Source of the DNA: an uncultured Candidatus Saccharibacteria bacterium
GTDB taxonomy: Bacteria > Patescibacteriota > Dojkabacteria > J137
NCBI GenBank assembly: GCA_964393185.1
Contig: CAYMSO010000007.1
Coordinates: 930-64,929, forward strand
Direction: 5' to 3'
Length of the DNA stretch: 64,000 nt
Part shown: piece by piece, positions 1 through 64,000 of the stretch
How positions within the stretch are numbered: position 1 is the first letter of the stretch
Layout of the letters: each line of letters starts with the position of its first letter
Notes under the pieces: model-generated
The model's input: the letters and a program-made list of their open reading frames with translations, nothing else
What the model was told of the DNA's origin: nothing
Database searches by the model: none
Translations under genes and position numbers: made by a program

Positions 1-979
1 CGAATTCATATTCAGAAGGGTCAAAAACTACGTCAAAACCCAAATTTAAGTCGCCAACGGGTAGGATATCAAATATGTCGTATAATGTATCGAGATATCG
101 CTTAAGTCCATTGACGCCTTCCTTAGCTTTTGCTGGTGATTTGTTCCAATTAATGCAAGCAACACCAATTTGATTAAAATAGTTATTAAAAAGATTTAGT
201 ACATCTTGTTTGTTGTACTCTTCTATTTGCAATGATTCAACTAGTACGGGAACTATTTTTTGTCTAAAATCTATTACTGCTTGTTCAGTATTAAGAACAT
301 TACTAAGAATAGTAATATATGGCAGGGGAATATAAATAGGCAATAAAACTTCATCTTCTTCTATAATATTTTCTTCTGTATTTGCGTATAATATAAAATA
401 GGAAGCTATAAAACCTCTTATAATTTTGGATTGAGAAGCATAATCATCTCTATCTAAGACTGAACTTAAATTTTGTGTTGATGGTATCTTGTCTAAAATA
501 AGTTTAGCCAAATCAGGAATTAAAATTTTTCTTATTTCTACAGTTCTTACTAAATCACGAGTTTTTGCTAAAGTTGGATTTGAAATATGGTTTTGAAGTT
601 CTTCAATTGTTTCTCTTGTTGTTTTTCTTGTTATACCCAACATGGTCGCAAATGTTTGATTACCCTTAGAGTCTCGGCGGAGCCTCTGTATTTTATTTAA
701 AGCACTATTTACAAATCGCTCCCTTTCTTCGAATCTACTTTCCAATCTACCCTTTAGACCCTTCATTTTTAACTCCTGTGCCTCGTTAACCTCTTCTAGT
801 AATAAGTGTTCAAACAATTGGGCGCAAGTTCTTAGATTAGAATCTGTTATTAGAATATTTCTTCGTTTCACTAAACCTACAGTTGCTCTTTCTATTACTT
901 CGATAATTTCTGGAGAGAGCTCTAAGTGCACATTCTCTGGAAGAGTAGGCATTAAAGTATTTAGGGGGTTGTCGCTCAT
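1..979 (-). CDS. hypothetical protein, C-terminus cut by window edge (>=326 aa)
   Basis: Not in the ORF track because it runs off the edge. My own translation from the ATG at 979-977 (MSDNPLNTLMPTLPENVHLELSPEIIEVIERATVGL...) stays open to position 1. It starts 13 nt after the stop of 993..1841, so it is probably in the same operon. It has an HTH-like stretch, QTFATMLGITRKTTRETIEEL. No family recognised. Confidence 0.5.
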   Translation of the reverse strand, partial: MSDNPLNTLMPTLPENVHLELSPEIIEVIERATVGLVKRRNILITDSNLRTCAQLFEHLLLEEVNEAQELKMKGLKGRLESRFEERERFVNSALNKIQRLRRDSKGNQTFATMLGITRKTTRETIEELQNHISNPTLAKTRDLVRTVEIRKILIPDLAKLILDKIPSTQNLSSVLDRDDYASQSKIIRGFIASYFILYANTEENIIEEDEVLLPIYIPLPYITILSNVLNTEQAVIDFRQKIVPVLVESLQIEEYNKQDVLNLFNNYFNQIGVACINWNKSPAKAKEGVNGLKRYLDTLYDIFDILPVGDLNLGFDVVFDPSEYEF

Positions 980-992
980 TAATTTCTTGAGA

Positions 993-1841
993 TTAATAAT
1001 GTTGTCGAATCATTCTACGAAACTCACGAAGCCTTTCTACAAAATCTATTACATTATCATATTGTATTATATTACCATCTTCACCCGGTATACATAGTTC
1101 TTCAATTGTTTCTATGCTCTTCGAATAACTTGTTATAATAAGTTCTAATGTTTTGTTGATCTTTCCTACACCGGCCTCTAGTATATAGCCACAAACAATA
1201 TCCAATTCAGCTTTTAACCCATCAAGATCCATCTGGTCGTATAAGGTATCTTTTGCTGTAAGAAATTCTATTAGATCTTCATCCAGTATCTCTCTCTCTG
1301 CTGCCCAATAGGTTACATCATTAATATGATTTGTAACTTGTCTGTTTTTTACTGCGATTTTAAAAGTTATATTTGCTATATATTGAGCAGCTCTTTTTGG
1401 TGTAAATAATCCTTCTTCTAGGTCTGGCATTCCCATTCTTAACATTACTACAGTGGCAAAATTCCTAATATACGCTTTACCTAACTCTCTTAAAGCATCA
1501 TCTTCAGAATCCAGCAACTTTCTTACCTCATCGTAAAGCCACGTTGGATTATCTAAGCCTGGAGTTTGTACAGAAATAACATGTAAATTGCTAACAAATT
1601 TATTAAACAATGCCTTGTTATTTAAGCATTTTGGACTTATACCCAATAAAGAAGTTGTAAGGAACTCCTGGACAGCAAGAGGTGATTGTATCTGGGCTAT
1701 CCAAGTATATATAACTGGCATAGAAATTCTACCATTGGTAAATTCTCTCGCAATTTCGCCAGCTTGTTTTATAGACAGGACCTCTTTATTATCTATATCA
1801 CCTAAATCAAAAGGAAGCAAAACATTTTGTTCGTCAGCCAT
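993..1841 (-). CDS. hypothetical protein with N-terminal excisionase/MerR-like HTH
   Basis: 282-aa ORF. The N-terminal LSIKQAGEIAREFTNGRISMPVIYTWI resembles an HTH_17/excisionase-type helix-turn-helix. The rest is unrecognised. Confidence 0.5.
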   Translation of the reverse strand: MADEQNVLLPFDLGDIDNKEVLSIKQAGEIAREFTNGRISMPVIYTWIAQIQSPLAVQEFLTTSLLGISPKCLNNKALFNKFVSNLHVISVQTPGLDNPTWLYDEVRKLLDSEDDALRELGKAYIRNFATVVMLRMGMPDLEEGLFTPKRAAQYIANITFKIAVKNRQVTNHINDVTYWAAEREILDEDLIEFLTAKDTLYDQMDLDGLKAELDIVCGYILEAGVGKINKTLELIITSYSKSIETIEELCIPGEDGNIIQYDNVIDFVERLREFRRMIRQHY

Positions 1842-1901
1842 GGTAACAAACTAAGTAATGAATTCTAACACACACTTATAGAAAAATGGAAATTCTAGAT
1901 A

Positions 1902-2459
1902 CTAACTACTCCTATCCAATAAATTTCTTAAGTACTCAGATTTATTAATTCCTTCTAACTCACATAATTTTTCAAGTTTACTAAGCTGTCTTTTAGATAA
2001 GAAAAAATTAAATCTTTCGGATAAGTTCTCGTTTGAGTGTTTTTCCAAAAAGGCTGATATATGCTCCCTTAGAGTATATTGAGTATATTTGACTCCATAA
2101 AAATATCTATGAATAATTTTATTTTGCCAATTTTCTAAAAGAGAAAGCCCCAGTACAGGTTTATTTAAATTCAAAGCAACAGTGGCCTCATGACCTACCT
2201 GAAAACTTTCCTTACTCAATTCAAATACAACAAGATCAGCCCATCTAATGCCATTTTTTATTGCCAAATAATGTTCCTCTTCTGTAGTTCTACACTTTTT
2301 GAGATCGTTTTTAGTCAATAAGCTTTTATAATTTCCAAGTTCAGTTGCAACAAGTTCTACTTTACTATTTAGCAATATTTTTACTATTAAGTCGTAATAT
2401 TTTTGATAATCTTTTTTACCGCTATATGCTGCAGTAAAAAATACTTTAGTTTTATACAT
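1902..2459 (-). CDS. nucleoside 2-deoxyribosyltransferase/DNPH1(Rcl)-like domain fused to a C-terminal ribbon-helix-helix
   Basis: The flavodoxin-like N-terminus (KVFFTAAYSG) and WADLVVFELSKESFQVGHEATVALNLNKPVLGL resemble the DNPH1/NDT core (ADvvvAEvt.pS.GvGyElG.A..l.K.iL.L). The C-terminal FFLSKRQLSKLEKLCELEGINKSEYLRNLL looks like a CopG/RHH motif. Confidence 0.5.
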   Translation of the reverse strand: MYKTKVFFTAAYSGKKDYQKYYDLIVKILLNSKVELVATELGNYKSLLTKNDLKKCRTTEEEHYLAIKNGIRWADLVVFELSKESFQVGHEATVALNLNKPVLGLSLLENWQNKIIHRYFYGVKYTQYTLREHISAFLEKHSNENLSERFNFFLSKRQLSKLEKLCELEGINKSEYLRNLLDRSS

Positions 2460-2536
2460 ATATACATATATTAAAATATATTACTGTTGATATATTTATT
2501 ATATTATTGATTAATTATACATATTATTATTTATTT

Positions 2537-2962
2537 ATGGAACCTACTAAATTTGGAATTCATATCAAAACAAAAGATTTCGATAAATCTTTACATTTTT
2601 ACCTAAACTTTGGCTTTAAGCCCGTTTTTGTATATGGTCCATCATCTTTTACTATAAATTTTGATACTCCCAATGCAGCTGAAAAGTATAGAGGTATTAC
2701 TTTCGATATAAACGGGGCAATGCTCGAACTTGGAGAAGATCACATTGCAATCAAACGGCAAGTTTTTGAAGAAACTATAAGTAGTTCAAAAGTTTCGGCA
2801 ATGATAGATGTTAATACACTTAGTAGTGTACGAAAGATTTGTGAAGAGCATAATTTCGAAATAGCGAAAAGTGAAGTAGAGTATCCTTGGGGAACAAGAG
2901 AGTTGGTTGTTAGAGACCCAGATGGCTTCATTTTAGTTTTTAGAGAATCTATCAATGGATGA
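2537..2962 (+). CDS. VOC (glyoxalase/bleomycin-resistance) family protein
   Basis: FGIHIKTKDFDKSLHFYLNFGFKPVF ... YPWGTRELVVRDPDGFILVF is typical of the VOC fold. The track start at 2507 is TTG; the ATG at 2537 is more plausible. Confidence 0.7.
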   Translation: MEPTKFGIHIKTKDFDKSLHFYLNFGFKPVFVYGPSSFTINFDTPNAAEKYRGITFDINGAMLELGEDHIAIKRQVFEETISSSKVSAMIDVNTLSSVRKICEEHNFEIAKSEVEYPWGTRELVVRDPDGFILVFRESING

Positions 2963-3308
2963 TTCAACAGAAGTAATTGAGCAAGATATTATTGAACAAT
3001 TATCAATAATATTTAACTGCAATATTGAAGATGTAGGTGAACTAATAATAGAAATTCGGGCTAGGGAACTAGGTACAGAAAAAAATCTTAAAGCAATTGA
3101 AGATTTATATAAGCAGCAATGTATAGAGTATTTTGGGCTTAGAGAAGCAGCTGAATGGAAAGATATAATTTATGAATATACACAATTTCAACAAGACAGT
3201 ACTGTTAAGCATGTTGCAATGATTCTTCAGCTAAATAAATTTATAGCCACACGACAAGAAATTCTTAATGAATTTTTAAGACTTGGTATTTATAATTCAG
3301 AAATTTAA
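2955..3308 (+). CDS. hypothetical protein
   Basis: 117-aa ORF overlapping the VOC gene stop by 8 nt (coupled). No family recognised. Confidence 0.4.
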   Translation: MDDSTEVIEQDIIEQLSIIFNCNIEDVGELIIEIRARELGTEKNLKAIEDLYKQQCIEYFGLREAAEWKDIIYEYTQFQQDSTVKHVAMILQLNKFIATRQEILNEFLRLGIYNSEI

Positions 3309-3434
3309 ATTACCCAGCTCTTATTAAACGCTTATCGTATCTTATTCATTTTACAAAAACTTTACTAACATTTTGTATACATTTAAATATTAAATATTAA
3401 TCTTTGTATATTAAATTTTTAGTTATTTTGTCAA

Positions 3435-3674
3435 ATGTCAGACACATTTATAAATAATAACCCTGAAACTAGAAGAGATACTAACTATGTTTCTACTATA
3501 ATTTTTATACTAGTCTTAATCCTTTTATTGGTAATAGGTTACGTTATTTTCTTCTCTGATGATGAATCAAATAGAGATACAACAGATGATGCAGAAATAA
3601 CTAATATCGACGAGGATGCAGATAGTGACATAAATATTGATGATTTTGAACAAAATACACCAGTGAGTTTATAA
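3435..3674 (+). CDS. small membrane protein with acidic C-terminal tail
   Basis: 79 aa, with one clear TM helix (YVSTIIFILVLILLLVIGYVIFF) followed by a D/E-rich tail. Confidence 0.4.
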   Translation: MSDTFINNNPETRRDTNYVSTIIFILVLILLLVIGYVIFFSDDESNRDTTDDAEITNIDEDADSDINIDDFEQNTPVSL

Positions 3675-3696
3675 ACTATGTAATACTAATTTCTAT

Positions 3697-3790
3697 TGGT
3701 GAGTTGGGTGGGATTCCCTGTCTACCTAGTAGGGAACCCATGACCAATCCCGACTTAATGGTCGAGACTGCTTATTAGCTTAGCCACAAT
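3697..3790 (-). pseudogene. degenerate tRNA-Lys-like copy with an 18-nt insertion in the T-loop
   Basis: The 20 nt at 3697-3716 (tggtgagttgggtgggattc) are identical to the 3' end of the intact tRNA-Lys at 3888-3907. The T-loop is interrupted by cctgtctacctagtaggg (3717-3734). The anticodon loop is malformed (cattaa, 6 nt), and no 5' strand complementary to the acceptor 3' strand is found. Confidence 0.45.
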
Positions 3791-3887
3791 TTGGTTAATT
3801 TCCAAAGTTTAATGTCTTTTCCACGCTTTAATGCATCCAATTTTGACTAAAACTTTTTGAATACATTACATTTAGTATTTTAGTAGT

Positions 3888-3962
3888 TGGTGAGTTGGGT
3901 GGGATTCGAACCCACGACCAATCGCTTAAGAGGCGACTGCTCTACCACTGAGCTACCAACCC
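3888..3962 (-). tRNA. tRNA-Lys (anticodon CTT), CCA encoded
   Basis: Manual cloverleaf fold of the reverse complement: gggttgg-ta-gctc-agtggta-gagc-a-gtcgc-CT[CTT]AA-gcgat-tggtc-gtggg-ttcgaat-cccac-ccaactc-a-cca. Confidence 0.9.
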
Positions 3963-3979
3963 ATTTAAAATGTATATAT

Positions 3980-4052
3980 CATATCCGAACCCTCGACTAA
4001 GGTCAGGACTGCTCGAACTTTATCTCGTTCACGGGAACTGAGCTAACTATAT
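3980..4052 (-). pseudogene. tRNA-derived fragment (D-arm with inserted hairpin, partial T-loop-like box)
   Basis: The reverse complement contains ta-gctc-agtt[cccgtgaacgagataaagttc]gagc-a (a canonical D-stem with a loop expanded by about 18 nt), followed by agcagtc and gggttcgg. No anticodon arm or acceptor stem can be folded. Confidence 0.3.
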
Positions 4053-4062
4053 ACATAAGATA

Positions 4063-4135
4063 TATGCGCGTCAGGATTCGAACCTGAGACCTACTGCTTA
4101 GAAGGCAGTTGCTCTATCCACTGAGCTACGCGCAC
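4063..4135 (-). tRNA. tRNA-Arg (anticodon TCT)
   Basis: Manual fold: gtgcgcg-ta-gctc-agtggat-agagc-a-actgc-CT[TCT]AA-gcagt-aggtc-tcagg-ttcgaat-cctga-cgcgcat-a. CCA is not encoded. Confidence 0.9.
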
Positions 4136-4260
4136 TCAGACGAAAATTTACCTGTGAATTTTAACACTTTACAATCAGTATATCAAAGCTAGTATGCAAA
4201 TTTATTGTAAACTTCTTCCTTAACAACATACAACTATGGATTTTTGTCCGTAGTTTTTTA

Positions 4261-6726
4261 TTATATACTTTTAAGCGCTTTTTCAATACTAATTCCCCTG
4301 CCGAGCATATCTTTCCATAAATCTCCAACCTTATCAATTCGTTTTAATATGTTTTTAATATGAAAATTTTTAGGATTAAGTTTTGAGTTTACTTCTTCCC
4401 ATTTTAATGGCGTTGAGACGGCAGCACCATCCACCGGTCGCACTGAGTAAACACATGCTGTAGTCTGCCCTTTTCTATTTTGAAGATAATCTATATACAC
4501 TTTACCTCTTCTTTTGTCTGGATCGCGTTCCAAGCTAATTAAATTCGGTAATTTTTCTTGGAGTTTTACAGAAATTAGTTCAGCAAACATTCTTGCTTGT
4601 TCAAAGGAATACTTTGGTTGAAGCGGAATATAAATGTGCAAGCCTCTTTTGCCTGAAGTTTTACAGAATGATTCAATGCGTGCAATTCCAAACATTTCTC
4701 TTAAAGCTTGGGCCACTTTAACCACATTTGCAAAGCTTGTTTCGACTGGATCTAAATCAAATAGTACATAATCAGGTTTATCTAAACTATCAATCCTAGA
4801 GTTCCAAGCGTTAATCTCGATACACCCTAAATTTGCAAGAAAAAGTAACGTTTCTTTATTTTGGCATAATACATAATCTATAAATCTCTTGGCAGATTTA
4901 GAATATATTCTTTTTTGAACAACAAAATCGGGGTGGCTTTGGTCGAAGTCCTTTTGATAAAAACTCTCTCCATCAATTCCATTTGGATGCCGATTTAAAT
5001 TTTGTGGTCTATCAACAAGATAAGGTAACATAATATCTCCAATCGAGTTGTAGTATTCCAATAAATCTTTTTTAGCGTAATTATCGCGTGGCCAATAGAT
5101 TTTATTCATGTGAGTAAATTCTTGCTCAGGCAAAGAAGAACTGAAGGGTGAGTGAATAGCAGTTTGCTTAGTAACTTCCGCAGGTTCTTTATCTTTTCTT
5201 AGCCCAATAAATACGGGGTGCCTTAATATTCTGTCTTTCGTCCTTTCAGAAAATCTGACTTGAGCTACTAGTTTTGGCTTTATCCATCTCTTTACATTAC
5301 TTCTTTCTAAGAAAGGATTAGCGGCAAAAGGAGATTTGATTGTTGCATGCTTATCCATTTGAATTTTAAGCTCCGATATTGTGTTATCGTCAAAACCTGT
5401 ACCCACATGACCTCTAAAAACTAGCTTATTTTTTTCGTATTCGCCAAGTAGTATTGAACCAAAACCTTTTCTTGTCCCTTGTGGAAAAGTGTAGCCCCCC
5501 AGAACAAATTCGCTCTCGTTTAATGCTTTTATTTTAAGCCATTCATTACTTCTGCCCAATACGTACTTACTTGTCTTTTTCTTAGCAATTATTCCTTCAA
5601 AACCAAGTTTCTTGGCACTCGAAAAAAGACTAACACCATCTTCAAAAGTTTCGCTTATTCTGATAACTTGATCGGGTATGATGATTTTATTTAGTATTTC
5701 TTTTCTTTTAACTAAAGTAGCTGATCTTAAATCAAATTTATCGAAATACAGTATGTCAAAAACATAGTAAATAATTTTCTGTCCAGGATTTTTTTTCTTG
5801 GATTGTAGCAGTTGGAAGCGAGAAACTCCTTTTTTATCTACAGCCACAATTTCTCCATCTAAAATTACAGTAGCATTTATAGCACTTAATTGAGAAACTA
5901 TTTCTGGATAATCTGTATTGAAGTTTAGATTATTCCTTGAATAAAGCTTTACTTTTCCTTTTACAATTTCTGCAATTGCCCTATAACCATCCCATTTAAG
6001 CTCATACAACCAGTCTTGATTTGTAAATGCACTAGAACCTAAAGTTGCCAACATAGGCTTAATTAATCGAGGGATTTTGGCCTTGATAATTTCATCCTTA
6101 ATTTGCACAACATCGTGCCATTCAATTTTTTTACTTGGCGAATTGTTTGCAATTTCATCCATGCTTCTTCCTGTCTTAACCGAAATATCTTTATGTGAAA
6201 TCACTTTGTTTGCTGCTTCATCAGAGTGTTTTATCAACAGCCATGAATTATTTTTAGATGAATACTTGTTATTTTTTATTTTTACAATTGCAAATTCTCC
6301 TTTTAGTTTCTTCCCATGAAGTCTGAACTTAAGGTGCCCATCTTGCAAATGCCTTAATACCGAATCTTCCGGACTTTCGTTTTCGTTTACTATAATAGGT
6401 TCATAATATCCTTCATCCCAAATCATTACGGTTCCTGCGCCATAATTTCCTTCAGGGATTACACCTTCAAAATTTCCATATTCCAAAGGATGATCTTCTA
6501 CTTCCATTGCCAGCTTTCTTTCTTTAGGATTAAGAGATGGTTCTTTTGGCACAGCCCAGCTTTTCAACACACCACTAGCTTCCAATCTAAAATCATAATG
6601 TAAATGGGAAGCATTATGTTTCTGAACAACAAATCTTAACTTTGGATGTTTGTCTTTAGTTGCTTTGCCCTTCGGTTCAGGAGTTTGTTTAAAGTTTCTC
6701 TTTTGGTGATATTCCTTAAGAGACAT
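4261..6726 (-). CDS. ligD: ATP-dependent DNA ligase LigD, three-domain (phosphoesterase-ligase-polymerase/primase)
   Basis: N-terminal PE domain (HYDFRLE, EDHPLEYGNFEGVIPEGNYGAG), ligase motif I (ELKWDGYRAI), and a C-terminal primase-polymerase domain (FDLDP, GKRGLHIYIPL). Overlaps ku by 11 nt. Confidence 0.9.
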   Translation of the reverse strand: MSLKEYHQKRNFKQTPEPKGKATKDKHPKLRFVVQKHNASHLHYDFRLEASGVLKSWAVPKEPSLNPKERKLAMEVEDHPLEYGNFEGVIPEGNYGAGTVMIWDEGYYEPIIVNENESPEDSVLRHLQDGHLKFRLHGKKLKGEFAIVKIKNNKYSSKNNSWLLIKHSDEAANKVISHKDISVKTGRSMDEIANNSPSKKIEWHDVVQIKDEIIKAKIPRLIKPMLATLGSSAFTNQDWLYELKWDGYRAIAEIVKGKVKLYSRNNLNFNTDYPEIVSQLSAINATVILDGEIVAVDKKGVSRFQLLQSKKKNPGQKIIYYVFDILYFDKFDLRSATLVKRKEILNKIIIPDQVIRISETFEDGVSLFSSAKKLGFEGIIAKKKTSKYVLGRSNEWLKIKALNESEFVLGGYTFPQGTRKGFGSILLGEYEKNKLVFRGHVGTGFDDNTISELKIQMDKHATIKSPFAANPFLERSNVKRWIKPKLVAQVRFSERTKDRILRHPVFIGLRKDKEPAEVTKQTAIHSPFSSSLPEQEFTHMNKIYWPRDNYAKKDLLEYYNSIGDIMLPYLVDRPQNLNRHPNGIDGESFYQKDFDQSHPDFVVQKRIYSKSAKRFIDYVLCQNKETLLFLANLGCIEINAWNSRIDSLDKPDYVLFDLDPVETSFANVVKVAQALREMFGIARIESFCKTSGKRGLHIYIPLQPKYSFEQARMFAELISVKLQEKLPNLISLERDPDKRRGKVYIDYLQNRKGQTTACVYSVRPVDGAAVSTPLKWEEVNSKLNPKNFHIKNILKRIDKVGDLWKDMLGRGISIEKALKSI

Positions 6727-7504
6727 TGCTTTGCACCTTGAATTTTATTAAACTTTGCTCCAATAACTTAGTTAAGTCATCTGTATCTGATGCAGGCCTT
6801 CTAGAAACTTTGCTGACAACTACCTTTTTATTCTTTGCTTTTGCTTCTATAATTCGTTTAAGTTTTTTGATGTAATCATCTTTATATTCAGAAATATTAA
6901 ATTCATCTGTCATTTTTGCTATCAAATCAGTTGCCATTTCTAGTTCTTTATTACTAACTTTTTGGTTTTGGGGCAGATCTAAATCTGTTGTTGATTTTAC
7001 TTCATCTTCGTATCGCATTTGATTAAGAATTAGCATGTTTCCTTTAGGAGCAATCACACAAAGTCTTTCGCGGTTTCGCATTACAAATTCGGCGACTCCA
7101 ACTTTCTTAGATTTTTTTAATGCTTTATTCAGGAGAGAGTAGAGCTTCTTTGCTTTGGAATCAGGTTCTAGATAGTATGGTGTGTCAAAATAAATCGGAT
7201 CAATCTCGGTTTCATTTACAAAAGATGATATTTCTATGTTCTGACTCTTCTCCATATCAACTTTTTCAAAATCATCTGGTTCGAGTATTACATAGTCACC
7301 TTTTCTATACTCAAAGCCCTTGACTACATCCTTCCATGCAATCTCTTCCCCTGTATTGGCATTAATTCTTGCATAACGAATCGGTGCTTTATCTTTCTTG
7401 GAAAGTAAATCCAAATCAAGTTGAATTGGAGTAGTAGCGCTATAAAGTTTGACTGGTATAAAAACTAATCCGAAAGTAATTCCTCCTGTCCATATTGGAC
7501 GCAT
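6716..7504 (-). CDS. ku: Ku protein (non-homologous end joining)
   Basis: The canonical bacterial Ku N-terminus MRPIWTGGITFGLVFIPVKLYSAT, 262 aa, with a basic C-terminal tail. Confidence 0.9.
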   Translation of the reverse strand: MRPIWTGGITFGLVFIPVKLYSATTPIQLDLDLLSKKDKAPIRYARINANTGEEIAWKDVVKGFEYRKGDYVILEPDDFEKVDMEKSQNIEISSFVNETEIDPIYFDTPYYLEPDSKAKKLYSLLNKALKKSKKVGVAEFVMRNRERLCVIAPKGNMLILNQMRYEDEVKSTTDLDLPQNQKVSNKELEMATDLIAKMTDEFNISEYKDDYIKKLKRIIEAKAKNKKVVVSKVSRRPASDTDDLTKLLEQSLIKFKVQSNVS

Positions 7505-7589
7505 AGTATGTGTATTAACTTCTAATATAATACACCAGGTTTTGATAACAAGTACACCAACATATCGTTTTTTATTAAACGATCAGTAG

Positions 7590-8699
7590 CTAATTAAAAG
7601 GATTATTTAGCCTTTGTGCACTTTCGTCTAAAAGTATATACAAATTGTTATTTAAATAACCGTTTTTATCTATTTTGGCTTCGTGTAGTACGTCTTTACT
7701 TAAGTTTGAAGTATTTCCATTTAATGAGATAGAAGCTTTATATGTTCCTTTTGCTATATTTGTATGTACAGTACCTAACTCATCGCTTTTGAAAATTGCA
7801 ACTTCGCCGTTGCTAAGCAGTATATTAATAAAAGCACCTTTAATAGGATCCCCCGTCTTAGCATCAAGGATTCTTCCAGATGAAGCATTCAGCCGTTCAT
7901 AAATAACAAAAATATTCCAGATTAAGGCAATTCCATACATGCTAGCTTCAATGTAACTACCGGCTATTGGGAAAATAAATACGCCATAGAAAGATCTTAA
8001 AAAGTTAGCAACAGATAAGATAAACAAGTAGGCTAAAAGATAAGTATATAGTTTCGGTCTTAATGAATATAAAGTAGTTCTTATATCGCGTACATTATCT
8101 TCGAATTTTGATAGTGGTATATCTTCTATAACTTCACCTCTTAGTAATCGTTGAATTTCTGGTGGTAATTCTTTCGAAAATGGTTTATATCCTTCTGCCA
8201 TTACTTCAATTTTGTGAGAAACGTCTTTATTTGGTATGAATAATTTGTATTTACCCTCGAAATCCGAAACTCCTTGACCAACATTTACTAAACCATTTTC
8301 GTCTTTTTTGTACAATCGTAAAACTGCTAGTGGTACTGCTTTGCCACTTTTTTCGTCGAAAACTTCTCCCCAAGTTTTTCTTTGTCTAGGAATAGCCAAA
8401 AAATTAAAGAGCATCAAAGCCTCCAAGATTGTTCTGCCTTTATACAATATAAACGTTCCTGCAATAGCCGATAAAAACGAGATAGCTGTAACATAAAGGT
8501 AGGTATTATGATAAATGTAAGAAAAAATATAGATGCCTCGATCATAAGGCTCATTATACTCAAACTGTTCCGTAGGTATTGTTGTAGAAGCAGAAAAAAA
8601 CTCTATAACCTCTTCGTAAGGAAATACAGTTATTATAATGCGCAGAAAAGTTATAAAAAGTACTAAAGCAAAAAAGATAACTTTAAGAAATTTTTTCAT
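7590..8699 (-). CDS. polytopic membrane protein with two carboxypeptidase-regulatory-like (beta-sandwich) domains
   Basis: Several TM helices. Two segments resemble CarboxypepD_reg modules: GKAVPLAVLRLYKKDENG...GVSDFEGKYKLF and DAKTGDPIKGAFINILLSNGEV...SDELGTVHTNIAKGTYKASIS. Confidence 0.5.
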   Translation of the reverse strand: MKKFLKVIFFALVLFITFLRIIITVFPYEEVIEFFSASTTIPTEQFEYNEPYDRGIYIFSYIYHNTYLYVTAISFLSAIAGTFILYKGRTILEALMLFNFLAIPRQRKTWGEVFDEKSGKAVPLAVLRLYKKDENGLVNVGQGVSDFEGKYKLFIPNKDVSHKIEVMAEGYKPFSKELPPEIQRLLRGEVIEDIPLSKFEDNVRDIRTTLYSLRPKLYTYLLAYLFILSVANFLRSFYGVFIFPIAGSYIEASMYGIALIWNIFVIYERLNASSGRILDAKTGDPIKGAFINILLSNGEVAIFKSDELGTVHTNIAKGTYKASISLNGNTSNLSKDVLHEAKIDKNGYLNNNLYILLDESAQRLNNPFN

Positions 8700-8706
8700 A
8701 GCAATC

Positions 8707-9384
8707 CTACAATAATCTGATTTTTATATTTTTAATAAACGATGCTTTAATATCCACAATAGATTTGAAAAATATTTTTTGTAAATCTTCAATCTTTACA
8801 TTTACTATTTCTTTCTGATCCGGTCTAACAGGTTGAGATGATAGGCACAACTTTCCATTCCACACTAAAGGTGCTTCGCATTTAGAATAAAGTAATAACT
8901 TTAAATGATTAAAATCTGAAGTATTACTAAGAGTATTTGGATAACCAAGTTTTGTAGAATGATCAAATTCTAGCCAGGTATCTTGTAGAGCAAGAACTTT
9001 AAACTTAATACTTACTAATTTGCTACCCATAGTGTAACTTCCATACACGCCTCTTTTTGCCACATCAATAGCTACTTTTCCACTTGAAGAATCTACTATT
9101 TGATTTATACCCAACGATTGATCGTCTACATTTAGCTCTGCAAACTCTAGCACCTCTGGATCATAATTAATTAGTAATTCAGCAGAGGAGGCTGTTGAAT
9201 GTGTTTTTAAAGTAACTTCAACTTCTATAAAATCTCCCAGATTTACAAAGCTCAAATTGATTGGATCATTTAACCTAAGACTCAGCTGGTTAAATTTATC
9301 TTGAGCTAATACTTTAGTACTGAAGTTTAATTGAAGACAAATAACTGCAACAATTACAATTATCAAATTTAAATATTTCACCAC
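8707..9384 (-). CDS. secreted protein, cohesin-like domain (tentative)
   Basis: Signal peptide (LIIVIVAVICLQLNFSTKVLA). GDFIEVEVTLKT...AELLINYDPEVLEF...GKVAIDVAK...LVSIKFKVLA follows the cohesin-domain pattern. Confidence 0.4.
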   Translation of the reverse strand: MVKYLNLIIVIVAVICLQLNFSTKVLAQDKFNQLSLRLNDPINLSFVNLGDFIEVEVTLKTHSTASSAELLINYDPEVLEFAELNVDDQSLGINQIVDSSSGKVAIDVAKRGVYGSYTMGSKLVSIKFKVLALQDTWLEFDHSTKLGYPNTLSNTSDFNHLKLLLYSKCEAPLVWNGKLCLSSQPVRPDQKEIVNVKIEDLQKIFFKSIVDIKASFIKNIKIRLL

Positions 9385-9506
9385 AGCGATAACTCTTTTG
9401 AAAAATTACATTGCATTATGCCATTAATTTTAAATAGCATCAAGCAAGCCTTAATCACTTTATAGATACTCCCTGCCTTCAATAAGATCTGAATTATCTC
9501 TAAAGC

Positions 9507-9541
9507 ATTTGTAAATTAATCTTATCGATACATTTACAAAT
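9507..9541. promoter_or_regulatory. 10-bp perfect inverted repeat (atttgtaaat / atttacaaat), 15-nt spacer, in a divergent intergenic region
   Basis: Read directly at 9507-9516 and 9532-9541, about 90-110 nt upstream of the TasA-like gene. Candidate operator only. Confidence 0.3.
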
Positions 9542-9626
9542 ACTTTACTGTGAGTAAATTTTAGGTTTACCAACCACAAATATATTATACCTATGTTCTT
9601 GTTTTGGCCAGTAGCCAATACAGTAC

Positions 9627-10283
9627 ATGTATTTTATTTGTTACTTATTTTGTATGGATAGAAGAATTTTTGCAAGCATGCTAACTATTCTTTCTTTAAT
9701 AGCTGTAGTTGGAGGCAGCGCCCTAGCAATATTTAGGGATTTCGAACATATCCGTGGCAATACATTATCTGCTGGCACAGTTGATATTGAGCTGACCGAT
9801 GGTACAGCACAATTTCCTAATCCAATTGTTGCAGAAGGTTTACTGCCAGGTGAATTTAGTAATTGGTCACGAGTTCTAGTTACTAATAATTCAAGTTCAG
9901 ACGTAAAGCTATATTTCTATGTTACTGATTTGCATGGTGCGGCATGTACCGATACTAAGTTAGAGGTAGCAACCGGCCTTACAAATGTAAACGAACATGA
10001 ATTTAGTGTATTTAACTCAAACATCAATAACATACACGGAATTTACAACAAAGTAGAACTGACTGGATATGTATTTGATCCTGACATGCCAGTAAACGAA
10101 GTGGCAGCAGTTCAAATGAGAGCAGGTTTAGATGCAAATGCCGGAAACAATTCAATGAACGGTTCTTGCAATTGGACTGCAGTGTTTGTAGCGGAGCCTT
10201 CGACTGAGGTCGATGTAGAACCTCCAACCTCTTATCCCGTATCTTCACCTGAAGATCACGAAGATAAGAAAGATAGAGATTAA
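9627..10283 (+). CDS. TasA/camelysin-family secreted protein with SipW-cognate signal peptide
   Basis: LTILSLIAVVGGSALAIFRDFEHIRGNTLSAGTVDIEL matches the SipW-dependent signal/N-terminal motif (A.F.D.E....N.f.aGt.di.L). About 200 aa, with an adjacent SipW gene. The true start is probably the internal MDRRIF (9654). Confidence 0.7.
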   Translation: MYFICYLFCMDRRIFASMLTILSLIAVVGGSALAIFRDFEHIRGNTLSAGTVDIELTDGTAQFPNPIVAEGLLPGEFSNWSRVLVTNNSSSDVKLYFYVTDLHGAACTDTKLEVATGLTNVNEHEFSVFNSNINNIHGIYNKVELTGYVFDPDMPVNEVAAVQMRAGLDANAGNNSMNGSCNWTAVFVAEPSTEVDVEPPTSYPVSSPEDHEDKKDRD

Positions 10284-10299
10284 GTAAGCGCATGCTTTT

Positions 10300-10328
10300 G
10301 GTTGTCCGCACTAGCGGACAACCTTTTT
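10300..10328 (+). terminator. intrinsic terminator (10-bp GC-rich stem, 4-nt loop, T5)
   Basis: ggttgtccgc-acta-gcggacaacc-ttttt, 17 nt after the TasA-like stop and 19 nt before the sipW start. Confidence 0.7.
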
Positions 10329-10346
10329 AATCATTAATAAGCAACA

Positions 10347-10880
10347 ATGAAAACATTGATAAAAATACTATATTATTTATTCATATTTGCTATATTTATT
10401 TTGCTAATTCTTACTTTTTTATCTGCAGTTGGAGTACCCAAGAACAATAGAGTATTCGTTGTAGAAACTGGTTCAATGCAACCTGAAATTAAAAAAGGTA
10501 GTTTAATTATAGTTCGTCCGGAAACTTCTTATAAAATTGGAGATATAATTACCTACAAAGCTTTTTCCGAACTTGGAGGTCCTAAAGAGTTAACAATTAC
10601 TCACAGAATTAAAAGTATTAAAGTAAACGAAGTAGGAGACACTTACTTCGAAACCAAGGGCGATGCAAATGATGATGTTGACCCATTCCAAACTAATCAA
10701 ATTGATGTTGTTGGTAAAGTAAACTTTCATATTCCTTTTATTGGCTATTTGATAGGATTTGCCAAAACTGGATTGGGGTTCCTTCTTTTAATACTTATTC
10801 CTTCTATTATTATTATTCTGTTGGAAGTAAAAAGTATTCTAAGTAATTACAATAGACTTGATAATACTAAAAAGAGCTAG
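10347..10880 (+). CDS. sipW: signal peptidase I, SipW/archaeal-ER type (S26B)
   Basis: N-terminal TM, catalytic Ser box ETGSMQPEIKKGSLIIV, His box ITHRI, GDAN motif and a C-terminal TM anchor. Confidence 0.8.
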   Translation: MKTLIKILYYLFIFAIFILLILTFLSAVGVPKNNRVFVVETGSMQPEIKKGSLIIVRPETSYKIGDIITYKAFSELGGPKELTITHRIKSIKVNEVGDTYFETKGDANDDVDPFQTNQIDVVGKVNFHIPFIGYLIGFAKTGLGFLLLILIPSIIIILLEVKSILSNYNRLDNTKKS

Positions 10881-11161
10881 CTTTGATTTGTGCATACCTG
10901 TAAGGCTGCTAGGAACTTTAAGTTAATACATAATTATTAGATTTTTATTCAGTTGATTAAACATTTAGCCATGTCTATAAGTTTAAGATACAAGCTTTCA
11001 GCAGTTGGATAAATGTTGTTATAATGCTAAAATAATGGCGATTATTATGATTATACTAGCTTAGTTTTGCGATACAGCACTACTTTAAAAACTATTTGTT
11101 TCAAAATTGAAGAGTTATGTTAGCTCTGAGTTTTTGGAAATTTATGTATTGATGCCTTATA

Positions 11162-11215
11162 GGTGGTCATAGCTAACTTGGTACCTGCCTGCTATCGCAG
11201 TCAGGCACTGAACGT
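11162..11215 (+). pseudogene. duplicated 5' portion of tRNA-His (degenerate)
   Basis: 11162-11183 (ggtggtcatagctaacttggta) matches the first 22 nt of tRNA-His (11263-11284) at 20/22, exactly 101 nt upstream. A ggcactg box is also shared. There is no T-arm or 3' acceptor strand. Confidence 0.5.
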
Positions 11216-11262
11216 AAATTTCTAGTATAGAGGCTATATTTAAATTGGAATGATACTTCGTT

Positions 11263-11339
11263 GGTGGTCATAGCTCAGTTGGTAGAGCGCCAGTTTGTGG
11301 CACTGGATGTCGAGGGTTCGAGCCCCTCTGATCACCCCA
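11263..11339 (+). tRNA. tRNA-His (anticodon GTG) with encoded G-1 and CCA
   Basis: Manual fold: g(-1)-gtggtca-ta-gctc-agttggt-agagc-g-ccagt-TT[GTG]GC-actgg-atgtc-gaggg-ttcgagc-ccctc-tgatcac-c-cca. Confidence 0.9.
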
Positions 11340-11345
11340 ATTTAT

Positions 11346-12818
11346 CTATTTCTCCACATTTTTTACGGATAACAATGTTAACCAAGGCTCCTTGAAGTTC
11401 AAGCGGATCTGCTTGTCTTCTAAAATGATGTTTTCACCAATTGCCTTAAAAAGTCGTGTACGTTCCTCCCAAGTTCCTTGCCAGAATATCTTTTCCAGAC
11501 TAAATGCATAGTCAAAGAATTTCTCAAACACATTTCGCACCTCATCACGGTTAAATCCAATACTATCCTGTATTTCGCTGAGTTCGACCTGTCTTCTGTT
11601 AAGGGGTTCACGATGTTCTTCATACTCTTCCTTGGATAATTCACCTTCCAGACGCATTGTCAGAAGCCTATCAAGCTTCTCAGAGATTTTATCGAGTTCG
11701 GCAGAGTTCTCCTTCCTTTTATTAATCTCAAAAACAAATTCTTCATCTAGCTTTCTAAGCACTATCTTCTTAAGTTTCTCTACCTGCTCCTGATTTAGTT
11801 CAACACTTTTAAGCTGCTCAACAATCATTGTTTCCATCTGGTCAACGGTTATTGGATCATTCCCGCAGTTACCGTTCTTCTTTGTGCAAACAAGATAATA
11901 GTACTCTCTACCACTCTTTTTAGTCTTTTTGTATGCAGTAATGCTAAGTCCGCATTTACCACACTTCATTAGCTTGCGATAAGGTAGATCATGTTTGCTT
12001 TGTGAAGGCTTCATTTTGTCATTAAGAATATCCTGCAAACGATACCATTGTGATTTTGAGATTAGCGGCTCCCACTTGCCGACAGTCTCAGGATAATCCC
12101 CATATCTGAATACACCGCAATAAACCGGATTCCTCAGTATTCTATGAACCATAGATTTAGTGTAAGCTTTACCTTTTTTAGTCTGCACTCCCATCTCTTT
12201 AAGTAATCTCCATGCCTGCGCACAATTCATCTTCTGATCAATAATCTTCTCAACCCACTGTGAATAAAAATGTCCCCACTTTGGATCTGGTGCAATAGTT
12301 TTAGTTCCTTTAACCTGACCGACATTTACATAGAAGGCTGGTGCAGAGGTAGGCCACTCGCCTCGCATAATCTTCTCTCTAATACCACGTTTTGTGTTGT
12401 AACTTAGCTCTTTTGAGTACTGTGAATTACTTCCTGATAAAACACCAAACATAATGTCATTTGTTGTGCTATCTAGTACCTCCATAGGTGTTCGTATCTC
12501 GATAATTTGCCTGTCAGTCAGCATCTGACCAATTATGCCGCTCTCTAACTGATTCCTGCTTATTCTATTCAAGTGCCAACAAGCAATTCGAGAACATTTA
12601 CCTGCCTTTATCTCATCAATCATTTTGTTGAATTCCTTGCGCTTATAAGGAATCTTAGCTGATTTCTCTTCTTGGAATATTTTTTTAATGGTAAGATTAT
12701 TTTTAGCAGCATACTCCTTCATTTCACGTATCTGAGCGGGAATTGAGAGTTGCTGCTTGCCTTTATCTTCGCTACTTTTGCGACAGTAAAGGAAGTACTC
12801 CTGTTTTTTTGACTCCAT
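11346..12818 (-). CDS. large serine recombinase
   Basis: Resolvase catalytic domain (YCRKSSEDKGKQQLSIPAQ; HLNRISRN), recombinase domain, zinc ribbon (CGKCGLSITAY...CTKKNGNCG) and a C-terminal coiled coil. 490 aa. Confidence 0.85.
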   Translation of the reverse strand: MESKKQEYFLYCRKSSEDKGKQQLSIPAQIREMKEYAAKNNLTIKKIFQEEKSAKIPYKRKEFNKMIDEIKAGKCSRIACWHLNRISRNQLESGIIGQMLTDRQIIEIRTPMEVLDSTTNDIMFGVLSGSNSQYSKELSYNTKRGIREKIMRGEWPTSAPAFYVNVGQVKGTKTIAPDPKWGHFYSQWVEKIIDQKMNCAQAWRLLKEMGVQTKKGKAYTKSMVHRILRNPVYCGVFRYGDYPETVGKWEPLISKSQWYRLQDILNDKMKPSQSKHDLPYRKLMKCGKCGLSITAYKKTKKSGREYYYLVCTKKNGNCGNDPITVDQMETMIVEQLKSVELNQEQVEKLKKIVLRKLDEEFVFEINKRKENSAELDKISEKLDRLLTMRLEGELSKEEYEEHREPLNRRQVELSEIQDSIGFNRDEVRNVFEKFFDYAFSLEKIFWQGTWEERTRLFKAIGENIILEDKQIRLNFKEPWLTLLSVKNVEK

Positions 12819-13026
12819 TCAATGTTGTTAATAATTTAAATATGCGGTTGTTTTCTACCGCAGTTAGTATCCATGTTGCCATAGTGTTTGATCTAGGTGA
12901 TAGTCTATTCTCTATAGGTATAAGTTAATAATTAAATAATTAAAATAAAAATAAGTAAGTATATACATAAATACCTATATAGCTTATAAGTAATATAGGT
13001 AAAGACTATAAATATAGGTTTTATTC

Positions 13027-13335
13027 TTATACTTCTTCATCTGGTGTATTATCAGGTTCTTCCCCAGACTCTACTTTGTCCCAGAATGCTTTATATTTAG
13101 CTAATAAAAAGTCCTCAAACTTTATTCTGTCTTCTTCGTTTGGTATCCAAAAACACTTCATCTTGCCGTATATAGCTGGTGGTGTAACAAATAGGCTGCC
13201 AGTTCTACGATTCTCCATTATTCGAATGTGTGTGACTCTAACGCCATAGTAATTTATAGCTGCAAGAGCTTTGATATAACCTTTGTTTTTGAGCTGTATC
13301 TCTACGGTCATTTCAGTTAAGTTAAGTTTGCTCAT
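13027..13335 (-). CDS. hypothetical protein (weak SpoVG-like resemblance)
   Basis: MTVEIQLKNKGYIKALAAINYYGVRVTHIRIMENRRTGSLFVTPPA loosely follows the SpoVG pattern (M.V......kA.asi.....v.v.dIrv......fV.mP). Tentative. Confidence 0.35.
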   Translation of the reverse strand: MSKLNLTEMTVEIQLKNKGYIKALAAINYYGVRVTHIRIMENRRTGSLFVTPPAIYGKMKCFWIPNEEDRIKFEDFLLAKYKAFWDKVESGEEPDNTPDEEV

Positions 13336-13415
13336 TTTTTATCTGTCTTAATATTTGAGCTACTATGATCTCTGCAATTACTTGCAACAGATCATCAAGA
13401 GTCTCCTGTTTTGGT

Positions 13416-13733
13416 TTAGTTTTGCTTCTTGCCATCTTTTATAAATTCTTCCCATTCTGTTGGAATGTATGCCTGCTTTCGACCCTCATCGAGATAGAAC
13501 CCCGAAACTCGTACTGCCCTAAGCACTTGTGAGCGATTCCAGACGAACTGTGGAGACCTGTAAAAGCCGTACTTGATGATGAAGTACAAAAGTAGATAAT
13601 CACCAATCAAGTTGATACTGGAGAGCTTCCTGAGAGCTTTAAAAACTCCTGAAAGCGATCTATTAGGATTGCTTGAAAGCAAATACTCCAGCTTTGGCAT
13701 TGCAGACTCCAATGACTGAACTGCACCCAACAT
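13416..13733 (-). CDS. hypothetical protein
   Basis: 105-aa ORF. No family recognised. Confidence 0.35.
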   Translation of the reverse strand: MLGAVQSLESAMPKLEYLLSSNPNRSLSGVFKALRKLSSINLIGDYLLLYFIIKYGFYRSPQFVWNRSQVLRAVRVSGFYLDEGRKQAYIPTEWEEFIKDGKKQN

Positions 13734-13830
13734 AATTTAAAAATAAAAATTTAAGTTGGTGCGATTATGCCAAGCTAGGAGCGTAAAGTCAGTGAATACC
13801 TAGTGGAACATTTGTGGAATTCTGGTGATA

Positions 13831-15126
13831 CTAATTTGTAGTTACTATTAGACCGTAACCGTATTTTGTTGAAGATTGGATTAGCTTCTTTAAAGCCTCT
13901 TTATTACTTGTGTCTTGAAATTTATCGATGAGATTTCTGCGAACGTATTTGATACTTTCACCGTATGCTTCATGTGCAGGCACGTCGTCAAACCTAGGGT
14001 TATAAATACCAATTGCTTCAGCAATATCTTGATAGCCTACAAAATTACCTTTATTCACAATAAGTAATTTAATAAACTTCCCTCCCTGACTTGCGGGACT
14101 TAAGGTTATATTTTCGCCTTTAAAGTTGAGTAGACTATTCGCTGGTTGATATTCAAGTCCTCCATATTCAACAGTACCTTTCAACATATCAACTAATTCA
14201 GCAATTATTGTACTGTTCTCGAGTTCAACTTCTTCTTTAAGAATCGCATATAAATCCTCAACTCTACTAAAATGAATTTCAAATTTCAGAGACTCACCAT
14301 TATTAAACTTCGAATGGAAATCTGACAATGCTTTGCGATATTCACCTAAGTATACTTTTAGTCCCTGAATAGTAATTGCCCTCATGCGAATTAAATACTC
14401 TACTACACTAGTGTACTTAATCTTTACTACTAGATATGGCTTCCCGAATTCATCATCTTCATTAGATTCATAGAAATCATATGATCTCACACTTAAATCT
14501 TGTTGCTTTATAAATTTAAAAATTTTTGATCTGCTACCTTCTCCTTTAACCTCAGTACGGAATAGATGCAAAAGTTTGATTACTTCAAGAGTCTCAGAAC
14601 TTGTTAGAGATTCCAGGTTAATACTCGGGTCTGTAAAAGTAACAGCAGGTAGAGTAATTGAAGTGAATATAGAAAGATCTTTTTCCGTTTTTCCAACTGC
14701 TTGATCTTCAACTTCGTTCTCAACTATATATTCATCTAGTAAATCTTTAGTTTCAATAATTCTAAATTCAAATGAACCATTTTTTAAATCTTTTATTACA
14801 TTTGGAAACTGTAATATTAGCCATTTAAAGTCAATCTCCTCATCTGGAATGTTAAAGATAAATTTATTATCCTCGAACCAAAATGACTTACTGATAGCAA
14901 ATTGTTTAAGTTGGAGTGGAATGCAAATAACTTGTCTATCGGTTAAAGGTGGTGTGGCTATGTAGTTGTCGGGTTCTATCATTGCGCCAAAAATTGCATT
15001 CGGAACGTAATCTTTATTCCTCTCTAAATAGGAGAGAAGGGAATTAAATTTTAGAATTGTTAGTAATTGTTCTTTGTTTAGCGTGTTCAAAGTATTACTA
15101 AATAATATATATAAATATTTATACAT
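13831..15126 (-). CDS. hypothetical protein with C-terminal OmpR/PhoB-type winged-helix
   Basis: The last ~90 aa (GYQDIAEAIG...ESIKYVRRNLIDKF...STKYGYGLIV) follow the trans_reg_C pattern (...vdvhi.rLRkKl....i.tv.g.GY.l). The N-terminal ~330 aa are unrecognised. Confidence 0.5.
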   Translation of the reverse strand: MYKYLYILFSNTLNTLNKEQLLTILKFNSLLSYLERNKDYVPNAIFGAMIEPDNYIATPPLTDRQVICIPLQLKQFAISKSFWFEDNKFIFNIPDEEIDFKWLILQFPNVIKDLKNGSFEFRIIETKDLLDEYIVENEVEDQAVGKTEKDLSIFTSITLPAVTFTDPSINLESLTSSETLEVIKLLHLFRTEVKGEGSRSKIFKFIKQQDLSVRSYDFYESNEDDEFGKPYLVVKIKYTSVVEYLIRMRAITIQGLKVYLGEYRKALSDFHSKFNNGESLKFEIHFSRVEDLYAILKEEVELENSTIIAELVDMLKGTVEYGGLEYQPANSLLNFKGENITLSPASQGGKFIKLLIVNKGNFVGYQDIAEAIGIYNPRFDDVPAHEAYGESIKYVRRNLIDKFQDTSNKEALKKLIQSSTKYGYGLIVTTN

Positions 15127-15295
15127 CTTTTAGATTTTCAATACTGCCAACTGTTACTTCAATTTTCTCTCATTCCCATCATTTTTTATCTCCGGGATGC
15201 GACCTAAATGCCTTCCGGGCAATCATATTGAAGATTGTGACTTTTTATTCAACTGCGACATTTCAAGGCTACAAATTCGTCACAATTCTCAGTTT

Positions 15296-17539
15296 TCAGC
15301 TTGCATTTATGGCTTGTTCCAAAACCTGATAATGCTGTGGGAAAACAGCCTTTATCATTTCCAAAAGGTAATTTGTATTTTTACGTGCTTCTTCAACTAA
15401 AGACGGATCAAATCCCTTTCCGGTAATATGCGATTGATCATTGCAAAACTTGTAAATCGCAGTTTTTTTATTCTCATCAAAATCGATGCCTTGCAGTTTA
15501 GTGTAAACGGACTCGCTGTTAGGAACCATAAACATAAGGAATGTGTCTAGAACTTTACGTGCTACATTAGGCATATGGTAGGCAGATTCAATAGTCCCCT
15601 CATCAGGACCGAACTGATAGAGTACCTTAAACAGGTATTGGTATTCACTATGATAATCTTGAAGTAAATTATCTAACTTATCAATTGAAGCCTGTCTTTG
15701 TTCATTAACGTATTTATTTTTAATCATGTAATAACTTGCTTTAGGCTTATTACTGCGATGTTCCAACCAATTTAATAATAATCGTAAAAATTCATAGTTA
15801 TGCGTAAACACAAACATCTGCATGCAGTTGCTTACAGCATTTTTTATAAAAGAGAACGCTTGGAATAAAGAATTTGAGTCTAAGCTGGATATAGGATCGT
15901 CAATCACAATAATACCTTCCTCAGATTTAAAATTCTGATCCTTTAGTTGAATTACAAAGTAAACAAAAGCTATGGCTGTCTTCTCACCTTCACTCAACAT
16001 TGTTGCAGGTTTATCTCCTCTAAGAATAAGATAACCTTCACCATCAACTTTAAATACAAGTTCGCTTCTTCCTAAGAATGTTTCTAAGTATGAATTTATC
16101 TCGTCACAGGCTTTATGGGCGCTTGTTACCAATTTTTTATTTTCACTAATCCTGTTTTGAATAGTTTGAATTGATTCATTTTTTCCAGCTTCACCATAAG
16201 TAAGAGTTCTTTGTAACTCTTCACACCCCTCCAGTTCCTTGTCGATTGCAACGACTTCATCATATATCGTACTTAAAAAATGCTGTTCTATCGCATCTTT
16301 AGCAGACTGTTTTGCTTTATCAAACTCTTGAGTCTTCTTATTATGAGAGTTAATTATGGTATTAAAACTTTCGGTTTTAGCTAAAAGGTGACTAACGTCT
16401 ACTAATTTTTGAGGGATTAGTTTTTCGGTAGTTTTCGTCTTCTTTGACTCCAATTCTTTACCAACTTCTGCAATTGCTGAGAGTATTTTAGTTTTTTCTA
16501 AAGTAAAAGACCCAAATTCATTTCTGTAGCTATCCTCTAATTCTTTATAAAAATTTGCTACATCTGGTGCATTTACAGATTCAAGACCGCGATAGAGTGA
16601 TCGTAATCTTTCTAACAATGTATCTATCTCACCTTTTAACTTTTGATCAGCATCGTTAAAGTGATTTGAGAGATCTTTAAGCCTATTTTCCGCTACGTTA
16701 TTTCCACAAAATTCACATGACTTACTATCGTGTTCCTTATGTATTTGCATTCCAGTTTCAACCCAGTTTGATATATCGGCATTGTCTTTAAGTCTTTCAA
16801 TCACAATAGCTTCAACAGTTTTACCTAACAAGGACTTTATTTCAGTTTGTATGCTAGCTAGGGCGACTTCAAATTTCTCACGATTATCCGCACTTTTAGG
16901 CAACTTAATTTCACTTATTTCCGGTTTAACATCTTGAACTACAGTTTGAAGATGTCTGTTAAGATCTTCTTCGCTTAATTCTGCTTTTCCACGCATCTTT
17001 TGAAATGCTTTCTCAGCATGTGTTTTTGTATAGTTTCTAATTAAGGAGCCTTTTGTACCAACACTAATCGTTTTCGCGATCTCAGTGAATTTGCTACCTC
17101 TAGTTTTTTGAAGGCCTGCCATATTGTCTTTACATTCCTTTACTTCAGTATGTACCTTTGTCAGTTTTGCTTCGTCTTTTTCAATTTGCTCAACTAACTC
17201 CTGGTTCTCTTCTCCCAAAATAAATATGCCTTCAGCTTTACCTTCAAGTAATTTAATATTTTTATTTACATAATCCTGATTAAAGATTCTAATCTTATGT
17301 GGATATCGATCTTGAAGTTTATATTTGTTGCTTTTATCATCCTGCACTTCAAATTCTGCATCAGGATATTCTGTGTTTTCTAGATTACTTAAAGCGTAGA
17401 ATAAACGGGTAAGTGTAGTTTTACCGCAACCATTCCAACCATAAATCAGATTAAACTGTTTAAACTCAGGCATAGAGCTGTCCCACTTAAAATCTTCAAA
17501 GATGCCAAATTTTTTTATTTTATTTATACGTTTAATCAT
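15296..17539 (-). CDS. RloC/PrrC-family (AAA_13) ATPase with coiled-coil CxxC zinc-hook insert; candidate anticodon nuclease
   Basis: Walker A (GWNGCGKTTLTRLF), a long helical insert with SCEFCGNN (a CxxC hook as in Rad50/RloC), signature LSEGEKTAIAF, Walker B IIVIDDPISSLD and FTHN. The C-terminal region has NVARKVLDTFL...NDQSH. It overlaps hsdS by 4 nt. Confidence 0.6.
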   Translation of the reverse strand: MIKRINKIKKFGIFEDFKWDSSMPEFKQFNLIYGWNGCGKTTLTRLFYALSNLENTEYPDAEFEVQDDKSNKYKLQDRYPHKIRIFNQDYVNKNIKLLEGKAEGIFILGEENQELVEQIEKDEAKLTKVHTEVKECKDNMAGLQKTRGSKFTEIAKTISVGTKGSLIRNYTKTHAEKAFQKMRGKAELSEEDLNRHLQTVVQDVKPEISEIKLPKSADNREKFEVALASIQTEIKSLLGKTVEAIVIERLKDNADISNWVETGMQIHKEHDSKSCEFCGNNVAENRLKDLSNHFNDADQKLKGEIDTLLERLRSLYRGLESVNAPDVANFYKELEDSYRNEFGSFTLEKTKILSAIAEVGKELESKKTKTTEKLIPQKLVDVSHLLAKTESFNTIINSHNKKTQEFDKAKQSAKDAIEQHFLSTIYDEVVAIDKELEGCEELQRTLTYGEAGKNESIQTIQNRISENKKLVTSAHKACDEINSYLETFLGRSELVFKVDGEGYLILRGDKPATMLSEGEKTAIAFVYFVIQLKDQNFKSEEGIIVIDDPISSLDSNSLFQAFSFIKNAVSNCMQMFVFTHNYEFLRLLLNWLEHRSNKPKASYYMIKNKYVNEQRQASIDKLDNLLQDYHSEYQYLFKVLYQFGPDEGTIESAYHMPNVARKVLDTFLMFMVPNSESVYTKLQGIDFDENKKTAIYKFCNDQSHITGKGFDPSLVEEARKNTNYLLEMIKAVFPQHYQVLEQAINAS

Positions 17540-18666
17540 ATGTAGAAGTACTTGTCTAAGAGTCCTGACTTAGTTTTTACATAAGCTGTCTGTTTTTCAG
17601 TATTTAAAGACTGTAGTTTTTTAAAGATTCTTAATGAATTTAGAAATTTAGCTTGATCACTTAATGGTGGTACTGGTACTTCGATTGCCTCAAGTTTGCT
17701 CAGCCCTAAAGTTTTATTTCTACCGGCACTCCCAGGGGATGCTTTTCTGATATCCTCTAAACCTTTTGTGGAAAGGAAGTAAAACCATAAAAACTCGGGT
17801 TCAATAATTTCACTATTACAAACACAACTTATGAATCTATGTGATCCATATCTCTGATGATCTTCTGACTGTACAACAGCGATAGCTCCTTCCCAGGCAA
17901 AAACATTGCTAAATAACAAATCACCTTCATGTATCTCATAAAGTTGTTTTGTACCTATATTTTCAGCTTTTAATGATGGTTTATGGAAGGTACCTTTACC
18001 GAAACTTCTTATTCCGAGTTCTGGGTACTCACTTCCTTTTTGAACAACTACTTTTCTTCTTACAATTGGTGCAATTTCAGACATTTTATAAGTCTTGGCT
18101 TTTGTATTTAGTTCTTCGAAAAGGACATGGAGGATTTTGTTTCCGTGGATTAATAATGCGTTATCATTAGATTCAAAGCCTTTTAAATAATTAAGGCTAT
18201 TGGAGACAAAGGTCGCAACCTCTTTCTGATAATCCAAAGACGGAACATCCAATTCGAAATTCAAAAATTTATCTTCATCAAGATATTTACGGTTTGTAGT
18301 TCCTGAGCTAGCTTTAGAACAAATATCTATGAAGCTAGAACTACTTGTAAATAGATTAAACCAGTTAATATCTATCAATTTCGGATCAAAATTGAAAGTC
18401 CAAAAATTTCCAGTAATTATCGCTCCATCTAGTTGCATTGGTACTATGCCAAATGCACCATTTCTAGCGTCAATTTTAGACAATAAAAACTGATTTTTTT
18501 TAATTAGGAATTGCTTCTTTGTACCTATCTCTCTTCCCGGAGTTCTGTCCCTGAGAGCTAAGCCTTTATTGTTTGTTCTTATGGTAACCCTTGAATAACT
18601 TATGTCATCCACAATACTGATAGGTTCTTTTATTCTTTTTAAGAATTCCCCGATTTTTCTAGTCAT
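17536..18666 (-). CDS. hsdS: type I restriction-modification specificity subunit HsdS
   Basis: 376 aa, two-TRD architecture, positioned between hsdM and the RloC-like gene. Overlaps hsdM by 8 nt. Confidence 0.8.
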   Translation of the reverse strand: MTRKIGEFLKRIKEPISIVDDISYSRVTIRTNNKGLALRDRTPGREIGTKKQFLIKKNQFLLSKIDARNGAFGIVPMQLDGAIITGNFWTFNFDPKLIDINWFNLFTSSSSFIDICSKASSGTTNRKYLDEDKFLNFELDVPSLDYQKEVATFVSNSLNYLKGFESNDNALLIHGNKILHVLFEELNTKAKTYKMSEIAPIVRRKVVVQKGSEYPELGIRSFGKGTFHKPSLKAENIGTKQLYEIHEGDLLFSNVFAWEGAIAVVQSEDHQRYGSHRFISCVCNSEIIEPEFLWFYFLSTKGLEDIRKASPGSAGRNKTLGLSKLEAIEVPVPPLSDQAKFLNSLRIFKKLQSLNTEKQTAYVKTKSGLLDKYFYI

Positions 18667-20098
18667 TTATTAAACTTTTTTTAAATTCCTCAAATAATTT
18701 ATTAGTTGAATTAACAAGTTCACTTATCTTTTGTAGATGAGTTTCTATTGATTCTTCCTTCAAATCTTCATTAGTCTTAGGGTTTTTAATATCTAAGTTA
18801 TAGTTTTGAGATTGAATCTCTTTCACTTCAATGCGCCATGCGTACTGATTTGTTTCTCGGTTTTTCCACCATTCTTTGAGATTCTTAAATTCCTCTTTTT
18901 GTATTGGCTTTGTTTTTGAGTACGATCTATAACCATCAGGATATGGTAACTCGTAATACCATATAAATTTAGTTGGCTCGCCTTTATTTAGAAATATTAG
19001 ATTAGTTTTTATTTCAGTGTAGGGTGAGAAAACTCCGGCGGGTAGGCGGACAATAGTATGTAGATTAAACTTCTCCAGTAGTTCCTGTTTTATTCTCGTC
19101 TTCACGCCTTCGCCAAATAGAAAACCATCCGGCAATACAACGCCTGCACGTCCTCCATCCTTAAGCATCTCCATGATTAACACCAAGAACAAGTCTGCTG
19201 TCTCTTTTGTCTGATATTGTTTGGGGAAGCCTTTAGCAATATTGTCGGCTTCTATTCCGCCAAAAGGAGGATTTGTTACAACAACATCAACTCTATCCTT
19301 TGCAGTAATTTCCCGTAGAGTAACTGCAAGTGAATTGTCTCTTCTTACATTTAATGGAGCTTCTATGCCATGTAAAATAAGATTTGTCATCGCAAGCATA
19401 TGAGGTAGTGGCTTCTTTTCAATGCCATATATAGAACTTTGCAAAACCTTCTCATCTTCAGGAGTTTTTACATCATTCTCACGAACATGAGTCAATGAAT
19501 CGATCAAAAATCCTCCAGTACCACAAGCTGGGTCTAAAATCTTTTCGCCAAGTTTTGGATTAACCATTTCAACAATGAATTTTGTTACAGCTCTTGGGGT
19601 ATAGAATTCTCCAGCATTACCAGCACTCTGTAAATCTTTCAGTAGCTTCTCGTAAATGTCATTGAAGATATGCGTTTGTTTGCTGTTGTTGAAATCAATC
19701 TCGTTATCGATCACATTAATAACCTGCCTCATGAATGTTCCCGACTTCATGTAGTTATAGCTGTCTTGGAATACTTCTTTAACAATGTAGCCACGAGGGT
19801 CGTCACCTTCTTGCCAATTCATCTCTTTTAATCCCGGGAAGAGCTTATTATTAATAAAATCGATCAATTCATCGCCTGTAATACCAGCATCATCCTTAGC
19901 CCAATTTCGCCACCTAAGCGATTCTGGCAGCGGTGATTTGTAATTTGAGTCTAGTAGCTCATATTCTCGCTCTTTATCATCAAATATTTTTAGGAAGAGC
20001 ATCCAAGTAAGCTGTGAGATACGTTGCGCATCACCATCTACACCTGTATCTTTGCGCATTATGTTTTGAATCGTTTTTACCAGATTTGTTAGTGCCAT
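18659..20098 (-). CDS. hsdM: type I restriction-modification N6-adenine DNA methyltransferase HsdM
   Basis: HsdM N-terminal domain, AdoMet motif ILDPACGTGGFL, and catalytic VVTNPPFGG. Confidence 0.9.
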   Translation of the reverse strand: MALTNLVKTIQNIMRKDTGVDGDAQRISQLTWMLFLKIFDDKEREYELLDSNYKSPLPESLRWRNWAKDDAGITGDELIDFINNKLFPGLKEMNWQEGDDPRGYIVKEVFQDSYNYMKSGTFMRQVINVIDNEIDFNNSKQTHIFNDIYEKLLKDLQSAGNAGEFYTPRAVTKFIVEMVNPKLGEKILDPACGTGGFLIDSLTHVRENDVKTPEDEKVLQSSIYGIEKKPLPHMLAMTNLILHGIEAPLNVRRDNSLAVTLREITAKDRVDVVVTNPPFGGIEADNIAKGFPKQYQTKETADLFLVLIMEMLKDGGRAGVVLPDGFLFGEGVKTRIKQELLEKFNLHTIVRLPAGVFSPYTEIKTNLIFLNKGEPTKFIWYYELPYPDGYRSYSKTKPIQKEEFKNLKEWWKNRETNQYAWRIEVKEIQSQNYNLDIKNPKTNEDLKEESIETHLQKISELVNSTNKLFEEFKKSLIND

Positions 20099-20104
20099 AT
20101 TTGT

Positions 20105-22501
20105 TTACGCTTGCATATAAATAAATTGCTTCATCTCCTGAACAGCTTCTACATACTGTTCTCTACCACCAAAGAATTGAATAATCTCAATTGGTGAACC
20201 GTATTGATTTATTGGCTGAACTTTTAAGACTTCCATATCCTCAAGTGGCTTCAATCCTTCGTCTGCATATTTCTCTAACAATGCCTCCAAAACCTTCCTA
20301 GCTTCTTCGCCATACTTGGCAAAATAATGTCGCTTTTTTACACTCTCAGCTCTCTCACTTCTTGTAAGTGCAGGTTTGTCAAAAGCAATATGCAAAACCA
20401 TATCGAAAGGATCAAGGTCTTTGCCTACTTCTCGTTTTAATTCATCAAAAAACACACCTTGCGCTTCAAGTTCTTCAATAACTGCAGTTTTGCGTTCTGC
20501 ATCCTGCCAGTCATTTAAGAATTCATCTAAAGATCGATACTTTTGCAGTAAACTCTTCTTGGTATAATCTTTCAGCGATTCGGTGGTGAGTTTACCATTC
20601 TCATCGTAGTATTGGACAGTCTCGTTAATGACCTGCACGTCAACACCTTCAACGTAATACTTACGCGGTCTATCGTTAACTTCTCCAGTTATTGAGATAT
20701 CTGGCTTTTCTACAGCAAGTTGAGCTACTTTTATAACCTCAGCTTCCTGTTCTTCTTCTGGTGACACCACCATCTCTTCCTCGCTTCCTTCAAAATTTGC
20801 TTCTTCGCCTTCAGTCTTCTCAACGCTGCTGATTGCTGGTCCATCGAATGCTGGATCTGCAAATAATTTAGTAGCCTGCCTAAAATCCATAATAGTGAAG
20901 TAGTATTTACCAAAATCAGGATCAATTCTCGTACCACGCCCTATAATCTGTTTAAATTCAGTCATTGAATTGATATTGCTATCAAGGACTATTAGCTTAC
21001 AAGTTTTTGCATCAACTCCAGTGGTTAGAAGCTTAGAAGTAGTTACAACTACCGGATACTTCTTCTCAGGGTCTATGAAGTTGTCTAGTTCATTTTTACC
21101 TTCTTCATTATCTCCGGTTATTCGCATAACATATTTTGCATTCTCAGAGACTAGATCGCCATTCTCATTAATTATTGTCTGTCGCATTCGTTCAGCATGT
21201 TCTATATCTACACAAAAGACTATTGTCTTAGCAAAGCGATCGGTATTCTTTAAGAACTCTGTGATCTTTTTAGCAACTGTTTTGGTTCTCTCATCAAGAA
21301 CAATTCTCCTATCAAAATCTTTTACATTGTATTCTTCGTCAGGAATCTCATTACCATATTTGTCGATTTGTCCTTCAAATGGTCTAAATCCACCTGCATC
21401 TTTATCTAAAGTAATACGCATAACTTTGTATGGTGCAAGGAATCCATCTTCAATCCCTTGTTTTAGCGAGTAGGTGTAAATTGGTTCTCCGAAGTATTCA
21501 ATGTTATCAGCACCTTTCTCCTGTTTGGGGGTAGCGGTCATTCCTATTTGAGTAGAAGCGTTGAAGTATTCCAAAATCTCTCGCCATGCAGAATCATCTG
21601 CTGCACTTCCTCTATGAGCTTCGTCAATAATGATCAAATCAAAAAAATCTCTAGGGAATTGCTTATAAATCTTTTGATACTCCTCAGTTCCAGTAATGCT
21701 TTGATAAAGCCCAACAAATACTTCATATGCTGCAAATTTTGTAATCTCAAATTTACCTCGATTGATCTTTGTAGCTTTATCTCCAAACGGTGCAAAGTCC
21801 CGTCTTAATGGATCATCTACAAGAATGTTCCTGTCAGCAATAAATAGAATTCTCTTCTTAGCTCTAGACTTCCAAAGTCTCCACATAATCTGGAATGCGG
21901 TGAACGTCTTGCCAGTTCCGGTAGCCATTACGAGCAATAACCTGTCTTTGCCTTTAGCAATTGCTTCAACAGTTCTATTAATCGCAACTTCTTGGTAGTA
22001 ACGAGGTTTTTTGCTTGTTGGAGTGTAGTAGTAATCCTGTGTAACTATTTGCTCATCTTCAGTTGTTAATCCCTTCCAAATTTTGAATCGTTGGTAAAGT
22101 TCTTCGGGAGTAGGGAATTGCTGCAAAGATATCTCACGTTCAATAGCACCTTCAGTTTTGGTTTTATCATGTTCAACAAACCCATCACCGTTACTTGAGA
22201 ATACAAAAGGGATATCAAGAATTTCGGAATATTCCATGCCCTGCTGCATACCTGCTCCAACGCTGTGGTTATTGTCTTTGGCTTCAATTATTGCAATTGG
22301 AAGGTTTGATTTGTAGTAAAGGATGTAGTCTGCCTTTTTACCTTTACCTCGCTTTACAGTCTCACCTTTTACTATGATACGACCATCTGTAAAATATACC
22401 TGTTCCCTGATTTGCTTCTGTAGATCCCAACCTGCTTGTTGTAATGCAGGTAATATGAATTTAGTACAAATGTCCGCTTCGCTTAGTTGTTTTTTATCCA
22501 T
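20105..22501 (-). CDS. hsdR: type I restriction endonuclease subunit HsdR
   Basis: N-terminal PD-(D/E)xK (ADYILYY...IAIIEAKD), helicase motifs MATGTGKT and IIDEAHRG, and the motif VI region QIIGRGTR. 798 aa. Confidence 0.9.
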   Translation of the reverse strand: MDKKQLSEADICTKFILPALQQAGWDLQKQIREQVYFTDGRIIVKGETVKRGKGKKADYILYYKSNLPIAIIEAKDNNHSVGAGMQQGMEYSEILDIPFVFSSNGDGFVEHDKTKTEGAIEREISLQQFPTPEELYQRFKIWKGLTTEDEQIVTQDYYYTPTSKKPRYYQEVAINRTVEAIAKGKDRLLLVMATGTGKTFTAFQIMWRLWKSRAKKRILFIADRNILVDDPLRRDFAPFGDKATKINRGKFEITKFAAYEVFVGLYQSITGTEEYQKIYKQFPRDFFDLIIIDEAHRGSAADDSAWREILEYFNASTQIGMTATPKQEKGADNIEYFGEPIYTYSLKQGIEDGFLAPYKVMRITLDKDAGGFRPFEGQIDKYGNEIPDEEYNVKDFDRRIVLDERTKTVAKKITEFLKNTDRFAKTIVFCVDIEHAERMRQTIINENGDLVSENAKYVMRITGDNEEGKNELDNFIDPEKKYPVVVTTSKLLTTGVDAKTCKLIVLDSNINSMTEFKQIIGRGTRIDPDFGKYYFTIMDFRQATKLFADPAFDGPAISSVEKTEGEEANFEGSEEEMVVSPEEEQEAEVIKVAQLAVEKPDISITGEVNDRPRKYYVEGVDVQVINETVQYYDENGKLTTESLKDYTKKSLLQKYRSLDEFLNDWQDAERKTAVIEELEAQGVFFDELKREVGKDLDPFDMVLHIAFDKPALTRSERAESVKKRHYFAKYGEEARKVLEALLEKYADEGLKPLEDMEVLKVQPINQYGSPIEIIQFFGGREQYVEAVQEMKQFIYMQA

Positions 22502-22703
22502 TGGCAGGTTTTAACGAGATAAGATTATCAACAGTTACACCAAGTGCTTTGGCAATCTTCTGTAAATGTTCAAGTCTAGGGCTAACAATTACTCCAATCT
22601 CAATTTTTGTGAGCGTTGAGTAACTAACACCCGATAATTTGGCTAAATCCCTTTGAGTCAGGCTTTTTTGCTTCCTTAGTTGTTTTATGTTTGCTCCTAG
22701 CAT
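22494..22703 (-). CDS. XRE-family HTH protein (possible controller) heading the type I operon
   Basis: IKQLRKQKSLTQRDLAKLSGVSYSTLTKIE is a classic Cro/C1 HTH. Its stop overlaps the hsdR start by 8 nt. Confidence 0.8.
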   Translation of the reverse strand: MLGANIKQLRKQKSLTQRDLAKLSGVSYSTLTKIEIGVIVSPRLEHLQKIAKALGVTVDNLISLKPANG

Positions 22704-22781
22704 GGTGTAAAACTATCCAATAATTGATATTCTACTACAACTATTCGTACAAATAAATGCTAATAGTATTAAGAGGGGAAT

Positions 22782-23276
22782 TTAAAGTTTGAATTGCAAA
22801 CTTTCAGCTCTACAGAAATCCCAAACACCCATACAACGTATATTCAGTTCAGTACATAAATTTGGAAGGCGGGGTATATTTAGTGATGAGTTCGCTGGAT
22901 TATTCTCAGTGGTAAAAACTACTAATTGGTTTGCTTTAGAGTAACAAGCGATAACCGGATCTGCAGCATTCTTATGCCCTGAAGCCAAAAGGTTATATTT
23001 ATTTACAAGCTTCTCTATTTCAGTTGAGGTGACATCATCGACTTCTAAAAAGATTTTTTTGTTGTCCTTTAACCATTCTTTAAATGATTTATCCTCTTGT
23101 TCTTCTTTCATGAGTTCTTCATAAACGTCAATGACTGAAACCATTCTGCCACTGTTAACAAGCACGTTAAAGTGTTCCCAGAGTCCAGGTAAAATATCTT
23201 TCGGGAAGCGACCTTTCTCTTCCTTCCAGAGATCAAAAATTACATTTGTATCAAAACAATACTTATAATCAGCCAT
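22782..23276 (-). CDS. DUF4411 (PIN-like) protein
   Basis: YCFDTNVIFDLW... AADPVIACYSKANQLVVFTTE ... IPRLPNLCTELNIRC follows the DUF4411 pattern (Y.lDtN... aDpfvIA.A...vVT.E...kIP.vC...gi.c). Confidence 0.6.
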   Translation of the reverse strand: MADYKYCFDTNVIFDLWKEEKGRFPKDILPGLWEHFNVLVNSGRMVSVIDVYEELMKEEQEDKSFKEWLKDNKKIFLEVDDVTSTEIEKLVNKYNLLASGHKNAADPVIACYSKANQLVVFTTENNPANSSLNIPRLPNLCTELNIRCMGVWDFCRAESLQFKL

Positions 23277-24441
23277 AGTTAGACATTAGAGATTCAATAA
23301 TTGGGGTGTGCTTTATATTTGTATCTAAATATTTTGACACTTCGTAGTAAGTTATTTTATTCACCCGGTAAGCATCAAAAACGTCTAAAACAAATCCCCT
23401 GCTATTCCTGGAGATCTCATTTCTCTGATATAGGTGGTAGCCTTTAGGTATAAATATCTTCTTATCTTTCTGCCTCTCTTCATATTCAGCAACCAATTCC
23501 ATAATATGCTTTCTTCTATTTTTGAATTCGCTTTCACCCATAAACCCATTATCGTATAGTCTTCTGATAATCACTTCTTCACTAACGCAGAGGTCTCTTG
23601 CAATTTTTTTTATATACTTATCTCGACTATCTTTATCGCTGAAATTTACAAAGTTTTTAAGCTCTCCCAGTGGCACAAGGAAGTTACCAGCAAAAGCATT
23701 AGCAAATACCTCCTCAGGCGTGGTTTTGTCATTGTATACATTGTCGTCAAAGATTTCGAAGTACCCATCATCTTTTAAAACAACATGAGCTATCTCATGG
23801 AATAAAGAGAATGTCTTACCTGCATCACTATCATTTTTGTTTAATGTGATTACTACATACTCACCATCTGTTAAACAAAATGCCCTTCCGTCCTTCTTTT
23901 TGTCGAAAGAATACTCAACAATGTAAAATCCCTTACTTTCAAGTAAGTCTCTCCAATTCTCGAATCCAGCCTTTTTGTCCTTCCAAGTTTTCTGTGTCTC
24001 GACATCCAGACCTATCCACTTTCTAAACTCTAGTGCTGCATTTACAGGATCCGTAAATGAATTTTTTAGTTCGTTAATAGCTTCCCAATTAGGTTTCCGA
24101 CCTTCCAAATCTGCAGCAAGTGCCACGATTCGTTCTGCGTTATCCAATGCTTCAAATAATTTGCGTGATTCTTCGTTCTGGAGTGATTCTTCATAGATAC
24201 GTCTGAATTTTTTAGGAAGTGTTTTTTTGTGTGGAATATTCTCTAGGAATAAGATTGTCCAAGGACGTCCGTAGGTCTTTGCAATTTTACGTGCTGTTTT
24301 AATATCTATTTCTATGCCTTCCTCTTCCCATAGTTTCAAAGTAGCTACATCAATCTTTAACTTCTTTGCGGCAATATCTAACGACATGTTCAAGTGAAGT
24401 CGTAATTCTTTGAGAATTGTGGGTCTAGCTTTTATTGCCAC
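23269..24441 (-). CDS. XRE HTH + ImmA/IrrE-family zinc metallopeptidase (DUF955) fusion
   Basis: N-terminal HTH (LRLHLNMSLDIAAKKLKIDVATLKLWE) and the metallopeptidase HExxH motif FSLFHEIAHVVL. Overlaps the DUF4411 gene by 8 nt. Confidence 0.75.
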   Translation of the reverse strand: MAIKARPTILKELRLHLNMSLDIAAKKLKIDVATLKLWEEEGIEIDIKTARKIAKTYGRPWTILFLENIPHKKTLPKKFRRIYEESLQNEESRKLFEALDNAERIVALAADLEGRKPNWEAINELKNSFTDPVNAALEFRKWIGLDVETQKTWKDKKAGFENWRDLLESKGFYIVEYSFDKKKDGRAFCLTDGEYVVITLNKNDSDAGKTFSLFHEIAHVVLKDDGYFEIFDDNVYNDKTTPEEVFANAFAGNFLVPLGELKNFVNFSDKDSRDKYIKKIARDLCVSEEVIIRRLYDNGFMGESEFKNRRKHIMELVAEYEERQKDKKIFIPKGYHLYQRNEISRNSRGFVLDVFDAYRVNKITYYEVSKYLDTNIKHTPIIESLMSNYG

Positions 24442-24649
24442 TTTAGAATTGAATAAAAATTTTACTATCTATATTATGACAAAAGTTCGCAAGCAACTAA
24501 AGTGAAATAATCTTGAGGTAGTTCTAGCCAATATAAATCTTAGCTTAATTAAAGCTCATTTTTGTTTTAAATAATCATCAACTGCGCATTGATTTTTAAA
24601 GTCTTTACGGGTTAAAATTTAAGCGTATAAATAATTTAGGGGAGCCATG

Positions 24650-24886
24650 CTAACGGATCGCTTTACTATTAGTTCGTTCCAAAGTATTTTGAAGAGGTGA
24701 CCCCAAATAAGAATTTAACCCTTCGTAAGCCTCAAAATGTTCCTGTAATGTATATCCAGTAACGATTTTATCCTTCATTGTGATGTTCAGAAATACTAAT
24801 TTGACCAATTGGTCGACTAAGTAGGCATTATCTGTTGTTTCGATAGTACCAGTAATGTCTTTGAAGAAGTTCAGTAAGGTTACATA
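24650..24886 (-). pseudogene. possible C-terminal gene remnant (~78 codons, no credible start)
   Basis: My translation: ...LLNFFKDITGTIETTDNAYLVDQLVKLVFLNITMKDKIVTGYTLQEHFEAYEGLNSYLGSPLQNTLERTNSKAIR*. It is open only from an in-frame TAG, and the only Met gives 39 aa. No family recognised. Confidence 0.2.
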
Positions 24887-25141
24887 ATAATGCTACTAAT
24901 GCCTCATAAAGATTAATCAATTTTTAATTTGTTTAAGTGTTATTGTTAAGGCTCTCTTTTTCCAAAATTAATAACTTCTGCAAGATCTTATTCGCTTCAA
25001 GTTAATTTAATATCTAACTAGTTGTTGCTAAGTACCATAAACAATCTTATAATTCATGCTAATTCCATTTAAGATTTGTACTGCAATACAATGCAAATCT
25101 ATAAATTTATTGATATAACTAGCTCAACTTACTAATAATAT

Positions 25142-26104
25142 ATGATTATAGCCAGAGCACCTCTTCGCTTATCTTTAGGTGGGGGAGGGACGGATTTACC
25201 CTTTTACTATGAATGCAAGGGTGCTAATTTGATTCTAGGATCTATAAATAAATATCTATATGTACTTATTTCACCAAATCTAGATGATAAATTCGTTCTA
25301 AATTATGGAGAAACAGAGAGTGTATACAAGGTTTCTGAAATTAAACACGATATTATTAGAGAAGTTTTGACCTATACGCAATGTGAGATTTGTTTAAATA
25401 TAACCTCATTTTCTGATGTGCCTTTTGGAACAGGTTTGGGATCTTCTCACTCATTTTGTGTTGCTTTGCTCAAAGCTATTTATGAGTTACAAAACAAAAA
25501 TCGAACTAAAGAGGAGATTGCTGAAGATGCATCATATATTACTATAGAGGTACTGGAAACAGGTTGCGGTAAGCAAGATCAGTATGCAGCTTCATTTGGA
25601 GGCATCTTTGATCTGAGCATAGCTACTGATGGTAAATGTATTGTCAAACCATTAGATATTCCAAACCTAAAAATATTAGAATCAAATCTTCAAATTTATT
25701 ATTCAGGGGTTTCAAGAAATAGCAGCGAAATACTTAAATCTCAAAGTTCTAGTGATGAGGATAAATTTAAAGTATTTGATGAAATTAAATCCATAGGTAT
25801 TAAAATTAGGGATGCTATTGAGCTGGGAGATTTTGAAAAACTTCCAGATTTCATAAATTATCAGTGGTATTTGAAAAGGAAGACATCTTCCAAAATGTCA
25901 AATGATCATATAGATAATCAAATAAAATATATGCTTGATAATGGTGCTCAGGCTGCAAGAGTTATGGGAGCAGGAGGGGGAGGCATGATACTAGTATATA
26001 TTTCAAAAAATCATAGCAGCTTTATAAAAAAAATGGCTCTAGCAGGGCTCAAAAATGTAAAGTATAAATTCGAATATAAAGGTGTAAATATCTTGGCACT
26101 ATGA
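25142..26104 (+). CDS. GHMP-family sugar kinase (HddA-like D-glycero-D-manno-heptose 7-phosphate kinase type)
   Basis: MIIARAPLRLSLGGGGTDLPFYY is the hallmark N-terminus of HddA/fucokinase-type GHMP kinases. GHMP motif PFGTGLGSSHSF and C-terminal GAGGGG. Confidence 0.8.
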   Translation: MIIARAPLRLSLGGGGTDLPFYYECKGANLILGSINKYLYVLISPNLDDKFVLNYGETESVYKVSEIKHDIIREVLTYTQCEICLNITSFSDVPFGTGLGSSHSFCVALLKAIYELQNKNRTKEEIAEDASYITIEVLETGCGKQDQYAASFGGIFDLSIATDGKCIVKPLDIPNLKILESNLQIYYSGVSRNSSEILKSQSSSDEDKFKVFDEIKSIGIKIRDAIELGDFEKLPDFINYQWYLKRKTSSKMSNDHIDNQIKYMLDNGAQAARVMGAGGGGMILVYISKNHSSFIKKMALAGLKNVKYKFEYKGVNILAL

Positions 26105-26820
26105 AAAATTCAGTATTAATATATAAATTCCGTGATCTACTTATTAATAGTGGTTTCCATGATGAAATCAGTAGTCTAATTGTACACGGCTCTTCACTTT
26201 ATAGAGATTTTAAATCTTCAAATGAATCAAGCGATATAGATTTTGAATTAGTTTTACATAAAATAAGTGCAGAAACTCTATATGAGCTGAAGAGTCTTAT
26301 TAGTACATTTGAACATAAAATATCTTGCCAGGTTCGTACTGTTAAGGAGATAAATAATTTTAATTCAAACTTAAGGAAATCAAACTATAGAACATTTATC
26401 TTTTATTCATATGTAAATGGGATATGTTTAATAGGAAATAATATTTATAAGAAAGTAGTATGTGAAATTTCTGATGAACAAATTTTCAATAGCATCATCA
26501 ATTCCATTCAAATCTCATATAAGGATATAAAGAAATTTTTCCTTAAAGGTGAATCATCTAGGAAGGTTAATAAAACAATTATGCGAACTTTAGAAGGGAT
26601 TATTTTACTTAAACGCATTTTAGATTATAAAAAATTAGGAACAGAACAGTTCTATATACATGCACATAATGCTTTTACTTCTCTAATAATTAAATCTTTT
26701 GAAAACAGCCTTGATGATCAAGATATAGCCATTATTAATTCTTTTGCTGAATCATATAAAAATGACCGAATGAATATGGAGATATTTAAGGTAATAGATA
26801 AATTAATAGAACTTTTATAA
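26101..26820 (+). CDS. Pol-beta-superfamily nucleotidyltransferase-like protein
   Basis: IVHGSSLYRDFKSSNESSDIDFELVL fits the minimal NTase G[SG]...D.D motif, followed by a helical C-terminal domain. ATGA overlap with the kinase gene. Confidence 0.5.
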   Translation: MKNSVLIYKFRDLLINSGFHDEISSLIVHGSSLYRDFKSSNESSDIDFELVLHKISAETLYELKSLISTFEHKISCQVRTVKEINNFNSNLRKSNYRTFIFYSYVNGICLIGNNIYKKVVCEISDEQIFNSIINSIQISYKDIKKFFLKGESSRKVNKTIMRTLEGIILLKRILDYKKLGTEQFYIHAHNAFTSLIIKSFENSLDDQDIAIINSFAESYKNDRMNMEIFKVIDKLIELL

Positions 26821-26824
26821 TTTT

Positions 26825-27376
26825 ATGAAAGCTAAAAATAAATACTATCTTATTAGACACGGTGAAACAAATTTTAATAAGTCAGGGAAACATCAAGGTT
26901 GGTCCAATGATTCTAAGCTTACAAAAACAGGTAAATTGCAAATTGAAAAGTTATGTAAATCTCTTCAGATTCTGAATATAGATATATTTTATTCAAGTTC
27001 TCTCCATCGAGCACAGGAAAGCACCAAAATCATACAAAAAATACTAGATATAACTTATGTAGCAGATGACAGGTTGAGGGATTTTAGAATATCAAAAGAA
27101 TTTGAAGGTAAACAATATAATGATCTAGTTAAGAAATACAGATTAGATCTTTATGAAGTAAAAATCAAGGAAGATTTAAATTATAGTTTTCCTGATGGTG
27201 ATTCTATTAATTCCTTCAATTATAGGATCATGTCATTTATAGATGAGATAGAAAACCTGTATAAATGCAAAAAAATTGCTATAATTACCCACAAACCAGT
27301 CATTAAGGAGATTTTAAACATATTTGATAGGAATGAATATTTTGAAGTTACCAATGCTAATATTATAAATATTTAA
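26825..27376 (+). CDS. histidine phosphatase (phosphoglycerate-mutase-like) family protein
   Basis: YYLIRHGETNFN (RHG catalytic motif), SSSLHRAQES, and a late ITHKPVI. Confidence 0.8.
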   Translation: MKAKNKYYLIRHGETNFNKSGKHQGWSNDSKLTKTGKLQIEKLCKSLQILNIDIFYSSSLHRAQESTKIIQKILDITYVADDRLRDFRISKEFEGKQYNDLVKKYRLDLYEVKIKEDLNYSFPDGDSINSFNYRIMSFIDEIENLYKCKKIAIITHKPVIKEILNIFDRNEYFEVTNANIINI

Positions 27377-27384
27377 AGTTCTAT

Positions 27385-29235
27385 ATGATAATAGAGATTA
27401 TTAAAAGTGACTTATTAATCAGCTTGAGTAAGGTTGCTAAGGGCATAGAAATTGCTGATATTATCCTGAACTCACCTCAACATAAAGCACATGGTGATTT
27501 CTCCACCCCCATAGCTTTAGAATTGGCGAAACAGCTAAAGAAATCACCTATTGAGATTGCTAATAACATAGTGGCTAATTTAAGTACTATCAAGTATGTA
27601 CTTAAAATTGAAGTAATTAAGCCAGGCTTTATTAATTTCTTTGTTGACTATGATCAATTAAGCAAAGATTTACTTACAAAAATTTCACTTAATGAACTTT
27701 CGGATCTATCTAAATATAAAGATATAAAAATTTTAATTGAGCATACATCTGTAAATCCGAACAAAGCTTTACATGTAGGTCACTTAAGGAATGCACTATT
27801 AGGAGATACAATTGCTAGATTAATGAAAAGATTAGGTTTCTCAGTTGAAGTTCAAAATTACATAGATGATACAGGTTCTCAAGTTGCAGATACTACACTA
27901 GGTTTTCTTTATATTGATAATAAAATTCCCGAAAATATGCTTTTTGATGATTTCTGCTGGGAGTTATATACAAAAGTTCATCGAATGTACAAAGAAGATG
28001 AAAGTTTATTAGAGAAAAGAAAAATTGTTACCAAAAAGATAGAAGAACGAGATAATGAAATTGCTGATCAAGCTGATATACTGGTAGAAAAGATAGTTCA
28101 ACACCATTTAGATTTATTGAGTGAATTTGGTATTTACTATGATTTATTAGTTTATGAGAGTGATGTACTAGCATCTGGACTGTGGGATAACGCATTTGGC
28201 TTACTTAAAAAATCATCGAACTTTGTATTCAAAGAAGAAGGAGACCATTCTGGATGTTGGGTCTTAGAGTATGCAGGGTCAGGTGGCGATAAGATTTTTG
28301 TAAGAAGTAACGGTACAAAAGTTTATACTGCAAAAGATACTGCATATCATATGTGGAAATTTGGACTCCTTAATACAGACTTTAATTATGAGAAGTGGAA
28401 AAAAGATATTAAAGGAAAGGAAGTATGGAGAACAAATACAAAAGGTAGTAAATTAAATAAATTTGGTAAAGGCGATAAAGTTATAAATATTATAGATGAA
28501 CGACAATCATATCCACAGGAAATGGTAAAACTAGCTTTTAAATCAGTGGGTTATGAAAAGTATGCTAAGGAACTAAATCATATTGGTTATGGTGTAGTTG
28601 AGCTTTCTCCTAAAACTGCAAAAGAATTAAATATAGATATCTCTGATGGACGTAAATCATATGCAATGAGTGGGAGAAATGGTATAGGGGTTAAAGTAAG
28701 AGATCTAATATCTTTTTTAATGGAGGTCATTCAAAAGCAGCAACCTGAAACGAAGAAATTAGATAAAGATACGGCTTACAAAATTACAATATCCAGCATT
28801 AGATACTATATGTTAAAGTTTAGACCAAAATCTAAAATCATTTTTGATTTTGAAGATGCACTAAATATTAATGGAAATACTGGACCATATTTACAATATT
28901 CCTATGCTAGAGCAAATAAATTACTTGTCAAAGCTGGAGAGTTTGTAGAAACCTATAGTAAATCAGATTACTCAGAATCAGAACAAAAATTATTAATGAT
29001 GATATATAAATGGACAATGGTGTTAGATGAAGCAAGAGAAAATTTATCGACTGCAGGAATTACAGATTATATATATGAACTAAGCGCATCTTTTCATAGT
29101 TTCTACCAGAACAATCAAATTATGAACAGTGAGACAGATGTTAAAAATTTTAGATTGACATTAGTTAAAGCATATATGAAGATAGCAGTAGATGTATTTG
29201 ATATTCTAGGAATTTTACCTATTGATAAGATGTAA
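27385..29235 (+). CDS. argS: arginine--tRNA ligase
   Basis: Add-1 N-terminal domain, class I HIGH motif (PNKALHVGHLRNALLGD), and a DALR anticodon-binding C-terminus. 616 aa. Confidence 0.9.
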   Translation: MIIEIIKSDLLISLSKVAKGIEIADIILNSPQHKAHGDFSTPIALELAKQLKKSPIEIANNIVANLSTIKYVLKIEVIKPGFINFFVDYDQLSKDLLTKISLNELSDLSKYKDIKILIEHTSVNPNKALHVGHLRNALLGDTIARLMKRLGFSVEVQNYIDDTGSQVADTTLGFLYIDNKIPENMLFDDFCWELYTKVHRMYKEDESLLEKRKIVTKKIEERDNEIADQADILVEKIVQHHLDLLSEFGIYYDLLVYESDVLASGLWDNAFGLLKKSSNFVFKEEGDHSGCWVLEYAGSGGDKIFVRSNGTKVYTAKDTAYHMWKFGLLNTDFNYEKWKKDIKGKEVWRTNTKGSKLNKFGKGDKVINIIDERQSYPQEMVKLAFKSVGYEKYAKELNHIGYGVVELSPKTAKELNIDISDGRKSYAMSGRNGIGVKVRDLISFLMEVIQKQQPETKKLDKDTAYKITISSIRYYMLKFRPKSKIIFDFEDALNINGNTGPYLQYSYARANKLLVKAGEFVETYSKSDYSESEQKLLMMIYKWTMVLDEARENLSTAGITDYIYELSASFHSFYQNNQIMNSETDVKNFRLTLVKAYMKIAVDVFDILGILPIDKM

Positions 29236-29240
29236 AGCAT

Positions 29241-29313
29241 GCATTCGTAGCTCAGTGGATAGAGCAACCGCCTTCTAAGCGGTAGGTCGGACGTTCGAAT
29301 CGTCCCGAGTGTA
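29241..29313 (+). tRNA. tRNA-Arg (anticodon TCT), second isodecoder
   Basis: Manual fold: gcattcg-ta-gctc-agtggat-agagc-a-accgc-CT[TCT]AA-gcggt-aggtc-ggacg-ttcgaat-cgtcc-cgagtgt-a. It sits 5 nt after the argS stop and 9 nt before the gmhA ATG. Confidence 0.9.
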
Positions 29314-29322
29314 TTTATAAAA

Positions 29323-29922
29323 ATGAATCAACATAAAACTTTCATAAAACATTACTTCAATTTAATACATGAGATTATAGATAAAATATCAGTAGATGAT
29401 ATCGATCATATAATCGATTTACTTGTAGATGCAAGACGTAAGGGCACTAATATTTACGTTATGGGATGCGGAGGATCAGCTAGTACAGCTTCACATTTTG
29501 TGGCAGATTTAAATAAAACTACTATTGTTAAAGATAAGAAAAGATTTAAAGCACATAGTTTAGTGGATAATACTCCTTTAATTTCTGCATGGACTAATGA
29601 TTCAAGTTGGGAAGATGTATTTAAGGAACAGTTAATAAATTTACTTATTCCTGGGGATATTCTGATAGGGATTAGCACCAGTGGAGGAAGTATTTTAAAG
29701 AGTAAATCTCTTAATATGGTACATGCTTTTAACTATGCGATTAAGAATGGAGCTATCGCCATCGGGCTAAGTGGTATGGATGGAGGTGAATTTAAAAAAG
29801 TATGTGATACTTGTCTAATTGTTCCAAGTGATAATGTTCCGTTCATCGAGGGCATTCATTCAGATATACTACATTTAATTATTTCTAGATTAATAGAAAT
29901 TATTAAAGAGGGTACTAACTAA
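29323..29922 (+). CDS. gmhA: SIS-domain phosphoheptose isomerase (GmhA-like)
   Basis: YVMGCGGSASTASHFVADL, GISTSGGS, and the C-terminal EGIHSDILHLI are typical of GmhA. Confidence 0.75.
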   Translation: MNQHKTFIKHYFNLIHEIIDKISVDDIDHIIDLLVDARRKGTNIYVMGCGGSASTASHFVADLNKTTIVKDKKRFKAHSLVDNTPLISAWTNDSSWEDVFKEQLINLLIPGDILIGISTSGGSILKSKSLNMVHAFNYAIKNGAIAIGLSGMDGGEFKKVCDTCLIVPSDNVPFIEGIHSDILHLIISRLIEIIKEGTN

Positions 29923-30183
29923 AGAGTAAGCTTTGCTTAAATATTTCTCTAACAATATTCCATTTTCTACCCACGAGATATTAAAATTTCGAAATAAAGT
30001 CTAAAATGCTAGTTATGATTTAAATGTAACTGAATGCTTGTCCTTTTAAACTGAAGTATGGGCAAAGTGGTAGTTTGGAGTCCTAGCACTCAATAAGTTT
30101 TAAAAGATATTTGAAATGCTGAGCAATTTCTGAGATGAGGTAACCTTTGCTGAGAATAATCACTATCCTTTACAGTTTTCATC

Positions 30184-31143
30184 ATGAATAAAGTCAGAGT
30201 CACAAATAATAGAATGTTTCGCAAGGTGAATAATGTTTCTATTGACTCAAACGCGATAGACGCTTTCACTGAAAGTTTATTAAGTACGAACCTTAGTATT
30301 TCTGAGTTAAACATATTTGAGAAAAAATGGAGCTTATCGGAAATGTTCAAACTAACATTGATTTTCAATGCAATGAACTTTTGCTATTGGTCAGAACAAG
30401 GCAAACCTAAATGGATAGTAAGTATTAAGGGCGAAAATCTAGATGGTTCAATAGCATTAGTGAAGTTAATAGAGAAAACTGCTACTGAAACCCCCCAATT
30501 TCTTGATTGGAACTACTTACAAAAACTAAGTCTTAACAGCTTTAGAAAAACGTTTGAAGGCTCTAATGTTGTAATTCCTTTAATCAAAGAGAGACATGAA
30601 AATCTAATTTCCCTGGCGACTGATATGTTAACTGAGTATGAAGGTAGTTCAGATAACTTATTAAAGGTTACCAGCTATTGTGCGGCAAGAATGTTGAAAA
30701 GATTATCTGCTTTGAAATCTTTTGAAGATAAATCAGTATTTGAAGGTGAGACAATCTATTACTGGAAGCGAGCGCAACTGCAAGTAAAAATGTTCAACGA
30801 CATTAGAGAATACTTTGAATATAAACCAATGCAAAATCTACATATCCTAACTGCCTTTGCTGATTATAAAGTTCCTCAATTATTGAGACATTTAGGTATC
30901 CTAAGTTATTCAAAGGAACTAAGTGAAACTGTAGATAATTATAATCTAATTCCAAAAGACTCTAAGCTGGAAAATGAAATTAGAATTGCAACAATTGTGG
31001 CGGTTGAAAGAATCTCATTAGTTGCAAGCAAAAAAGGGATTAGGATAGTACCTTCGCAAATCGACAGCATTCTTTGGAATAGAGCAGCGTCAAATAAAGA
31101 TGCGATGAAGCCATATCATAGAACCTATACAGCAGCATATTGA
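30184..31143 (+). CDS. queuosine salvage protein family (DUF2419 / QNG1-like)
   Basis: AMNFCYWSE and TAFADYKVPQLLRHLGILSY match motifs I recall from DUF2419/C9orf64 (LNFSFWS; FADYRVPQVL.HLG.L.Y). Confidence 0.65.
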   Translation: MNKVRVTNNRMFRKVNNVSIDSNAIDAFTESLLSTNLSISELNIFEKKWSLSEMFKLTLIFNAMNFCYWSEQGKPKWIVSIKGENLDGSIALVKLIEKTATETPQFLDWNYLQKLSLNSFRKTFEGSNVVIPLIKERHENLISLATDMLTEYEGSSDNLLKVTSYCAARMLKRLSALKSFEDKSVFEGETIYYWKRAQLQVKMFNDIREYFEYKPMQNLHILTAFADYKVPQLLRHLGILSYSKELSETVDNYNLIPKDSKLENEIRIATIVAVERISLVASKKGIRIVPSQIDSILWNRAASNKDAMKPYHRTYTAAY

Positions 31144-32033
31144 CTTTCATTGATATTTGTAATCCAGCGAATTATAATTTGCTTATGAAATTAGTTGAAC
31201 CAAAAGATATAAAAAGATACACGTTAGGCACTTGGCAGTTCGGAGGCGGCATGACTCGTAATCCTCAAAACGATGATGAAACGGATATTCAGGCAATTAA
31301 AATGCACATAGATAATGGCGTAAATCAGATTTTTGCTGCACAAAATTATGCAGAGGGTTGGGCTGAAAAGTTAGTTGGTCAAGCAGTAAAAGACTACGAT
31401 AGAAGTAAATTACTGCTAAGCACAGCTATAAGAAAAGAACATTCTGCTTATGACGATATGCTTCGCTCAATTGAAGAAAGTTTGAATAGAATGGGACTTG
31501 ATTATATCGATATTGTTGTACACCATGCACCAATACCAGAAGTTCCTATCTCTGAAAGTGTGAAAGCACTAAATGCAATTGTGGATAAAGGATTAGCAAG
31601 GGGTTTTGCTGTAAGAAACTACAATAGTAAATCAATGCAAGAAGCGTTAAATACAACTAATCACCCAATACTTTTCAATCAGGTCTATTACAACTTATTT
31701 GTTCGGGAAGTAGAAGAAGATGGTGTATTAAATTTGTGTCAGCAAAATAATGTGTTAATTCAAGCATTCCGACCATTGGAACTTGGCGAATTTGAAAAGC
31801 AAGAATCAGGATTATTGATTGAATTAGCAAATAAATATTCGTTAACCAATTCACAGTTGGCTTTGGCTTGGTTAACTTCACAAGAAGGTGTGGTCGTTGT
31901 GGCAACAACACATAAAAAAGAACATCTTTTACAAAATCTCGATGCGGTTAATATCCAACTCGAAACCAGCGATATTGAAAAACTAAGACAAGAATTTCCA
32001 AGAAAAACACTTGATAAGCAGTGGATTAGGTAA
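31140..32033 (+). CDS. aldo/keto reductase
   Basis: YTLGTWQFGG, YIDIVVHHAP, and AKR-like C-terminal motifs. The track start is TTG; the internal MKLVEPKD is more likely the true start. Confidence 0.8.
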   Translation: MTFIDICNPANYNLLMKLVEPKDIKRYTLGTWQFGGGMTRNPQNDDETDIQAIKMHIDNGVNQIFAAQNYAEGWAEKLVGQAVKDYDRSKLLLSTAIRKEHSAYDDMLRSIEESLNRMGLDYIDIVVHHAPIPEVPISESVKALNAIVDKGLARGFAVRNYNSKSMQEALNTTNHPILFNQVYYNLFVREVEEDGVLNLCQQNNVLIQAFRPLELGEFEKQESGLLIELANKYSLTNSQLALAWLTSQEGVVVVATTHKKEHLLQNLDAVNIQLETSDIEKLRQEFPRKTLDKQWIR

Positions 32034-32055
32034 AATATTTTTTACTAAAAGACCA

Positions 32056-32505
32056 ATGTTCAAACAGATAAATTTGCCACAACCAACTAAAAAGGACGAT
32101 GGATTTTTGATGTATCACCTAGATGAGGAAGCTTGTAAGTTACTCTTAGATGAAGGGGACAAGGCTTTGCAGTTCACGTTCCCCGAACCTAACAGTGGTT
32201 TTGCAGTAGCATTACTTACTGATAAAGGCACAGTAATTACAGGTGCTTCATACAAATCTGATACTCATAACACAACTATGCACAGTGAAGCAGTAGCATT
32301 AGCGAGAGCTGCTCAACATGGCGAAACGAGAATAGTGGCTATGACTGGTCCAAATTGTCATAATTGCAAACAGTTAGTTTGGGAAAGTAGTATCAGGTCT
32401 AAAATCGATACCATTATCATTATTCGAGAAGAAGGCAAGATAAAACAAATACCAATATCTGAGCTTATGCCCTACGCTTGGCCTGATAAGAACTTAAATA
32501 AATGA
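32056..32505 (+). CDS. cytidine/deoxycytidylate deaminase-fold protein
   Basis: Zinc motifs HSE(AVALARAA) and NCHNCKQ (H.E ... C..C). The start is taken at ATG 32056 rather than the track's TTG at 32011. Confidence 0.6.
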   Translation: MFKQINLPQPTKKDDGFLMYHLDEEACKLLLDEGDKALQFTFPEPNSGFAVALLTDKGTVITGASYKSDTHNTTMHSEAVALARAAQHGETRIVAMTGPNCHNCKQLVWESSIRSKIDTIIIIREEGKIKQIPISELMPYAWPDKNLNK

Positions 32506-33110
32506 ACATTGCCTATATGACTAAATTCATCCTATTTTCAGAACCACAAGAAGAAGTGCTTCAAAGGCTAAAATCAGAATTATTTGTTAAAGACGATATG
32601 AAGATTGCATTTATGCTAAGTGACGGTAGTCACCCAAATAATGCGAAGTACGAAAAAATTTGGCAGGACTATATCGAAAGTAATGGTGCAAAGGCTGTAA
32701 AGATAAACAATTCGCTTCGAGGTAATGATGCTGAAAATGAAGGGGAAAAGATAAAAAACTCTGATGCAATTATCCTCACGGGCGGCAATACTTTCAAATT
32801 TTTACATCACTTAAAAGAATCAGGATTAGATAAGGTAATTATCGAGTTTGCAAAGTCGAACAAGACAATTGTTGGTTTTAGTGCAGGTGCAATAATATTA
32901 TCTCCTACTATTGAAATAGCTGAACTTCCAACACTCGATGATAATCTGGTAGATATTACTGACTTAACTGGATTAGGGCTTATTGATTTTGATGTGTATC
33001 CGCATTACGAAGAATCTGAACACAATTCAATTGTAGATGAATACGAAAAAAGCACAGGCAGGCAAATTAGAAGGCTTAGCGATGACGATTTAATTGTATT
33101 TAATTCATAA
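32502..33110 (+). CDS. peptidase S51 (dipeptidase E-like) family protein
   Basis: AIILTGGNTFKFLHHLKESGL and the nucleophile box VGFSAGAII. ATGA overlap with the upstream gene. Confidence 0.7.
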   Translation: MNIAYMTKFILFSEPQEEVLQRLKSELFVKDDMKIAFMLSDGSHPNNAKYEKIWQDYIESNGAKAVKINNSLRGNDAENEGEKIKNSDAIILTGGNTFKFLHHLKESGLDKVIIEFAKSNKTIVGFSAGAIILSPTIEIAELPTLDDNLVDITDLTGLGLIDFDVYPHYEESEHNSIVDEYEKSTGRQIRRLSDDDLIVFNS

Positions 33111-33113
33111 TCT

Positions 33114-33614
33114 ATGAACACTGAACTTTTAAGAAATGGATTGAAATTAGCATTAAACGAAGCAGAAAAGGCTTTGGAAGCAGGTAATGTGCCTATTGGT
33201 TGTGTTATCACAGATATAAACGGGAATATCATTTCTAGTGGGCAGAATGAAACTAAGACCAGTTTTGACACAACTGCACATGCAGAAGTATTGGCTCTAA
33301 GAAAAGCAGGTAAGCAAGTTTTGGATAAATATAACCCAGAAAGTACATTTTTATTTACCTCACTTGAACCTTGTTTCGGATGTGGGTTTTTTCTTATAAG
33401 AAGTAATGTAAAAACTATTGCTTGGTGTTTGTCTGACAGTCATTTTGGTTCTGTTGATTCATACTTAAAAATTCCACAAATGAAAAGTATTTATGAAAAA
33501 CTCGAACTTATCTCTGAACCATTAGCAGATTTGAAGCAAAAATCTAGTCTGCTGATGATTGAATATTACAAACACAAAGGGGATGAAGAAATGGCAAGAA
33601 AGTTTACTGTTTAG
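33114..33614 (+). CDS. nucleoside/tRNA adenosine deaminase-like (CMP/dCMP deaminase zinc-binding) protein
   Basis: HAEVLALRKAG and SLEPCFGCG (HAE...PC..C). Confidence 0.75.
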   Translation: MNTELLRNGLKLALNEAEKALEAGNVPIGCVITDINGNIISSGQNETKTSFDTTAHAEVLALRKAGKQVLDKYNPESTFLFTSLEPCFGCGFFLIRSNVKTIAWCLSDSHFGSVDSYLKIPQMKSIYEKLELISEPLADLKQKSSLLMIEYYKHKGDEEMARKFTV

Positions 33615-33814
33615 TACCTACCCATTCAATGCAACCAAATTTCCTGCACTTAACAATGCATGAATGTTATTTATGTTAAATTTGAAGTCTATACTTACGT
33701 TTAAGAACGAGTCCGATAACTGACCCATTGCTTTAATCAATCATATAGAAAGTTTATGACTTTCAAGGTCAGGTTTGAAGTGTTAGCATGATAACCTACC
33801 TTTTAAGTGTAGCT

Positions 33815-33849
33815 GTTAGGGCTTAACGCAGTTGTCGTTAAGCCCTAAC
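33815..33849. terminator. 14-bp perfect hairpin between convergent genes
   Basis: gttagggcttaacg-cagttgt-cgttaagccctaac, followed by aaagctttt on the + strand. Confidence 0.65.
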
Positions 33850-33875
33850 AAAGCTTTTGGAGTTACTTAACTTCT

Positions 33876-34586
33876 TCAAACTATAACTTTAATACCCTCA
33901 TTTACAACTAAATTAGCGGAGAATTCACCTTGTGTAAAAACATTTAAGTCGATTGCAACTCCAGTCAACTCACCTACATAATAATTTCTTATTTCTTCTA
34001 CTTGTTTTTGTTGTTGATTCTCCTGGACTATAAACGCAATATCAATATCTGGGTAAAATGCCCTTGGAGTCAATTTCATCGATCCATCAGGTCTTCTTGT
34101 TTCAGGTATACCATGCTTTGAAGCAGGAGAAAATATAGCCCGTGCTTCTAAGCTTTGAATTAGATCTCTTAACTCTTGGGTTGAAGCTCTGCTTAAATCC
34201 ACACTTCCAATTGAGCCTTTAGCTATATCAAGTAGTTCTTTTAAGTCTTTTGCAGCTTTACTAAAGTAATGTATGACTCCTTGCGGCATAGAATCAGACG
34301 ATAAGTACATCGCATAATCTATTTGTTCAGAAAAATTGATTAGACTTGGAGGGACGTGCTGATATTTTATTAAAAATAAACTCGTGAGCGAATCTTGTGT
34401 ATAATAAAGCCTACTTTTCACTCTGCTTCCAAACATATAAATATCACAGCCTATTGTCTGTTGTTGAATTACAGTCATTACATCTGATTGCTCCTCAGGT
34501 GTTAAAAAAAAGTGTGGGTAAAATTGTTGCCCTAGTTCAATTGGATTTTTAGGGGCAAACTCCTCTATGGTCGCCATAATTTTCAA
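33876..34586 (-). CDS. hypothetical protein (possible nucleotidyltransferase fold)
   Basis: CDIYMFGSRVKS and PDIDIAFIV loosely resemble NTase G-S / D.D motifs. Weak. Confidence 0.3.
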   Translation of the reverse strand: MKIMATIEEFAPKNPIELGQQFYPHFFLTPEEQSDVMTVIQQQTIGCDIYMFGSRVKSRLYYTQDSLTSLFLIKYQHVPPSLINFSEQIDYAMYLSSDSMPQGVIHYFSKAAKDLKELLDIAKGSIGSVDLSRASTQELRDLIQSLEARAIFSPASKHGIPETRRPDGSMKLTPRAFYPDIDIAFIVQENQQQKQVEEIRNYYVGELTGVAIDLNVFTQGEFSANLVVNEGIKVIV

Positions 34587-35005
34587 TTTAAAATTTAATT
34601 AATAAGGAAAAGATAATGATTTTTGGGTATTAAATGTTAGTCTGCTTGTTCTAGCAGACATTATCATTTAAAGCATTGATGATACTACGAGCACTACAAT
34701 CTTGTGAAGGGGTGATTTGTTCAATTTTTATTGTAGTTTCTTCAATAATAGTCATGTAGAATAATAACATTAAAACAATCATACTGACAAATGATTGATG
34801 CTGTATGTGGTAGAAAGTGAAGGCGTTTTTTAATACTGATACTTAACTACTCAAACTTTTACTTTATGTAAACTTTTGCTATGCAGCTTCTGAAGCCGGG
34901 CTACAAGTTTTCAAAACGACTGGAATGGAAGAACTCAAAAAGTATTTACTTTCTCAAAATATAATCAAGTAATAATATATCGAAGATTTTATGCACCTCT
35001 AAGGT

Positions 35006-35977
35006 CTAGGGACCATACTTCTTCCTAATCTCGTTAACTACATTCACTACCTCATCTGGGTTTTCTACACGCATAATCATCTCTCTAGCATCGCTTGCAC
35101 CTTCGAATTCCGAAAGATAAATTTTAAAGAATCTTCTTAAAATCACAAATTTTTTTGTATTACCCCAGATTTCTATAAACAAATGAAAATGCCTCAACAA
35201 CAAATCACATTTTTCCGAAACACTCAAATCTTTGATTGATCTATTTGGATTAAAAACAAAGGGATCCTTAAAAACCCCACGACCAATCATTAATCCATCT
35301 ACGCCTGTTTGATTGTATTTTCTTTCAACATCTTCTAAATCTGCAACATCACCGTTACCTATAATAATTGTTTCTAGCTTCTTTTTATTTCTTATATCTA
35401 CAACTTTTTTAATTTCGTCCCAGTCGGCGGGGAACTTGGACATATCTTTAGCAAGTCTTCCATGCACTGTCAAAGCCTGAATATCTTGGTCAAGCAAAAA
35501 ACCACACCATTCTTCAGTTTTCTTTATTTTGTATCCTAAACGTGTTTTAACACTCAGCGGAATCTTGCCACCAATACCTTCCTGAGTAGCTTTTATAATT
35601 TCTGCAGCAAGATCTGGATAATCAATTAATCTTGAACATGCAATTTGTTTGGTTATTTTTTTGACTGGGCAACCCATGTTAATATCGATTCCATCAAATC
35701 CCATTTCTACTATCTGTTTTGCGGCTTTGTAAAAGTTATCAGGTTTGTTACCCCAGATTTGCGCAACAATTGGTGATTCTTCGCTTTTTTTTATTAATCT
35801 ATGTGCTACACGTTCTTTGCCTGCAGAAAGGAATCCGTCTGTACTCATAAATTCGGTAAAAAATACATCCGGGCGACCACATTCAGCCACAACTTGCCTA
35901 AAAACCACATCAGTCACATCTTCCATTGGAGCTAATACAGTAAAAGGTTTTTTTAGTTCTTTCCAAAAATTTTTCAC
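35006..35977 (-). CDS. dus: tRNA-dihydrouridine synthase
   Basis: LAPMEDVTDVVFRQ, GFDGIDINMGCPVKK, and a TIM-barrel Dus pattern. Confidence 0.85.
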   Translation of the reverse strand: MKNFWKELKKPFTVLAPMEDVTDVVFRQVVAECGRPDVFFTEFMSTDGFLSAGKERVAHRLIKKSEESPIVAQIWGNKPDNFYKAAKQIVEMGFDGIDINMGCPVKKITKQIACSRLIDYPDLAAEIIKATQEGIGGKIPLSVKTRLGYKIKKTEEWCGFLLDQDIQALTVHGRLAKDMSKFPADWDEIKKVVDIRNKKKLETIIIGNGDVADLEDVERKYNQTGVDGLMIGRGVFKDPFVFNPNRSIKDLSVSEKCDLLLRHFHLFIEIWGNTKKFVILRRFFKIYLSEFEGASDAREMIMRVENPDEVVNVVNEIRKKYGP

Positions 35978-36031
35978 AGAAGTATTATAGCGTAAGTACT
36001 TGTAAATTTGATAACAAAGCTCAGATGTATG

Positions 36032-36439
36032 CTAGACTTTACTTAAAGAATCCAGTTTGAATTTTTCGTAACGGAGGATTTTTTCTAGTGCTATAAGCTC
36101 GGCAGGAGGGATATCTGGTTCGGATAATTTTTGTTTTGCAAGATTTAGCGCGTTTTCCACTTCCTCTTTTATAATTGCAGAACTTTCTATTGCCTCGTCG
36201 GCTAAAATAAGTATATTGTTATTATTTACATTAATAACTCCCGAGCGTACAAAAATAGTGATAGCTTGCTGTTTTTGGTTTTCAAATTGGATAATTAATC
36301 TCCCAGGTTCTAAAGTCGAAATTAAATTTTGGTGTTCGGGCAATACTTGTATTTGCCCTGTAGTAGTTGTTAATGTGATTTTGACTGCACCTTCGGCATC
36401 AACTAACTTTTGTTTTTGAGTTAAGACTTGTATGTTCAC
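36032..36439 (-). CDS. atpC: F0F1 ATP synthase subunit epsilon
   Basis: 135 aa. TTTTGQIQVLPEHQNLISTLEPGRLII fits the epsilon beta-sandwich. Last gene of the atp operon. Confidence 0.8.
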   Translation of the reverse strand: MNIQVLTQKQKLVDAEGAVKITLTTTTGQIQVLPEHQNLISTLEPGRLIIQFENQKQQAITIFVRSGVINVNNNNILILADEAIESSAIIKEEVENALNLAKQKLSEPDIPPAELIALEKILRYEKFKLDSLSKV

Positions 36440-38706
<2,267 letters not shown>

Positions 38707-38722
38707 GTCAAATTTTTAAAAT

Positions 38723-40198
38723 TTATAATTTTGCGTGTCTGGATTTATGTTTCTTTGTTACTTGATTTAAGAACTCCCGCAATTTAAATTCCTTGTCTTC
38801 TCCAATTTTTTGAGTTGGATCTAAACTTAATAATTCTTCTTGTTCAGCAAGCTCTTTTCTCAGCAACGATATCCAGTCTGGAATTTCTTTATGTGGTATA
38901 TCTGTAAGGACTCCAGTATTTAAAGCATACAAAATGCTTACCATTTCTATCAATGTATAAGGTTCATTTTCTGGTTGCTTTAATATCTCCATAGACAAAG
39001 CTCCTTTGTCTAATCTTTCTTGAGTAGAAGAATCCAAATCTGTTCCAAACTGAGCAAATGCTGCGAGTTCCCTATACTGAGCAAGGTCAAGCTTTAACTG
39101 TCCAGCTACTTGCTTCATAATTTTTGTTTGTGCAGCTCCACCAACTCTAGACACAGAGTTTCCTACATTGACTGCAGGTCTCTGCCCTGAATTAAATAAA
39201 GTCGCATCTAAAAAGATCTGCCCATCTGTTATAGAAATAATATTTGTTGGAATATAGGCAGCTATATCTCCGGCTTGAGTTTCTATAATAGGAAGTGCGG
39301 TTAAAGAACCTCCTTTGTTCTCCCTGCTATATTGTAGTGCACGTTCAAGTAATCTTGAGTGTAAGTAGAAAATATCCCCGGGATATGCATCTCTACCCGA
39401 AGGTCTACCTAAAAGTAAAGAAATTTCTCTGTATGCTTGAGCATGCTTACTTAAATCATCGTATATAACTAATGCATCTTTACCATTTTCTGCAAAATAT
39501 TCACCAATTGCTGTGCCAGTAAATGCAGCTATGTATTGCATTGCGGCGCTGGAGCTTACTGGAGCAGAAATTATCACACTTGTGTTTAAAGCGCCCTGTT
39601 GTTCTAATCGCTTTATAAGCTGAGACAATTTAGAAACTTTTTGCCCAATAGAAATATAAATAGAAATACAGTTTTTATCTTTCAGATTAATCATTGTATC
39701 GATTGCAATGGAAGTTTTGCCTGTTTGTCTATCTCCAATAATAAGTTGTCTCTGACCTCTTCCTATTGGTATTAATGCATCTATGGCTAGTATGCCTGTT
39801 TCTAATGACCTTTGAACATCATCTCTTTCTATAACGCCAGCAGCTATTTTTTCTAGTGGCATTTCTACAATTTTACTTGTTTGGCTAAATATTGGACCTT
39901 TTCCATCCAATGGATTGCCTAAAGCATCTATTACCCGACCTAAATAATCTTCGCTTACTTTAAGAGACAATACTTTACCGGTTGATTTAATCTGATCTCC
40001 TGCTTTAATTTTTGCAAAATCTCCAAGTGTTATGATTCCAACAAAATCCTCCGAAATTTCTACAACTAGTCCGGGTATAGATTCAAAATTAGAGGTATAA
40101 ATTTCGACTAATTCATTCATACCTACGCCATCTAAATTTTGAACTAACAAAATACCATCTTTTACACTTAATATTGTTCCAATGTGTGTCTTAGTCAT
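38723..40198 (-). CDS. atpA: F0F1 ATP synthase subunit alpha (short N-terminus)
   Basis: GDRQTGKTSIA Walker A and a canonical alpha core. Only 5 residues precede the beta-barrel motif IGTILSVKDGILLVQNL. An in-frame stop 3 codons upstream rules out a longer N-terminus. Confidence 0.95.
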   Translation of the reverse strand: MTKTHIGTILSVKDGILLVQNLDGVGMNELVEIYTSNFESIPGLVVEISEDFVGIITLGDFAKIKAGDQIKSTGKVLSLKVSEDYLGRVIDALGNPLDGKGPIFSQTSKIVEMPLEKIAAGVIERDDVQRSLETGILAIDALIPIGRGQRQLIIGDRQTGKTSIAIDTMINLKDKNCISIYISIGQKVSKLSQLIKRLEQQGALNTSVIISAPVSSSAAMQYIAAFTGTAIGEYFAENGKDALVIYDDLSKHAQAYREISLLLGRPSGRDAYPGDIFYLHSRLLERALQYSRENKGGSLTALPIIETQAGDIAAYIPTNIISITDGQIFLDATLFNSGQRPAVNVGNSVSRVGGAAQTKIMKQVAGQLKLDLAQYRELAAFAQFGTDLDSSTQERLDKGALSMEILKQPENEPYTLIEMVSILYALNTGVLTDIPHKEIPDWISLLRKELAEQEELLSLDPTQKIGEDKEFKLREFLNQVTKKHKSRHAKL

Positions 40199-40691
40199 TT
40201 CTAAAACTTAAAGATAATTTATCTAAAGCTTCTTTTACTTTAATTGGATCGACGGACTTAATATCTTGGTCAAAAACTTCCGAAAGCATAAATATAACGC
40301 CCGCACGAACATCCTTCTCGTATTGATCTTTTAATTTTGAAAGCATCTGCTCCTGAGCAATCTTGGCTTCTTTCAAAATTGAATCAGCCTTTTTTTCTGC
40401 TTGTGTAATAATTTCGTCTGCCTTATTCTTGCTCTGTTCTAATAGCTCTTTAGATTCAGTTCTTGCTTGATTTTGGGCCTTTTTTAATTGCTCGTTTACT
40501 TTACTTTCCAAAGCAACTTTGGCTTCTTCAGCTTCTGACTTAAGTTTGCTAATATTTTGAATTTCTTTCTGCCTAGCTGCTAAAGTTTTTCTTAAACTTG
40601 GTAAAAACTTTTTATCTATTACTATGTATAAAATTGTAAACAATATTACATAAATAATAATACTGTTAAGATTGATTCCTAAAGCTTCCAT
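40191..40691 (-). CDS. atpF: F0F1 ATP synthase subunit b
   Basis: A single N-terminal TM followed by a long charged helix. 166 aa, positioned between atpE and atpA. Confidence 0.75.
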   Translation of the reverse strand: MEALGINLNSIIIYVILFTILYIVIDKKFLPSLRKTLAARQKEIQNISKLKSEAEEAKVALESKVNEQLKKAQNQARTESKELLEQSKNKADEIITQAEKKADSILKEAKIAQEQMLSKLKDQYEKDVRAGVIFMLSEVFDQDIKSVDPIKVKEALDKLSLSFRND

Positions 40692-40694
40692 TGT

Positions 40695-40931
<237 letters not shown>

Positions 40932-40951
40932 TTAGTTAATTTATTAAATAA

Positions 40952-41821
40952 TTAATGACTCTCCATTGCCAAGCTTAAAAAAACAGCTGTAAGCATAAAG
41001 AATACAAAAGCTTGAATTGCTCCGACAAAAATTTCTAGACCTAAAAATGGCAAGGTAGCCACACCAAATGTAAGAGCTGTAAGTACACTCAACAATACTT
41101 CGCCTGCAAAAATATTGCCAAATAAACGGAAAGCAAACGAAATTATCTTTCCGATTTCTGATATTAACTCAAGAATTCCAACTATTGCACTAATGCCGCT
41201 AGAAAAATCTATGTACCTTTTTAAAAACATTGGTCCTCGCACTACAATTCCCACAGCATTTGTTACAACTACAGAGATTATTGCCAATGCTATAGTCATA
41301 GACAAATCTGCACTTGGAGCCCTAAATATTGGAGCAAAACTTTCGTTTTCTATAATTCCTTTATTTGATAGTAAACAACTTCCACTTACTAAACACAAGA
41401 TATTTTTATCTGTTTCTATTTCTGCTTTATTTGTAGATTCCTTAGCTTTTAGTATTTCTATAAATTCGATGTTATTAATTTTTTGCGGATCTTCTACAAT
41501 TCCTATTCCAGGTACAATTGGCAGTAAACCAGAGTAGTTAGAGGCTAAAATAAAAACAAAAAAGGTGAGCAAGAAACCAAAATATTTATGTACATGCTTT
41601 TCTCCAAGTATATCTTTTGCCATTCCCCAAAGAACTTCGTATATAACTTCAATCATTAACTGTAGTTTGCCTGGATTAAAGCTACTTAATCTGTAAGATC
41701 CTACTACCAAAAAAAAGGTTAAAAAAATGGCTGTTACAACAGCCATTATCATAGAATTAGTTATTGCTATTCCACTTATATCAAAAATCGTTTCTGGGAC
41801 AAAAGAAATATGTATATCCAT
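40952..41821 (-). CDS. atpB: F0F1 ATP synthase subunit a
   Basis: Polytopic membrane protein. FRLFGNIFAGE contains the conserved Arg motif of subunit a. Confidence 0.85.
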   Translation of the reverse strand: MDIHISFVPETIFDISGIAITNSMIMAVVTAIFLTFFLVVGSYRLSSFNPGKLQLMIEVIYEVLWGMAKDILGEKHVHKYFGFLLTFFVFILASNYSGLLPIVPGIGIVEDPQKINNIEFIEILKAKESTNKAEIETDKNILCLVSGSCLLSNKGIIENESFAPIFRAPSADLSMTIALAIISVVVTNAVGIVVRGPMFLKRYIDFSSGISAIVGILELISEIGKIISFAFRLFGNIFAGEVLLSVLTALTFGVATLPFLGLEIFVGAIQAFVFFMLTAVFLSLAMESH

Positions 41822-42019
41822 TTGTGTGTTGCTTAAGAGTTAACTATGCATAAACCAACATTCAACGAGATTGTATATCTGCAACCAAAAACTGTCAATA
41901 TTTTATTAATTGCAAAAGTATAGTAAAATGAAGTTTGCGTCATTACTACAAATTCTGCTTCCAAATATTAGTGACTCATCTTTGCAAAAATGCTATAATT
42001 ATATAGTAAATATATATAA

Positions 42020-42982
42020 ATGAACGATAATAGTGAAGATCTCCCAGGAAGACACGGCGAGAATTATATTTGGATGGCTATATATCAAGAAGCTAGGGAG
42101 CTGGCAACAAAGTTTGTAAAGATGTTTGATGAACAAATAGAATTAGATTCGAACCAACCGCTTATTAAGCAAGATAACTTTGAAGAATTGCCTGATGGAG
42201 TTATTGAGCTTACAGAAAAGCTTTTATCTCCGGACATAAGCAATGTAGAGGTTTGTAATTTCATTCTTGAAACTTTAGGTTTAGACCTAGAGACATTTTA
42301 TCTTTCTATGGGAAAAGATGTAACTGACATTAAGCAAAGTGAAGAACGAATTAAGAACAGTCTAATTTCTAAGGTTAGACCATTGTTTCTAGATAAGGAC
42401 GCTATAAAATTTAGAAGAGGAATTATTAACAAAAGAAAAATTGATATGCATTTTGGTCAATATAGAGCAGAAAATAAGCGAAAATTAATCGAGATGAATA
42501 AAAAAGACGCATTTATACTTGCAGAAGATGCTAAAGCAGGAATAGAATTTGCTATATTAAATATACAAGATACAGAGGGATCTTTTCAATTTGACAATAT
42601 AGTAGCTCAAGCGAAAACTGGAACGCCACAGTATTATCAGGAATTACGATTAAATACTTACTATATTACCAAGTTTATTTTGGCTGTCAAGCACTTAAGA
42701 GAAAATCCATCTGACCTTGCACAGGCTGAAGTAACACTACAAGATGTAATAGAAGTTATCAACCGTCAGATACCAGAGAAAATAATAGAAAGTAGAGAGA
42801 CTGAAAGTATAGAAAAGCTCAAATGGTTAATAGGTCAATTAATAATGCGCTTTAAAAATAATCAAATCCCAGGACATCCAGAGTATTCTGAATTGTACCA
42901 AAAATTAGTGGCAGCCTATTCCGAAGAATATAAAAGACGTATGAGTATGAAGAGTAGAAGGCAAGATCCTGAGGAGAACTGA
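42020..42982 (+). CDS. hypothetical protein
   Basis: 320-aa ORF, helical and charged. No family recognised. Confidence 0.45.
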   Translation: MNDNSEDLPGRHGENYIWMAIYQEARELATKFVKMFDEQIELDSNQPLIKQDNFEELPDGVIELTEKLLSPDISNVEVCNFILETLGLDLETFYLSMGKDVTDIKQSEERIKNSLISKVRPLFLDKDAIKFRRGIINKRKIDMHFGQYRAENKRKLIEMNKKDAFILAEDAKAGIEFAILNIQDTEGSFQFDNIVAQAKTGTPQYYQELRLNTYYITKFILAVKHLRENPSDLAQAEVTLQDVIEVINRQIPEKIIESRETESIEKLKWLIGQLIMRFKNNQIPGHPEYSELYQKLVAAYSEEYKRRMSMKSRRQDPEEN

Positions 42983-43024
42983 TATATTATAGATGTGTTT
43001 TTATAACAAGATTATACATCACTT

Positions 43025-43474
43025 CTAAAAACCTCGATTTACTGCTCTATTTACATCAGATATGTGGTGATTTAGATGACTAATTACTGAAGTAAGTAAC
43101 TCATTTATACTATAGTCTCTAGAGCCTTTTTTATATTTCATGTTTTTAACTTTTTTGTTTTGTACCACTTTTTTAATTCTACTGTGCGCTTTCAGCAATA
43201 ATTCAACTAATTCTTTGGTTTGAAAGGACTTTAATGATTCAATTCCATTCTGATTTATATCTGTATATTTCCCCTCCAGCAGTTTGAATTTAACGCGTTT
43301 TTCAAGAGACTCCAGATTATCTGCATAATAGCAATGCCAAAAAGTTATATGAGCTAGAATATCCTTTGCATTCCATTCTTTGTACACTAAAATTTTCTCT
43401 GAATTATTGCCAATCAAAGCTACTAAATCTTCTAGCTTTAATGTAATTTGGTTAAATAAGTCCAAATTTGTCAT
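43025..43474 (-). CDS. DinB/ClbS-like four-helix-bundle protein (divergent paralog)
   Basis: WNAKDILAHITFWHCYYADNLE parallels the LKDVLAHLVAWDELF motif of the neighbouring ClbS/DfsB gene. Overlaps it by 4 nt. Confidence 0.45.
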   Translation of the reverse strand: MTNLDLFNQITLKLEDLVALIGNNSEKILVYKEWNAKDILAHITFWHCYYADNLESLEKRVKFKLLEGKYTDINQNGIESLKSFQTKELVELLLKAHSRIKKVVQNKKVKNMKYKKGSRDYSINELLTSVISHLNHHISDVNRAVNRGF

Positions 43475-43965
43475 TTTTTAATTTGTTTTTTTATTAATTC
43501 ATTTGCCCAAACATAATGGCTTGGCAAAACAGATGCAAGATAACTACCAAGTGATGTACTGCCAGTCCATTTATACTTTTTCTTTTCAAATAACTCTTCG
43601 TCAGAGTGTTTTTTAATTATTTCTAAAATCTGCTGATGTTTTTTTCTTAATCTATTCAATATCTCGTCAAATGCAACATCTTTATAATCTAAATATAATT
43701 TTTCGTTTAGTAGGGGTACAGTTTTAAAAGTATAACCTGGTGCAGGTACTTGTGGTTGTTCACCCTTCATCCCTAAATCATACCAATCAATAAACAATTC
43801 ATCCCAAGCAACTAAATGTGCAAGTACATCTTTTAGTGTTCTATTATCAAAAATAACAGCCTCAAGATTAGCTTCATCCCTAAAATGCTTCACATATTCT
43901 TCTAGTTTGGTTAATTCTTTTTCACCAAAATCAATCAATTCTTGTTTTGTTCTAGCTCTTGCCAT
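43471..43965 (-). CDS. ClbS/DfsB family (DUF1706) four-helix-bundle protein
   Basis: KQELIDFGEKELTKLEEYV, LKDVLAHLVAWDELFIDWY, W.GSTSLGSYLASVLPSHYVWA. Confidence 0.65.
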   Translation of the reverse strand: MARARTKQELIDFGEKELTKLEEYVKHFRDEANLEAVIFDNRTLKDVLAHLVAWDELFIDWYDLGMKGEQPQVPAPGYTFKTVPLLNEKLYLDYKDVAFDEILNRLRKKHQQILEIIKKHSDEELFEKKKYKWTGSTSLGSYLASVLPSHYVWANELIKKQIKK

Positions 43966-44163
43966 TATATTTAATTAATATTAATACCTAATAATACATG
44001 TAAATTGATCCTCTTACATTATTTTGATGTCAGAAATTTCTATTTAAAAACCTTTATGATATTATTCATTGTACTCTCATTTTCTACTGGCAGGTTTTTA
44101 GGTTTAATAGCAACTTGGTAAGAAGTTGCATATTGCTTTCTATCTTAGAAATTTATAAACACT

Positions 44164-47100
44164 ATGAAAATCATCAAAAAGCAAGTTCGAAAGATCTCAC
44201 TTGTTAAGATGTCTGCAATCTACTTTTCTACTTTTTTGGCATTTTCTCCACTAACTGCAACTTTTGCTCAAATCTCTGCCAATGTTAACAACTATGATTT
44301 TGAAGTAAGAGAATTTAATACTGAAACACTCGAGCCAAATCAAGAAGTTGAAATCCCAATCAAAATTGACAATTTGGGAACACAGAGTTGGTATAAAGAT
44401 GATCTTTCTGGTACGCCCAAAATACAGTTAAGCTATAAAATAACAGATAGTGCAAACAATATTGTAGAAGGCGAAAAAACTGATTTACTCGCAGATGTAC
44501 TTGATATAAGCGCTGCACCAAACAATATTTTAGATGCAAATCAAAAATTAAAAATTAAAGCACCTGATTTGGAAGGGAGTTACTCTTTAGAGGTAATGCT
44601 TTTTGACAACGAAAAACAAATATTAATAGAATCTTCTAATAAAGAAAAGAATATATTTAATTTACTAGTTGAAATTCCCCTAACCCCAGATATAACTAGT
44701 CCAACTGGAGCATTAGAAATTATAAAAGTAATTCCAGATTCACTTCCAGAAACTGAAACTATAGGTACAAATATAAATATTAAATTAACTGCAAATGATC
44801 CTCAGGTAGATGGAGCTTTAACATCGGGTATTTCAGAATATATATTGTCTGATTCTTCAGTTTTTGCAAATTCTGAGTGGCTATCTTGGAGCCAATCTAC
44901 TGAGTTAGTTATAAATAGAACACTACAAAATATTCCTGGTGAACATTCATTCTATGTAAAATTTAAAGATGCAGTGGGTAATATATCTCAAATATATTCT
45001 GATACAATAAATTTTGTATCCACAGCTCCGATAGGAAGTATAGAAGTAGACAAGGATGAATTAGTAAATGTTTCTAATGATTCCACTCCTCAACTCCAAG
45101 TCCAGGATAACAATTTAAAAATTTACCTTAACGCTACAAGCAATGTAGGAGTTTCGGAATATAAATTAGCTTACACAGATCAAATTCTATCTTCTAATAG
45201 CGAAATTGAACAATTTTTGAATAACCATAGTTGGAATGCTTTTACAAATACCACACTAAGTTCACAACAGGAGGTTAAAGACCTTGTGCTAACTGACGAG
45301 ACCGGAAGCTATTATTTTTTTGTTAAGTATAAAAACTTACAAGGTCAAGAATCAGAAATTTATTCTACAAGCATTAATTATCAAAAATACAATATTACAC
45401 CAGAACTTACTGCATCCTCACAACAAGCACTTTTTGCAGGAGATATGGAATTTTCGGCAACTATAAAAAATAGTGGGGAAGATATAGGTTACAACGCAAG
45501 AATAGAAGTTGTTCTTCCTAAGGGATTCAGTTTTATAGAACCAATGTCTGCGAATGGTAAGGCAGCCATTATACCTACATTTATTTCTACGAACCAAGCA
45601 GGAAATCAAATTTTAGTTTACCAAGGGGTTGCTGATTTGTTGACTGGAGAATCTGTAACCATTAACTCGAAAATAAAAGTAGGTGGACAGAATGACGGTT
45701 ATAAGATAGGAGATATAGTTCCAATCCAAGTAAAAGGCCAGTTATTTAAAAGATCGAATTTTATTACAGGATTCGAAACAAATGTAATAGCACAAGTTGA
45801 GTTAAAACCCTTTATTGTAAATTACAATGAACAAGGTAACCAAGAACACCTTGTTGGAGATATTGTAGATAATAATGTAGAAATTAGAACAAACGAAGAA
45901 ATTCCTTCGGATGAATCTCAAAATGAGTTAGATCCGATAGAGGCAAGCCCACTAGTTGTCGAATTTGAACTAACAAATGGCGTAAATTATGTAGATGGCT
46001 CTCAACAAGTATTAATAAACGGCGTGCCCGCAGCTGTTGCTTTCCAAATTGTCGAAATGATTAACAGCAATCCTATTTTAGTTTGGATGTTAGGACAAGT
46101 TGATGTTAACACAGTAATACAGATTTTCTTTCAAACAGAAATAGAAAAAATAGAAAGTCAGGACGAAATAAGCACTGATTTTGTAGATCACAACGAAGAA
46201 CTAAATAATAATTTATTAGTATCGGGAGATTATACTAATCCATGCAGTGTTGCCGATTTACTAGCTGATAATTGTGAAGAATCGAAAGAATACTCAGAAA
46301 TAATAGGAAATAACATTACTGCAAAATACTTTGATGTACAAAAATGGTCAAATATAGATAGTGAAGAATTAGAACCTAATAGCATAATCACATATACAAT
46401 AAGAATTGAAACTAGTAAATATTACGATTTAACGGGAATAGAAATTATTGATTTATTGCCGGATGGAGTTAGCTTTGATCCAAACCAAAGTAATTTACAA
46501 TTTAATAATGACATACAACTAGATTTATTTGACGTAAGTCAAGACACATTAACAGGGGAAACAAAATTAGTCTGGAGAATAAACAATCAATCAGGAATAG
46601 AAGCAGGTACAGTATACCAATTTAGCTACGATGTGCGAGTCAATCAGAATTATACAAATAAAAATGATAATGGTGATTACAGAATAGTATCAGACGATAT
46701 CCTAACGAGTTTAGTAACAGTTAGAGGCGTTTGGTCAGATATAAATAACACTATAAGAGAAGAAACAGTTGAAGAACGAATTAAAGAAGAAACTGCTACG
46801 ACAAATGATAGTTTAAGTGAACCTAAATTCGAAAAAGGTATCAAATTAGCAAATACTCAAGATGACTATTCCGATAATGTAATGGCTCGAATCGGAGATA
46901 AATTCGATATTTATACACTAATTACTTTTCCAGAAAACACACCTACAAAAGATTTTAACTTTAGAACATATTTACCAGTCGGTACAAAACTTGTAGAAGA
47001 CTCTTTGAATGTTACTCCTACTGGGACATTTTCTAAAGATCCAACGTATCAACAATCAATTGCTGGAGGGTATTTGTTTGATTTGGGCAAAGTAGAAGGA

Positions 47101-50100
47101 GGTAGCACTTTTAGAATAGATTATCAGATTGAAGTGTTAGATGATGCTAATTTAAAAGAAGCAGTTATTGTAAGGAACCTTTTTAGAGTTGACTATAAAA
47201 ATATAGTAGACTCTAAGTTTACTTTTAGAGATGAAGTTACACTAAATTTAATAGAGCCTATTATACAAGTTAGAAAAAGGATAGTTGATGGTTATCTAGC
47301 TCGAGGCGAAATTTCTACTGTTGAATTAAGAATCAAAAATACGGGGCATGACTCTGCTTATAATTTAAACTTAAAAGATACTATTCCTAACAATACTGTA
47401 CTCATTAATGTTAATAATCAGTTTTCTATTATTAGCAATCTAGGCAATACATTCAATGTAGTTTATAACGATAATACGCAAGAATTTGAGATGAGTAATT
47501 TTGATCTGTTGCCAAGCGAGCAAATTATTATAAATTATCAAATTCTAACAAATGAGCAGGTTATTTTTGGAGACAAGATCAATAGCATAGTCACCGTATC
47601 AGAATATTCTAATAGGCCTGAAGAAGATACATTAATAGCTCGAAACTATCCGGCAAAAACTTATAACTTTAACTGGAAAGCAGCTGAACCATTATTAATA
47701 ACTGATTTAAATATTAATCCGCAAATTAATACCGGACTAAATGTAACTAGGGATCAACAATTTAAATTGAAAGCAATAGTTAAGACAGTAGGAAAAGCAC
47801 CAGTTTACAATACATCAATACAAGTTGACGTAAGCTTTTTAACAAAATTTGCAGAAGATATTAATAGTATTCCTTTTAAATTGTACTTAGACGAAGTAGA
47901 AACTCTAGATTATGAATTTTCTGTTTCTGAAGGCGTTTACATTTTTGAAGGAATAAATTTAGGACCAAACAGTACATTCCAAATTGATTTTGATTTAACA
48001 GTTCCTGAATTTGCAGATTTTGATAGCGAATATCTAGTTTCTATTTCCGCCATTGGTAAGGACAAATTGGGAAATAATATAAGAAAAGATGGTTCTAACG
48101 AAACAAACACCGATACGGACTCCGATGATAGAACAGAAGAAAATATTAAAATAGTTCGCCTCTCTCCAAGTGACATAAGAGGAGAAATAACTTTCCAAAT
48201 TGCCGGGCAATCAGCTAATATTACTAATCAAAGTTCAGTAGATACTGTTACATATCAATTAGAATCTCAAAACAAAATAGTTGGAGTAAGATTTTCGAAT
48301 GATGGCATTAATTGGTACACGCACGATGCACTAGATTTACTAGACAATGCAACTTTACAAGCTCTTGGAATAGAAGGAAATTGGAATGTTTGGAATCAGT
48401 CAAATACCTTTGTAGATGATTGTGTAAGCAGTTTGAACGCATGTACTTTGAGCATAGAAGGAAATAATTATAAATTTGTAGAAGTTGTAGACTTACAAAA
48501 CTATACAACAATTGTAGAGGGCAAAATTATAAAAGATACTACAGCACCAGCATTTCTTAATTTAAGTATTAGCCCTTTTGAAGGAGATTTAACCAATCCA
48601 GAATATACTGCGCTTCAAGATAATTACCTAAACTTTTATGCGTACGATACTTGTGTAGATGATGGATTACCACTAGCATGCGCGGGCATAGCTGAATTTT
48701 CTTACTCGACTGATAATCAAAACTGGTCCGAATGGCTACCTGCTCAAAACGGGTTGAACAGTTACTTGGTAAGTTATCCTGTAATTGGAAATGGACAAAG
48801 TTATTTTGGCTATTTAAAAGTAAGAGATGCAGTGGGAAATGAATATCTAAGGCAAACAAGCGCTTTAGATCCTTATACGGATTTAGAACTGCAGAGTAAC
48901 ATTGTTGCAGACTCAATCAAATATACAAACAACATTCCACAGGTGACTTTAAATTTAAACAAAGGAGCAGAGTATACTGCTGACTCTTTAGTTGAACTTG
49001 GATTAGAAATTATCCAAACACCAGCAGGAATACAGCAAATCCGTTACCACTACTCACAAAATGAATTTGACATAAATGCAGAATGGTTTGAGTACGTTTA
49101 TTCTCAAAATTTAAATAGGTCTTTGAATAATACAATGGAGGATGGTGTAAAGGAGATTTGCGTTCAAGTTATGGATAATGCTGGTGCAGTTTCGAACATC
49201 GCATGCGACTCAATTATTCTTGATAATTCAGCACCTACTGGATTCTTAGTTATTAATAATGGAGAAGCTGATACGGAGCATAGAGATATAGTATTAAATA
49301 TAGCGGCATCAGATCCTAATTTATTTGATGGTACGTTAGGAGTCTGGGGTCTTCAAATGCAGTTTTCGAAAACAGGAGAAGATTGTGCATTAATAATAAA
49401 CACTGCAGAAAAAGCTAAGTGCGATTTGGCATGGACAAGCTGGGAAAACTATTCCTCAACAAAAAATTGGGCTCTGGAAGATTTAATCGGTGATCAAAGA
49501 GTTTATCTAAGACTGAAAGACGCCTTAGGAAACTTGTCGAGTATCATATCTTCTCATATTTCTTACAATCCTATTAAAGGTAGCGGAAACATTATCATTA
49601 ACAATAACGATGCCTTTACAAATTCGAAGTATGTTAACTTGGATTTGACATTTAATATGTCCGAATTCAACTGCAATTTGTGCACTAGACCAGCATTGAT
49701 GAGATTTTACGAATCAAGCTCACTACCAGACAGCACGTTACCAGTTGCACCAGGAATAAATCCAACTGAATCAGAACTGAATGGCTGGACAAATTGGCAG
49801 GAATATTCTTCTGCTTTGCAATGGGACATAGATAAAAATAATGTTTCGTATCCTAACTTCGGCTATAAAACGGTTTATGTTCAGTATCTGCTACCAAATA
49901 CAACTTTGACCGATGTTTACTATGATTCTATTATTTATGCACCATATTACTCAATAGATTATTACAAGATTGATGGCACAGGCATAAATATTTCTAATAC
50001 AGCAACCAAAGATAATTTTGTAAAATACTCTACTTATCAACTAGATTTGTTACCAAGCGAAGTACTAAGCCAGGAATCTTTCAATATTAATTTTAATGCC

Positions 50101-53100
50101 AAAAATACTGGTTCTTTTACATGGCCTGCTGTAGAAACCGATACGAATAAACCTGTAAGAATTACATATATCTGGAAAAGAACAGGAGGTGAACTACCAG
50201 AAGGCTGGACTTTGGATTTGGTACCTACCGAAATAAGAGGCAACTCAGTCATCTTACCAGAAGACATAAGCTGGCAAGAACAGCTACAAAATATAACCCT
50301 AAAAGTTAACACGCCAATATTCCCTGGAGAATACGAGTTATTAATAGATGCTGTGCACGAAAGTACTGCCTGGTTTAGAGACTGGGGAAATTTTGCTCCG
50401 AAATATGATATTAATGTATTGTCTAATCCAGATAAACCATTAAGTCCCCCAGATTTTGGAGATGTAATGGGAGAAACAGATGCAATTGGAGGGCCCATAC
50501 CTGTACCATATAACATAGACAGTGATGGTTGGATTGATAACTGTGAAGACTACAGTTGGGATGGCTTACGGTTTAGTGGTAGAAACTGTGGCATACATGG
50601 TATATGGCAAGCACCTAGAGATACTGGTTACCATGCAATTTGTGAACCTATCAATGGCGGGCATTATGAATACGAAATCGTCACAGAAAATGACCGAGTA
50701 TTTTTCTTCTGCCCAGGCAATACACAATATTGGGATACACAAGTTGGTTCACAAGTTGGTGTAGAAGTCCATTGGAATACAAGATCAGAAAACTCTCTAG
50801 GTGGATTCAGAATAATTGAATTCTTCCCTGTTAGAAAAACTTGGGATTCAAGATTTGAAGAACAATACAATGATGCAAAACTTTACCAAACAATTCCAGT
50901 CAATAGAAGTCAACCTGCTTCGGAGTATAAATTTACAATTCAACCAAGATTTTTTAATGCAGGCACAGCTATATGGACTAATACTAACATTGAATTAGTA
51001 GCTATAAATAAGCCATTAGAGCAGGGCGGAGTGGAAGTAGCTTCGCCATTTTATGATCCAGCTACCTGGCGAACTCCAAGTCGCTTAAGAGTTAACAATA
51101 ATGCTAGTGGTTATGGCAGGGGGTCTGTTGCTGCGTTTACTTTTGATATTAGAGTGCCCGAGTCAATGCCTTATGGTTTATACAAACAATGCTTTGTAAT
51201 GACCAATGATCCGTGGATTCCATTCGAAAGACGTGATAGTTTCTGCATTACAATGGATGTTCAGATGACTCAAAAAGAGCAAGGAGAATATTCTTGTCCC
51301 TTACCTCATCCAGTTTATAAAGATATGTCTACCGCCTCCGAAATAATCGGATATATACAACAAAATACACAATTTATTATTAAAGGTAGAGAACCAGGCT
51401 GGTCATTAATTATATTTCCTACTGGTGATCACCAAGAAGGATGGGTGGAAGACAATGCCTCGTGTTTTACAAACATTGTAATCATAGATAATGTGATTCC
51501 TACCCCAGTATTTGACATACTGCCCCAACCAACTGGAGATACAGGAATAGTAATAAGATTTGACGGAGTTATAGTTAGAACAGGTCCAGACGACAGATTT
51601 ACACCTATTACTGATTTAGATTATGGGGATCAAGTACAGGTCATTGGGGAAGCATTTATTGATGATAATAATTATGGAGGATGGTTACTTGTAAGACTAC
51701 CCGACGGTACAGAAGGTTGGGTGCCAAAAGGTACTATTGCTCATGTTAACGATCCACCCGATATTCAGGTCAGCTTAGTCCCCGATATGGTTAGAGTGCA
51801 TATTTGCGGTACAAATGACATCCCTGTTTATCCTGCGCCAGGTGTCAAATCTTATACTGTAGGAACTCTCAAGCCAGGGCAAAATATTGGAATTATTATG
51901 AAATGGCAAAACTGGTTTCAGGTTTACTTAAATAAAAACGGAGATACTGGCTGGGTCGAAAATTTACAAGGTATGTGTGAAGGATTTGTATATCCTAAAG
52001 GAGAGAATTATTGTGGCGGTGCTTTAGGTTATCCATACGAAAGAGATTATGGAATCTCGAACTACGGAGACTACGGCATGAGACCTTCTGGATTCCACGA
52101 CGCAGTCGATATTCCAGCTCCATATGGCACACCCGTACTGGCTGTTGAGTATGGAATAGTCAAGTTGTCGCAAAGGGATGGCCGTTGTTCAGATAATATG
52201 TACGGAGCTGGAATTTATGTTGACATTTATCACCCAAGATTGAATTTGACTACCCGATACCTACATTTAAGCGAAAAAAATGTGAACGTTGGAGATGAGG
52301 TATTCAAAGGCATGATTATAGGCAAAACTGGTAATACAGGCTGTGTAGTTCCAAGACCAACCGCTTCGAATCCACTTGGGGGTACACATTTACATTTTAG
52401 GGTATTTGATCATAGCAAGAACTCTACAATTGATCCAAAATCCACTTGGGTTGGGGGAAATAATAGTTGTGAGGTAGGAGAAAACGATCAGACAAGTAAA
52501 AGATCACGAGTAGAAGAATTAATTAGACAACAAGAACAAGAGTGGGCAAATAGTGGAAGCTATACAGAAATGCCAGATTGGAGGGGCCAATTGCATCTAT
52601 GGTCTAGCGAATGTAAAGTATGGGTAAAAGATTACCAAGATATTAAATCTGGCGATATTGATGTGAGAGATGAATGGACAAACGGCCAATCTGGAGGAGC
52701 TCTTATATATAACCACCTTGCTGATGAAATATACTTGGTTGCAAATGGCATGTGGCTAGAATATATTGAACATGGTGGCCCCTGTGGTAAACCAGGATTG
52801 CCTATCGACACAAATGGAAAAAACATTGAACAATGGTCATATGCAACTGATCGAAGTGTAAATAATGGTATAGAAAGGGAATCAGCCAGATATCAAAGAT
52901 TTCAGAATGGAACTTTATATTGGTATTGGTACATTAATACAGAAACTGCAAAATCCTTTGCTGTACTAGAAAAAATTTTTACAAAGTATAAAAGTCTAGG
53001 TGAGTGGTTCAGTCATTATGGTTATCCAATATCTGAAGAATACGAAGGAGGTTGCCAGTTATTTGAATTTGATTCTATTTGTAGAAAGGACAACTCATTA

Positions 53101-54219
53101 GAATTAAGTGAATGTATAGTAAATGGATCATGTAAAATAGACCAGCTATATACAAATAACGAACCTACACTGGAAAACTTAATTCAAGCAATAAAAATAC
53201 TAGAAACTTACTATGACAACGCAACGATAACTGGCTTGTTATTTAGATATATTTTCGAACCAGAAGGAGTATTTGATGCTTCCGCACCTGACACAATTAT
53301 ATATAAACGTGGAAACGAATTACCTAAATGTAATATATATAATTGTGAAAACATAATTATGCAAACACTTGGCTATATATCTTATTTATCCAAATGTGAC
53401 ACCTTAGAAGAAGCAAAAAATGGAGCAGGAAACGGATGTGATGGCAAGGATGGCGGAAATTATACAAACCTAAACTATGTTTCAGGTTCAATTGAGCCAT
53501 CTCACCTATTTGCTGGAATATCTGAACAATATTTTGAAGCTGTAGATCCAAAGTTTAAATATGGATCACTATACCTAGGTAAAGAGCTAGATAAATCTGC
53601 CAGAACTTATATAGGTGATTTAGGAGGAGTAGTACAGAAGTCTATGCGTGACCAAAATATGACATGGGTAAATTCATCTGATGAATTTAAACAATACTCA
53701 TCTAACTTCAAGGTTATTGAAAATAGAACTTATGAAGGTCTGATCCTTAAAGCTGATCTTGATACTGATATAGATTCTTATATGATTAACAATATTCTTA
53801 GTTCAAACAAAAATATGAATCTCTCTCAGTCGCTAATCAATTATTATTTATCTAATGAATCTACTAGAAATAAACGATATACTTTGTTTGCTGAACAAAC
53901 TTTGGGCTATGTTTACCCTAATTCGGTGAGTACAAATCAACTCAAAGAAATTGCTGCTCAAAGCGAAATATTTGCTATTATGTTTGATTACTATTCTTTT
54001 CCACGAAGCTGTATATTAGGTACTGGTATAGAATGTGCTGCATTCTATTTTTTAATAGAAGACGATGATTTTATATATAGTATAATGTATACAGGTGTAC
54101 TTGAAAGCGGTATATTTTATGACTTGATTGCAAATGAAATTATGTATGAGAAAGGTCTCAGAACTACCCGATATAGCAAGAACGATATGCATGAGCTGTT
54201 AGTAACTCTACAAAAGTAA
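44164..54219 (+). CDS. giant secreted multidomain surface protein (3351 aa) with DUF11-type repeats, Ig/NBR1-like modules, 3x SH3b, M23 peptidase and LGFP-like repeats
   Basis: Signal peptide ending TATFAQ. DUF11-like ITYTIRIETSKYYDLTGIEIIDLLPDGVSFD (~46.38 kb). SH3b-like modules at ~51.30-51.97 kb. M23 motifs FHDAVD (52.09 kb) and GGTHLHFRVF (52.38 kb). LGFP-like RYQRFQNGTLYWY / YGYPISEEYEGG (~52.65-53.08 kb). Confidence 0.85.
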   Translation: MKIIKKQVRKISLVKMSAIYFSTFLAFSPLTATFAQISANVNNYDFEVREFNTETLEPNQEVEIPIKIDNLGTQSWYKDDLSGTPKIQLSYKITDSANNIVEGEKTDLLADVLDISAAPNNILDANQKLKIKAPDLEGSYSLEVMLFDNEKQILIESSNKEKNIFNLLVEIPLTPDITSPTGALEIIKVIPDSLPETETIGTNINIKLTANDPQVDGALTSGISEYILSDSSVFANSEWLSWSQSTELVINRTLQNIPGEHSFYVKFKDAVGNISQIYSDTINFVSTAPIGSIEVDKDELVNVSNDSTPQLQVQDNNLKIYLNATSNVGVSEYKLAYTDQILSSNSEIEQFLNNHSWNAFTNTTLSSQQEVKDLVLTDETGSYYFFVKYKNLQGQESEIYSTSINYQKYNITPELTASSQQALFAGDMEFSATIKNSGEDIGYNARIEVVLPKGFSFIEPMSANGKAAIIPTFISTNQAGNQILVYQGVADLLTGESVTINSKIKVGGQNDGYKIGDIVPIQVKGQLFKRSNFITGFETNVIAQVELKPFIVNYNEQGNQEHLVGDIVDNNVEIRTNEEIPSDESQNELDPIEASPLVVEFELTNGVNYVDGSQQVLINGVPAAVAFQIVEMINSNPILVWMLGQVDVNTVIQIFFQTEIEKIESQDEISTDFVDHNEELNNNLLVSGDYTNPCSVADLLADNCEESKEYSEIIGNNITAKYFDVQKWSNIDSEELEPNSIITYTIRIETSKYYDLTGIEIIDLLPDGVSFDPNQSNLQFNNDIQLDLFDVSQDTLTGETKLVWRINNQSGIEAGTVYQFSYDVRVNQNYTNKNDNGDYRIVSDDILTSLVTVRGVWSDINNTIREETVEERIKEETATTNDSLSEPKFEKGIKLANTQDDYSDNVMARIGDKFDIYTLITFPENTPTKDFNFRTYLPVGTKLVEDSLNVTPTGTFSKDPTYQQSIAGGYLFDLGKVEGGSTFRIDYQIEVLDDANLKEAVIVRNLFRVDYKNIVDSKFTFRDEVTLNLIEPIIQVRKRIVDGYLARGEISTVELRIKNTGHDSAYNLNLKDTIPNNTVLINVNNQFSIISNLGNTFNVVYNDNTQEFEMSNFDLLPSEQIIINYQILTNEQVIFGDKINSIVTVSEYSNRPEEDTLIARNYPAKTYNFNWKAAEPLLITDLNINPQINTGLNVTRDQQFKLKAIVKTVGKAPVYNTSIQVDVSFLTKFAEDINSIPFKLYLDEVETLDYEFSVSEGVYIFEGINLGPNSTFQIDFDLTVPEFADFDSEYLVSISAIGKDKLGNNIRKDGSNETNTDTDSDDRTEENIKIVRLSPSDIRGEITFQIAGQSANITNQSSVDTVTYQLESQNKIVGVRFSNDGINWYTHDALDLLDNATLQALGIEGNWNVWNQSNTFVDDCVSSLNACTLSIEGNNYKFVEVVDLQNYTTIVEGKIIKDTTAPAFLNLSISPFEGDLTNPEYTALQDNYLNFYAYDTCVDDGLPLACAGIAEFSYSTDNQNWSEWLPAQNGLNSYLVSYPVIGNGQSYFGYLKVRDAVGNEYLRQTSALDPYTDLELQSNIVADSIKYTNNIPQVTLNLNKGAEYTADSLVELGLEIIQTPAGIQQIRYHYSQNEFDINAEWFEYVYSQNLNRSLNNTMEDGVKEICVQVMDNAGAVSNIACDSIILDNSAPTGFLVINNGEADTEHRDIVLNIAASDPNLFDGTLGVWGLQMQFSKTGEDCALIINTAEKAKCDLAWTSWENYSSTKNWALEDLIGDQRVYLRLKDALGNLSSIISSHISYNPIKGSGNIIINNNDAFTNSKYVNLDLTFNMSEFNCNLCTRPALMRFYESSSLPDSTLPVAPGINPTESELNGWTNWQEYSSALQWDIDKNNVSYPNFGYKTVYVQYLLPNTTLTDVYYDSIIYAPYYSIDYYKIDGTGINISNTATKDNFVKYSTYQLDLLPSEVLSQESFNINFNAKNTGSFTWPAVETDTNKPVRITYIWKRTGGELPEGWTLDLVPTEIRGNSVILPEDISWQEQLQNITLKVNTPIFPGEYELLIDAVHESTAWFRDWGNFAPKYDINVLSNPDKPLSPPDFGDVMGETDAIGGPIPVPYNIDSDGWIDNCEDYSWDGLRFSGRNCGIHGIWQAPRDTGYHAICEPINGGHYEYEIVTENDRVFFFCPGNTQYWDTQVGSQVGVEVHWNTRSENSLGGFRIIEFFPVRKTWDSRFEEQYNDAKLYQTIPVNRSQPASEYKFTIQPRFFNAGTAIWTNTNIELVAINKPLEQGGVEVASPFYDPATWRTPSRLRVNNNASGYGRGSVAAFTFDIRVPESMPYGLYKQCFVMTNDPWIPFERRDSFCITMDVQMTQKEQGEYSCPLPHPVYKDMSTASEIIGYIQQNTQFIIKGREPGWSLIIFPTGDHQEGWVEDNASCFTNIVIIDNVIPTPVFDILPQPTGDTGIVIRFDGVIVRTGPDDRFTPITDLDYGDQVQVIGEAFIDDNNYGGWLLVRLPDGTEGWVPKGTIAHVNDPPDIQVSLVPDMVRVHICGTNDIPVYPAPGVKSYTVGTLKPGQNIGIIMKWQNWFQVYLNKNGDTGWVENLQGMCEGFVYPKGENYCGGALGYPYERDYGISNYGDYGMRPSGFHDAVDIPAPYGTPVLAVEYGIVKLSQRDGRCSDNMYGAGIYVDIYHPRLNLTTRYLHLSEKNVNVGDEVFKGMIIGKTGNTGCVVPRPTASNPLGGTHLHFRVFDHSKNSTIDPKSTWVGGNNSCEVGENDQTSKRSRVEELIRQQEQEWANSGSYTEMPDWRGQLHLWSSECKVWVKDYQDIKSGDIDVRDEWTNGQSGGALIYNHLADEIYLVANGMWLEYIEHGGPCGKPGLPIDTNGKNIEQWSYATDRSVNNGIERESARYQRFQNGTLYWYWYINTETAKSFAVLEKIFTKYKSLGEWFSHYGYPISEEYEGGCQLFEFDSICRKDNSLELSECIVNGSCKIDQLYTNNEPTLENLIQAIKILETYYDNATITGLLFRYIFEPEGVFDASAPDTIIYKRGNELPKCNIYNCENIIMQTLGYISYLSKCDTLEEAKNGAGNGCDGKDGGNYTNLNYVSGSIEPSHLFAGISEQYFEAVDPKFKYGSLYLGKELDKSARTYIGDLGGVVQKSMRDQNMTWVNSSDEFKQYSSNFKVIENRTYEGLILKADLDTDIDSYMINNILSSNKNMNLSQSLINYYLSNESTRNKRYTLFAEQTLGYVYPNSVSTNQLKEIAAQSEIFAIMFDYYSFPRSCILGTGIECAAFYFLIEDDDFIYSIMYTGVLESGIFYDLIANEIMYEKGLRTTRYSKNDMHELLVTLQK

Positions 54220-54220
54220 T

Positions 54221-55261
54221 ATGAATATTATAACTCAGAATTTCTCTAGTAAGAAAATATCAATAATTTTACTGTCAATAGTTTTATTGTCACTTGTTAG
54301 TTATCTTACTTACAAAGCTTATATAGATACAAACTCTAAGAAAGAATTAGATATAGAATGTAAATTACAAAAAAATACTAACAATGACTTCATTTACGAT
54401 GCAGTGTTTGATGGTGTTAATAAGTTACTGCTCTTTGATAATAGTAATAAATTTGAAATTCTTTTGAACGACACTGGTTATTCTATAGCAAATCAAGCAA
54501 ACTCAGATTACTTTGGTCAGAACTACTTTGATAATACAAAATCGATAATTGCTTGTAGAGAAAATATCTACTACTTAGATAATGAAAATATAATGCTATT
54601 GTTAAGTGGCAAAGACACTCTTGTAGGATCATACATTGATTCTTATAAGCTAAATAAGGATTCTAGTTATATTGCAATTGAAACAATTCAAGATGAAATT
54701 ATTATTATAGACATTCAATCCAATAAAATAATTGCTAGATTAGGCAATACATTGTCTTCCAATCACTACGACTTTGATAATGATAGTAATCTTCTAATCG
54801 GTTATTCTGAAAAAATAGTAAGATACAATATTAATGACAAATCTTACCAAGATATTGTTTTACCTGAAGATATAGCAAATAATTACTTTTCATTTGACAT
54901 AAGCAATGAATCTAATTTGATAAGCTTTGCAATGCGAGATAAGATAACGACATATAAATTAGATACTATGATACTTTTAAACGAGCTCAAAACTAAGTAC
55001 ACTCCAAGCTTTTTGAAAATAGTATCCAAAAATCAATTAATTTATAAGGACATAGATACTAGTAGTAAATATTACCTGCTGAATTTAGATACTGGCGAAA
55101 ATACTTTAATATCTAAGGGTGAGGAGATAGTGTTTAATTCTCAGATGGACAAAGTAGCAATACTTGAACCAGTTGCAGTAGGAAACATGACAAATGTAAA
55201 TGTATATAATATCAAAGAAGAAAAACTGATTGCTGTCATATATTCAATAGATTTAAAATAG
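54221..55261 (+). CDS. N-terminally anchored hypothetical protein
   Basis: 346 aa, with a TM anchor (ISIILLSIVLLSLVSYLTY). Starts 2 nt after the giant gene's stop. The repetitive beta-rich sequence may be a propeller. Confidence 0.5.
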   Translation: MNIITQNFSSKKISIILLSIVLLSLVSYLTYKAYIDTNSKKELDIECKLQKNTNNDFIYDAVFDGVNKLLLFDNSNKFEILLNDTGYSIANQANSDYFGQNYFDNTKSIIACRENIYYLDNENIMLLLSGKDTLVGSYIDSYKLNKDSSYIAIETIQDEIIIIDIQSNKIIARLGNTLSSNHYDFDNDSNLLIGYSEKIVRYNINDKSYQDIVLPEDIANNYFSFDISNESNLISFAMRDKITTYKLDTMILLNELKTKYTPSFLKIVSKNQLIYKDIDTSSKYYLLNLDTGENTLISKGEEIVFNSQMDKVAILEPVAVGNMTNVNVYNIKEEKLIAVIYSIDLK

Positions 55262-55285
55262 TATTCACTTTGACTTGATTCATAT

Positions 55286-55657
55286 ATGAAAACAAAACTA
55301 CAACTTGGGCTAATATTAGCTATTCCAATATTAATTTTTAGCTACCTAATAGTCAAAGTACCAACAATTCAAATACCAGAAGATTATTACACAAACTCAA
55401 CTGACTATTCTGAAAATAAATTGCCAATAGTGTACGAATACTACTTATCGTTTTCCTTTGTCAAAATCAATAAATGTGATGTAATTTGTCCTAATGAAAG
55501 AGGCTTTCCTTTTACAATTAGTTACCAGGCAGAACATGACGAGTTTAGATTAATTGGCTTAATTGCTAATAGTGCACTTTCACTAATGGCCGGGATTTCA
55601 TTATCTAGCTTGATATTACTAGTAAAAGATAAAAGATTCCGTGCGAAATTTAATTAA
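55286..55657 (+). CDS. small membrane protein
   Basis: 123 aa, with N- and C-terminal TM helices. Confidence 0.4.
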   Translation: MKTKLQLGLILAIPILIFSYLIVKVPTIQIPEDYYTNSTDYSENKLPIVYEYYLSFSFVKINKCDVICPNERGFPFTISYQAEHDEFRLIGLIANSALSLMAGISLSSLILLVKDKRFRAKFN

Positions 55658-55684
55658 TGAGTTTGATTTTTATTAAGTTCACTA

Positions 55685-56317
55685 ATGAAAAAATATCAAC
55701 TATTTACTACCATTATCCTAACAATAATTATACTTTCAGGTCTATATTTAGTACTAAACCAGAATCAGTTAGAAAATTCAGAAAAATCAAAAGACTTTCA
55801 GGAAGAAGATCAATCGCAAATAGATGATTCACAGTCCGAAATCACTATTACCTCTGTAGAAACACTAAGAGACAAAGTAGTGAACGACCTAGAACTTCCC
55901 GCAACATGGCAAACCTATCCAGAAGATTTAGGAATGGAAGGGTTTATCAAAGAAGATAATTACTACACATTCAATAAAGATGAGTGTACAAAATCTCAGT
56001 GGGAAGAAAATGATATGTGTAAATACTTTGATGCAAATTTTACCTATCCAATATTAAGTCAATCTAAATCAACTGCAGCCTTTATTTCTATTCATCAAAT
56101 ATCAGATCCACAAAAATCACAGGAATTTTTAGAACTGTATAAAAATGATATTGATAAAAATCCTGACTGTACAGGTGGAGTCGTAATGGACGAGACTAAC
56201 ACCTATTTTGTAAATATCAACATCGCTGAGGGAAACAATGCAGACGATATCTATGTTATTCTAGAGGAAATAAAGAAACTAACTAACTTTAATCTATTAT
56301 ATTCATGTCAAAACTAA
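55685..56317 (+). CDS. N-terminally anchored hypothetical protein
   Basis: 210 aa, with a TM anchor (LFTTIILTIIILSGLYLVL) followed by an acidic linker. Confidence 0.45.
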   Translation: MKKYQLFTTIILTIIILSGLYLVLNQNQLENSEKSKDFQEEDQSQIDDSQSEITITSVETLRDKVVNDLELPATWQTYPEDLGMEGFIKEDNYYTFNKDECTKSQWEENDMCKYFDANFTYPILSQSKSTAAFISIHQISDPQKSQEFLELYKNDIDKNPDCTGGVVMDETNTYFVNINIAEGNNADDIYVILEEIKKLTNFNLLYSCQN

Positions 56318-57012
56318 ACACTAACTCCGCAAAAAGAAAAAAGTTAGCATTTGCACTTATACTTATAATAATTTTTTTAATCTTTCTTGCATTAATATTA
56401 AAAAAGCCAAACCAGGAAGAAGTTAAAGGATTTGGCGATGAACTTTATCAGGATGGTGATGAAATTCCAGAAACTCCACAAGAATTTGCAGTAGGAAGCA
56501 ATGACTATATTGCTCCTTCAGGAGAAAAAATTTTTACAATTAATTATCAAAACAGAGTATCTAATAACGAGCTTATAATTCAAGCAACTAGTTTTATTCA
56601 AAAAGGTGTAGCATATGCAAAATGGAGCAATGACAGTCAATTTATAATTTTCTCCTTAGCAGAAGAAGATGCTTCTAATCCTGAAAATTCAGATGAACCA
56701 GTAGTAGACGATGCAGGAAATATTTGGATTGTAGATTCTACTGGACAAAATAAAAGACAAATTATTGACTTGGCAGAAGCTACAATAGTTGATTTTGTTT
56801 CCAACGGATCTAAAATAGCATTCACAACTAATACAAAAGTTGGTATTGTAAATTTAGATGGCACAGACTTAAGATACGTCTACGAGTACACTTTGCCAGA
56901 GACAGAATCAGATTCACACTACATCCCAACAATACAGATTGTAAACACAAAGTTTAAGGTAGAAATAAAAAATGCAGATGATAGTACTACCTCTCTCACA
57001 TTTGACTTTTAG
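56305..57012 (+). CDS. N-terminally anchored protein with PD40/TolB-like beta-propeller repeats
   Basis: TM anchor. WSNDSQFIIFS..., DDAGNIWIVDSTGQNKRQII and GSKIAFTTNTKVGIVNLDGTDLRYV resemble PD40 repeats. Overlaps the upstream gene by 13 nt. Confidence 0.5.
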   Translation: MSKLNTNSAKRKKLAFALILIIIFLIFLALILKKPNQEEVKGFGDELYQDGDEIPETPQEFAVGSNDYIAPSGEKIFTINYQNRVSNNELIIQATSFIQKGVAYAKWSNDSQFIIFSLAEEDASNPENSDEPVVDDAGNIWIVDSTGQNKRQIIDLAEATIVDFVSNGSKIAFTTNTKVGIVNLDGTDLRYVYEYTLPETESDSHYIPTIQIVNTKFKVEIKNADDSTTSLTFDF

Positions 57013-57013
57013 G

Positions 57014-58270
57014 TTATTCAAGCATTTTTATAAAATCGTCAAAATTATCGCTACCTAAAGTTTCATATTTCTCCAATTTAACTAAGTCAGATAAAATTTG
57101 CTTTAACTTCACATTTGATTCAAGATCTTTTTCAAACTTAAGTAGTAAATCATCTTTATTCTCATCGGTTTTATCAAGCGCATATCTGGCAATACTGCTT
57201 GCCAGGCTTGTATCATAGTCAGCTATAAACAAACCGGAAAAAAGCTCTAAGACTATCAATGCTGGTAGTGCAGCATTTTTGAATCTTAAATCTTCAGACT
57301 TAATTAAACACTTCTTTAAGATTTTAGAAATGAGCTGAATTTCTTCAGGAATTTCATCATCTTCAGAGTATTCTAAACCTCTAATTTTTTGAATATTTCT
57401 AAATAAATTTTGAACATAATCATCCCGTAAGTCGCTTTCTTCTTCTCCCAGCATATTAACATTTAGTATAACTTCTTCTTTATCGGTTACTCTTCTTTCT
57501 TCGCCTAAAAACTGTGAATCTCTTTTAAATGGAGAATAGTCTTCTGAAATTCCGACTAAAAAGTGTGCAACAGTAGCCATAAAGCTATATACATCTGCTG
57601 AATGACTAAATGTATTAAAACCTATTTGTTCAGGTGAGGCATAAAGTGGTGTCATGCTAACCTGTTCAGAATTTTTAAAATTAGCAAAGCCAAAGTCAAT
57701 TAAAACAGCAGTGCCATCACCCTTTACTATAATATTTGCAGGTTTTATATCTCTATGATTTACAATTTGATTCATAAAATCAATTGCTACTGCAAGGCTC
57801 TGCATACTACTACAATACGTTTCTACATTATCAGTATTTAACTTAAATTGTTGTAGGGATTGACCATTTACTAAATCCATAATCAAGTAAAATTTTCCTT
57901 TAGGACCTTCCGCTGTTGCTAGTGGAAAAGCTATATGCCTTCTTAATTTTAATGGCAAAGCTTGGTGTGCTTCGTGTTGGAGTTTTAGCTCATTATTTAT
58001 AACTTCTAGCCTTTCTGACATTTCATCGGCATAAGTAACAGTACCCTCTTCAGTAGTAACAGCCGGCATTTCTATTGATTTGGCAATCATACCTGTCCAA
58101 ATAAAGCCATCACCCTGTCTTCTAAAAAGTTCAAGTATTTGGGCAGTTGCACCCGAAGCTAAAACATTTTTTGAATTAAAGAAGTAGTTTGTACCTTTAA
58201 TTACAGTGAAAAGTTGAACATCATCCTCTCCCAATTCTTCTGATTCATTATGTGTTACTTGACTATTCAT
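57014..58270 (-). CDS. serine/threonine protein kinase (Hanks-type)
   Basis: HRDIKPANIIV catalytic loop, DFGFA, TPLYASPEQ, and an upstream LASGATAQI / MIAKSI (glycine loop and Lys). The C-terminal ~130 aa are unrecognised. Confidence 0.8.
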   Translation of the reverse strand: MNSQVTHNESEELGEDDVQLFTVIKGTNYFFNSKNVLASGATAQILELFRRQGDGFIWTGMIAKSIEMPAVTTEEGTVTYADEMSERLEVINNELKLQHEAHQALPLKLRRHIAFPLATAEGPKGKFYLIMDLVNGQSLQQFKLNTDNVETYCSSMQSLAVAIDFMNQIVNHRDIKPANIIVKGDGTAVLIDFGFANFKNSEQVSMTPLYASPEQIGFNTFSHSADVYSFMATVAHFLVGISEDYSPFKRDSQFLGEERRVTDKEEVILNVNMLGEEESDLRDDYVQNLFRNIQKIRGLEYSEDDEIPEEIQLISKILKKCLIKSEDLRFKNAALPALIVLELFSGLFIADYDTSLASSIARYALDKTDENKDDLLLKFEKDLESNVKLKQILSDLVKLEKYETLGSDNFDDFIKMLE

Positions 58271-58293
58271 ATAAATAATTAATTTTAAATTTA

Positions 58294-58674
58294 CTAATTA
58301 CTTGAAGGTTTTTCTTTTTGAACTATTCCATCTTCATGCTCTGGTGGAGCATAAATAGTATAAAGCTTTAAAGGCTTTTCTGTCGATGTGTTAATAACAT
58401 TATGCTTAATTCCCGCTGGAACTACTATTGCAAAATCATCCTCAGCTAATATTACTTCATCATTTAAAATTATTTTAGCTTCGCCTTCTTCGATTCGTAA
58501 GAATTGATCGTGACCTTCGTGGGTTTCGAGACCTATTTCTTCACCAGGTTTTAAATACATTAGGACTAACTGCATTTTAGAACCAGTAAATAATACTTTT
58601 CTAAAATTGTTATTTTCTAGAGTTTCTTTTTTTATATTAGAAATAAAACCGATTTGAGATAAATTCATATTCAT
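58294..58674 (-). CDS. cupin domain protein
   Basis: GLETHEGHDQFLRIEEGEA ... VPAGIKHNVIN (cupin motifs 1 and 2). Confidence 0.75.
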   Translation of the reverse strand: MNMNLSQIGFISNIKKETLENNNFRKVLFTGSKMQLVLMYLKPGEEIGLETHEGHDQFLRIEEGEAKIILNDEVILAEDDFAIVVPAGIKHNVINTSTEKPLKLYTIYAPPEHEDGIVQKEKPSSN

Positions 58675-58813
58675 TATTTAATAAGTATTAGCTTATTATT
58701 GTACTTTTACTACTAAAGTTCAAATTTAAACAACAGTCTGAATTTAAACCATTTAGCTTTGAGATTTCTTTCTATATCACACTGTGGTATCATTTCTGGG
58801 TTCAAATTTGCCT

Positions 58814-60268
58814 ATGGATAAGCAGGAAGTAGTAATACGATTTGATGATGTTACCTTCAAATACAACGATAAAAAAGTAATTCTGGACAATGCCAGTTTT
58901 TCTGTACGCAAAAATTCTAAAGTAACCATAATGGGACAAAATGGTGCTGGCAAAAGTACTATTTTTAAACTGCTAACAGGTAAGATTAGGCCTAATTTTG
59001 GCAAAATTCACATTCAATTGGGAGCGAGAATAGGTATTGCCGAACAAATGATACCAACAGATAAGCTAGATCTGACAATTATAGAGTATTTCGAAACAGC
59101 ATTTAGCGAAAAAGTTTTTGGTCTAGAAAAAGATGTAAAAGAAATTCTTAAAGTTGTAAATCTAAATATTCCACTAGAAAAGACTGTGCAAGAATTATCG
59201 GGAGGACAAAAAGCACGACTACTCCTTGCCTTTGCATTAATTCAGGACCCCGATATACTTTTACTTGATGAACCTACCAATAATTTAGACTATGAAGGAA
59301 TTATCCATCTCACAGAGTTTTTAATTAATTATAAAAAAACTTGTATTGTTATCTCTCATGATGCAGATTTTTTAAATTCTTTTACAGATGGAGTATTAAA
59401 TCTTAATGTACAAAGCCACACAGTAGAACAGTTTGTAGGAAACTATTACGATGTTATACAACAAATAGGAGCACACATAGAAAGACAAAGGTTATTAAAT
59501 TCACGGATTGAAAAAAGTATTAAAGATAGATTCGAGAAAGTTAACAAATTAGGTGGTAAAAGTGTGGCAATGAGAAGATTAGCAAATAAAGTCAGAGCTC
59601 AAATTGAAGAAGATAAAGAACAAATGGTTGATATTAGAAGGGATGACAAAACTCTACCTTCTTTTACAATACCTGCCCAACACTATCCTGCACCATTAAT
59701 AAAAATTCACGAAATTAAACTATTAAAGGATAACAATGTAGTTAAAAAAGAAGTTGATATAGAACTAAGAAGAGGAAAACGATTAATCATTAAAGGTCCA
59801 AATGGTATTGGGAAAAGCACTTTATTAAAGTCGTTACTAAAAAGAGAAGGCGCCGAAATTGATCCAGAAGTTAGAGTAGGATATTACAGTCAGGATTTTT
59901 CAGAATTAGATTTTGAACAAACTGCATTTGAATCTCTCAGAAGTGTAGTAAAAGAAATTAATCCACAAGAAATATATTCAACAGCAGGTAGATTTTTACT
60001 TCAAGGGGAAATATTACAAAACAAAGTAGGTTCTCTATCCGAAGGACAAAAAGGACTTTTGTGTTATGCTAGATTTGTACTTCAGGAACCAGGGTTATTA
60101 ATCATGGATGAACCTACAAATCATATAAACTTCCGCCATATTCCAGTTATTGCTGAAGCATTAAATAATTATGAAGGCGCATTAATAATAGTAAGCCATT
60201 TACCGGACTTTGTTCAAAACATAAGAATTGATGAGGAGTTAGATTTGCTCAAAATAGCCACCAACTAA
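58814..60268 (+). CDS. ABC-F family ATPase (two ABC domains, no TMD)
   Basis: GQNGAGKST / LSGGQKARL / LLLDEPTN, then GPNGIGKST / LSEGQKGLL / LIMDEPTN, with an inter-domain linker. The start is taken at ATG 58814 rather than the track's GTG at 58784. Confidence 0.85.
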   Translation: MDKQEVVIRFDDVTFKYNDKKVILDNASFSVRKNSKVTIMGQNGAGKSTIFKLLTGKIRPNFGKIHIQLGARIGIAEQMIPTDKLDLTIIEYFETAFSEKVFGLEKDVKEILKVVNLNIPLEKTVQELSGGQKARLLLAFALIQDPDILLLDEPTNNLDYEGIIHLTEFLINYKKTCIVISHDADFLNSFTDGVLNLNVQSHTVEQFVGNYYDVIQQIGAHIERQRLLNSRIEKSIKDRFEKVNKLGGKSVAMRRLANKVRAQIEEDKEQMVDIRRDDKTLPSFTIPAQHYPAPLIKIHEIKLLKDNNVVKKEVDIELRRGKRLIIKGPNGIGKSTLLKSLLKREGAEIDPEVRVGYYSQDFSELDFEQTAFESLRSVVKEINPQEIYSTAGRFLLQGEILQNKVGSLSEGQKGLLCYARFVLQEPGLLIMDEPTNHINFRHIPVIAEALNNYEGALIIVSHLPDFVQNIRIDEELDLLKIATN

Positions 60269-61002
60269 TAGTCAGCCACTACAATACTTCCCGCCATACT
60301 GTCGGGATTAAAACCACAATAATAAGAATATTCACCCAATTGAGTAAAAACAAAAGAGTGTTCTTCTCCAGGTAAAATTTCGTGAGAGTTAAAATTCAAA
60401 GTTGAATTTGCTCCGACAGAAACCAGATGTGGAACAGAATCGTTGTTGATCCACTTTACATATGTTCCTCTAGATATGACAATATCTTCTGGATGTAAAC
60501 GCAAGTTTTCCATGTTAACAATAACCTTTGCTTGCCCTGTCAAATCTTTATAATTACCATCAATAGTGCGCCTAATCTCAAACAAAAATGATCCATAACT
60601 ACAAGTCTCGTCTATTTCCCAGCATGCTTTATATTCAACTCTATATAAGCCGTCGCCGGCTTGATTATCCATCAATCGCCACATGCTTAGTTTATCCTGA
60701 TCCAAATGAGTTTTTCCATAGCTAAAATCTTTTCCATCTCTTAATACTTTTATTTCAGATTTTGAAGATAGGTGTAAATTAAAGCTAACTACTACATTAA
60801 TTGGAGGTTCCGAAAGTATAGAGCCCTCAGTAGGCACATTGCTAGAATGATAGGGAGACTTCTTTGTATCGTATACTCCTTTAATTGAAGGTACTTCTTG
60901 ATCAACTTTTAGGGATTGCAAAAATTTAATAAAAAATATACTAAATGTTGTCAGAAGTAATATCAATAGTAAAAAAGATGGCAGGAACTGCTTTCTTAAC
61001 AT
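60265..61002 (-). CDS. membrane-anchored CopC-like + cupredoxin-like fusion protein
   Basis: N-terminal TM. CopC-like: PINVVVSFN...LYRVEYKACW...GSFLFEI. Cupredoxin-like C-terminus: VKWINNDSVPHLVS...YSYYCGFNPDSMAGSIVV. Confidence 0.55.
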   Translation of the reverse strand: MLRKQFLPSFLLLILLLTTFSIFFIKFLQSLKVDQEVPSIKGVYDTKKSPYHSSNVPTEGSILSEPPINVVVSFNLHLSSKSEIKVLRDGKDFSYGKTHLDQDKLSMWRLMDNQAGDGLYRVEYKACWEIDETCSYGSFLFEIRRTIDGNYKDLTGQAKVIVNMENLRLHPEDIVISRGTYVKWINNDSVPHLVSVGANSTLNFNSHEILPGEEHSFVFTQLGEYSYYCGFNPDSMAGSIVVADY

Positions 61003-61161
61003 TGATGTAATTTAATCCTATTTGTAGATTATCACTATTAGTATTGCATATCAATTTTTTTAAAAATCACTACATCATTTTTCTTTACACATAATTTACA
61101 TTAAGAAAAAGTTGTGCAGTGTGTTTAATACTAAAATATATAATATTTATTAATATATATT

Positions 61162-61485
61162 ATGAAGCTAGTCAAAAACTACTCGCTCAGTATCACTTTG
61201 TTTGTACTTTTTATTGTAAGTTGGTTAGGGCAAAGTTATTTTCAATGGCAGACAGAGAAGACTCAAGCCGAGGAACATGGCTCAGAAATAAAGACAGAAG
61301 ATTATACAAATTCGTTTTTGGCTTCTACGTTCGAAAACTGGCAATCTGAGTTTTTGCAATTATTTACAATGGTAGTCTTAACCAGTTTATTGATACATAA
61401 AGGAAGCCCTGAGTCTAAAGATTCCGACACTGAAGTAAAGAATGCTTTAAATAGAATAGAAAAGAAGCTTGCAAGTAAGAAGTAG
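61162..61485 (+). CDS. small membrane protein (DUF6766-like, tentative)
   Basis: 107 aa, two TM segments, NWQSEFLQL motif. Preferred over the overlapping 61119..61349 ORF. Confidence 0.45.
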   Translation: MKLVKNYSLSITLFVLFIVSWLGQSYFQWQTEKTQAEEHGSEIKTEDYTNSFLASTFENWQSEFLQLFTMVVLTSLLIHKGSPESKDSDTEVKNALNRIEKKLASKK

Positions 61486-61675
61486 TTCACTTTTCAAGGG
61501 TTATCATATCGTATTTAACAGAACCCATTATTTCTTGATTTAGTTCTAGTATCATCTCGTTTGTTAACATGTAGATTAAATTAATAAGTTAAGTTATTTA
61601 ATTATTCTTATATTAATAATAGAGTTACTTGTTGAAGATAATTTTTGATAGTTGTGAAGCTTTTGTAAAAAAGAT

Positions 61676-63493
61676 TTAAAGCGGCAGAGCAAAATAGAAA
61701 GTAGATCCTTGTCCCTCCTCGCTTTCTACACCTATACTACCATTATGAAGTTTTATTATATCGGACGATATATATAATCCGAGTCCCATACTTTTTCTAT
61801 TTGCTGGCACGCGATTATTTTCTCCCTGATAGAATTTTTTAAATATATTCTTTAGTTCAGATTTTTTTACTCCAACACCAAAATCCTGAACTTTTACTAT
61901 AACATAGTCTTTTTCTATAACAGCATAAATATTAATATTTGTTCTTGGCGGAGAAAACTTCATTGCATTAGTTAAAAAATTTGCCAACACTTGGCTAATT
62001 CTGAACCTGTCTGCTTTAACTTTAATACTAGTAGGATTAGCTATTAAGTTAATTTTATGCTCTCGGCTAAAAGGAGCTGTTTCTTTAATCACTTCGTTAA
62101 TAAGCTCTACAATATTAAACTCAGTTATATCTAAAGATAATTTTCCTGTCTCTATTTTTGAAACATCCAAAAGATCATCAACAAGCTCATTCAATTTGCT
62201 GATTTGATTTTGCATAATATCTATGTAGTCCAGACGTTCTTTATAAATTTGCAAAAAATTTTGGTGGAGCAATTGTACATACCCTCTCATAGTAGTAAGT
62301 GGCGTTTTAAGTTCATGACTTGCAATACTAATAAATTCGTCTTTCTTTTTGTCCAGTTTTTTATGTTCAGTAATATCTATAATTAATGAAAGGTATCTTT
62401 TTTCTTGCTCATTAATCAATACAGAAGTAATTATTATAGGAATAGCATTGCCGTTTTTATCTATTATTTCCTTTTGAGCTGCAAGAGTAGAGCCCTGGGT
62501 CAATAACATATCTAAATCTTCAACTTCCGGATTGTGGTCTTCGAGCCTAATTAGACTTTTAAGGTTGAGACTACTCCCCTTGAATTCGCTGTCAGCGTAG
62601 CCAATAAGGTTAAGAAAAGCTTGATTAGCCTCTATAATATTACCTATAGAATCAACAATAATCATTCCGACAATATTAGAATCTATAAGTTTATAATAAT
62701 TTTCTGTAGCTCTTTGTAAATACAATTCATAATTTTTTCTGTCAGTAATATCTATAGCAGTAAGTAATATATTGCTTAATTTGCCACCATTATTATATAT
62801 TGGTGCAATATATATAGATACGTCAATAAACTTATCTTCTGCAGTTTGGATTTTTCCATCAAAATATGTTTCTAGTCCGTTTTTTGCATCTTCTATCGCA
62901 TTCCTAAGCTTCTGACTTGTTTCTAAAGATTTTTTCCAAGGTAATGAATCGTATATATATCCGCTATCATTACTTATGCTAGAGCTTAGTTTTAAATTTT
63001 CTAAAAGTTTATTTTGTTCAACGATTGTGCCATCAATTGATAGTAAAGCTATATAAGCATTAATTCCATCCAATATATTGTGAAGCCTCCTATGACTCGA
63101 TTTAATTTCGTCGTGAGCAATAGATAAATCAGATGTTGTTTTACTAACTCTGCTAATGATCAAAGCAATGATTATTGCCTGTACATAAAAAATAACGAAC
63201 TGTAGTAATATTTTGTCGTCCCAGCTTTTAAAGCTATTGAAAGGTTCAATAAAATAATAATGAGATATGACTGCACCAATACTAGCAACAAAGATACCTG
63301 AGATTAAGCCTCCTACCCAAGAGTGTAAAATTATAAGTAAAGTTAGCAATAAATAAGGTGTACCGGGCAAATACTCTATCGTCTCTTTTTTTACAAAATA
63401 ATAAATAATAAGAGAGATAATAGGTAATCCAAAAACCCTTATTACATTTTTAACTATTTGCATTTTTAAAATACTAGTAATTCTGGATTTCAT
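61676..63493 (-). CDS. sensor histidine kinase (membrane domain + PAS domains + HisKA/HATPase_c)
   Basis: H-box FISIASHELKTPLTTM, N-box LANFLTNAMKFS, G-boxes DFGVGV and GLGLYISSDIIKLHNGSI. No adjacent response regulator. Confidence 0.85.
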   Translation of the reverse strand: MKSRITSILKMQIVKNVIRVFGLPIISLIIYYFVKKETIEYLPGTPYLLLTLLIILHSWVGGLISGIFVASIGAVISHYYFIEPFNSFKSWDDKILLQFVIFYVQAIIIALIISRVSKTTSDLSIAHDEIKSSHRRLHNILDGINAYIALLSIDGTIVEQNKLLENLKLSSSISNDSGYIYDSLPWKKSLETSQKLRNAIEDAKNGLETYFDGKIQTAEDKFIDVSIYIAPIYNNGGKLSNILLTAIDITDRKNYELYLQRATENYYKLIDSNIVGMIIVDSIGNIIEANQAFLNLIGYADSEFKGSSLNLKSLIRLEDHNPEVEDLDMLLTQGSTLAAQKEIIDKNGNAIPIIITSVLINEQEKRYLSLIIDITEHKKLDKKKDEFISIASHELKTPLTTMRGYVQLLHQNFLQIYKERLDYIDIMQNQISKLNELVDDLLDVSKIETGKLSLDITEFNIVELINEVIKETAPFSREHKINLIANPTSIKVKADRFRISQVLANFLTNAMKFSPPRTNINIYAVIEKDYVIVKVQDFGVGVKKSELKNIFKKFYQGENNRVPANRKSMGLGLYISSDIIKLHNGSIGVESEEGQGSTFYFALPL

Positions 63494-63567
63494 TAGCCAA
63501 TTATACTATAAGTTCACATTAACCAATAACCATCACACAAAATACACTCTACTTTAAACGAAAGTAG

Positions 63568-63592
63568 TTTGCCCCAATTTGCTTGGGGCAAA
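63568..63592 (-). terminator. 10-bp hairpin just downstream of the DUF892 gene
   Basis: tttgccccaa-tttgc-ttggggcaaa. On the minus strand only a weak U-tract follows. Confidence 0.4.
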
Positions 63593-63598
63593 GAAGCA

Positions 63599-64000
63599 TT
63601 ACATTTTTGTATGAAGCTTATGAAGTTTGGTAGAAGCATCCTCTTCGTCCATTCTATTTTTTTGTAGTAATTCAACAGCATCTTTCAAACCAAGGTGATG
63701 CGCTAGTGCTTCGAGAGTATGGTATTTGGACATTTCGTAATGCTCTACCCCCATGGCAGAAGCAATTAGAAGAGTATCTCCTAAATTAGGATATTTTTCT
63801 TCACTTCTGTTAGCGTGCTCTACAAGACTTAAAAATATCTCATCCTCTATGCTTTGAGGCGGTTCGTTTATTAACTGAAATAAATCTGTAAGCCTATTAG
63901 CATGATCCCTAGTTATTTCTGTATGATCATCTAAGATCTTCTTTAAATCCGGGTTTTGAGCTTTAGAAGACATAGTAGGTATGTGCTCGATTAACGCGTT
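63599..64000 (-). CDS. ferritin-like DUF892 (YciE/YciF-type) protein, N-terminus probably beyond window
   Basis: GVEHYEMSKYHTLEALAHHLGLKDAVELLQKN is typical of DUF892. The frame stays open upstream of Met 63973 to the window end (NALIEHIPTM...). Confidence 0.6.
   Translation of the reverse strand, partial: NALIEHIPTMSSKAQNPDLKKILDDHTEITRDHANRLTDLFQLINEPPQSIEDEIFLSLVEHANRSEEKYPNLGDTLLIASAMGVEHYEMSKYHTLEALAHHLGLKDAVELLQKNRMDEEDASTKLHKLHTKM

What the first reader, a model, noticed from the sequence alone, without database searches (positions are those of the whole stretch)
11162..25141. ~13-kb serine-recombinase island next to tRNA-His carrying only defence-type cargo
A large serine recombinase gene ends 6 nt from the CCA of tRNA-His. 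Twelve minus-strand genes follow: three unknowns, an RloC-like gene, hsdS, hsdM, hsdR, an XRE gene, and a DUF4411 + HTH-ImmA pair. Then comes a 700-bp gene-free junction and a switch to plus-strand housekeeping genes. By eye the island is somewhat more GC-rich than its flanks. There are no phage structural or conjugation genes. It therefore looks like a minimal integrative element whose whole payload is immunity. I could not find a convincing att repeat at the far end, which fits serine recombinases because they do not create long duplications.
Basis: partly seen in the sequence, partly recalled or inferred. Interest (0 to 1): 0.6.

Follow-up and report, generated by a model that had tools for sequence, protein, structure and literature searches.

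The report
Serine-recombinase defence cassette at tRNA-His
[quoted passage not shown] It landed on top of the wreck of an earlier cassette, and both junctions can now be read to the base.

Summary
The island is real, and its ends are now mapped. An intact large serine recombinase (LSR) gene, 11346-12818 on the minus strand, stops 6 nt after the CCA of tRNA-His.

The far end lies inside the "gene-free" 700 bp:
- A 7-bp direct repeat, ACCCCAA, sits at 11334-11340 and 24700-24706. These are its only two plus-strand copies in the window.
- Just outside the far copy is the last ~60 codons of a second, unrelated LSR gene (24707-24886).
- Just inside it is a 90-nt arm that is 93% identical over its first 30 nt to the far end of a sister element in another host. 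That similarity starts exactly at TGGGGT.

The element is therefore 13,366 bp. Its backbone is the LSR, a SpoVG-like gene and two unknowns. Its cargo is type I R-M, an RloC-like AAA_13 ATPase, an XRE regulator and a DUF4411/HTH-M78 pair. Sister elements keep the backbone but carry other defence genes.

The right flank is not housekeeping. Positions 24.9-33.7 kb hold older accreted accessory DNA that ends in another LSR arm scar.

Of 67 metagenomic relatives of this LSR, 54 abut a convergent tRNA.

In the arm, the LSR reading frame continues for 28 conserved codons. The recombinase's C-terminus therefore probably changes on integration.

I class this as a new variant of a known kind (SCC-like or tycheposon-like).

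The parts
11264..11339 (+). tRNA-His(GTG). Its 3' end is the B arm of the attachment site.
   Evidence: ARAGORN; Rfam tRNA at 65.5 bits. It is 93-95% identical to the tRNA-His of relatives that have no recombinase beside it, so the whole tRNA is host-type.
11334..11340 (.). attL core, ACCCCAA: discriminator base, CCA and one further base.
   Evidence: One of only two plus-strand copies in the 64-kb window. In all occupied sites, similarity to the host tRNA ends right after the CCA.
11346..12818 (-). Intact large serine recombinase, 490 aa.
   Evidence: Pfam Resolvase 5.8e-20, Recombinase 1.5e-15, Zn_ribbon_recom 4e-8. PHROG integrase 8.8e-77. A118 integrase structures 1e-12. YCRKSS motif and four zinc-ribbon Cys are present. 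A TAG stop lies 3 codons before the WG (TGGGG) core that relatives read through.
13027..13335 (-). Backbone gene 1: SpoVG-like 102-aa protein directly upstream of the LSR. Candidate directionality or regulatory factor (inferred).
   Evidence: Homologues sit next to the LSR in L057, L063, L066 and L061. The profile hits SpoVG structures 2ia9 and 2i9z at E 2e-4 to 4e-4 over nearly the full length.
13416..13733 (-). Backbone gene 2: conserved 105-aa protein of unknown function.
   Evidence: 80%, 56% and 36% identical homologues at the same position in L057, L066 and L063; also present in L158.
13831..15126 (-). Backbone gene 3: 431-aa protein of unknown function.
   Evidence: 30% identical to the 398-aa gene of L057. 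47% identical to P0279 in L158 at the same position. No Pfam, PHROG, PADLOC, NCBIfam or PDB hit. The AF2 model was poor, pLDDT 44.
15296..17539 (-). AAA_13 ATPase, 747 aa, RloC/PrrC-like. It overlaps hsdS by 4 nt.
   Evidence: Pfam AAA_13 7e-136. PADLOC PDC-S06 9e-256 and PrrC 4.8e-12 on residues 515-733. Walker A GCGKT, CEFC hook, LSEGEK and IIVIDDP are seen in the translation.
17536..22501 (-). Type I restriction-modification operon: hsdS 17536-18666, hsdM 18659-20098, hsdR 20105-22501.
   Evidence: Pfam. PADLOC Specificity_I 3.5e-93, MTase_I 1.8e-209, REase_I E=0.
22494..22703 (-). XRE-type HTH, 69 aa, overlapping the hsdR start. Part of the conserved far-end module.
   Evidence: HTH_3 1.5e-18. 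PADLOC control protein and HTH_VI. 80% nt identity to the XRE at the far end of L158.
22782..24441 (-). DUF4411 (PIN-like) gene at 22782-23276 plus HTH-Peptidase_M78 (ImmA/IrrE-like) gene at 23269-24441. A toxin-antitoxin or Abi-like pair, present as an extra cargo module.
   Evidence: Pfam. PADLOC RmrA-like 1e-13. NCBIfam spr1629 repressor/antitoxin 2e-12. Absent between the arm and XRE in L158.
24619..24705 (-). P arm of the element, with a 28-codon open frame (WGHLFKILWNELIVKRSVSMAPLNYLYA*) in the LSR's reading phase.
   Evidence: 28 of 30 nt identical to L158 2622-2651 and 80% over 91 nt, with similarity starting exactly at TGGGGT. Against L158, 8 codons differ synonymously and 7 non-synonymously, the stop is at the same place, and the other frames are closed.
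24700..24706 (.). attR core, ACCCCAA.
   Evidence: Second and last plus-strand copy in the window. It lies exactly between the old LSR remnant and the P arm.
24707..24886 (-). Remnant (last ~60 codons) of a second, different LSR gene. It marks the older element that previously abutted tRNA-His.
   Evidence: phmmer against 1.84 billion representatives gave 35 hits, best 8.8e-20, all at the extreme C-termini of 540-560-aa proteins. Those proteins are LSRs by Pfam. tblastn 5e-15 to 5e-23. 41% identical to the G006 LSR that abuts tRNA-His.
24887..33632 (.). Older accreted accessory DNA: heptose-type genes, second ArgRS plus second tRNA-Arg(TCT), SIS, queuosine salvage, aldo-keto reductase, deaminases, S51 peptidase.
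   Evidence: GHMP kinase is absent from 26 of 26 relatives. The ArgRS is a divergent extra copy. Gene 32011-32505 is 89% aa and 80% nt identical to a gene between two LSRs near tRNA-His in G010. Pfam annotation.
33633..33731 (-). Second P-arm scar: a 35-codon LSR tail remnant with core ACCCA at 33723-33727. It marks the outer edge of the whole accessory region.
   Evidence: tblastn against P0005 residues 489-521, 51.5% identity, E 1.3e-5. Ranked first in the window at 29 bits with a P-arm matrix. The same tail is found in P0005, P0017 and the G014:C8 LSR. Dus and ATP synthase follow.

Best explanation
Positions ~11,341-24,706 are a 13,366-bp integrative cassette. A large serine recombinase moved it by recombining the element's attP with the 3' end of tRNA-His. 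The exchange falls within the shared core ACCCCAA (TTGGGGT on the recombinase strand).

The element has a conserved backbone. At one end are a 431-aa unknown, a 105-aa unknown, a SpoVG-like protein and the LSR. At the other end are a ~90-nt arm and an XRE regulator. Between them lies a swappable payload of defence genes. Here the payload is a type I R-M system with an RloC/PrrC-like AAA_13 ATPase and a DUF4411/HTH-M78 pair.

The element inserted at a site already occupied by an older LSR element. Only the last ~60 codons of that older recombinase survive, and its ~9 kb of metabolic cargo now lies further in. This is tandem accretion at a tRNA hot spot.

Shown:
- the gene content;
- both junctions;
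- homology of the backbone and arm in elements from other hosts;
- tRNA targeting across the LSR family.

Inferred:
- that this LSR catalysed the insertion;
- that the element can still excise;
- how it travels between cells, since it carries no transfer genes. Transformation, or hitch-hiking on the conjugation-like LSR island elsewhere in the same genome, are guesses.
For: 1.

2. The far junction rests on three observations.
- ACCCCAA occurs on the plus strand only at 11334 and 24700.
- Outside it, 24707-24886 encodes an LSR C-terminus. The close homologue P0122 continues at this very point (after ...NSHLG) into tRNA antisense (WKMGFEPTT), while the window diverges there.
- Inside it, the arm matches L158 at 28 of 30 nt, starting exactly at TGGGGT. 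The sequence upstream of the core is unrelated: a hydrolase gene in L158 and the old LSR here.

3. Sister elements show mobility and modular cargo.
- P0002 (85% aa; 78% nt over 1.6 kb) overlaps tRNA-His by 12 nt in a host with a different tRNA T-arm and a 6PGD flank.
- L057 has hsdM next to the backbone.
- L158 carries a type IIG R-M enzyme plus OLD-TOPRIM and UvrD genes.
- L066 carries Dcm plus EcoRII-C, L063 carries Mrr at tRNA-Asn, and L061 carries N6_N4 MTase plus ResIII.

4. In the same bacterial family, LSRs abut tRNA-His in G003, G004, G005, G006 and G014, while seven other genera show no intact LSR ORF there. G003 and G004 are different genera, yet their LSR junctions are 80% nt identical.

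5. Of 67 metagenomic LSR relatives with sequence beyond the stop codon, 54 have a tRNA within 200 nt. All 54 are convergent and most overlap the LSR. Twelve tRNA types are involved. Two more LSRs in this genome overlap tRNA-Leu and tRNA-Glu.

6. Composition is atypical.

7. Independent Logan contigs from the same sample span both junctions.
Against: - No empty site or circular junction was observed for this species.
- The window's LSR has a TAG stop three codons before the core that relatives read through, so this copy may be impaired.
- No recombination directionality factor is identified. The SpoVG-like candidate is only a guess based on position.
- The 7-mer repeat alone would not be significant; about 1.8 copies per strand are expected by chance.
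- In the wider LSR family, cargo is not exclusively defence.
Confidence: 0.85

Rival explanations
1. The mobile unit is one composite 22.4-kb element (11,341-33,727) bounded by the tRNA-His junction and the outer arm scar at 33.7 kb. On this reading the 24.7-kb junction is an internal scar carried along from an earlier host.
For: - The arm at 33,633-33,731 is the best match in the window to the arms and tails of P0005, P0017 and G014:C8, which are relatives of the intact LSR.
- Everything between tRNA-His and 33.7 kb is accessory.
- Composite excision from outer sites is known for SCC arrays (PMC11470126).
Against: - The sister element L158 ends at the arm homologous to 24,705 and is followed directly by host genes. 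The unit with this backbone therefore ends there.
- The outer arm has three G rather than four and would be out of phase with the present LSR.
- GC differs between the two halves, 0.357 against 0.319.
Confidence: 0.1
2. The island is a fixed, vertically inherited defence locus, and the recombinase is a relic or a domesticated gene rather than the agent of insertion.
For: - The LSR has a premature TAG relative to its kin.
- No excision product was seen.
- LSR-tRNA-His linkage recurs across genera of the family.
Against: - The LSRs at tRNA-His in different genera are only 25-46% identical and carry different cargo.
- Seven genera have no intact LSR ORF next to tRNA-His.
- An 85% identical LSR sits in a host with a different tRNA T-arm and flank.
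- For comparison, the best AtpD match anywhere is 76%.
- Catalytic motifs and the zinc ribbon are intact.
Confidence: 0.03
3. The junctions are assembly artefacts of a metagenome-assembled genome with 6% estimated contamination.
For: - The genome is a 21-contig MAG with 6.3% contamination.
- Logan contigs break at 11,437 and 19,215.
Against: - An independent Logan assembly runs continuously from the left flank through tRNA-His into the LSR (L056), and from hsdM through the 24.7-kb junction into the GHMP kinase cluster (L055).
- The same junction architecture recurs in unrelated assemblies.
Confidence: 0.02

Closest known systems
Staphylococcal/enterococcal cassette chromosomes (SCC, ECC) moved by Ccr large serine recombinases
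   Same: - Non-phage, non-conjugative cassettes.
- Inserted by an LSR at the 3' end of a conserved gene.
- Short shared core instead of long repeats.
- Tandem composite arrays.
- Frequent R-M and other defence cargo (PMC11470126, PMC6222049).
   Different: - The target is a tRNA 3' end rather than rlmH.
- There is a single LSR rather than a ccrAB pair.
- The LSR scores far below the Ccr family cut-offs (NCBIfam CcrA 67.6 bits against 700).
- The host is a Patescibacteria-type bacterium.
- The LSR reading frame runs across the att core.
Tycheposons of Prochlorococcus (Hackl et al., bioRxiv 10.1101/2020.12.28.424599)
   Same: - Small cargo-carrying integrative elements in a streamlined genome.
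- tRNA genes are the targets.
- New arrivals push older ones inward.
- Degenerate integrases are left as scars.
- Some relatives carry primase/helicase modules (G005, L073).
   Different: - 910 of 937 tycheposons use tyrosine recombinases and are flanked by partial tRNA copies.
- Here the recombinase is an LSR and no partial tRNA copy is left at the far end.
- No recognised replication gene is present in this copy.
Phage serine integrases (A118, phiC31, Bxb1, SPbeta)
   Same: - Same domain architecture.
- Closest solved structure is the A118 integrase C-terminal region.
- Short att sites.
- The integrase gene lies next to attP.
   Different: - No phage genes are present.
- The att core lies inside the 3' end of the recombinase reading frame and coincides with the tRNA CCA end.
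- I know of no characterised serine integrase with this arrangement (own knowledge; four literature searches found none).
Integration-dependent protein truncation: mycobacteriophage BPs repressor/integrase, SSV1 integrase partition (recalled from own knowledge)
   Same: An att core inside a coding frame, so that integration changes the C-terminus of an element-encoded protein.
   Different: Those systems use tyrosine recombinases. Here only the last ~28 codons of an LSR are swapped, and any regulatory role is untested.
prr/rlo loci: PrrC or RloC anticodon nucleases embedded in type I R-M operons
   Same: - An AAA_13 ATPase with a coiled-coil insert and a CxxC hook.
- Translationally coupled to hsdS inside an hsdRMS operon.
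   Different: The best PADLOC family is the candidate system PDC-S06. The nuclease triad and tRNA cleavage were not tested.

Membership tests
Large serine recombinase (serine integrase) | N-terminal resolvase catalytic domain with the serine nucleophile and conserved Arg residues | tested here: met
   Pfam Resolvase 5.8e-20 on residues 9-155. YCRKSS and WHLNRISRN are seen. Y11, R13, S15, R85 and R88 are invariant across 23 clade members.
Large serine recombinase (serine integrase) | Recombinase domain followed by a zinc-ribbon domain | tested here: met
   PF07508 1.5e-15 and PF13408 4e-8. Four Cys are present: CGKCG...CTKKNGNCGN. A118 integrase structures 1e-12.
Large serine recombinase (serine integrase) | Short att sites with only a few bp of shared core and no long duplication | tested here: met
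   7-bp ACCCCAA at both ends. No tRNA fragment at the far end.
Large serine recombinase (serine integrase) | Catalyses attP x attB integration; excision needs a directionality factor | not testable with these tools
No RDF is identified; the SpoVG-like neighbour is only a candidate.
SCC-type cassette (Ccr recombinases) | Recombinase belongs to the CcrA, CcrB or CcrC families | tested here: not met
   NCBIfam CcrA 67.6 bits against a cut-off of 700; CcrB 53.3 against 900.
Tycheposon | Element flanked by a full and a partial copy of the target tRNA | tested here: not met
   No partial tRNA-His 3' copy anywhere in the window.
Tycheposon | tRNA-targeted, tandemly accreting cargo elements with degenerate integrases left as remnants | tested here: met
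   Old LSR remnant at 24707-24886 and a second arm scar at 33.7 kb. Tandem LSRs also occur in G005, G010 and L061.
Prophage / ICE / IME | Capsid, terminase, relaxase or type IV secretion genes | tested here: not met
   None found in Pfam, PHROGs or NCBIfam for any of the 11 ORFs. The 431-aa protein is not related to the Replic_Relax gene of the tRNA-Leu island.
Type I restriction-modification | HsdR, HsdM and HsdS encoded together | tested here: met
   Pfam and PADLOC hits for all three.
RloC / PrrC anticodon nuclease | AAA_13 ATPase head with a coiled-coil insert and a CxxC zinc hook (RloC), linked to type I R-M | tested here: met
   AAA_13 7e-136. CEFC is flanked by long helical sequence. 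4-nt overlap with hsdS.
RloC / PrrC anticodon nuclease | C-terminal nuclease domain with the Arg-Glu-His triad, and tRNA cleavage | tested here: inconclusive
   The PADLOC PrrC model matches residues 515-733 at 4.8e-12, but the triad was not aligned residue by residue and no activity data exist.
SpoVG | SpoVG fold or family membership of the 102-aa backbone protein | tested here: inconclusive
   The single sequence has no Pfam hit. A five-member profile hits SpoVG structures at E 2e-4 over ~80 residues.

The most novel reading that the evidence does not exclude
In this LSR lineage the crossover core (TGGGG, the reverse complement of the tRNA discriminator base plus CCA) lies inside the recombinase's own reading frame. 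In the excised circle, the LSR would carry a conserved ~28-31-residue C-terminal tail encoded by the other end of the element. Examples are WGHLFKILWNEL... here and WGQLLDSxLNxxIDF... in relatives. Integration would replace that tail with tRNA-antisense codons or a stop. The recombinase would thus exist in two forms that report integration state, giving a built-in switch of activity, stability or directionality. This has not been described for serine integrases.
Probability: 0.35. Interest if true: 0.8.

Novelty: new variant of a known kind. Interest (0 to 1): 0.62.

Why it matters
- It gives base-level att sites and a defined backbone for a family of mobile defence cassettes in Patescibacteria. 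Mobile elements and the routes by which these bacteria gain immunity are poorly charted (PMC12455944 reports type I R-M islands there but no mechanism).
- It shows that a large LSR clade systematically targets tRNA 3' ends, a habit usually credited to tyrosine integrases. At least 12 tRNA types are used.
- It provides natural pairs of recombinase and tRNA-end target that could be tested as integration tools.
- The frame that runs across attP offers a simple, testable idea for how a serine integrase might sense whether it is integrated.

Tried and rejected
- A genome-contig scan with the LSR found only one hit, at 24% identity.
- An empty-site search in 26 family relatives failed. There is no synteny around tRNA-His, and flank genes are absent or elsewhere.
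- Searches for a tRNA-His 3' fragment at the far end found none.
- A generic repeat search gave nothing usable apart from the partial 5' tRNA copy.
- An HMM of the intact LSR clade's C-terminus did not detect the 24.7-kb remnant (E 4.1). An all-against-library phmmer search was needed, because the remnant belongs to a different LSR family.
- A matrix of P0005-type arms does not recognise the 24.7-kb arm beyond its core (rank 2141). The arm was confirmed only through the sister element L158.
- Walking out from the 85% sister element through its hsdM found no longer contig.
- The structure prediction of the 431-aa protein was too poor to search with (pLDDT 44).
- Profile comparisons with Replic_Relax and with the small ORF of the tRNA-Leu island were negative.
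- A cargo tally over 19 metagenomic loci was diluted by host genes and does not show a defence-only family.
- Logan contigs of the 85% sister element end 29 nt inside tRNA-His. This hints at a graph branch at the CCA end but has other explanations.

Full report
**What is there.**
The window is contig C7:930-64929 of a 1.35-Mb, 33% GC, 21-contig genome. The best named matches of its ATP synthase beta subunit are Candidatus Dojkabacteria and other Patescibacteria, at about 72% identity. The host is therefore very probably a Patescibacteria (CPR) bacterium from a sparsely sampled lineage.

tRNA-His(GTG) lies at 11264-11339. Convergent with it, a 490-aa ORF at 11346-12818 has the Resolvase, Recombinase and zinc-ribbon domains of a large serine recombinase (LSR). 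Its catalytic motifs and four zinc-ribbon cysteines are intact. Its stop codon is 6 nt from the CCA.

Ten more minus-strand ORFs follow:
- three with no family hit (102, 105 and 431 aa);
- a 747-aa AAA_13 ATPase (PADLOC PDC-S06 at 9e-256; the PrrC model matches its C-terminal third);
- hsdS, hsdM and hsdR;
- a 69-aa XRE protein;
- a DUF4411 PIN-like protein;
- a 390-aa HTH plus Peptidase_M78 protein.

No phage structural, relaxase or secretion family was found.

**Composition.**
The element averages 0.357 GC against 0.332 for the genome (SD 0.016 for 5-kb windows). The hsdM/hsdR stretch is at the 99th percentile for GC and the 98.8th for tetranucleotide distance. This supports foreign origin but is not decisive.

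**The recombinase family targets tRNA 3' ends.**
- In the same bacterial family, LSR homologues of 25-46% identity abut or overlap the 3' end of tRNA-His in five other genera (G003, G004, G005, G006, G014). Seven genera have no intact LSR ORF there. In two of those seven (G015, G007) the sequence after the CCA looks like antisense coding and may be a remnant.
- G003 and G004 belong to different genera, yet their LSR junctions are 80% identical at the DNA level.
- A search of 5.8 billion proteins found a clade of about 25 LSRs at 39-85% identity. The contexts are as follows:
  - the 85% relative overlaps tRNA-His by 12 nt, in a host with a different tRNA T-arm and a 6PGD flank;
  - a 46% relative overlaps tRNA-His by 66 nt;
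  - another 46% relative overlaps tRNA-Asn by 40 nt.
- Of 80 metagenomic loci at 28-42% identity, 67 have sequence beyond the stop codon. Of these, 54 carry a tRNA within 200 nt. All 54 are convergent, most overlap the LSR by 10-110 nt, and twelve tRNA types are involved.
- Two further LSRs in this same genome overlap tRNA-Leu and tRNA-Glu.
- Across the clade the LSRs end in ...NFKKPY(12-16 residues)WG. The TGGGG encoding WG is the reverse complement of the tRNA-His discriminator base plus CCA. After WG comes either tRNA-antisense translation (WGGWRDLNP...) or a non-tRNA tail.

**The far end.**
No tRNA fragment exists at the far end, as expected for a serine recombinase. The 700-bp "gene-free" gap nevertheless holds the junction.

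- An 80-residue open frame on the minus strand (24653-24892) was searched against 1.84 billion representative proteins. It gave 35 hits, the best at 8.8e-20. All lie at the extreme C-termini of 540-560-aa proteins, and those proteins are LSRs by Pfam.
- tblastn places the remnant at 24886-24707, at 57-61% identity. It is 41% identical to the C-terminus of the G006 LSR that abuts tRNA-His.
- One close homologue continues directly after ...NSHLG into tRNA antisense (WKMGFEPTT). The window reads ...NSYLG, TTGGGGT, and then diverges.
- So an older, different LSR element once sat against tRNA-His, and something was later inserted between the two at TTGGGGT.

The sole homologue of the 431-aa backbone protein (47% identical) lies on a 34.7-kb contig, L158. 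That contig carries the same backbone with different cargo, and its far end is present. There the sequence TGGGGTCACCTCTTCAGAATACTCTGGAAC follows 8 nt after a host hydrolase gene. The window has TGGGGTCACCTCTTCAAAATACTTTGGAAC at 24705-24676. That is 28 of 30 identical, and 80% over 91 nt, while nothing upstream of the TGGGGT is similar.

The element therefore ends at the core ACCCCAA at 24700-24706. This core repeats the ACCCCAA at 11334-11340, and these are the only two plus-strand copies in the window. The element is 13,366 bp.

**Backbone and cargo.**
The 102-aa, 105-aa and 431-aa genes recur next to the LSR in sister elements. A profile of the 102-aa family hits SpoVG structures at E 2e-4. 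The far-end arm and the XRE gene are also shared with L158, at 80% nt identity.

The payload between these conserved parts differs from element to element:

| Element | Payload |
|---|---|
| This window | type I R-M, AAA_13 ATPase, DUF4411/HTH-M78 pair |
| L158 | type IIG R-M enzyme, OLD-TOPRIM ATPase, UvrD helicase (Gabija-like by domain content; not scored with PADLOC) |
| L057 | hsdM |
| L066 | Dcm plus EcoRII-C |
| L063 | Mrr |
| L061 | N6_N4 methylase plus ResIII |

"Payload is immunity" holds for this element and for most of its close kin. It does not hold for the wider LSR family. Nor does it hold for the other LSR islands in this genome, which carry a TraG-like ATPase with a DUF11 surface protein, or glycosyltransferases with a Replic_Relax protein.

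**The right flank is not core genome.**
- The GHMP kinase at 25142 is absent from all 26 family relatives.
- The ArgRS at 27385-29235 is only 27% identical to the genome's other ArgRS. Relatives have a single ArgRS, about 30% identical to the window's, so it is of the other type. The window copy is followed by a second tRNA-Arg(TCT).
- Gene 32011-32505 is 89% aa and 80% nt identical to a gene lying between two LSRs near tRNA-His in G010.
- At 33633-33731 a minus-strand frame encodes a 35-residue tail that is 51% identical to the last 33 residues of P0005 (E 1.3e-5). It is the top-scoring arm-like site in the window (29 bits).
- Beyond it lie an unannotated 236-aa ORF, then Dus and the ATP synthase operon.

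The simplest reading is tandem accretion: tRNA-His, then the current element, then the wreck of an older element (or elements) with about 9 kb of metabolic cargo, then an outer arm scar, then core genes. Tandem LSRs in the same orientation near tRNA-His in G005, G010 and L061 fit this. Whether the outer arm belongs to the old LSR or to a third element, and whether the 22.4 kb can move as one unit, is not resolved.

**A frame across attP.**
In the LSR's phase, the arm at 24705-24619 reads WGHLFKILWNELIVKRSVSMAPLNYLYA*. The L158 arm reads WGHLFRILWNQLVVKQSLSMTPLNYLGA*. Between the two:
- 8 codons differ synonymously;
- 7 differ non-synonymously, mostly by conservative changes;
- the stop codon is at the same position;
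- the other two frames are closed.

A different but mutually conserved tail, WGQLLDSxLNxxIDFxxNxxNIxxLL, ends P0005, P0017 and the 30%-identical G014:C8 LSR. None of these is joined to a tRNA.

This argues that in the excised circle the LSR is translated across attP into a short tail, and that integration removes the tail. In the window's copy a TAG stop lies three codons before the core, so this copy would not make the tail. It may therefore be impaired. The functional meaning of the tail is inference only.

**Comparison with known systems.**
The element works like an SCC-type cassette. It is LSR-driven, uses the 3' end of a conserved gene, has a short core, forms tandem arrays and carries defence cargo (PMC11470126). 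It also resembles a tycheposon, being a tRNA-targeted element that accretes in a streamlined genome (bioRxiv 10.1101/2020.12.28.424599). It is a member of neither family: the LSR is far below the Ccr cut-offs, and no partial tRNA repeats flank it. Type I R-M islands in Patescibacteria have been reported without a mechanism (PMC12455944). Four literature searches found no description of tRNA-end-targeting LSR cassettes in this phylum, nor of an LSR frame crossing attP. The search was limited to open-access text.

**Limits.**
- The crossover dinucleotide within the 7-bp core is not known.
- The directionality factor and the route of cell-to-cell transfer are unknown.
- The taxonomic placement rests on best-hit names.

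Noticed in passing
window 27385-29314: A second ArgRS, 27% identical to the genome's other copy on C4. All 26 family relatives have a single ArgRS, ~30% identical to this one. It is followed 5 nt later by a second tRNA-Arg(TCT), and the pair sits inside the older accreted region in the middle of a heptose-type gene cluster.
   Followed up: partly
window 11145-11215: A partial copy of the 5' end of tRNA-His plus its leader (39 nt at 77%; 22 nt at 91%), followed by a 9-bp-stem hairpin, about 100 nt upstream of the real tRNA. Similar 5' partial copies lie upstream of tRNA-His in G005 and G017. This is unexplained.
   Followed up: partly
L009 19106-19227 (G005): Between the LSR and tRNA-His there is an extra 24-nt copy of the tRNA 3' end (T-loop to CCA) inside the LSR's last codons. 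A 24-nt spacer and then the full tRNA follow. This may be a scar of another recombination event.
   Followed up: no
G000 C9:31268-32857 (L155) and C14:15579-17148 (L156): Two more LSRs in the same genome overlap tRNA-Leu(TAG) by 52 nt and tRNA-Glu(CTC) by 38 nt. Their islands carry Replic_Relax plus glycosyltransferases, and a TraG-like P-loop ATPase plus a 1044-aa DUF11 surface protein. A fourth LSR on C12 has no tRNA beside it.
   Followed up: partly
window 32011-32505 / L050 6528-6976 (G010): A deaminase-fold gene shared at 89% aa and 80% nt identity with a different genus, where it lies directly after one LSR and before another near tRNA-His. This looks like recent horizontal transfer.
   Followed up: partly
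window 25142-27376: An HddA-like GHMP kinase, a 239-aa unknown and a histidine phosphatase at only 0.29 GC (3rd percentile of the genome). The kinase has no homologue in any family relative.
   Followed up: partly
L051 6653-7617 vs L053 60-1024 (G003, G004): LSR genes abutting tRNA-His in two different genera are 80% identical at the DNA level, with nearly identical junction sequences. This implies transfer of an element between genera.
   Followed up: partly
L057 and L060 contig ends: Logan contigs of the 85% sister element in two samples stop 29 nt inside tRNA-His. A k=31 assembly graph would do this if it branched at the CCA end, for example where occupied and empty sites coexist. A tRNA segment shared between species would give the same result.
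   Followed up: no

What the first reader, a model, noticed from the sequence alone, without database searches (positions are those of the whole stretch)
13027..15126. Three uncharacterised genes between the recombinase and the RloC/type I operon: candidate new island function
There are three genes:
- A 431-aa protein whose only recognisable part is a C-terminal OmpR-type winged helix.
- A 105-aa protein with no recognisable features.
- A 102-aa protein with faint SpoVG-like similarity.

They are co-oriented with known defence genes and immediately adjacent to them. By position they could be a recombination directionality factor or regulators of the element. They could also be an undescribed sensor/effector module riding with the R-M/anticodon-nuclease system. 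Nothing in the N-terminal 330 aa of the large protein matches a catalytic motif I know.
Basis: inference. Interest (0 to 1): 0.6.

Follow-up and report, generated by a model that had tools for sequence, protein, structure and literature searches.

The report
Backbone genes of a defence-carrying island
The three unknown genes (there is also a fourth, 37-codon one) are not a new defence system: they are the conserved core, next to a serine recombinase, of a rare mobile island of tiny-genome (CPR) bacteria that inserts at tRNA ends and swaps different anti-phage systems in and out.

Summary
The three ORFs exist exactly as described. A fourth, 37-aa ORF (13322-13435) overlaps the two small genes and was missed.

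- The 431-aa protein ends in an OmpR/PhoB-type winged helix at fold level. Its first ~315 residues stay unexplained.
- The 102-aa protein is a divergent SpoVG-family member.
- The 105-aa protein has a confident all-helical model with no structural relative.

In 12 of 12 independent elements the order is: variable protein, 105-aa family, tiny ORF, SpoVG-like, large serine recombinase. The recombinase abuts a tRNA or tmRNA 3' end wherever that flank was read. The upstream cargo differs each time (type I, IIG, IIE or ISP R-M, McrBC, Gabija-like, DndB-like). The window's island spans about 11340-24706 (13.4 kb), bounded by a 7-bp repeat of the tRNA-His end.

In 8 of 9 further Patescibacteria genomes a SpoVG-like gene also sits just upstream of a serine recombinase. 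Many of the island SpoVG-like proteins end in the host SSB C-terminal tip (IDPDDIPF); the window's copy does not.

Best reading: this is the recombinase's accessory module, controlling excision and handling the excised DNA. It is not defence cargo, and the individual roles are inferred, not shown. New variant of a known kind; moderate interest.

The parts
13831..15126 (-). 'Position-1' protein, 431 aa. The N-terminal ~315 aa are of unknown fold; the C-terminus is an OmpR/PhoB-type winged-helix DNA-binding domain.
   Evidence: ORF. No family hit. AF2 and Foldseek. Only two relatives found (L001 409 aa at 47%, L007 398 aa at 30%). This slot holds proteins unrelated by BLAST or hhalign in other elements.
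13416..13733 (-). 'Mid' protein, 105 aa, all-alpha, new family. The most conserved accessory gene of this subfamily.
   Evidence: AF2 pLDDT 89 with six helices. No PDB or BFVD fold match. No PDB or Pfam sequence match. 33 clusters in 5.8 billion proteins. dN/dS 0.11.
13322..13435 (-). Overlooked tiny ORF, 37 aa (MARSKTKPKQETLDDLLQVIAEIIVAQILRQIKNEQT). It overlaps both neighbours.
   Evidence: an ORF at this position in all 10 loci compared, 8 with a shared helix motif. ORFs of 53 and 60 aa occupy the same slot in L028 and L029.
13027..13335 (-). SpoVG-like protein, 102 aa, with an acidic tail. The SSB-type tip seen in relatives is degenerate here (ends ..NTPDEEV).
   Evidence: Profile hits PDB SpoVG at 1e-7. 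4 of 7 relatives hit Pfam SpoVG. Tails. Adjacency to the recombinase across the phylum.
13764..13792 (-). Promoter-like site with an extended -10 (TGGCATAAT) upstream of the 105-aa gene.
   Evidence: The block is conserved in L001 and L007.
12913..13019 (.). Cluster of four ACCTATA repeats in both orientations, enclosing an AT-rich tract (about 12935-12962). Candidate operator or iteron set.
   Evidence: 4 of the 16 ACCTATA matches in the 64-kb window fall in these 107 bp. L001 has 4 copies in the same place; other elements have AACTATA-type variants.
12843..12862 (-). Terminator-like hairpin followed by a T-rich run, just upstream of the recombinase start.
   Evidence: Conserved in L001 and L007. 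Replaced by a three-helix covarying element in six other loci.
11346..12818 (-). Large serine recombinase, 490 aa.
   Evidence: Pfam Resolvase, Recombinase and Zn_ribbon_recom. 84-85% identical to the L007 and L001 enzymes and 38-45% to the others.
11264..11340 (+). tRNA-His, whose 3' end (..GATCACCCCA|A) is the left junction (attL).
   Evidence: tRNA-His also abuts the recombinase in L005 and L008, tmRNA in L003 and L013, tRNA-Glu in L014, and a tRNA of undetermined identity in L016.
24616..24706 (.). Far-end block (right junction, attR) ending ..GGTGACCCCA|A. The 7-bp ACCCCAA repeats the tRNA-His end.
   Evidence: 80% identity to L001 2622-2712, ending sharply at TGGGGT. Sequence. Analogous 8-9-bp repeats of the RNA 3' end in L005 and L013.
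22494..22703 (-). Small XRE-type HTH protein, 69 aa. A backbone gene at the far side of the main cargo slot.
   Evidence: 87% aa identity to L001 although the downstream R-M genes differ; 43% to L005.
15296..22501 (-). Cargo slot 1: RloC-like AAA_13/PDC-S06 ATPase plus type I hsdS, hsdM and hsdR.
   Evidence: No DNA homology to L001 in this interval.
22782..24441 (-). Cargo slot 2: DUF4411 PIN-like protein plus HTH-ImmA/IrrE peptidase.
   Evidence: Absent from L001 between the XRE gene and the end block.

Best explanation
The genes are the accessory module of the large serine recombinase. Together with it they form the conserved backbone of a ~13.4-kb integrative island (window ~11340-24706). 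The island has inserted at the last bases of tRNA-His and carries anti-phage systems as exchangeable cargo.

Shown:
- The gene order (variable protein, 105-aa 'mid', tiny ORF, SpoVG-like, recombinase) is invariant in 12 independent elements.
- The cargo between the 431-aa gene and a small XRE gene is swapped.
- The island ends repeat the tRNA or tmRNA 3' terminus.

Inferred working model:
1. The SpoVG-fold protein is a nucleic-acid-binding partner of the recombinase. In most relatives its acidic tail ends in the host SSB interaction tip. It would either act as the directionality cofactor, or coat and present the excised DNA and recruit host replication or recombination proteins.
2. The 105-aa and 37-aa proteins are subfamily-specific cofactors of phage origin and are further candidates for the directionality factor.
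3. The 431-aa protein is an island-specific OmpR-type DNA-binding regulator or initiator. It probably binds the ACCTATA repeats beside an AT-rich tract in front of the recombinase gene.
4. A terminator-like hairpin keeps recombinase expression separate from the upstream genes.

None of the four proteins is predicted to be an anti-phage effector.
For: Synteny:
- 12 of 12 elements keep the order, while recombinase identity falls to 38%.

Cargo differs in each element:
- type I R-M plus RloC-like (window);
- type IIG R-M plus an OLD/UvrD pair (L001);
- MrcB_N plus HNH-WYL (L003);
- Dcm plus EcoRII-C (L005);
- type I R-M (L007);
- McrBC (L013);
- DndB/GmrSD-like plus MazG-like (L014);
- type ISP R-M plus PIF1 (L021).

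Backbone and boundaries:
- Window-L001 DNA homology covers only the backbone.
- Junction repeats match the tRNA or tmRNA 3' end.
- Distribution is patchy: 5 of 221 genomes in the class, each in a different genus.

SpoVG-like protein:
- A SpoVG-like gene lies directly upstream of a serine recombinase in 8 of 9 further Patescibacteria genomes.
- SpoVG-like tails such as TIDPDDIPF, INPDDIPF and IDPDEFPF match host SSB tails VIDPNDLPF and TIDPDDLPF.
- SpoVG proteins bind DNA, ssDNA and RNA (PMC3688583, PMC4959528, PMC11086051).
- The SSB C-terminal tip recruits partner proteins (PMC7145534, PMC7913777).

Directionality factors:
- Factors for serine integrases have no common fold, and some are scavenged phage replication proteins, including an SSB (PMC11795197, PMC12286644).
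- 'Mid' homologs sit in phage-like replication modules (PrimPol-DnaB, DnaB_C, ERF).

Other:
- OmpR-type fold of the 431-aa C-terminus.
- ACCTATA repeat cluster.
- Purifying selection.
Against: - No biochemical or read-level evidence of excision was obtained. Only low-depth contigs were available and they showed no joints. No RNA runs were found.
- Which protein, if any, is the directionality factor is not resolved.
- The window's own SpoVG-like protein lacks the SSB-type tip, as largely do L001 and L007.
- The N-terminal ~315 aa of the 431-aa protein could hide an enzymatic or sensor function. That part of the AF2 model has low confidence.
- The position-1 slot holds proteins with no detectable similarity across subfamilies. 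It is often followed by a terminator-like hairpin. It may therefore be semi-independent of the core.
- Some serine-recombinase elements need no directionality factor at all (SCCmec, discussed in PMC12286644).
Confidence: 0.6

Rival explanations
1. Replication module. The 431-aa protein is an origin-binding initiator, the ACCTATA repeats plus AT-rich tract are the origin, and the SpoVG-like protein is a functional SSB analogue. It would bring host primosome or replisome proteins to the excised circle, so the island is a small integrative replicon. Directionality is handled elsewhere or is not needed.
For: - Repeat cluster next to an AT-rich stretch.
- SSB-type tip on SpoVG-like proteins.
- 'Mid' homologs lie next to helicase and primase genes in phage-like contigs.
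- SCCmec-type serine-recombinase islands carry a conserved replication operon (PMC7581432).
- Minimal satellites replicate after excision (PMC10803314).
Against: - No helicase, primase or recognisable Rep protein lies in any of the 12 islands.
- Rep_trans is absent from all 14 element-bearing genomes.
- No Rep-type Pfam hit in any position-1 protein.
- No circular form was seen.
- The position-1 protein is not conserved across the family, whereas the repeats are broadly similar.
Confidence: 0.2
2. Purely transcriptional switch. The XRE protein, the OmpR-type protein and the SpoVG-like protein form a lysogeny-like regulatory circuit. It sets expression of the cargo and of the recombinase, without contacting the recombinase itself.
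For: - Two of the proteins have classic transcription-factor folds.
- SpoVG acts as a regulator in Firmicutes (PMC3688583).
- Operator-like repeats and a terminator-like hairpin precede the recombinase gene.
- A covarying structured leader precedes the recombinase in six relatives.
Against: - It does not explain the SSB-type tail.
- It does not explain the strict pairing of SpoVG-like genes with serine recombinases across distant Patescibacteria.
- It does not explain the 'mid' and tiny proteins.
Confidence: 0.1
3. Undescribed defence or sensor-effector module. The 431-aa protein senses infection and the small proteins execute or regulate an abortive response alongside R-M and RloC.
For: - Location inside a defence-rich island.
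- The N-terminal ~315 aa are unexplained.
- The position-1 slot is hypervariable, as is often seen for proteins in arms races.
Against: - Linkage is to the recombinase, not to any defence system.
- The module is present with eight different cargos.
- No PADLOC hit and no catalytic domain.
- The 'mid' family occurs in phage-like replication regions.
- DNA homology marks it as backbone.
Confidence: 0.07
4. Inert relic of a prophage early region that merely hitch-hikes next to the recombinase.
For: 'Mid' homologs occur in phage-like contigs.
Against: - Purifying selection.
- 12 of 12 elements keep the gene order over deep divergence.
- Overlapping, translationally coupled small ORFs are retained.
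Confidence: 0.03

Closest known systems
SCC/SCCmec-type islands (CcrAB large serine recombinases with a conserved accessory operon)
   Same: - A serine-recombinase-driven chromosomal island inserted at the 3' end of a conserved gene.
- Variable cargo.
- A conserved set of small or medium accessory genes next to the recombinase that act on the excised DNA (PMC7581432).
   Different: - SCC elements encode a helicase and a primase/polymerase; none is present here.
- Here the target is a tRNA or tmRNA end, not rlmH.
- There is a single recombinase.
- The accessory proteins (SpoVG-fold, new all-alpha fold, OmpR-type) are unrelated to those of SCC elements.
Phage satellites and minimalist islands with defence hotspots (P4-like, PICI, PICMI)
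   Same: - A small integrated element with a short conserved backbone (integrase, regulator, excision/replication factors).
- A hotspot where anti-phage systems are exchanged (PMC9122126, PMC10803314).
   Different: - Those elements use tyrosine integrases and encode a primase or Rep plus helper-phage hijacking functions.
- No helper phage, packaging signal or primase is evident here.
- Satellite status was not tested.
Large serine integrase / directionality-factor pairs of phages (TG1 gp25 SSB-like, Bxb1 gp47, SPbeta SprB)
   Same: - A large serine recombinase with a Zn-ribbon/coiled-coil region.
- Small element-encoded proteins nearby.
- There is precedent that the cofactor is a scavenged DNA-replication protein, including an SSB (PMC11795197, PMC12286644).
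   Different: - No interaction or activity has been shown here.
- The candidates have a SpoVG fold or a new helical fold, not an OB fold.
- The elements are islands without virion genes.
SpoVG family (PF04026; PDB 2i9z, 2ia9, 2i9x)
   Same: The profile of the 102-aa family aligns over ~90 residues with SpoVG structures at E=1e-7. It shares the motif ..A.A.I.....I.G.R.....G.LFV.PPS.
   Different: - The window's protein does not itself reach any Pfam score.
- The island proteins carry an acidic C-terminal extension, in many cases ending in an SSB-type tip.
- They are mobile-element genes paired with a recombinase, not the chromosomal spoVG.
OmpR/PhoB-type winged-helix effector domains (Trans_reg_C)
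   Same: The fold of residues ~320-430 matches: a beta-sheet platform, three helices and a wing. TM is 0.70-0.80 to PhoB, VicR, YycF, PhoP and GlnR DNA-binding domains.
   Different: - No Pfam Trans_reg_C sequence match.
- No receiver domain.
- The N-terminal ~315 aa are unrelated to anything found.

Membership tests
Large serine recombinase (the neighbouring gene that defines the element) | Resolvase catalytic domain plus Recombinase domain plus Zn-ribbon/coiled-coil region | tested here: met
   Pfam E-values 5.8e-20, 1.5e-15 and 4e-08.
OmpR/PhoB winged-helix DNA-binding domain (431-aa protein, C-terminus) | Fold: N-terminal beta-sheet, three-helix bundle with recognition helix, C-terminal beta-hairpin wing | tested here: met
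   AF2 pLDDT 80-92 for residues ~320-430. About 45 OmpR/PhoB-family DNA-binding domains are top Foldseek hits, with TM 0.65-0.80 over ~110 columns.
OmpR/PhoB winged-helix DNA-binding domain (431-aa protein, C-terminus) | Sequence match to Pfam Trans_reg_C | tested here: not met
   No Pfam family at E<=10.
Two-component response regulator | N-terminal receiver domain with phospho-acceptor Asp | tested here: not met
   No Response_reg hit. Foldseek alignments cover only the C-terminal domain.
SpoVG family (102-aa protein) | Sequence or profile similarity to PF04026 and to solved SpoVG structures | tested here: met
   The family profile hits 2i9z, 2ia9 and 2i9x at 1e-7 to 4e-6. 4 of 7 members hit Pfam SpoVG, best 1.3e-8. 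The window's own sequence alone gives no Pfam hit.
Bacterial SSB | OB-fold ssDNA-binding domain | tested here: not met
   The domain is SpoVG-like, not PF00436.
Bacterial SSB | Acidic C-terminal tip (..D-D-[IL]-P-F) that recruits partner proteins | tested here: inconclusive
   - Present in L013, L005, L003, L017 and, more loosely, L021 and L028.
- It matches host SSB tails.
- It is absent or degenerate in the window's protein (..NTPDEEV).
Recombination directionality factor for a serine integrase | Binds the cognate integrase (DBD2/coiled-coil junction) and switches it to attL x attR recombination | not testable with these tools
   Only gene linkage is available. The family has no common fold (PMC11795197).
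Known anti-phage defence systems (PADLOC-DB) | HMM match of any of the three proteins to a defence-system component | tested here: not met
   0 families at E<=1 for all three. The neighbouring RloC-like gene hits PDC-S06 at 9e-256.
Rolling-circle Rep_trans initiators (considered for the position-1 slot) | Match to PF02486 | tested here: not met
   No match in any of 14 element-bearing genomes or in position-1 proteins.
Phage satellites (PICI/P4/PICMI) | Integrase plus regulator plus own primase/Rep, and helper-phage-dependent packaging | tested here: inconclusive
   The integrase is a serine type and regulators are present. No primase or Rep was found. Helper dependence is not testable here.

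The most novel reading that the evidence does not exclude
SpoVG-fold proteins bearing an SSB-type C-terminal tip are the general cofactor of a phylum-wide clade of tRNA-end-targeting large serine recombinases in Patescibacteria. They would act as directionality factor, as an SSB substitute that hands the excised DNA to host replication or recombination proteins, or as both.

In the Dojkabacteria subfamily, a new-fold 105-aa protein and a 37-aa peptide would complete the complex. A hypervariable OmpR-type protein would set element-specific control.
Probability: 0.3. Interest if true: 0.7.

Novelty: new variant of a known kind. Interest (0 to 1): 0.55.

Why it matters
- **Few mobile elements are known for these bacteria.** CPR/Patescibacteria have almost no characterised mobile elements and no genetic tools. 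This analysis defines an island family with mapped ends, a tRNA-His/tmRNA/tRNA-Glu-targeting serine recombinase and a conserved accessory module. It is a natural starting point for integration vectors.
- **It bears on directionality factors.** The field is actively looking for the missing directionality factors of serine integrases. A short list of three small candidates sits next to the enzyme, one with a SpoVG fold and an SSB-type tail.
- **It clarifies defence-island structure.** The 'unknown genes next to defence genes' are backbone here. The true cargo slot lies between the 431-aa gene and the XRE gene. Unknown genes in that slot in sister elements (for example L016 and L029) are therefore better candidates for new defence systems than the trio itself.

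Tried and rejected
- **Family searches.** Pfam, PHROGs, NCBIfam and PADLOC on the three proteins gave nothing. Per-member scans of the 'mid' and SpoVG-like alignments added only SpoVG.
- **Homolog searches for the 431-aa protein.** The word-index search and the exhaustive 1.84-billion-representative search each found only one relative.
- **Profile-to-PDB searches.** The 431-aa and 'mid' families gave only insignificant hits, such as CheW at 0.006.
- **Foldseek of the 'mid' model.** No match in PDB or BFVD; best E=1.8.
- **hhalign between the two largest position-1 groups.** No similarity. A shared winged helix in the other groups therefore remains my reading of sequence patterns only.
- **tblastn of all three proteins against 50,697 GenBank phages.** No match. 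IMG/VR scan with the 'mid' profile: none.
- **Reads.** Four DNA runs hold the locus only as low-depth Logan contigs with no joints, so excision could not be assessed. No RNA run was found.
- **Rolling-circle Rep hypothesis** (suggested by earlier scan notes on other CPR elements). PF02486 is absent from 14 genomes. The three neighbours tested of SpoVG-like genes in other phylum members have no PDB relatives.
- **Long direct repeats at the island ends.** None was found. The ends came instead from homology to L001 and from the tRNA terminus.
- **Toxin-antitoxin reading of the overlapping 105-aa and 37-aa genes.** Considered and set aside: there is no supporting homology, and the pair is always embedded between the same neighbours.
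Full report
**1. What is there**

The minus strand carries ORFs of 431 aa (13831-15126), 105 aa (13416-13733) and 102 aa (13027-13335).
- Downstream lies a 490-aa large serine recombinase (11346-12818; Resolvase + Recombinase + Zn_ribbon_recom). Its stop codon is 6 nt from the CCA end of tRNA-His (11264-11339, plus strand).
- Upstream, on the same strand, lie:
  - an RloC-like AAA_13 ATPase (PADLOC PDC-S06, 9e-256);
  - hsdS, hsdM and hsdR;
  - a 69-aa XRE protein;
  - a DUF4411 PIN-like protein;
  - an HTH-ImmA/IrrE peptidase.
- Housekeeping genes resume at 25142 with a GHMP kinase and ArgRS.
- None of the three proteins matches Pfam, PHROGs, NCBIfam or PADLOC.

A fourth ORF was overlooked. 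A 37-aa frame (13322-13435) starts inside the last codons of the 105-aa gene and ends just past the ATG of the 102-aa gene. An ORF occupies the same slot in all 12 related elements. Its sequence was read in ten of them; eight share a helix motif such as IAEIIVAQILRQ / LASIITSQIKRG / IAKIICNQIKRG, while L003 and L013 fit only loosely.

**2. The proteins**

*431-aa protein.*
- It has only two detectable relatives in 5.8 billion clusters and 1.84 billion representatives. These are L001 (409 aa, 47% identity) and the L007 group (398 aa, 30%).
- An AF2 model built on three sequences is poor overall (pLDDT 60) but good for residues ~320-430 (pLDDT 80-92).
- Foldseek places that part among OmpR/PhoB effector domains (3zq7, 1gxp, 2hwv, 2pmu; TM 0.70-0.80; probability 1.0).
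- The first ~315 residues remain unexplained.

*102-aa protein.*
- It is a divergent SpoVG-family member.
- A 7-sequence profile hits the three solved SpoVG structures at 1e-7 to 4e-6.
- Four of the seven members reach Pfam SpoVG on their own.

*105-aa protein ('mid').*
- It gives a confident six-helix model (pLDDT 89).
- It has no structural neighbour in PDB or BFVD and no sequence family.
- The family is small: 33 clusters.

All of the genes are under purifying selection. dN/dS is 0.11 for mid, 0.13 for the SpoVG-like gene and 0.04 for the recombinase.

**3. Context elsewhere: the decisive evidence**

I followed the mid family to other assemblies and genomes and found 12 independent elements: the window, L001, L003, L005, L007, L013, L014, L016, L017, L021, L028 and L029.
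- Every one has the order: variable 'position-1' protein, mid, tiny ORF, SpoVG-like, large serine recombinase, all on one strand.
- Named records are Candidatus Dojkabacteria MAGs plus one MAG labelled Saccharibacteria. All fall in the same GTDB class as the window's 1.35-Mb genome.
- The recombinase gene abuts or overlaps a small-RNA gene wherever that flank was read:

| RNA gene at the recombinase 3' end | Loci |
|---|---|
| tRNA-His | window, L005, L008 |
| tmRNA | L003, L013 |
| tRNA-Glu | L014 |
| tRNA (type not determined) | L016 |

. L017 has no tRNA or tmRNA after its recombinase. L001, L007 and L021 end inside or just after the recombinase gene, and L028 and L029 were not scanned.

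The genes upstream of the module differ in every element:

| Locus | Cargo |
|---|---|
| window | type I R-M + RloC-like |
| L001 | type IIG R-M + OLD/UvrD (Gabija-like) |
| L003 | MrcB_N + HNH-WYL |
| L005 | Dcm + EcoRII-C |
| L007 | type I R-M |
| L013 | McrBC |
| L014 | DndB/GmrSD-like + MazG-like |
| L021 | type ISP R-M + PIF1 |

. L016 and L029 carry mostly unknown proteins.

The family is rare and patchy. It occurs in 5 of 221 genomes of the class, each in a different genus.

**4. Island limits**

DNA comparison of the window with L001 shows homology in three places only:
- from the recombinase through the 431-aa gene, ending about 10 bp upstream of its start codon;
- at the 69-aa XRE gene (80% nt, 87% aa), although its downstream R-M genes are unrelated;
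- over a 91-nt non-coding block, 24616-24705.

The non-coding block ends abruptly at ..GGTGACCCCA|AATAAG. The tRNA-His junction reads ..GATCACCCCA|ATTTAT, so ACCCCAA is repeated at both ends.

The island is therefore about 11340-24706 (13.4 kb). Its main cargo slot lies between the XRE gene and the 431-aa gene. A second cargo pair (DUF4411 + ImmA/IrrE) lies beyond the XRE gene.

Analogous repeats occur in relatives:
- L013: the last 9 nt of tmRNA recur just outside the McrBC cargo.
- L005: the last 8 nt of tRNA-His recur 11 kb upstream.

**5. Clues to mechanism**

(a) *SpoVG-like genes and serine recombinases are linked across the phylum.*
- A search of 401 Patescibacteria genomes with the SpoVG-like profile found nine more genomes.
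- In eight of them the gene lies on the same strand within about 0.9 kb upstream of a serine recombinase.
- None of them has mid.

(b) *SSB-type tails.*
- Many island SpoVG-like proteins end in ..TIDPDDIPF, ..INPDDIPF, ..IDPDEFPF or ..INPDEIPF.
- SSBs of the same genomes end in ..VIDPNDLPF..TIDPDDLPF or ..DDDLPF.
- The SSB C-terminal tip is the docking site for genome-maintenance partners (PMC7145534, PMC7913777).
- SpoVG proteins bind dsDNA, ssDNA and RNA (PMC3688583, PMC4959528, PMC11086051).
- The window's copy (..NTPDEEV) and its two closest relatives have lost most of this tip. This is a caveat.

(c) *Mid in phage-like contigs.* Distant mid homologs lie in two phage-like contigs, just after replication genes (PrimPol-DnaB fusion; HTH_36 + DnaB_C) and near ERF. 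Those contigs have no SpoVG-like gene. Directionality factors of serine integrases have no common fold, and some are scavenged phage replication proteins, including an SSB (PMC11795197, PMC12286644).

(d) *Repeats.* The 208-bp spacer between the SpoVG-like gene and the recombinase holds four ACCTATA repeats, around and beside an AT-rich run. That is 4 of 16 matches in the whole 64-kb window, and L001 has the same pattern. Other elements have AACTATA-type variants.

(e) *Hairpin.* A terminator-like hairpin plus T-run (12843-12862) lies just before the recombinase start and is conserved in L001 and L007.

(f) *Promoter.* Mid has its own conserved extended -10-like box. In other elements the position-1 gene is often followed by a hairpin.

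**6. Interpretation**

The trio, really a quartet, belongs to the island backbone and is functionally tied to the recombinase, not to the defence cargo. I commit to an accessory module for excision/integration control and for handling the excised DNA.
- The SpoVG-like protein is the most general recombinase partner. It could be the directionality cofactor, an SSB-like adaptor, or both.
- Mid and the tiny protein are subfamily-specific cofactors.
- The 431-aa protein is an element-specific DNA-binding regulator or initiator acting at the repeats.

That the module is backbone is well supported. The role of each protein is inference.

The main rival is a true replication module (initiator, origin, SSB analogue). 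It is weakened by several results:
- no helicase, primase or Rep protein is present, and Rep_trans is absent from 14 element-bearing genomes;
- Pfam scans found no Rep-type domain in the position-1 proteins;
- three other upstream neighbours of SpoVG-like genes in further phylum genomes have no PDB relatives.

A stand-alone defence system is unlikely. A purely transcriptional circuit does not explain the SSB-type tail or the phylum-wide pairing.

**7. Comparison with known systems**

It works most like the accessory operons of SCC-type serine-recombinase islands (PMC7581432). It also resembles the minimal backbones of phage satellites that carry defence hotspots (PMC9122126, PMC10803314). It shares none of their proteins.

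I found no paper in the held library describing such elements in Patescibacteria. Earlier notes of this scan describe many CPR serine-recombinase elements at tRNA ends that contain SpoVG-like genes. I treated these as leads:
- I confirmed the SpoVG-recombinase pairing independently.
- I did not find their Rep_trans-type gene here.

**8. Limits**

- No excision or expression data could be obtained.
- No complex prediction was possible.
- The N-terminal two-thirds of the 431-aa protein remain structurally unresolved.
- Similarity of position-1 proteins across subfamilies is not demonstrable.

Noticed in passing
L003:10982-11071, L005:10939-11030, L013:11012-11106, L014:10984-11075, L017:3063-3156, L021:10943-11031: A conserved three-helix element lies just upstream of the recombinase start in six related islands.
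- Order: A5'-B5'-C5'-B3'-A3'-C3', then a U/T-run.
- Helices A (9 bp) and C (10 bp) pair fully in all six, with compensatory changes. Helix B pairs with unrelated sequences.
- MFE folds flip between A+B and C. It is therefore a pseudoknot, a two-state terminator switch, or an ssDNA structure.
- No Rfam family matches.
- The window has only a simple hairpin in this position.
   Followed up: partly
L003:12549-12614, L013:12586-12639, L014:12555-12608, L008:3543-3554; window 11340-11348: In relatives the recombinase ORF runs 12-66 nt into the tRNA or tmRNA gene. Its last codons would therefore change between the integrated and excised states. In the window the ORF stops 6 nt short of tRNA-His.
   Followed up: partly
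window 11145-11183: A 39-nt copy (77% identity) of the tRNA-His upstream region and 5' part lies 101 nt upstream of the real gene, on the side away from the island. It may be a scar of earlier recombination at this tRNA.
   Followed up: no
L017:1815-2087 and L017:4700-12402 (also L018, L019): One element has a second SpoVG-like gene (90 aa; Pfam SpoVG 9e-5) directly upstream of mid. No tRNA follows the recombinase. Instead come HTH_17, DUF4357, an R-M methylase/S pair and Fic. Whether it is integrated elsewhere, tandem, or a circle was not resolved.
   Followed up: partly
L032 (G000:C2), L033, L035 versus L030, L031, L034: These small genomes carry SSB genes with two tail types..IDP[ND]DLPF and ..DDDLPF/..EDLPF. 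G000 has five SSB-domain matches in 1.35 Mb.
   Followed up: no
L016:2005-8800 and L029:3023-7898 (both in genome G106): One genome holds two islands of this family. Their cargo slots contain mostly proteins with no Pfam or PADLOC match; one hits PDC-M04A at 5e-9. These are better candidates for unknown defence genes than the trio. In L016 the gene caller recorded no recombinase gene, but its N-terminal catalytic region (MEYFCYCRKSSES..) reads open; whether the full gene is intact was not checked.
   Followed up: partly
window 15296-17539: The RloC-like ATPase matches PADLOC PDC-S06 almost end to end (9e-256) but PrrC only weakly (5e-12). Calling it RloC/PrrC-type needs its own check.
   Followed up: no
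window 4063-4135 and 29240-29314: Two tRNA-Arg(TCT) genes lie within 25 kb of each other in a 1.35-Mb genome.
   Followed up: no

Follow-up and report, generated by a model that had tools for sequence, protein, structure and literature searches.

The gene at 44164..54219 on the forward strand of a 64,000-nt stretch of DNA (the window) from an uncultured, low-GC Candidatus Saccharibacteria bacterium encodes a giant protein that we interpret, with a confidence slightly better than even, as a Sec-exported fibre that brings a lytic, toxin-like cassette to the wall of a neighbouring cell. Approximately 17 β-sandwich modules of the NBR1-like, Ig-like B and CLIPPER/DUF11 types would build a long acidic stalk, which if extended would probably measure roughly 60–80 nm. 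The working end would be the C-terminal one, consisting of three SH3b modules, an intact M23 metallopeptidase, about two LGFP-like repeats and a rare all-alpha domain of effector type. The SH3b and LGFP modules would dock the end of the fibre on peptidoglycan, the M23 enzyme would cleave peptide cross-links, and the terminal domain would then act on the exposed envelope of the neighbour, be it host, prey or competitor. The payload at the C-terminus would be swappable among family members, as it is in polymorphic toxins. The target, we infer, is the wall of a foreign cell and, judged from its sequence, the device looks like a weapon or grappling tool against other bacteria.

The reading frame starts with ATG and runs for 10,056 nt, encoding 3351 residues followed by a stop. 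Translation reveals no internal stop codons, and the single uninterrupted frame described in the earlier note, which was made by a model from the letters of this DNA, is intact. Homologues from independent Logan, ENA and NCBI assemblies are collinear with the giant protein over its full length at 39–45% identity; the survey of related genomes that the note had suggested finds full-length proteins that conserve its domains. The collinear homologues are P0002, P0003, P0004, P0005 and P0008, together with the loci L005 and L006. P0002 is collinear over 99% of the giant protein, and P0008 is an extra member recovered through a search with the C-terminal domain. Besides those of the Logan, ENA and NCBI assemblies, two homologues come from GTDB genomes, and two related MAG contigs are labelled Saccharibacteria (93 kb) and Ignavibacteriaceae (7.7 kb), while a scan of JGI metagenomes with family patterns gave no match. 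By sequence, the giant proteins are a distinct and very small family. We regard it as very improbable that the gene is an artefact, whether of chimeric assembly, of gene calls run together or of decay into a pseudogene. The general risk attached to metagenome assemblies is all that speaks for this, and against it stand the uninterrupted frame, the collinearity of P0002 and of other members that derive from different samples and different assemblers, and the retention of the catalytic residues. An assembly chimera, the refuter named in the note, is excluded because the collinear full-length homologues come from independent assemblies. A phage or mobile origin was considered and rejected: no relative was found on the IMG/VR viral contigs, and the closest integrase island ends ~20 kb away. 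A scan for promoters and terminators gave counts equal to or under the shuffle expectation. Shine–Dalgarno motifs are lacking, which is not decisive for taxonomy, and the gene content does not point to a particular taxon.

Residues 1–36 of the giant protein (44164..44271; this and all further features lie on the forward strand) resemble a signal peptide. By inspection, the N-terminus MKIIKKQVRKISLVKMSAIYFSTFLAFSPLTATFAQ combines a basic n-region with an h-region of moderate hydrophobicity and a putative cleavage site between TFA and Q. Its hydrophobicity lies under the level of a typical transmembrane anchor. The signal peptide proposed earlier is supported by these features and by the conservation of the N-terminus among homologues, and the protein is probably exported by the Sec pathway and extracellular. 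Scanning of the whole protein for the anchor motifs LPxTG, NPxTG, LAxTG and PEP/PEP-CTERM gave no occurrence, and a hydrophobicity scan revealed no transmembrane segment outside the N-terminal signal-like region. In the earlier picture of a surface-tethered endopeptidase on a stalk, the stalk and the architecture hold, and the tethering is putative, as the scans revealed neither a covalent anchor (LPXTG, PEP-CTERM) nor one in the membrane. Either end of the fibre may face outward.

The body of the protein begins with N1, a β module (residues 38–172, 44275..44679) that is NBR1/CARDB-like, has no significant Pfam match (CARDB E 0.13) and is a possible distal tip. Two Ig-like repeat modules with a ...KD.xGN.S... 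motif follow (B1–B2, residues 173–410, 44680..45393), then a CLIPPER/DUF11 stalk region of about six modules (residues 411–1335, 45394..48168) and five Ig-like modules of the same type as the first two (B3–B7, residues 1336–1930, 48169..49953). In the CLIPPER/DUF11 region, Pfam places at least three tandem DUF11 stretches within residues ~416–1130 at 28.4–35.8 bits against a GA of 24.6, and the NCBIfam model TIGR01451 matches with an E-value of 5e-10 (39 bits, cutoff 24), in accordance with the DUF11-type repeats recognised before. Modules D1 and D5 are related at 63% in hhalign, and the region has no match among PDB sequences. Fibrillar adhesins are known to use CLIPPER/DUF11 domains as stalk modules, and some DUF11 domains lack the Lys–Asn isopeptide bond (PMC12617251); the description of the stalk as adhesin-like is upheld by this assignment. 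The seven B modules, of ~115 residues each, are homologous to each other, with hhalign probabilities of 74–99% (99.0% for B1 and B2, 99.3% for B1 and B6). They are visible only by profile–profile comparison: self-BLASTP at 1e-3 detects no internal repeats, and B6 scanned alone has no Pfam match. These mutually homologous modules, which are absent from the earlier note, form much of the stalk.

The C-terminal part of the body is composed of N2, an NBR1-like β-sandwich (residues 1931–2085, 49954..50418), a Cys-containing linker (residues 2086–2250, 50419..50913) and N3, a β module (residues 2251–2375, 50914..51288) that has no Pfam match and for which β strands are predicted with a core pLDDT of 65–85. 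The NBR1-like modules are the weakest item of the earlier description. They have no Pfam match (PF16158), and the relation between N1 and N2 is weak (66% in hhalign). The AF2 model of residues 1931–2375 has an overall pLDDT of 55, which is low confidence, with module cores at 70–85; in Foldseek this low-confidence model matches human NBR1 (4OLE) with a target TM of 0.63–0.71. A faint PF16158 match is also seen in a wall hydrolase neighbouring at L012. The linker contains four conserved cysteines at residues 2127, 2142, 2160 and 2183, two of which (C2127 and C2142) are invariant across the family, and it corresponds to the Cys-rich segment noted previously. AF2 gives no confident structure for it.

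The wall-directed cassette starts with three SH3b (SH3_3) modules (residues 2376–2615, 51289..52008), continues with the M23 metallopeptidase (residues 2616–2790, 52009..52533, with the Pfam core at residues 2644–2756, nt 52093–52431) and ends with LGFP-like wall-binding repeats of about two units (residues 2791–2975, 52534..53088). SH3_3 (PF08239) matches in three stretches with 72.5–81.6 bits summed. Scanned singly, the modules score 26.9, 47.3 and 23.6 bits against a GA of 27, and S1 and S3 are related at 89% in hhalign. Peptidase_M23 (PF01551) matches with 62.3 bits against a GA of 28.7 (E 5e-17). The motifs FHDAVD (HxxxD), YLHLS and THLHF (HxH) align with zoocin A, lysostaphin and the Peptidase M23 chain 6jmx, and HxxxD, YxHLS and HxH are invariant across 10 related M23 domains. 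In the alignment the zinc ligands (HxxxD and the second His of HxH) and the two catalytic His residues are all present, and the site is apparently that of an active peptidoglycan endopeptidase. The closest NCBIfam matches are the housekeeping endopeptidases MepM, ShyA and Pgp3, all far under their cutoffs. Both the three SH3b-like modules and the M23 domain with its two zinc motifs are thus found as described, and the domain mapping proposed as a check gives significant matches to both families with aligned zinc-ligand residues. The case for the LGFP-like repeats is divided: LGFP (PF08310) reaches 25.6 bits for residues 2791–2975 alone and 21.3–21.8 bits in tiles, but 16.6 bits in the whole protein, which is under the GA of 22. 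The HMM picks up a single unit; the second is recognised on inspection and when the region is aligned with P0013 and P0008. At the homologous positions of P0008, P0013 and L006, LGFP scores 26–38 bits. LGFP and SH3b are wall-binding modules. Ordinary autolysins, too, combine M23 with SH3b domains, which is a point against reading the cassette as a weapon.

The last ~376 residues (residues 2976–3351, 53089..54216) form an all-alpha orphan domain that is related by homology to PF27189 (YkzU). Searched directly, this stretch has no match in a Pfam copy without the PF27189 model, in NCBIfam or among PDB sequences, and a PDB profile search stays at chance level (E ≥ 0.28), consistent with the earlier remark that it belongs to no recognised family. 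With phmmer, the domain is found in 12 proteins among 1.84e9 representative proteins. The all-alpha AF2 model has a pLDDT of 79.8 and a pTM of 0.84, and Foldseek finds no match for it among PDB and BFVD (viral) folds (best PDB E 0.88, TM <0.2). A TelC-like lipid II phosphatase, prompted by the Asp-rich DLDTDIDS, was rejected, since a resemblance to TelC emerged neither among PDB sequences at E ≤ 10 nor, to a significant degree, among folds. The relation to PF27189 comes through relatives, in which precomputed matches to this family are unmarked (P0016), weak (P0014 and P0011) or faint (P0002). The precomputed family list of the window protein (P0001) does not contain PF27189, and phmmer comparison of its orphan domain with the PF27189-carrying relatives gives E-values of 1e-5 to 1e-74. 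A 12-sequence profile retrieved P0014 alone, and no literature on YkzU or PF27189 was found.

The proteins matched by the orphan domain comprise wall proteins that combine M23 with LGFP, SLH or SH3 domains, and toxin-like WXG100 fusions. In large wall proteins other than the giant one the domain follows M23, and in proteins of a type VII-like cluster it follows WXG100; the cluster of P0016 contains two small WXG100 genes, YukD, FHA proteins and WXG100–Peptidase_C2 genes. In the window protein Pfam detects no WXG100 domain, and a Sec-type signal stands at the start instead. Within the giant-protein family, the orphan domain forms the end of the window protein, P0002, P0008 and P0004, the last of these without the LGFP block. 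L006 has Peptidase_C39_2 instead of the orphan domain at its C-terminal end, and P0003 an unrelated Gly/Ala-rich region. Compared across these sequences, the C-terminal payload is exchanged while the N-terminal part is conserved, which is the logic of polymorphic toxins, and the end domain may well be toxic. We tentatively suggest a more far-reaching reading, in which the orphan domain is a new class of envelope-targeting antibacterial effector, sent along two unrelated routes, as type VII WXG100 fusions and, in this lineage, on a Sec-exported fibre of ~60–80 nm whose SH3b-guided M23 domain breaches the target peptidoglycan first. The giant protein would then be a contact-dependent “harpoon” of an ultrasmall or episymbiotic bacterium. 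Its fold is modelled with confidence and has no relative among solved structures, so the orphan domain could define a new effector class and be a useful target for crystallography.

Two nucleotides 3′ of the giant gene and in the same direction lies ds1 (54221..55261), which encodes an N-terminal transmembrane anchor and a β-propeller-like body with weak WD40-type matches. A weak homologue (E 6e-7) is found 3′ of the P0002 gene, and ds1 is, speculatively, a candidate partner or immunity protein. In the window, L001, L007 and L008 the gene directly after (ds1 in the window) codes for a membrane-anchored extracytoplasmic protein of 310–385 residues. Among these downstream genes, BLASTP, phmmer and hhalign detect homology for the pair from the window and L001 only, with those of L007 and L008 unrelated to ds1. 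As the downstream genes are non-homologous across loci except for the window and L001, any role in immunity is putative. Further downstream, ds3 and ds4 (55685..57012) encode small membrane-anchored proteins that are conserved neighbours of the giant gene: ds3 resembles L003 13186–13842, and ds4 resembles L002 7567–8364, L003 15596–16276 and L009 18982–19755.

The same domains could also serve the producer itself, with the C-terminal cassette binding or remodelling its own peptidoglycan as a non-covalent anchor or autolysin, and with the stalk and the N1 tip projecting from the cell like any common fibrillar adhesin or fibre of a surface layer. We consider this possible, but on balance unlikely. 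Classical Gram-positive fibrillar adhesins have a C-terminal anchor and an N-terminal adhesive tip; the logic of their stalks is described in PMC12617251. The giant protein would fit this arrangement, as its LGFP and SH3b modules are of wall-binding types and no other anchor was found. The nearest NCBIfam matches, housekeeping enzymes although far under cutoffs, and the small membrane-anchored proteins conserved next to the gene also agree with a function in the producer’s own wall. Against this, WXG100 secretion substrates of a T7SS-like cluster carry the terminal domain as well, and the end is swapped for other enzymatic or hydrophobic ends, which is typical of antagonistic payloads and not of anchors. 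A fully conserved catalytic centre, moreover, is not needed by an anchor.

An improbable alternative is that the protein leaves the cell as a free bacteriocin-like lysin of lysostaphin/zoocin A type, in which the long body would provide solubility, diffusion control or multivalent binding rather than tethering. Zoocin A and lysostaphin are indeed the best PDB sequence matches, and the N-terminus is signal-peptide-like with no retention motif found. However, the M23 bacteriocins from the PDB search have a few hundred residues at most, and CLIPPER and Ig modules strung into a stalk of 2300 residues are characteristic of surface fibres (PMC12617251). We continue to favour a fibre that acts on the wall of another cell. 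Three expressible fragments, SH3b–M23, LGFP and the orphan domain, offer a direct approach to questions of target specificity and toxicity.

The architecture that the earlier note took to be uncharacterised is so in its exact combination, and its parts resemble several known systems. With lysostaphin, ALE-1, zoocin A and LytM the protein shares wall-targeting modules and an M23 domain in which HxxxD, HxH and the catalytic His residues are present. In contrast to lysostaphin-type enzymes, these modules are here of the SH3_3 type, present in three copies N-terminal to the enzyme, and followed by LGFP and a further domain; in length, the giant protein also exceeds the M23 chains of the PDB many times over. 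The LXG/WXG100 effectors of T7SS, such as the Tel toxins of Streptococcus intermedius, are polymorphic toxin systems. The likeness to polymorphic toxins lies in a delivery part that is conserved and C-terminal modules that can be exchanged, and the likeness to T7SS effectors in the same end domain being fused to WXG100 in a T7SS-like cluster. Delivery here, however, would use a Sec signal and a giant stalk and not WXG100/LXG, and the cognate immunity gene is at most a candidate (ds1). The CLIPPER (DUF11, PF01345) fibrillar adhesins likewise have a long secreted body of tandem CnaA-like/Ig-like β-sandwiches (PMC12617251; PMC9210967). The repetitive stalk of such adhesins is present in the giant protein, as seven B modules and CLIPPER, but a recognised cell anchor (LPXTG, OmpA-like or transmembrane) is absent, and the functional end is an enzyme cassette instead of an adhesive domain of the lectin or binding type. 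The idea of giant surface proteins has already been published for epibiotic or predatory bacteria: very large predicted surface proteins have been proposed to serve attachment and wall degradation of other cells in Vampirococcus lugosii (PMC8080830) and Omnitrophota (bioRxiv 10.1101/2023.11.21.568195). The preprint on the Omnitrophota giant genes does not mention M23 or SH3 (bioRxiv 10.1101/2023.11.21.568195). How episymbiotic and predatory uncultured bacteria breach walls is poorly understood, and giant proteins and hydrolases have been published as separate candidates (PMC8080830). In Vampirococcus the wall hydrolases and giant proteins are encoded by separate genes (PMC8080830), whereas the family described here unites a giant surface protein and a wall hydrolase in one polypeptide, and its terminal domain, which can be exchanged, connects it with the toxins of type VII secretion.

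The giant gene (44164-54219, + strand) is a single uninterrupted ORF with an ATG start that encodes 3351 aa, and its G+C content of 0.31-0.39 is consistent with the window mean of 0.334. Read from the sequence, the N-terminal stretch MKIIKKQVRKISLVKMSAIYFSTFLAFSPLTATFAQ is arranged in n, h and c regions like a Sec signal peptide, and the N-terminus is conserved among homologues, in keeping with the intact ORF and signal peptide described in the earlier note. A check of the whole sequence found no hydrophobic segments beyond the N-terminus, and neither an LPXTG-type nor a PEP-CTERM motif was found in the protein. Two antisense ORFs within the gene (50037-50516 and 48569-48916, both - strand) are probably not genes; the apparent tblastn conservation of the former merely reflects the conserved stretch of the giant gene on the opposite strand.

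A search over 5.8 billion clustered proteins returned, besides the protein itself (NCBI, 88-kb contig), no more than four true relatives: P0002 (3425 aa, 99% coverage), P0003 (3224 aa), P0004 (3041 aa) and P0005 (1939 aa, covering only the N-terminal ~2050 residues). A fifth, P0008, is additional to this search, and surveying a single genome for each GTDB species gave two more members: one whose gene fills nearly the whole of a 7.7-kb contig from an Ignavibacteriaceae-labelled MAG, and one of 2209 aa on a 93-kb contig from a MAG that carries the label Candidatus Saccharibacteria. No relatives were found on IMG/VR viral contigs, nor in the JGI metagenomes scanned with the family patterns used. 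The family is very small. The four relatives from the clustered proteins are collinear with the window protein at 39-45% identity and derive from different samples and assemblers, which rules out an assembly chimera.

The stalk contains at least three DUF11/CLIPPER stretches at residues ~416-1130 (Pfam, 28-36 bits against a gathering cutoff, GA, of 24.6), and TIGR01451 matches as well, in agreement with the DUF11-type assignment made earlier for this region. Profile-profile comparison of family sub-alignments adds to the modules listed then: seven Ig-like modules of ~115 aa, B1-B2 (residues 173-410) and B3-B7 (residues 1336-1930), are mutually homologous with up to 99% probability, and self-BLASTP of the protein leaves these repeats undetected. 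For the three modules called Ig/NBR1-like (N1-N3), a Pfam scan gave no match and N1 resembles N2 only weakly (66%), but beta-sandwich parts of an AF2 model of residues 1931-2375, itself of low confidence (pLDDT 55), match human NBR1 (4OLE; target TM 0.63-0.71) amid many generic Ig matches. An NBR1-like identity is plausible, short of established. The segment described as Cys-rich contains four Cys, two of them invariant across the family.

The cassette that follows agrees with the earlier reading. Three SH3_3 modules occupy residues 2376-2615 (Pfam, 72.5-81.6 bits summed; 26.9, 47.3 and 23.6 bits scanned one by one), followed by Peptidase_M23 at residues 2644-2756 (Pfam, E 5e-17). The motifs FHDAVD, YLHLS and THLHF, which include both proposed zinc motifs, line up with those of zoocin A, lysostaphin and 6jmx, a Peptidase M23 chain, and do not vary across ten M23 domains of relatives, so the enzyme appears fit for catalysis. 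The LGFP repeats are marginal in the whole-protein scan, but reach 25.6 bits (GA 22) when residues 2791-2975 are scanned alone.

The "unknown" C-terminus (residues 2976-3351) is the most informative part of the protein. Exhaustive phmmer with residues 2960-3351 found only 12 proteins among 1.84 billion representatives. Besides P0008 of the giant family itself, they include P0010 (2402 aa; Ig domains and M23), P0011 (1737 aa; M23 and SLH), P0012 (M23; an N-terminally truncated fragment), P0013 (LGFP), and P0014 and P0016, in which the domain follows an N-terminal WXG100. P0016 is accompanied by two small WXG100 genes, YukD, FHA proteins and two WXG100-Peptidase_C2 genes, and this gene content is that of a type VII secretion-like effector locus (L010, 1103-11750; NCBI GCA_041740315.1, contig JBGSMF010000454.1; 46% G+C). 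The cluster, in which P0016 is the WXG100-PF27189 protein, also contains a beta-helix protein, an IS66 transposase and a Ser/Thr kinase; its YukD and FHA content consists of YukD-FHA and one FHA protein. The P0011 gene has another large wall hydrolase beside it (L012, 1-2920), which carries SpoIID and Amidase_2 together with an NBR1-type Ig match that is faint, and type IV pilin-like (N_methyl) genes are nearby.

The domain carries the conserved motifs ILExYY, EPEG, (G)HVFAGLS, RTYIGDLGG, DLDADIDSY (rich in Asp) and YY. The AF2 model from the 12 sequences is confident (pLDDT 79.8, pTM 0.84) and all-alpha. It has no significant structural neighbour in PDB or BFVD, and the domain profile finds no PDB sequence; for these reasons a likeness to the lipid II phosphatase TelC is unsupported. 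The earlier note recognised no family in these ~380 residues; precomputed annotation assigns PF27189 "YkzU" to P0016 (an unmarked hit), to P0014 and P0011 (weak hits) and to P0002 (a faint one). A literature search on PF27189/YkzU found nothing.

Beyond the stalk-SH3b-M23 part, which is conserved, the proteins of the family end differently. The window protein, P0002 and P0008 carry LGFP and the orphan domain, P0004 the orphan domain without LGFP, and P0003 a Gly/Ala-rich hydrophobic end unrelated to it. The shorter, 2209-aa Saccharibacteria-labelled homologue (L006, 9320-15949) has SH3_3, M23 and LGFP (38 bits), then a papain-like Peptidase_C39_2. Polymorphic toxins are organised in this way.

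Four genes, ds1-ds4 (54221-57012, + strand), follow the giant gene with gaps of +1 to +27 nt and a 13-nt ds3/ds4 overlap, and all encode N-terminally membrane-anchored proteins. Ds1 shows weak beta-propeller signals and has one weak homologue, downstream of P0002. Ds3 and ds4 (55685-57012), small proteins of unknown function, are conserved beside the giant gene at several independent loci (L002, 7567-8364; L003, 13186-13842 and 15596-16276; L009, 18982-19755) and may have an accessory part in anchoring, export or protection. In L007 and L008 the gene after the orphan-domain gene likewise encodes a protein of ~310-320 aa with a membrane or signal anchor; because these have no detectable homology to ds1, an immunity role for the downstream genes is conjecture. 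On its upstream side the giant gene has two DUF1706/DinB genes and an F-type ATP synthase operon (36032-41821, - strand: a, b, alpha, gamma, beta, presumed epsilon), in which the ORFs of b (166 aa) and alpha overlap with no separate delta/OSCP ORF between them. Both the window and L009 have a gene for Dus (tRNA dihydrouridine synthase) 6-8 kb upstream of the giant one (35006-35977, - strand; L009, 593-1549; 52% identity), apparently a remnant of synteny among genomes that carry the family.

The window is cellular DNA of 33% G+C that reads in genetic code 11. Shine-Dalgarno motifs precede only 4 of 48 ORF starts (0-17% in related loci L001-L009) and leaders are A/T-rich, which suggests that translation in this lineage starts by a non-SD route; the trait may help to place it taxonomically. 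At 90% identity, ArgRS and the three other window proteins looked up cluster alone or nearly alone. The labels of the two GTDB relatives conflict, with Saccharibacteria on the longer contig, and an epibiont scenario thus stays a hypothesis. Elsewhere, 11264-24441 is a probable integrated defence or mobile island, with tRNA-His, a large serine recombinase (11346-12818), an AAA_13 ATPase (15296-17539), type I R-M (presumed S and M, 17536-20098; R, 20105-22501) and an IrrE/HTH pair (23269-24441). Ku (6716-7504, - strand) overlaps a three-domain LigD (4261-6726, - strand; phosphoesterase, ligase, primase-polymerase), a complete bacterial NHEJ pair. Adjacent genes (7590-9384, - strand) for a cohesin-domain protein (8707-9384) and one with a sub-threshold CarboxypepD_reg-like domain (7590-8699) may encode further surface proteins. 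Two tRNA-Arg(TCT) genes lie at 4063-4135 (- strand) and, directly after the ArgRS gene (27385-29235), at 29240-29314 (+ strand).

In the best-supported model, which we hold to be somewhat better than an even bet, the protein would be exported via Sec as an extracellular fibre, SH3b and LGFP of the C-terminal cassette would bind peptidoglycan, M23 would cut its cross-links, and the exchangeable terminal effector would then reach the envelope of a neighbouring cell. The main rival assigns the same cassette to anchoring in, or remodelling, the producer's own wall, with the N-terminal tip as the adhesive end; we judge this possible but distinctly less probable. A free bacteriocin-like lysin is unlikely, and an artefactual ORF, given the collinear relatives, very improbable.

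The separate elements of the protein have known counterparts. Polymorphic toxins and T7SS toxins are established kinds, and SH3b-targeted M23 lysins have the SH3b and M23 elements in common with the giant protein. Fibrillar adhesins with CLIPPER stalks are known (PMC12617251), and for giant surface proteins of Vampirococcus (PMC8080830) and Omnitrophota (bioRxiv 10.1101/2023.11.21.568195) the authors propose a role in attachment or wall degradation. Each element is already known; what is new is the fusion of adhesin-stalk, SH3b-M23 lysin and toxin-type elements in one polypeptide, and the use there of a rare, structurally orphan domain that also occurs in WXG100 effectors.
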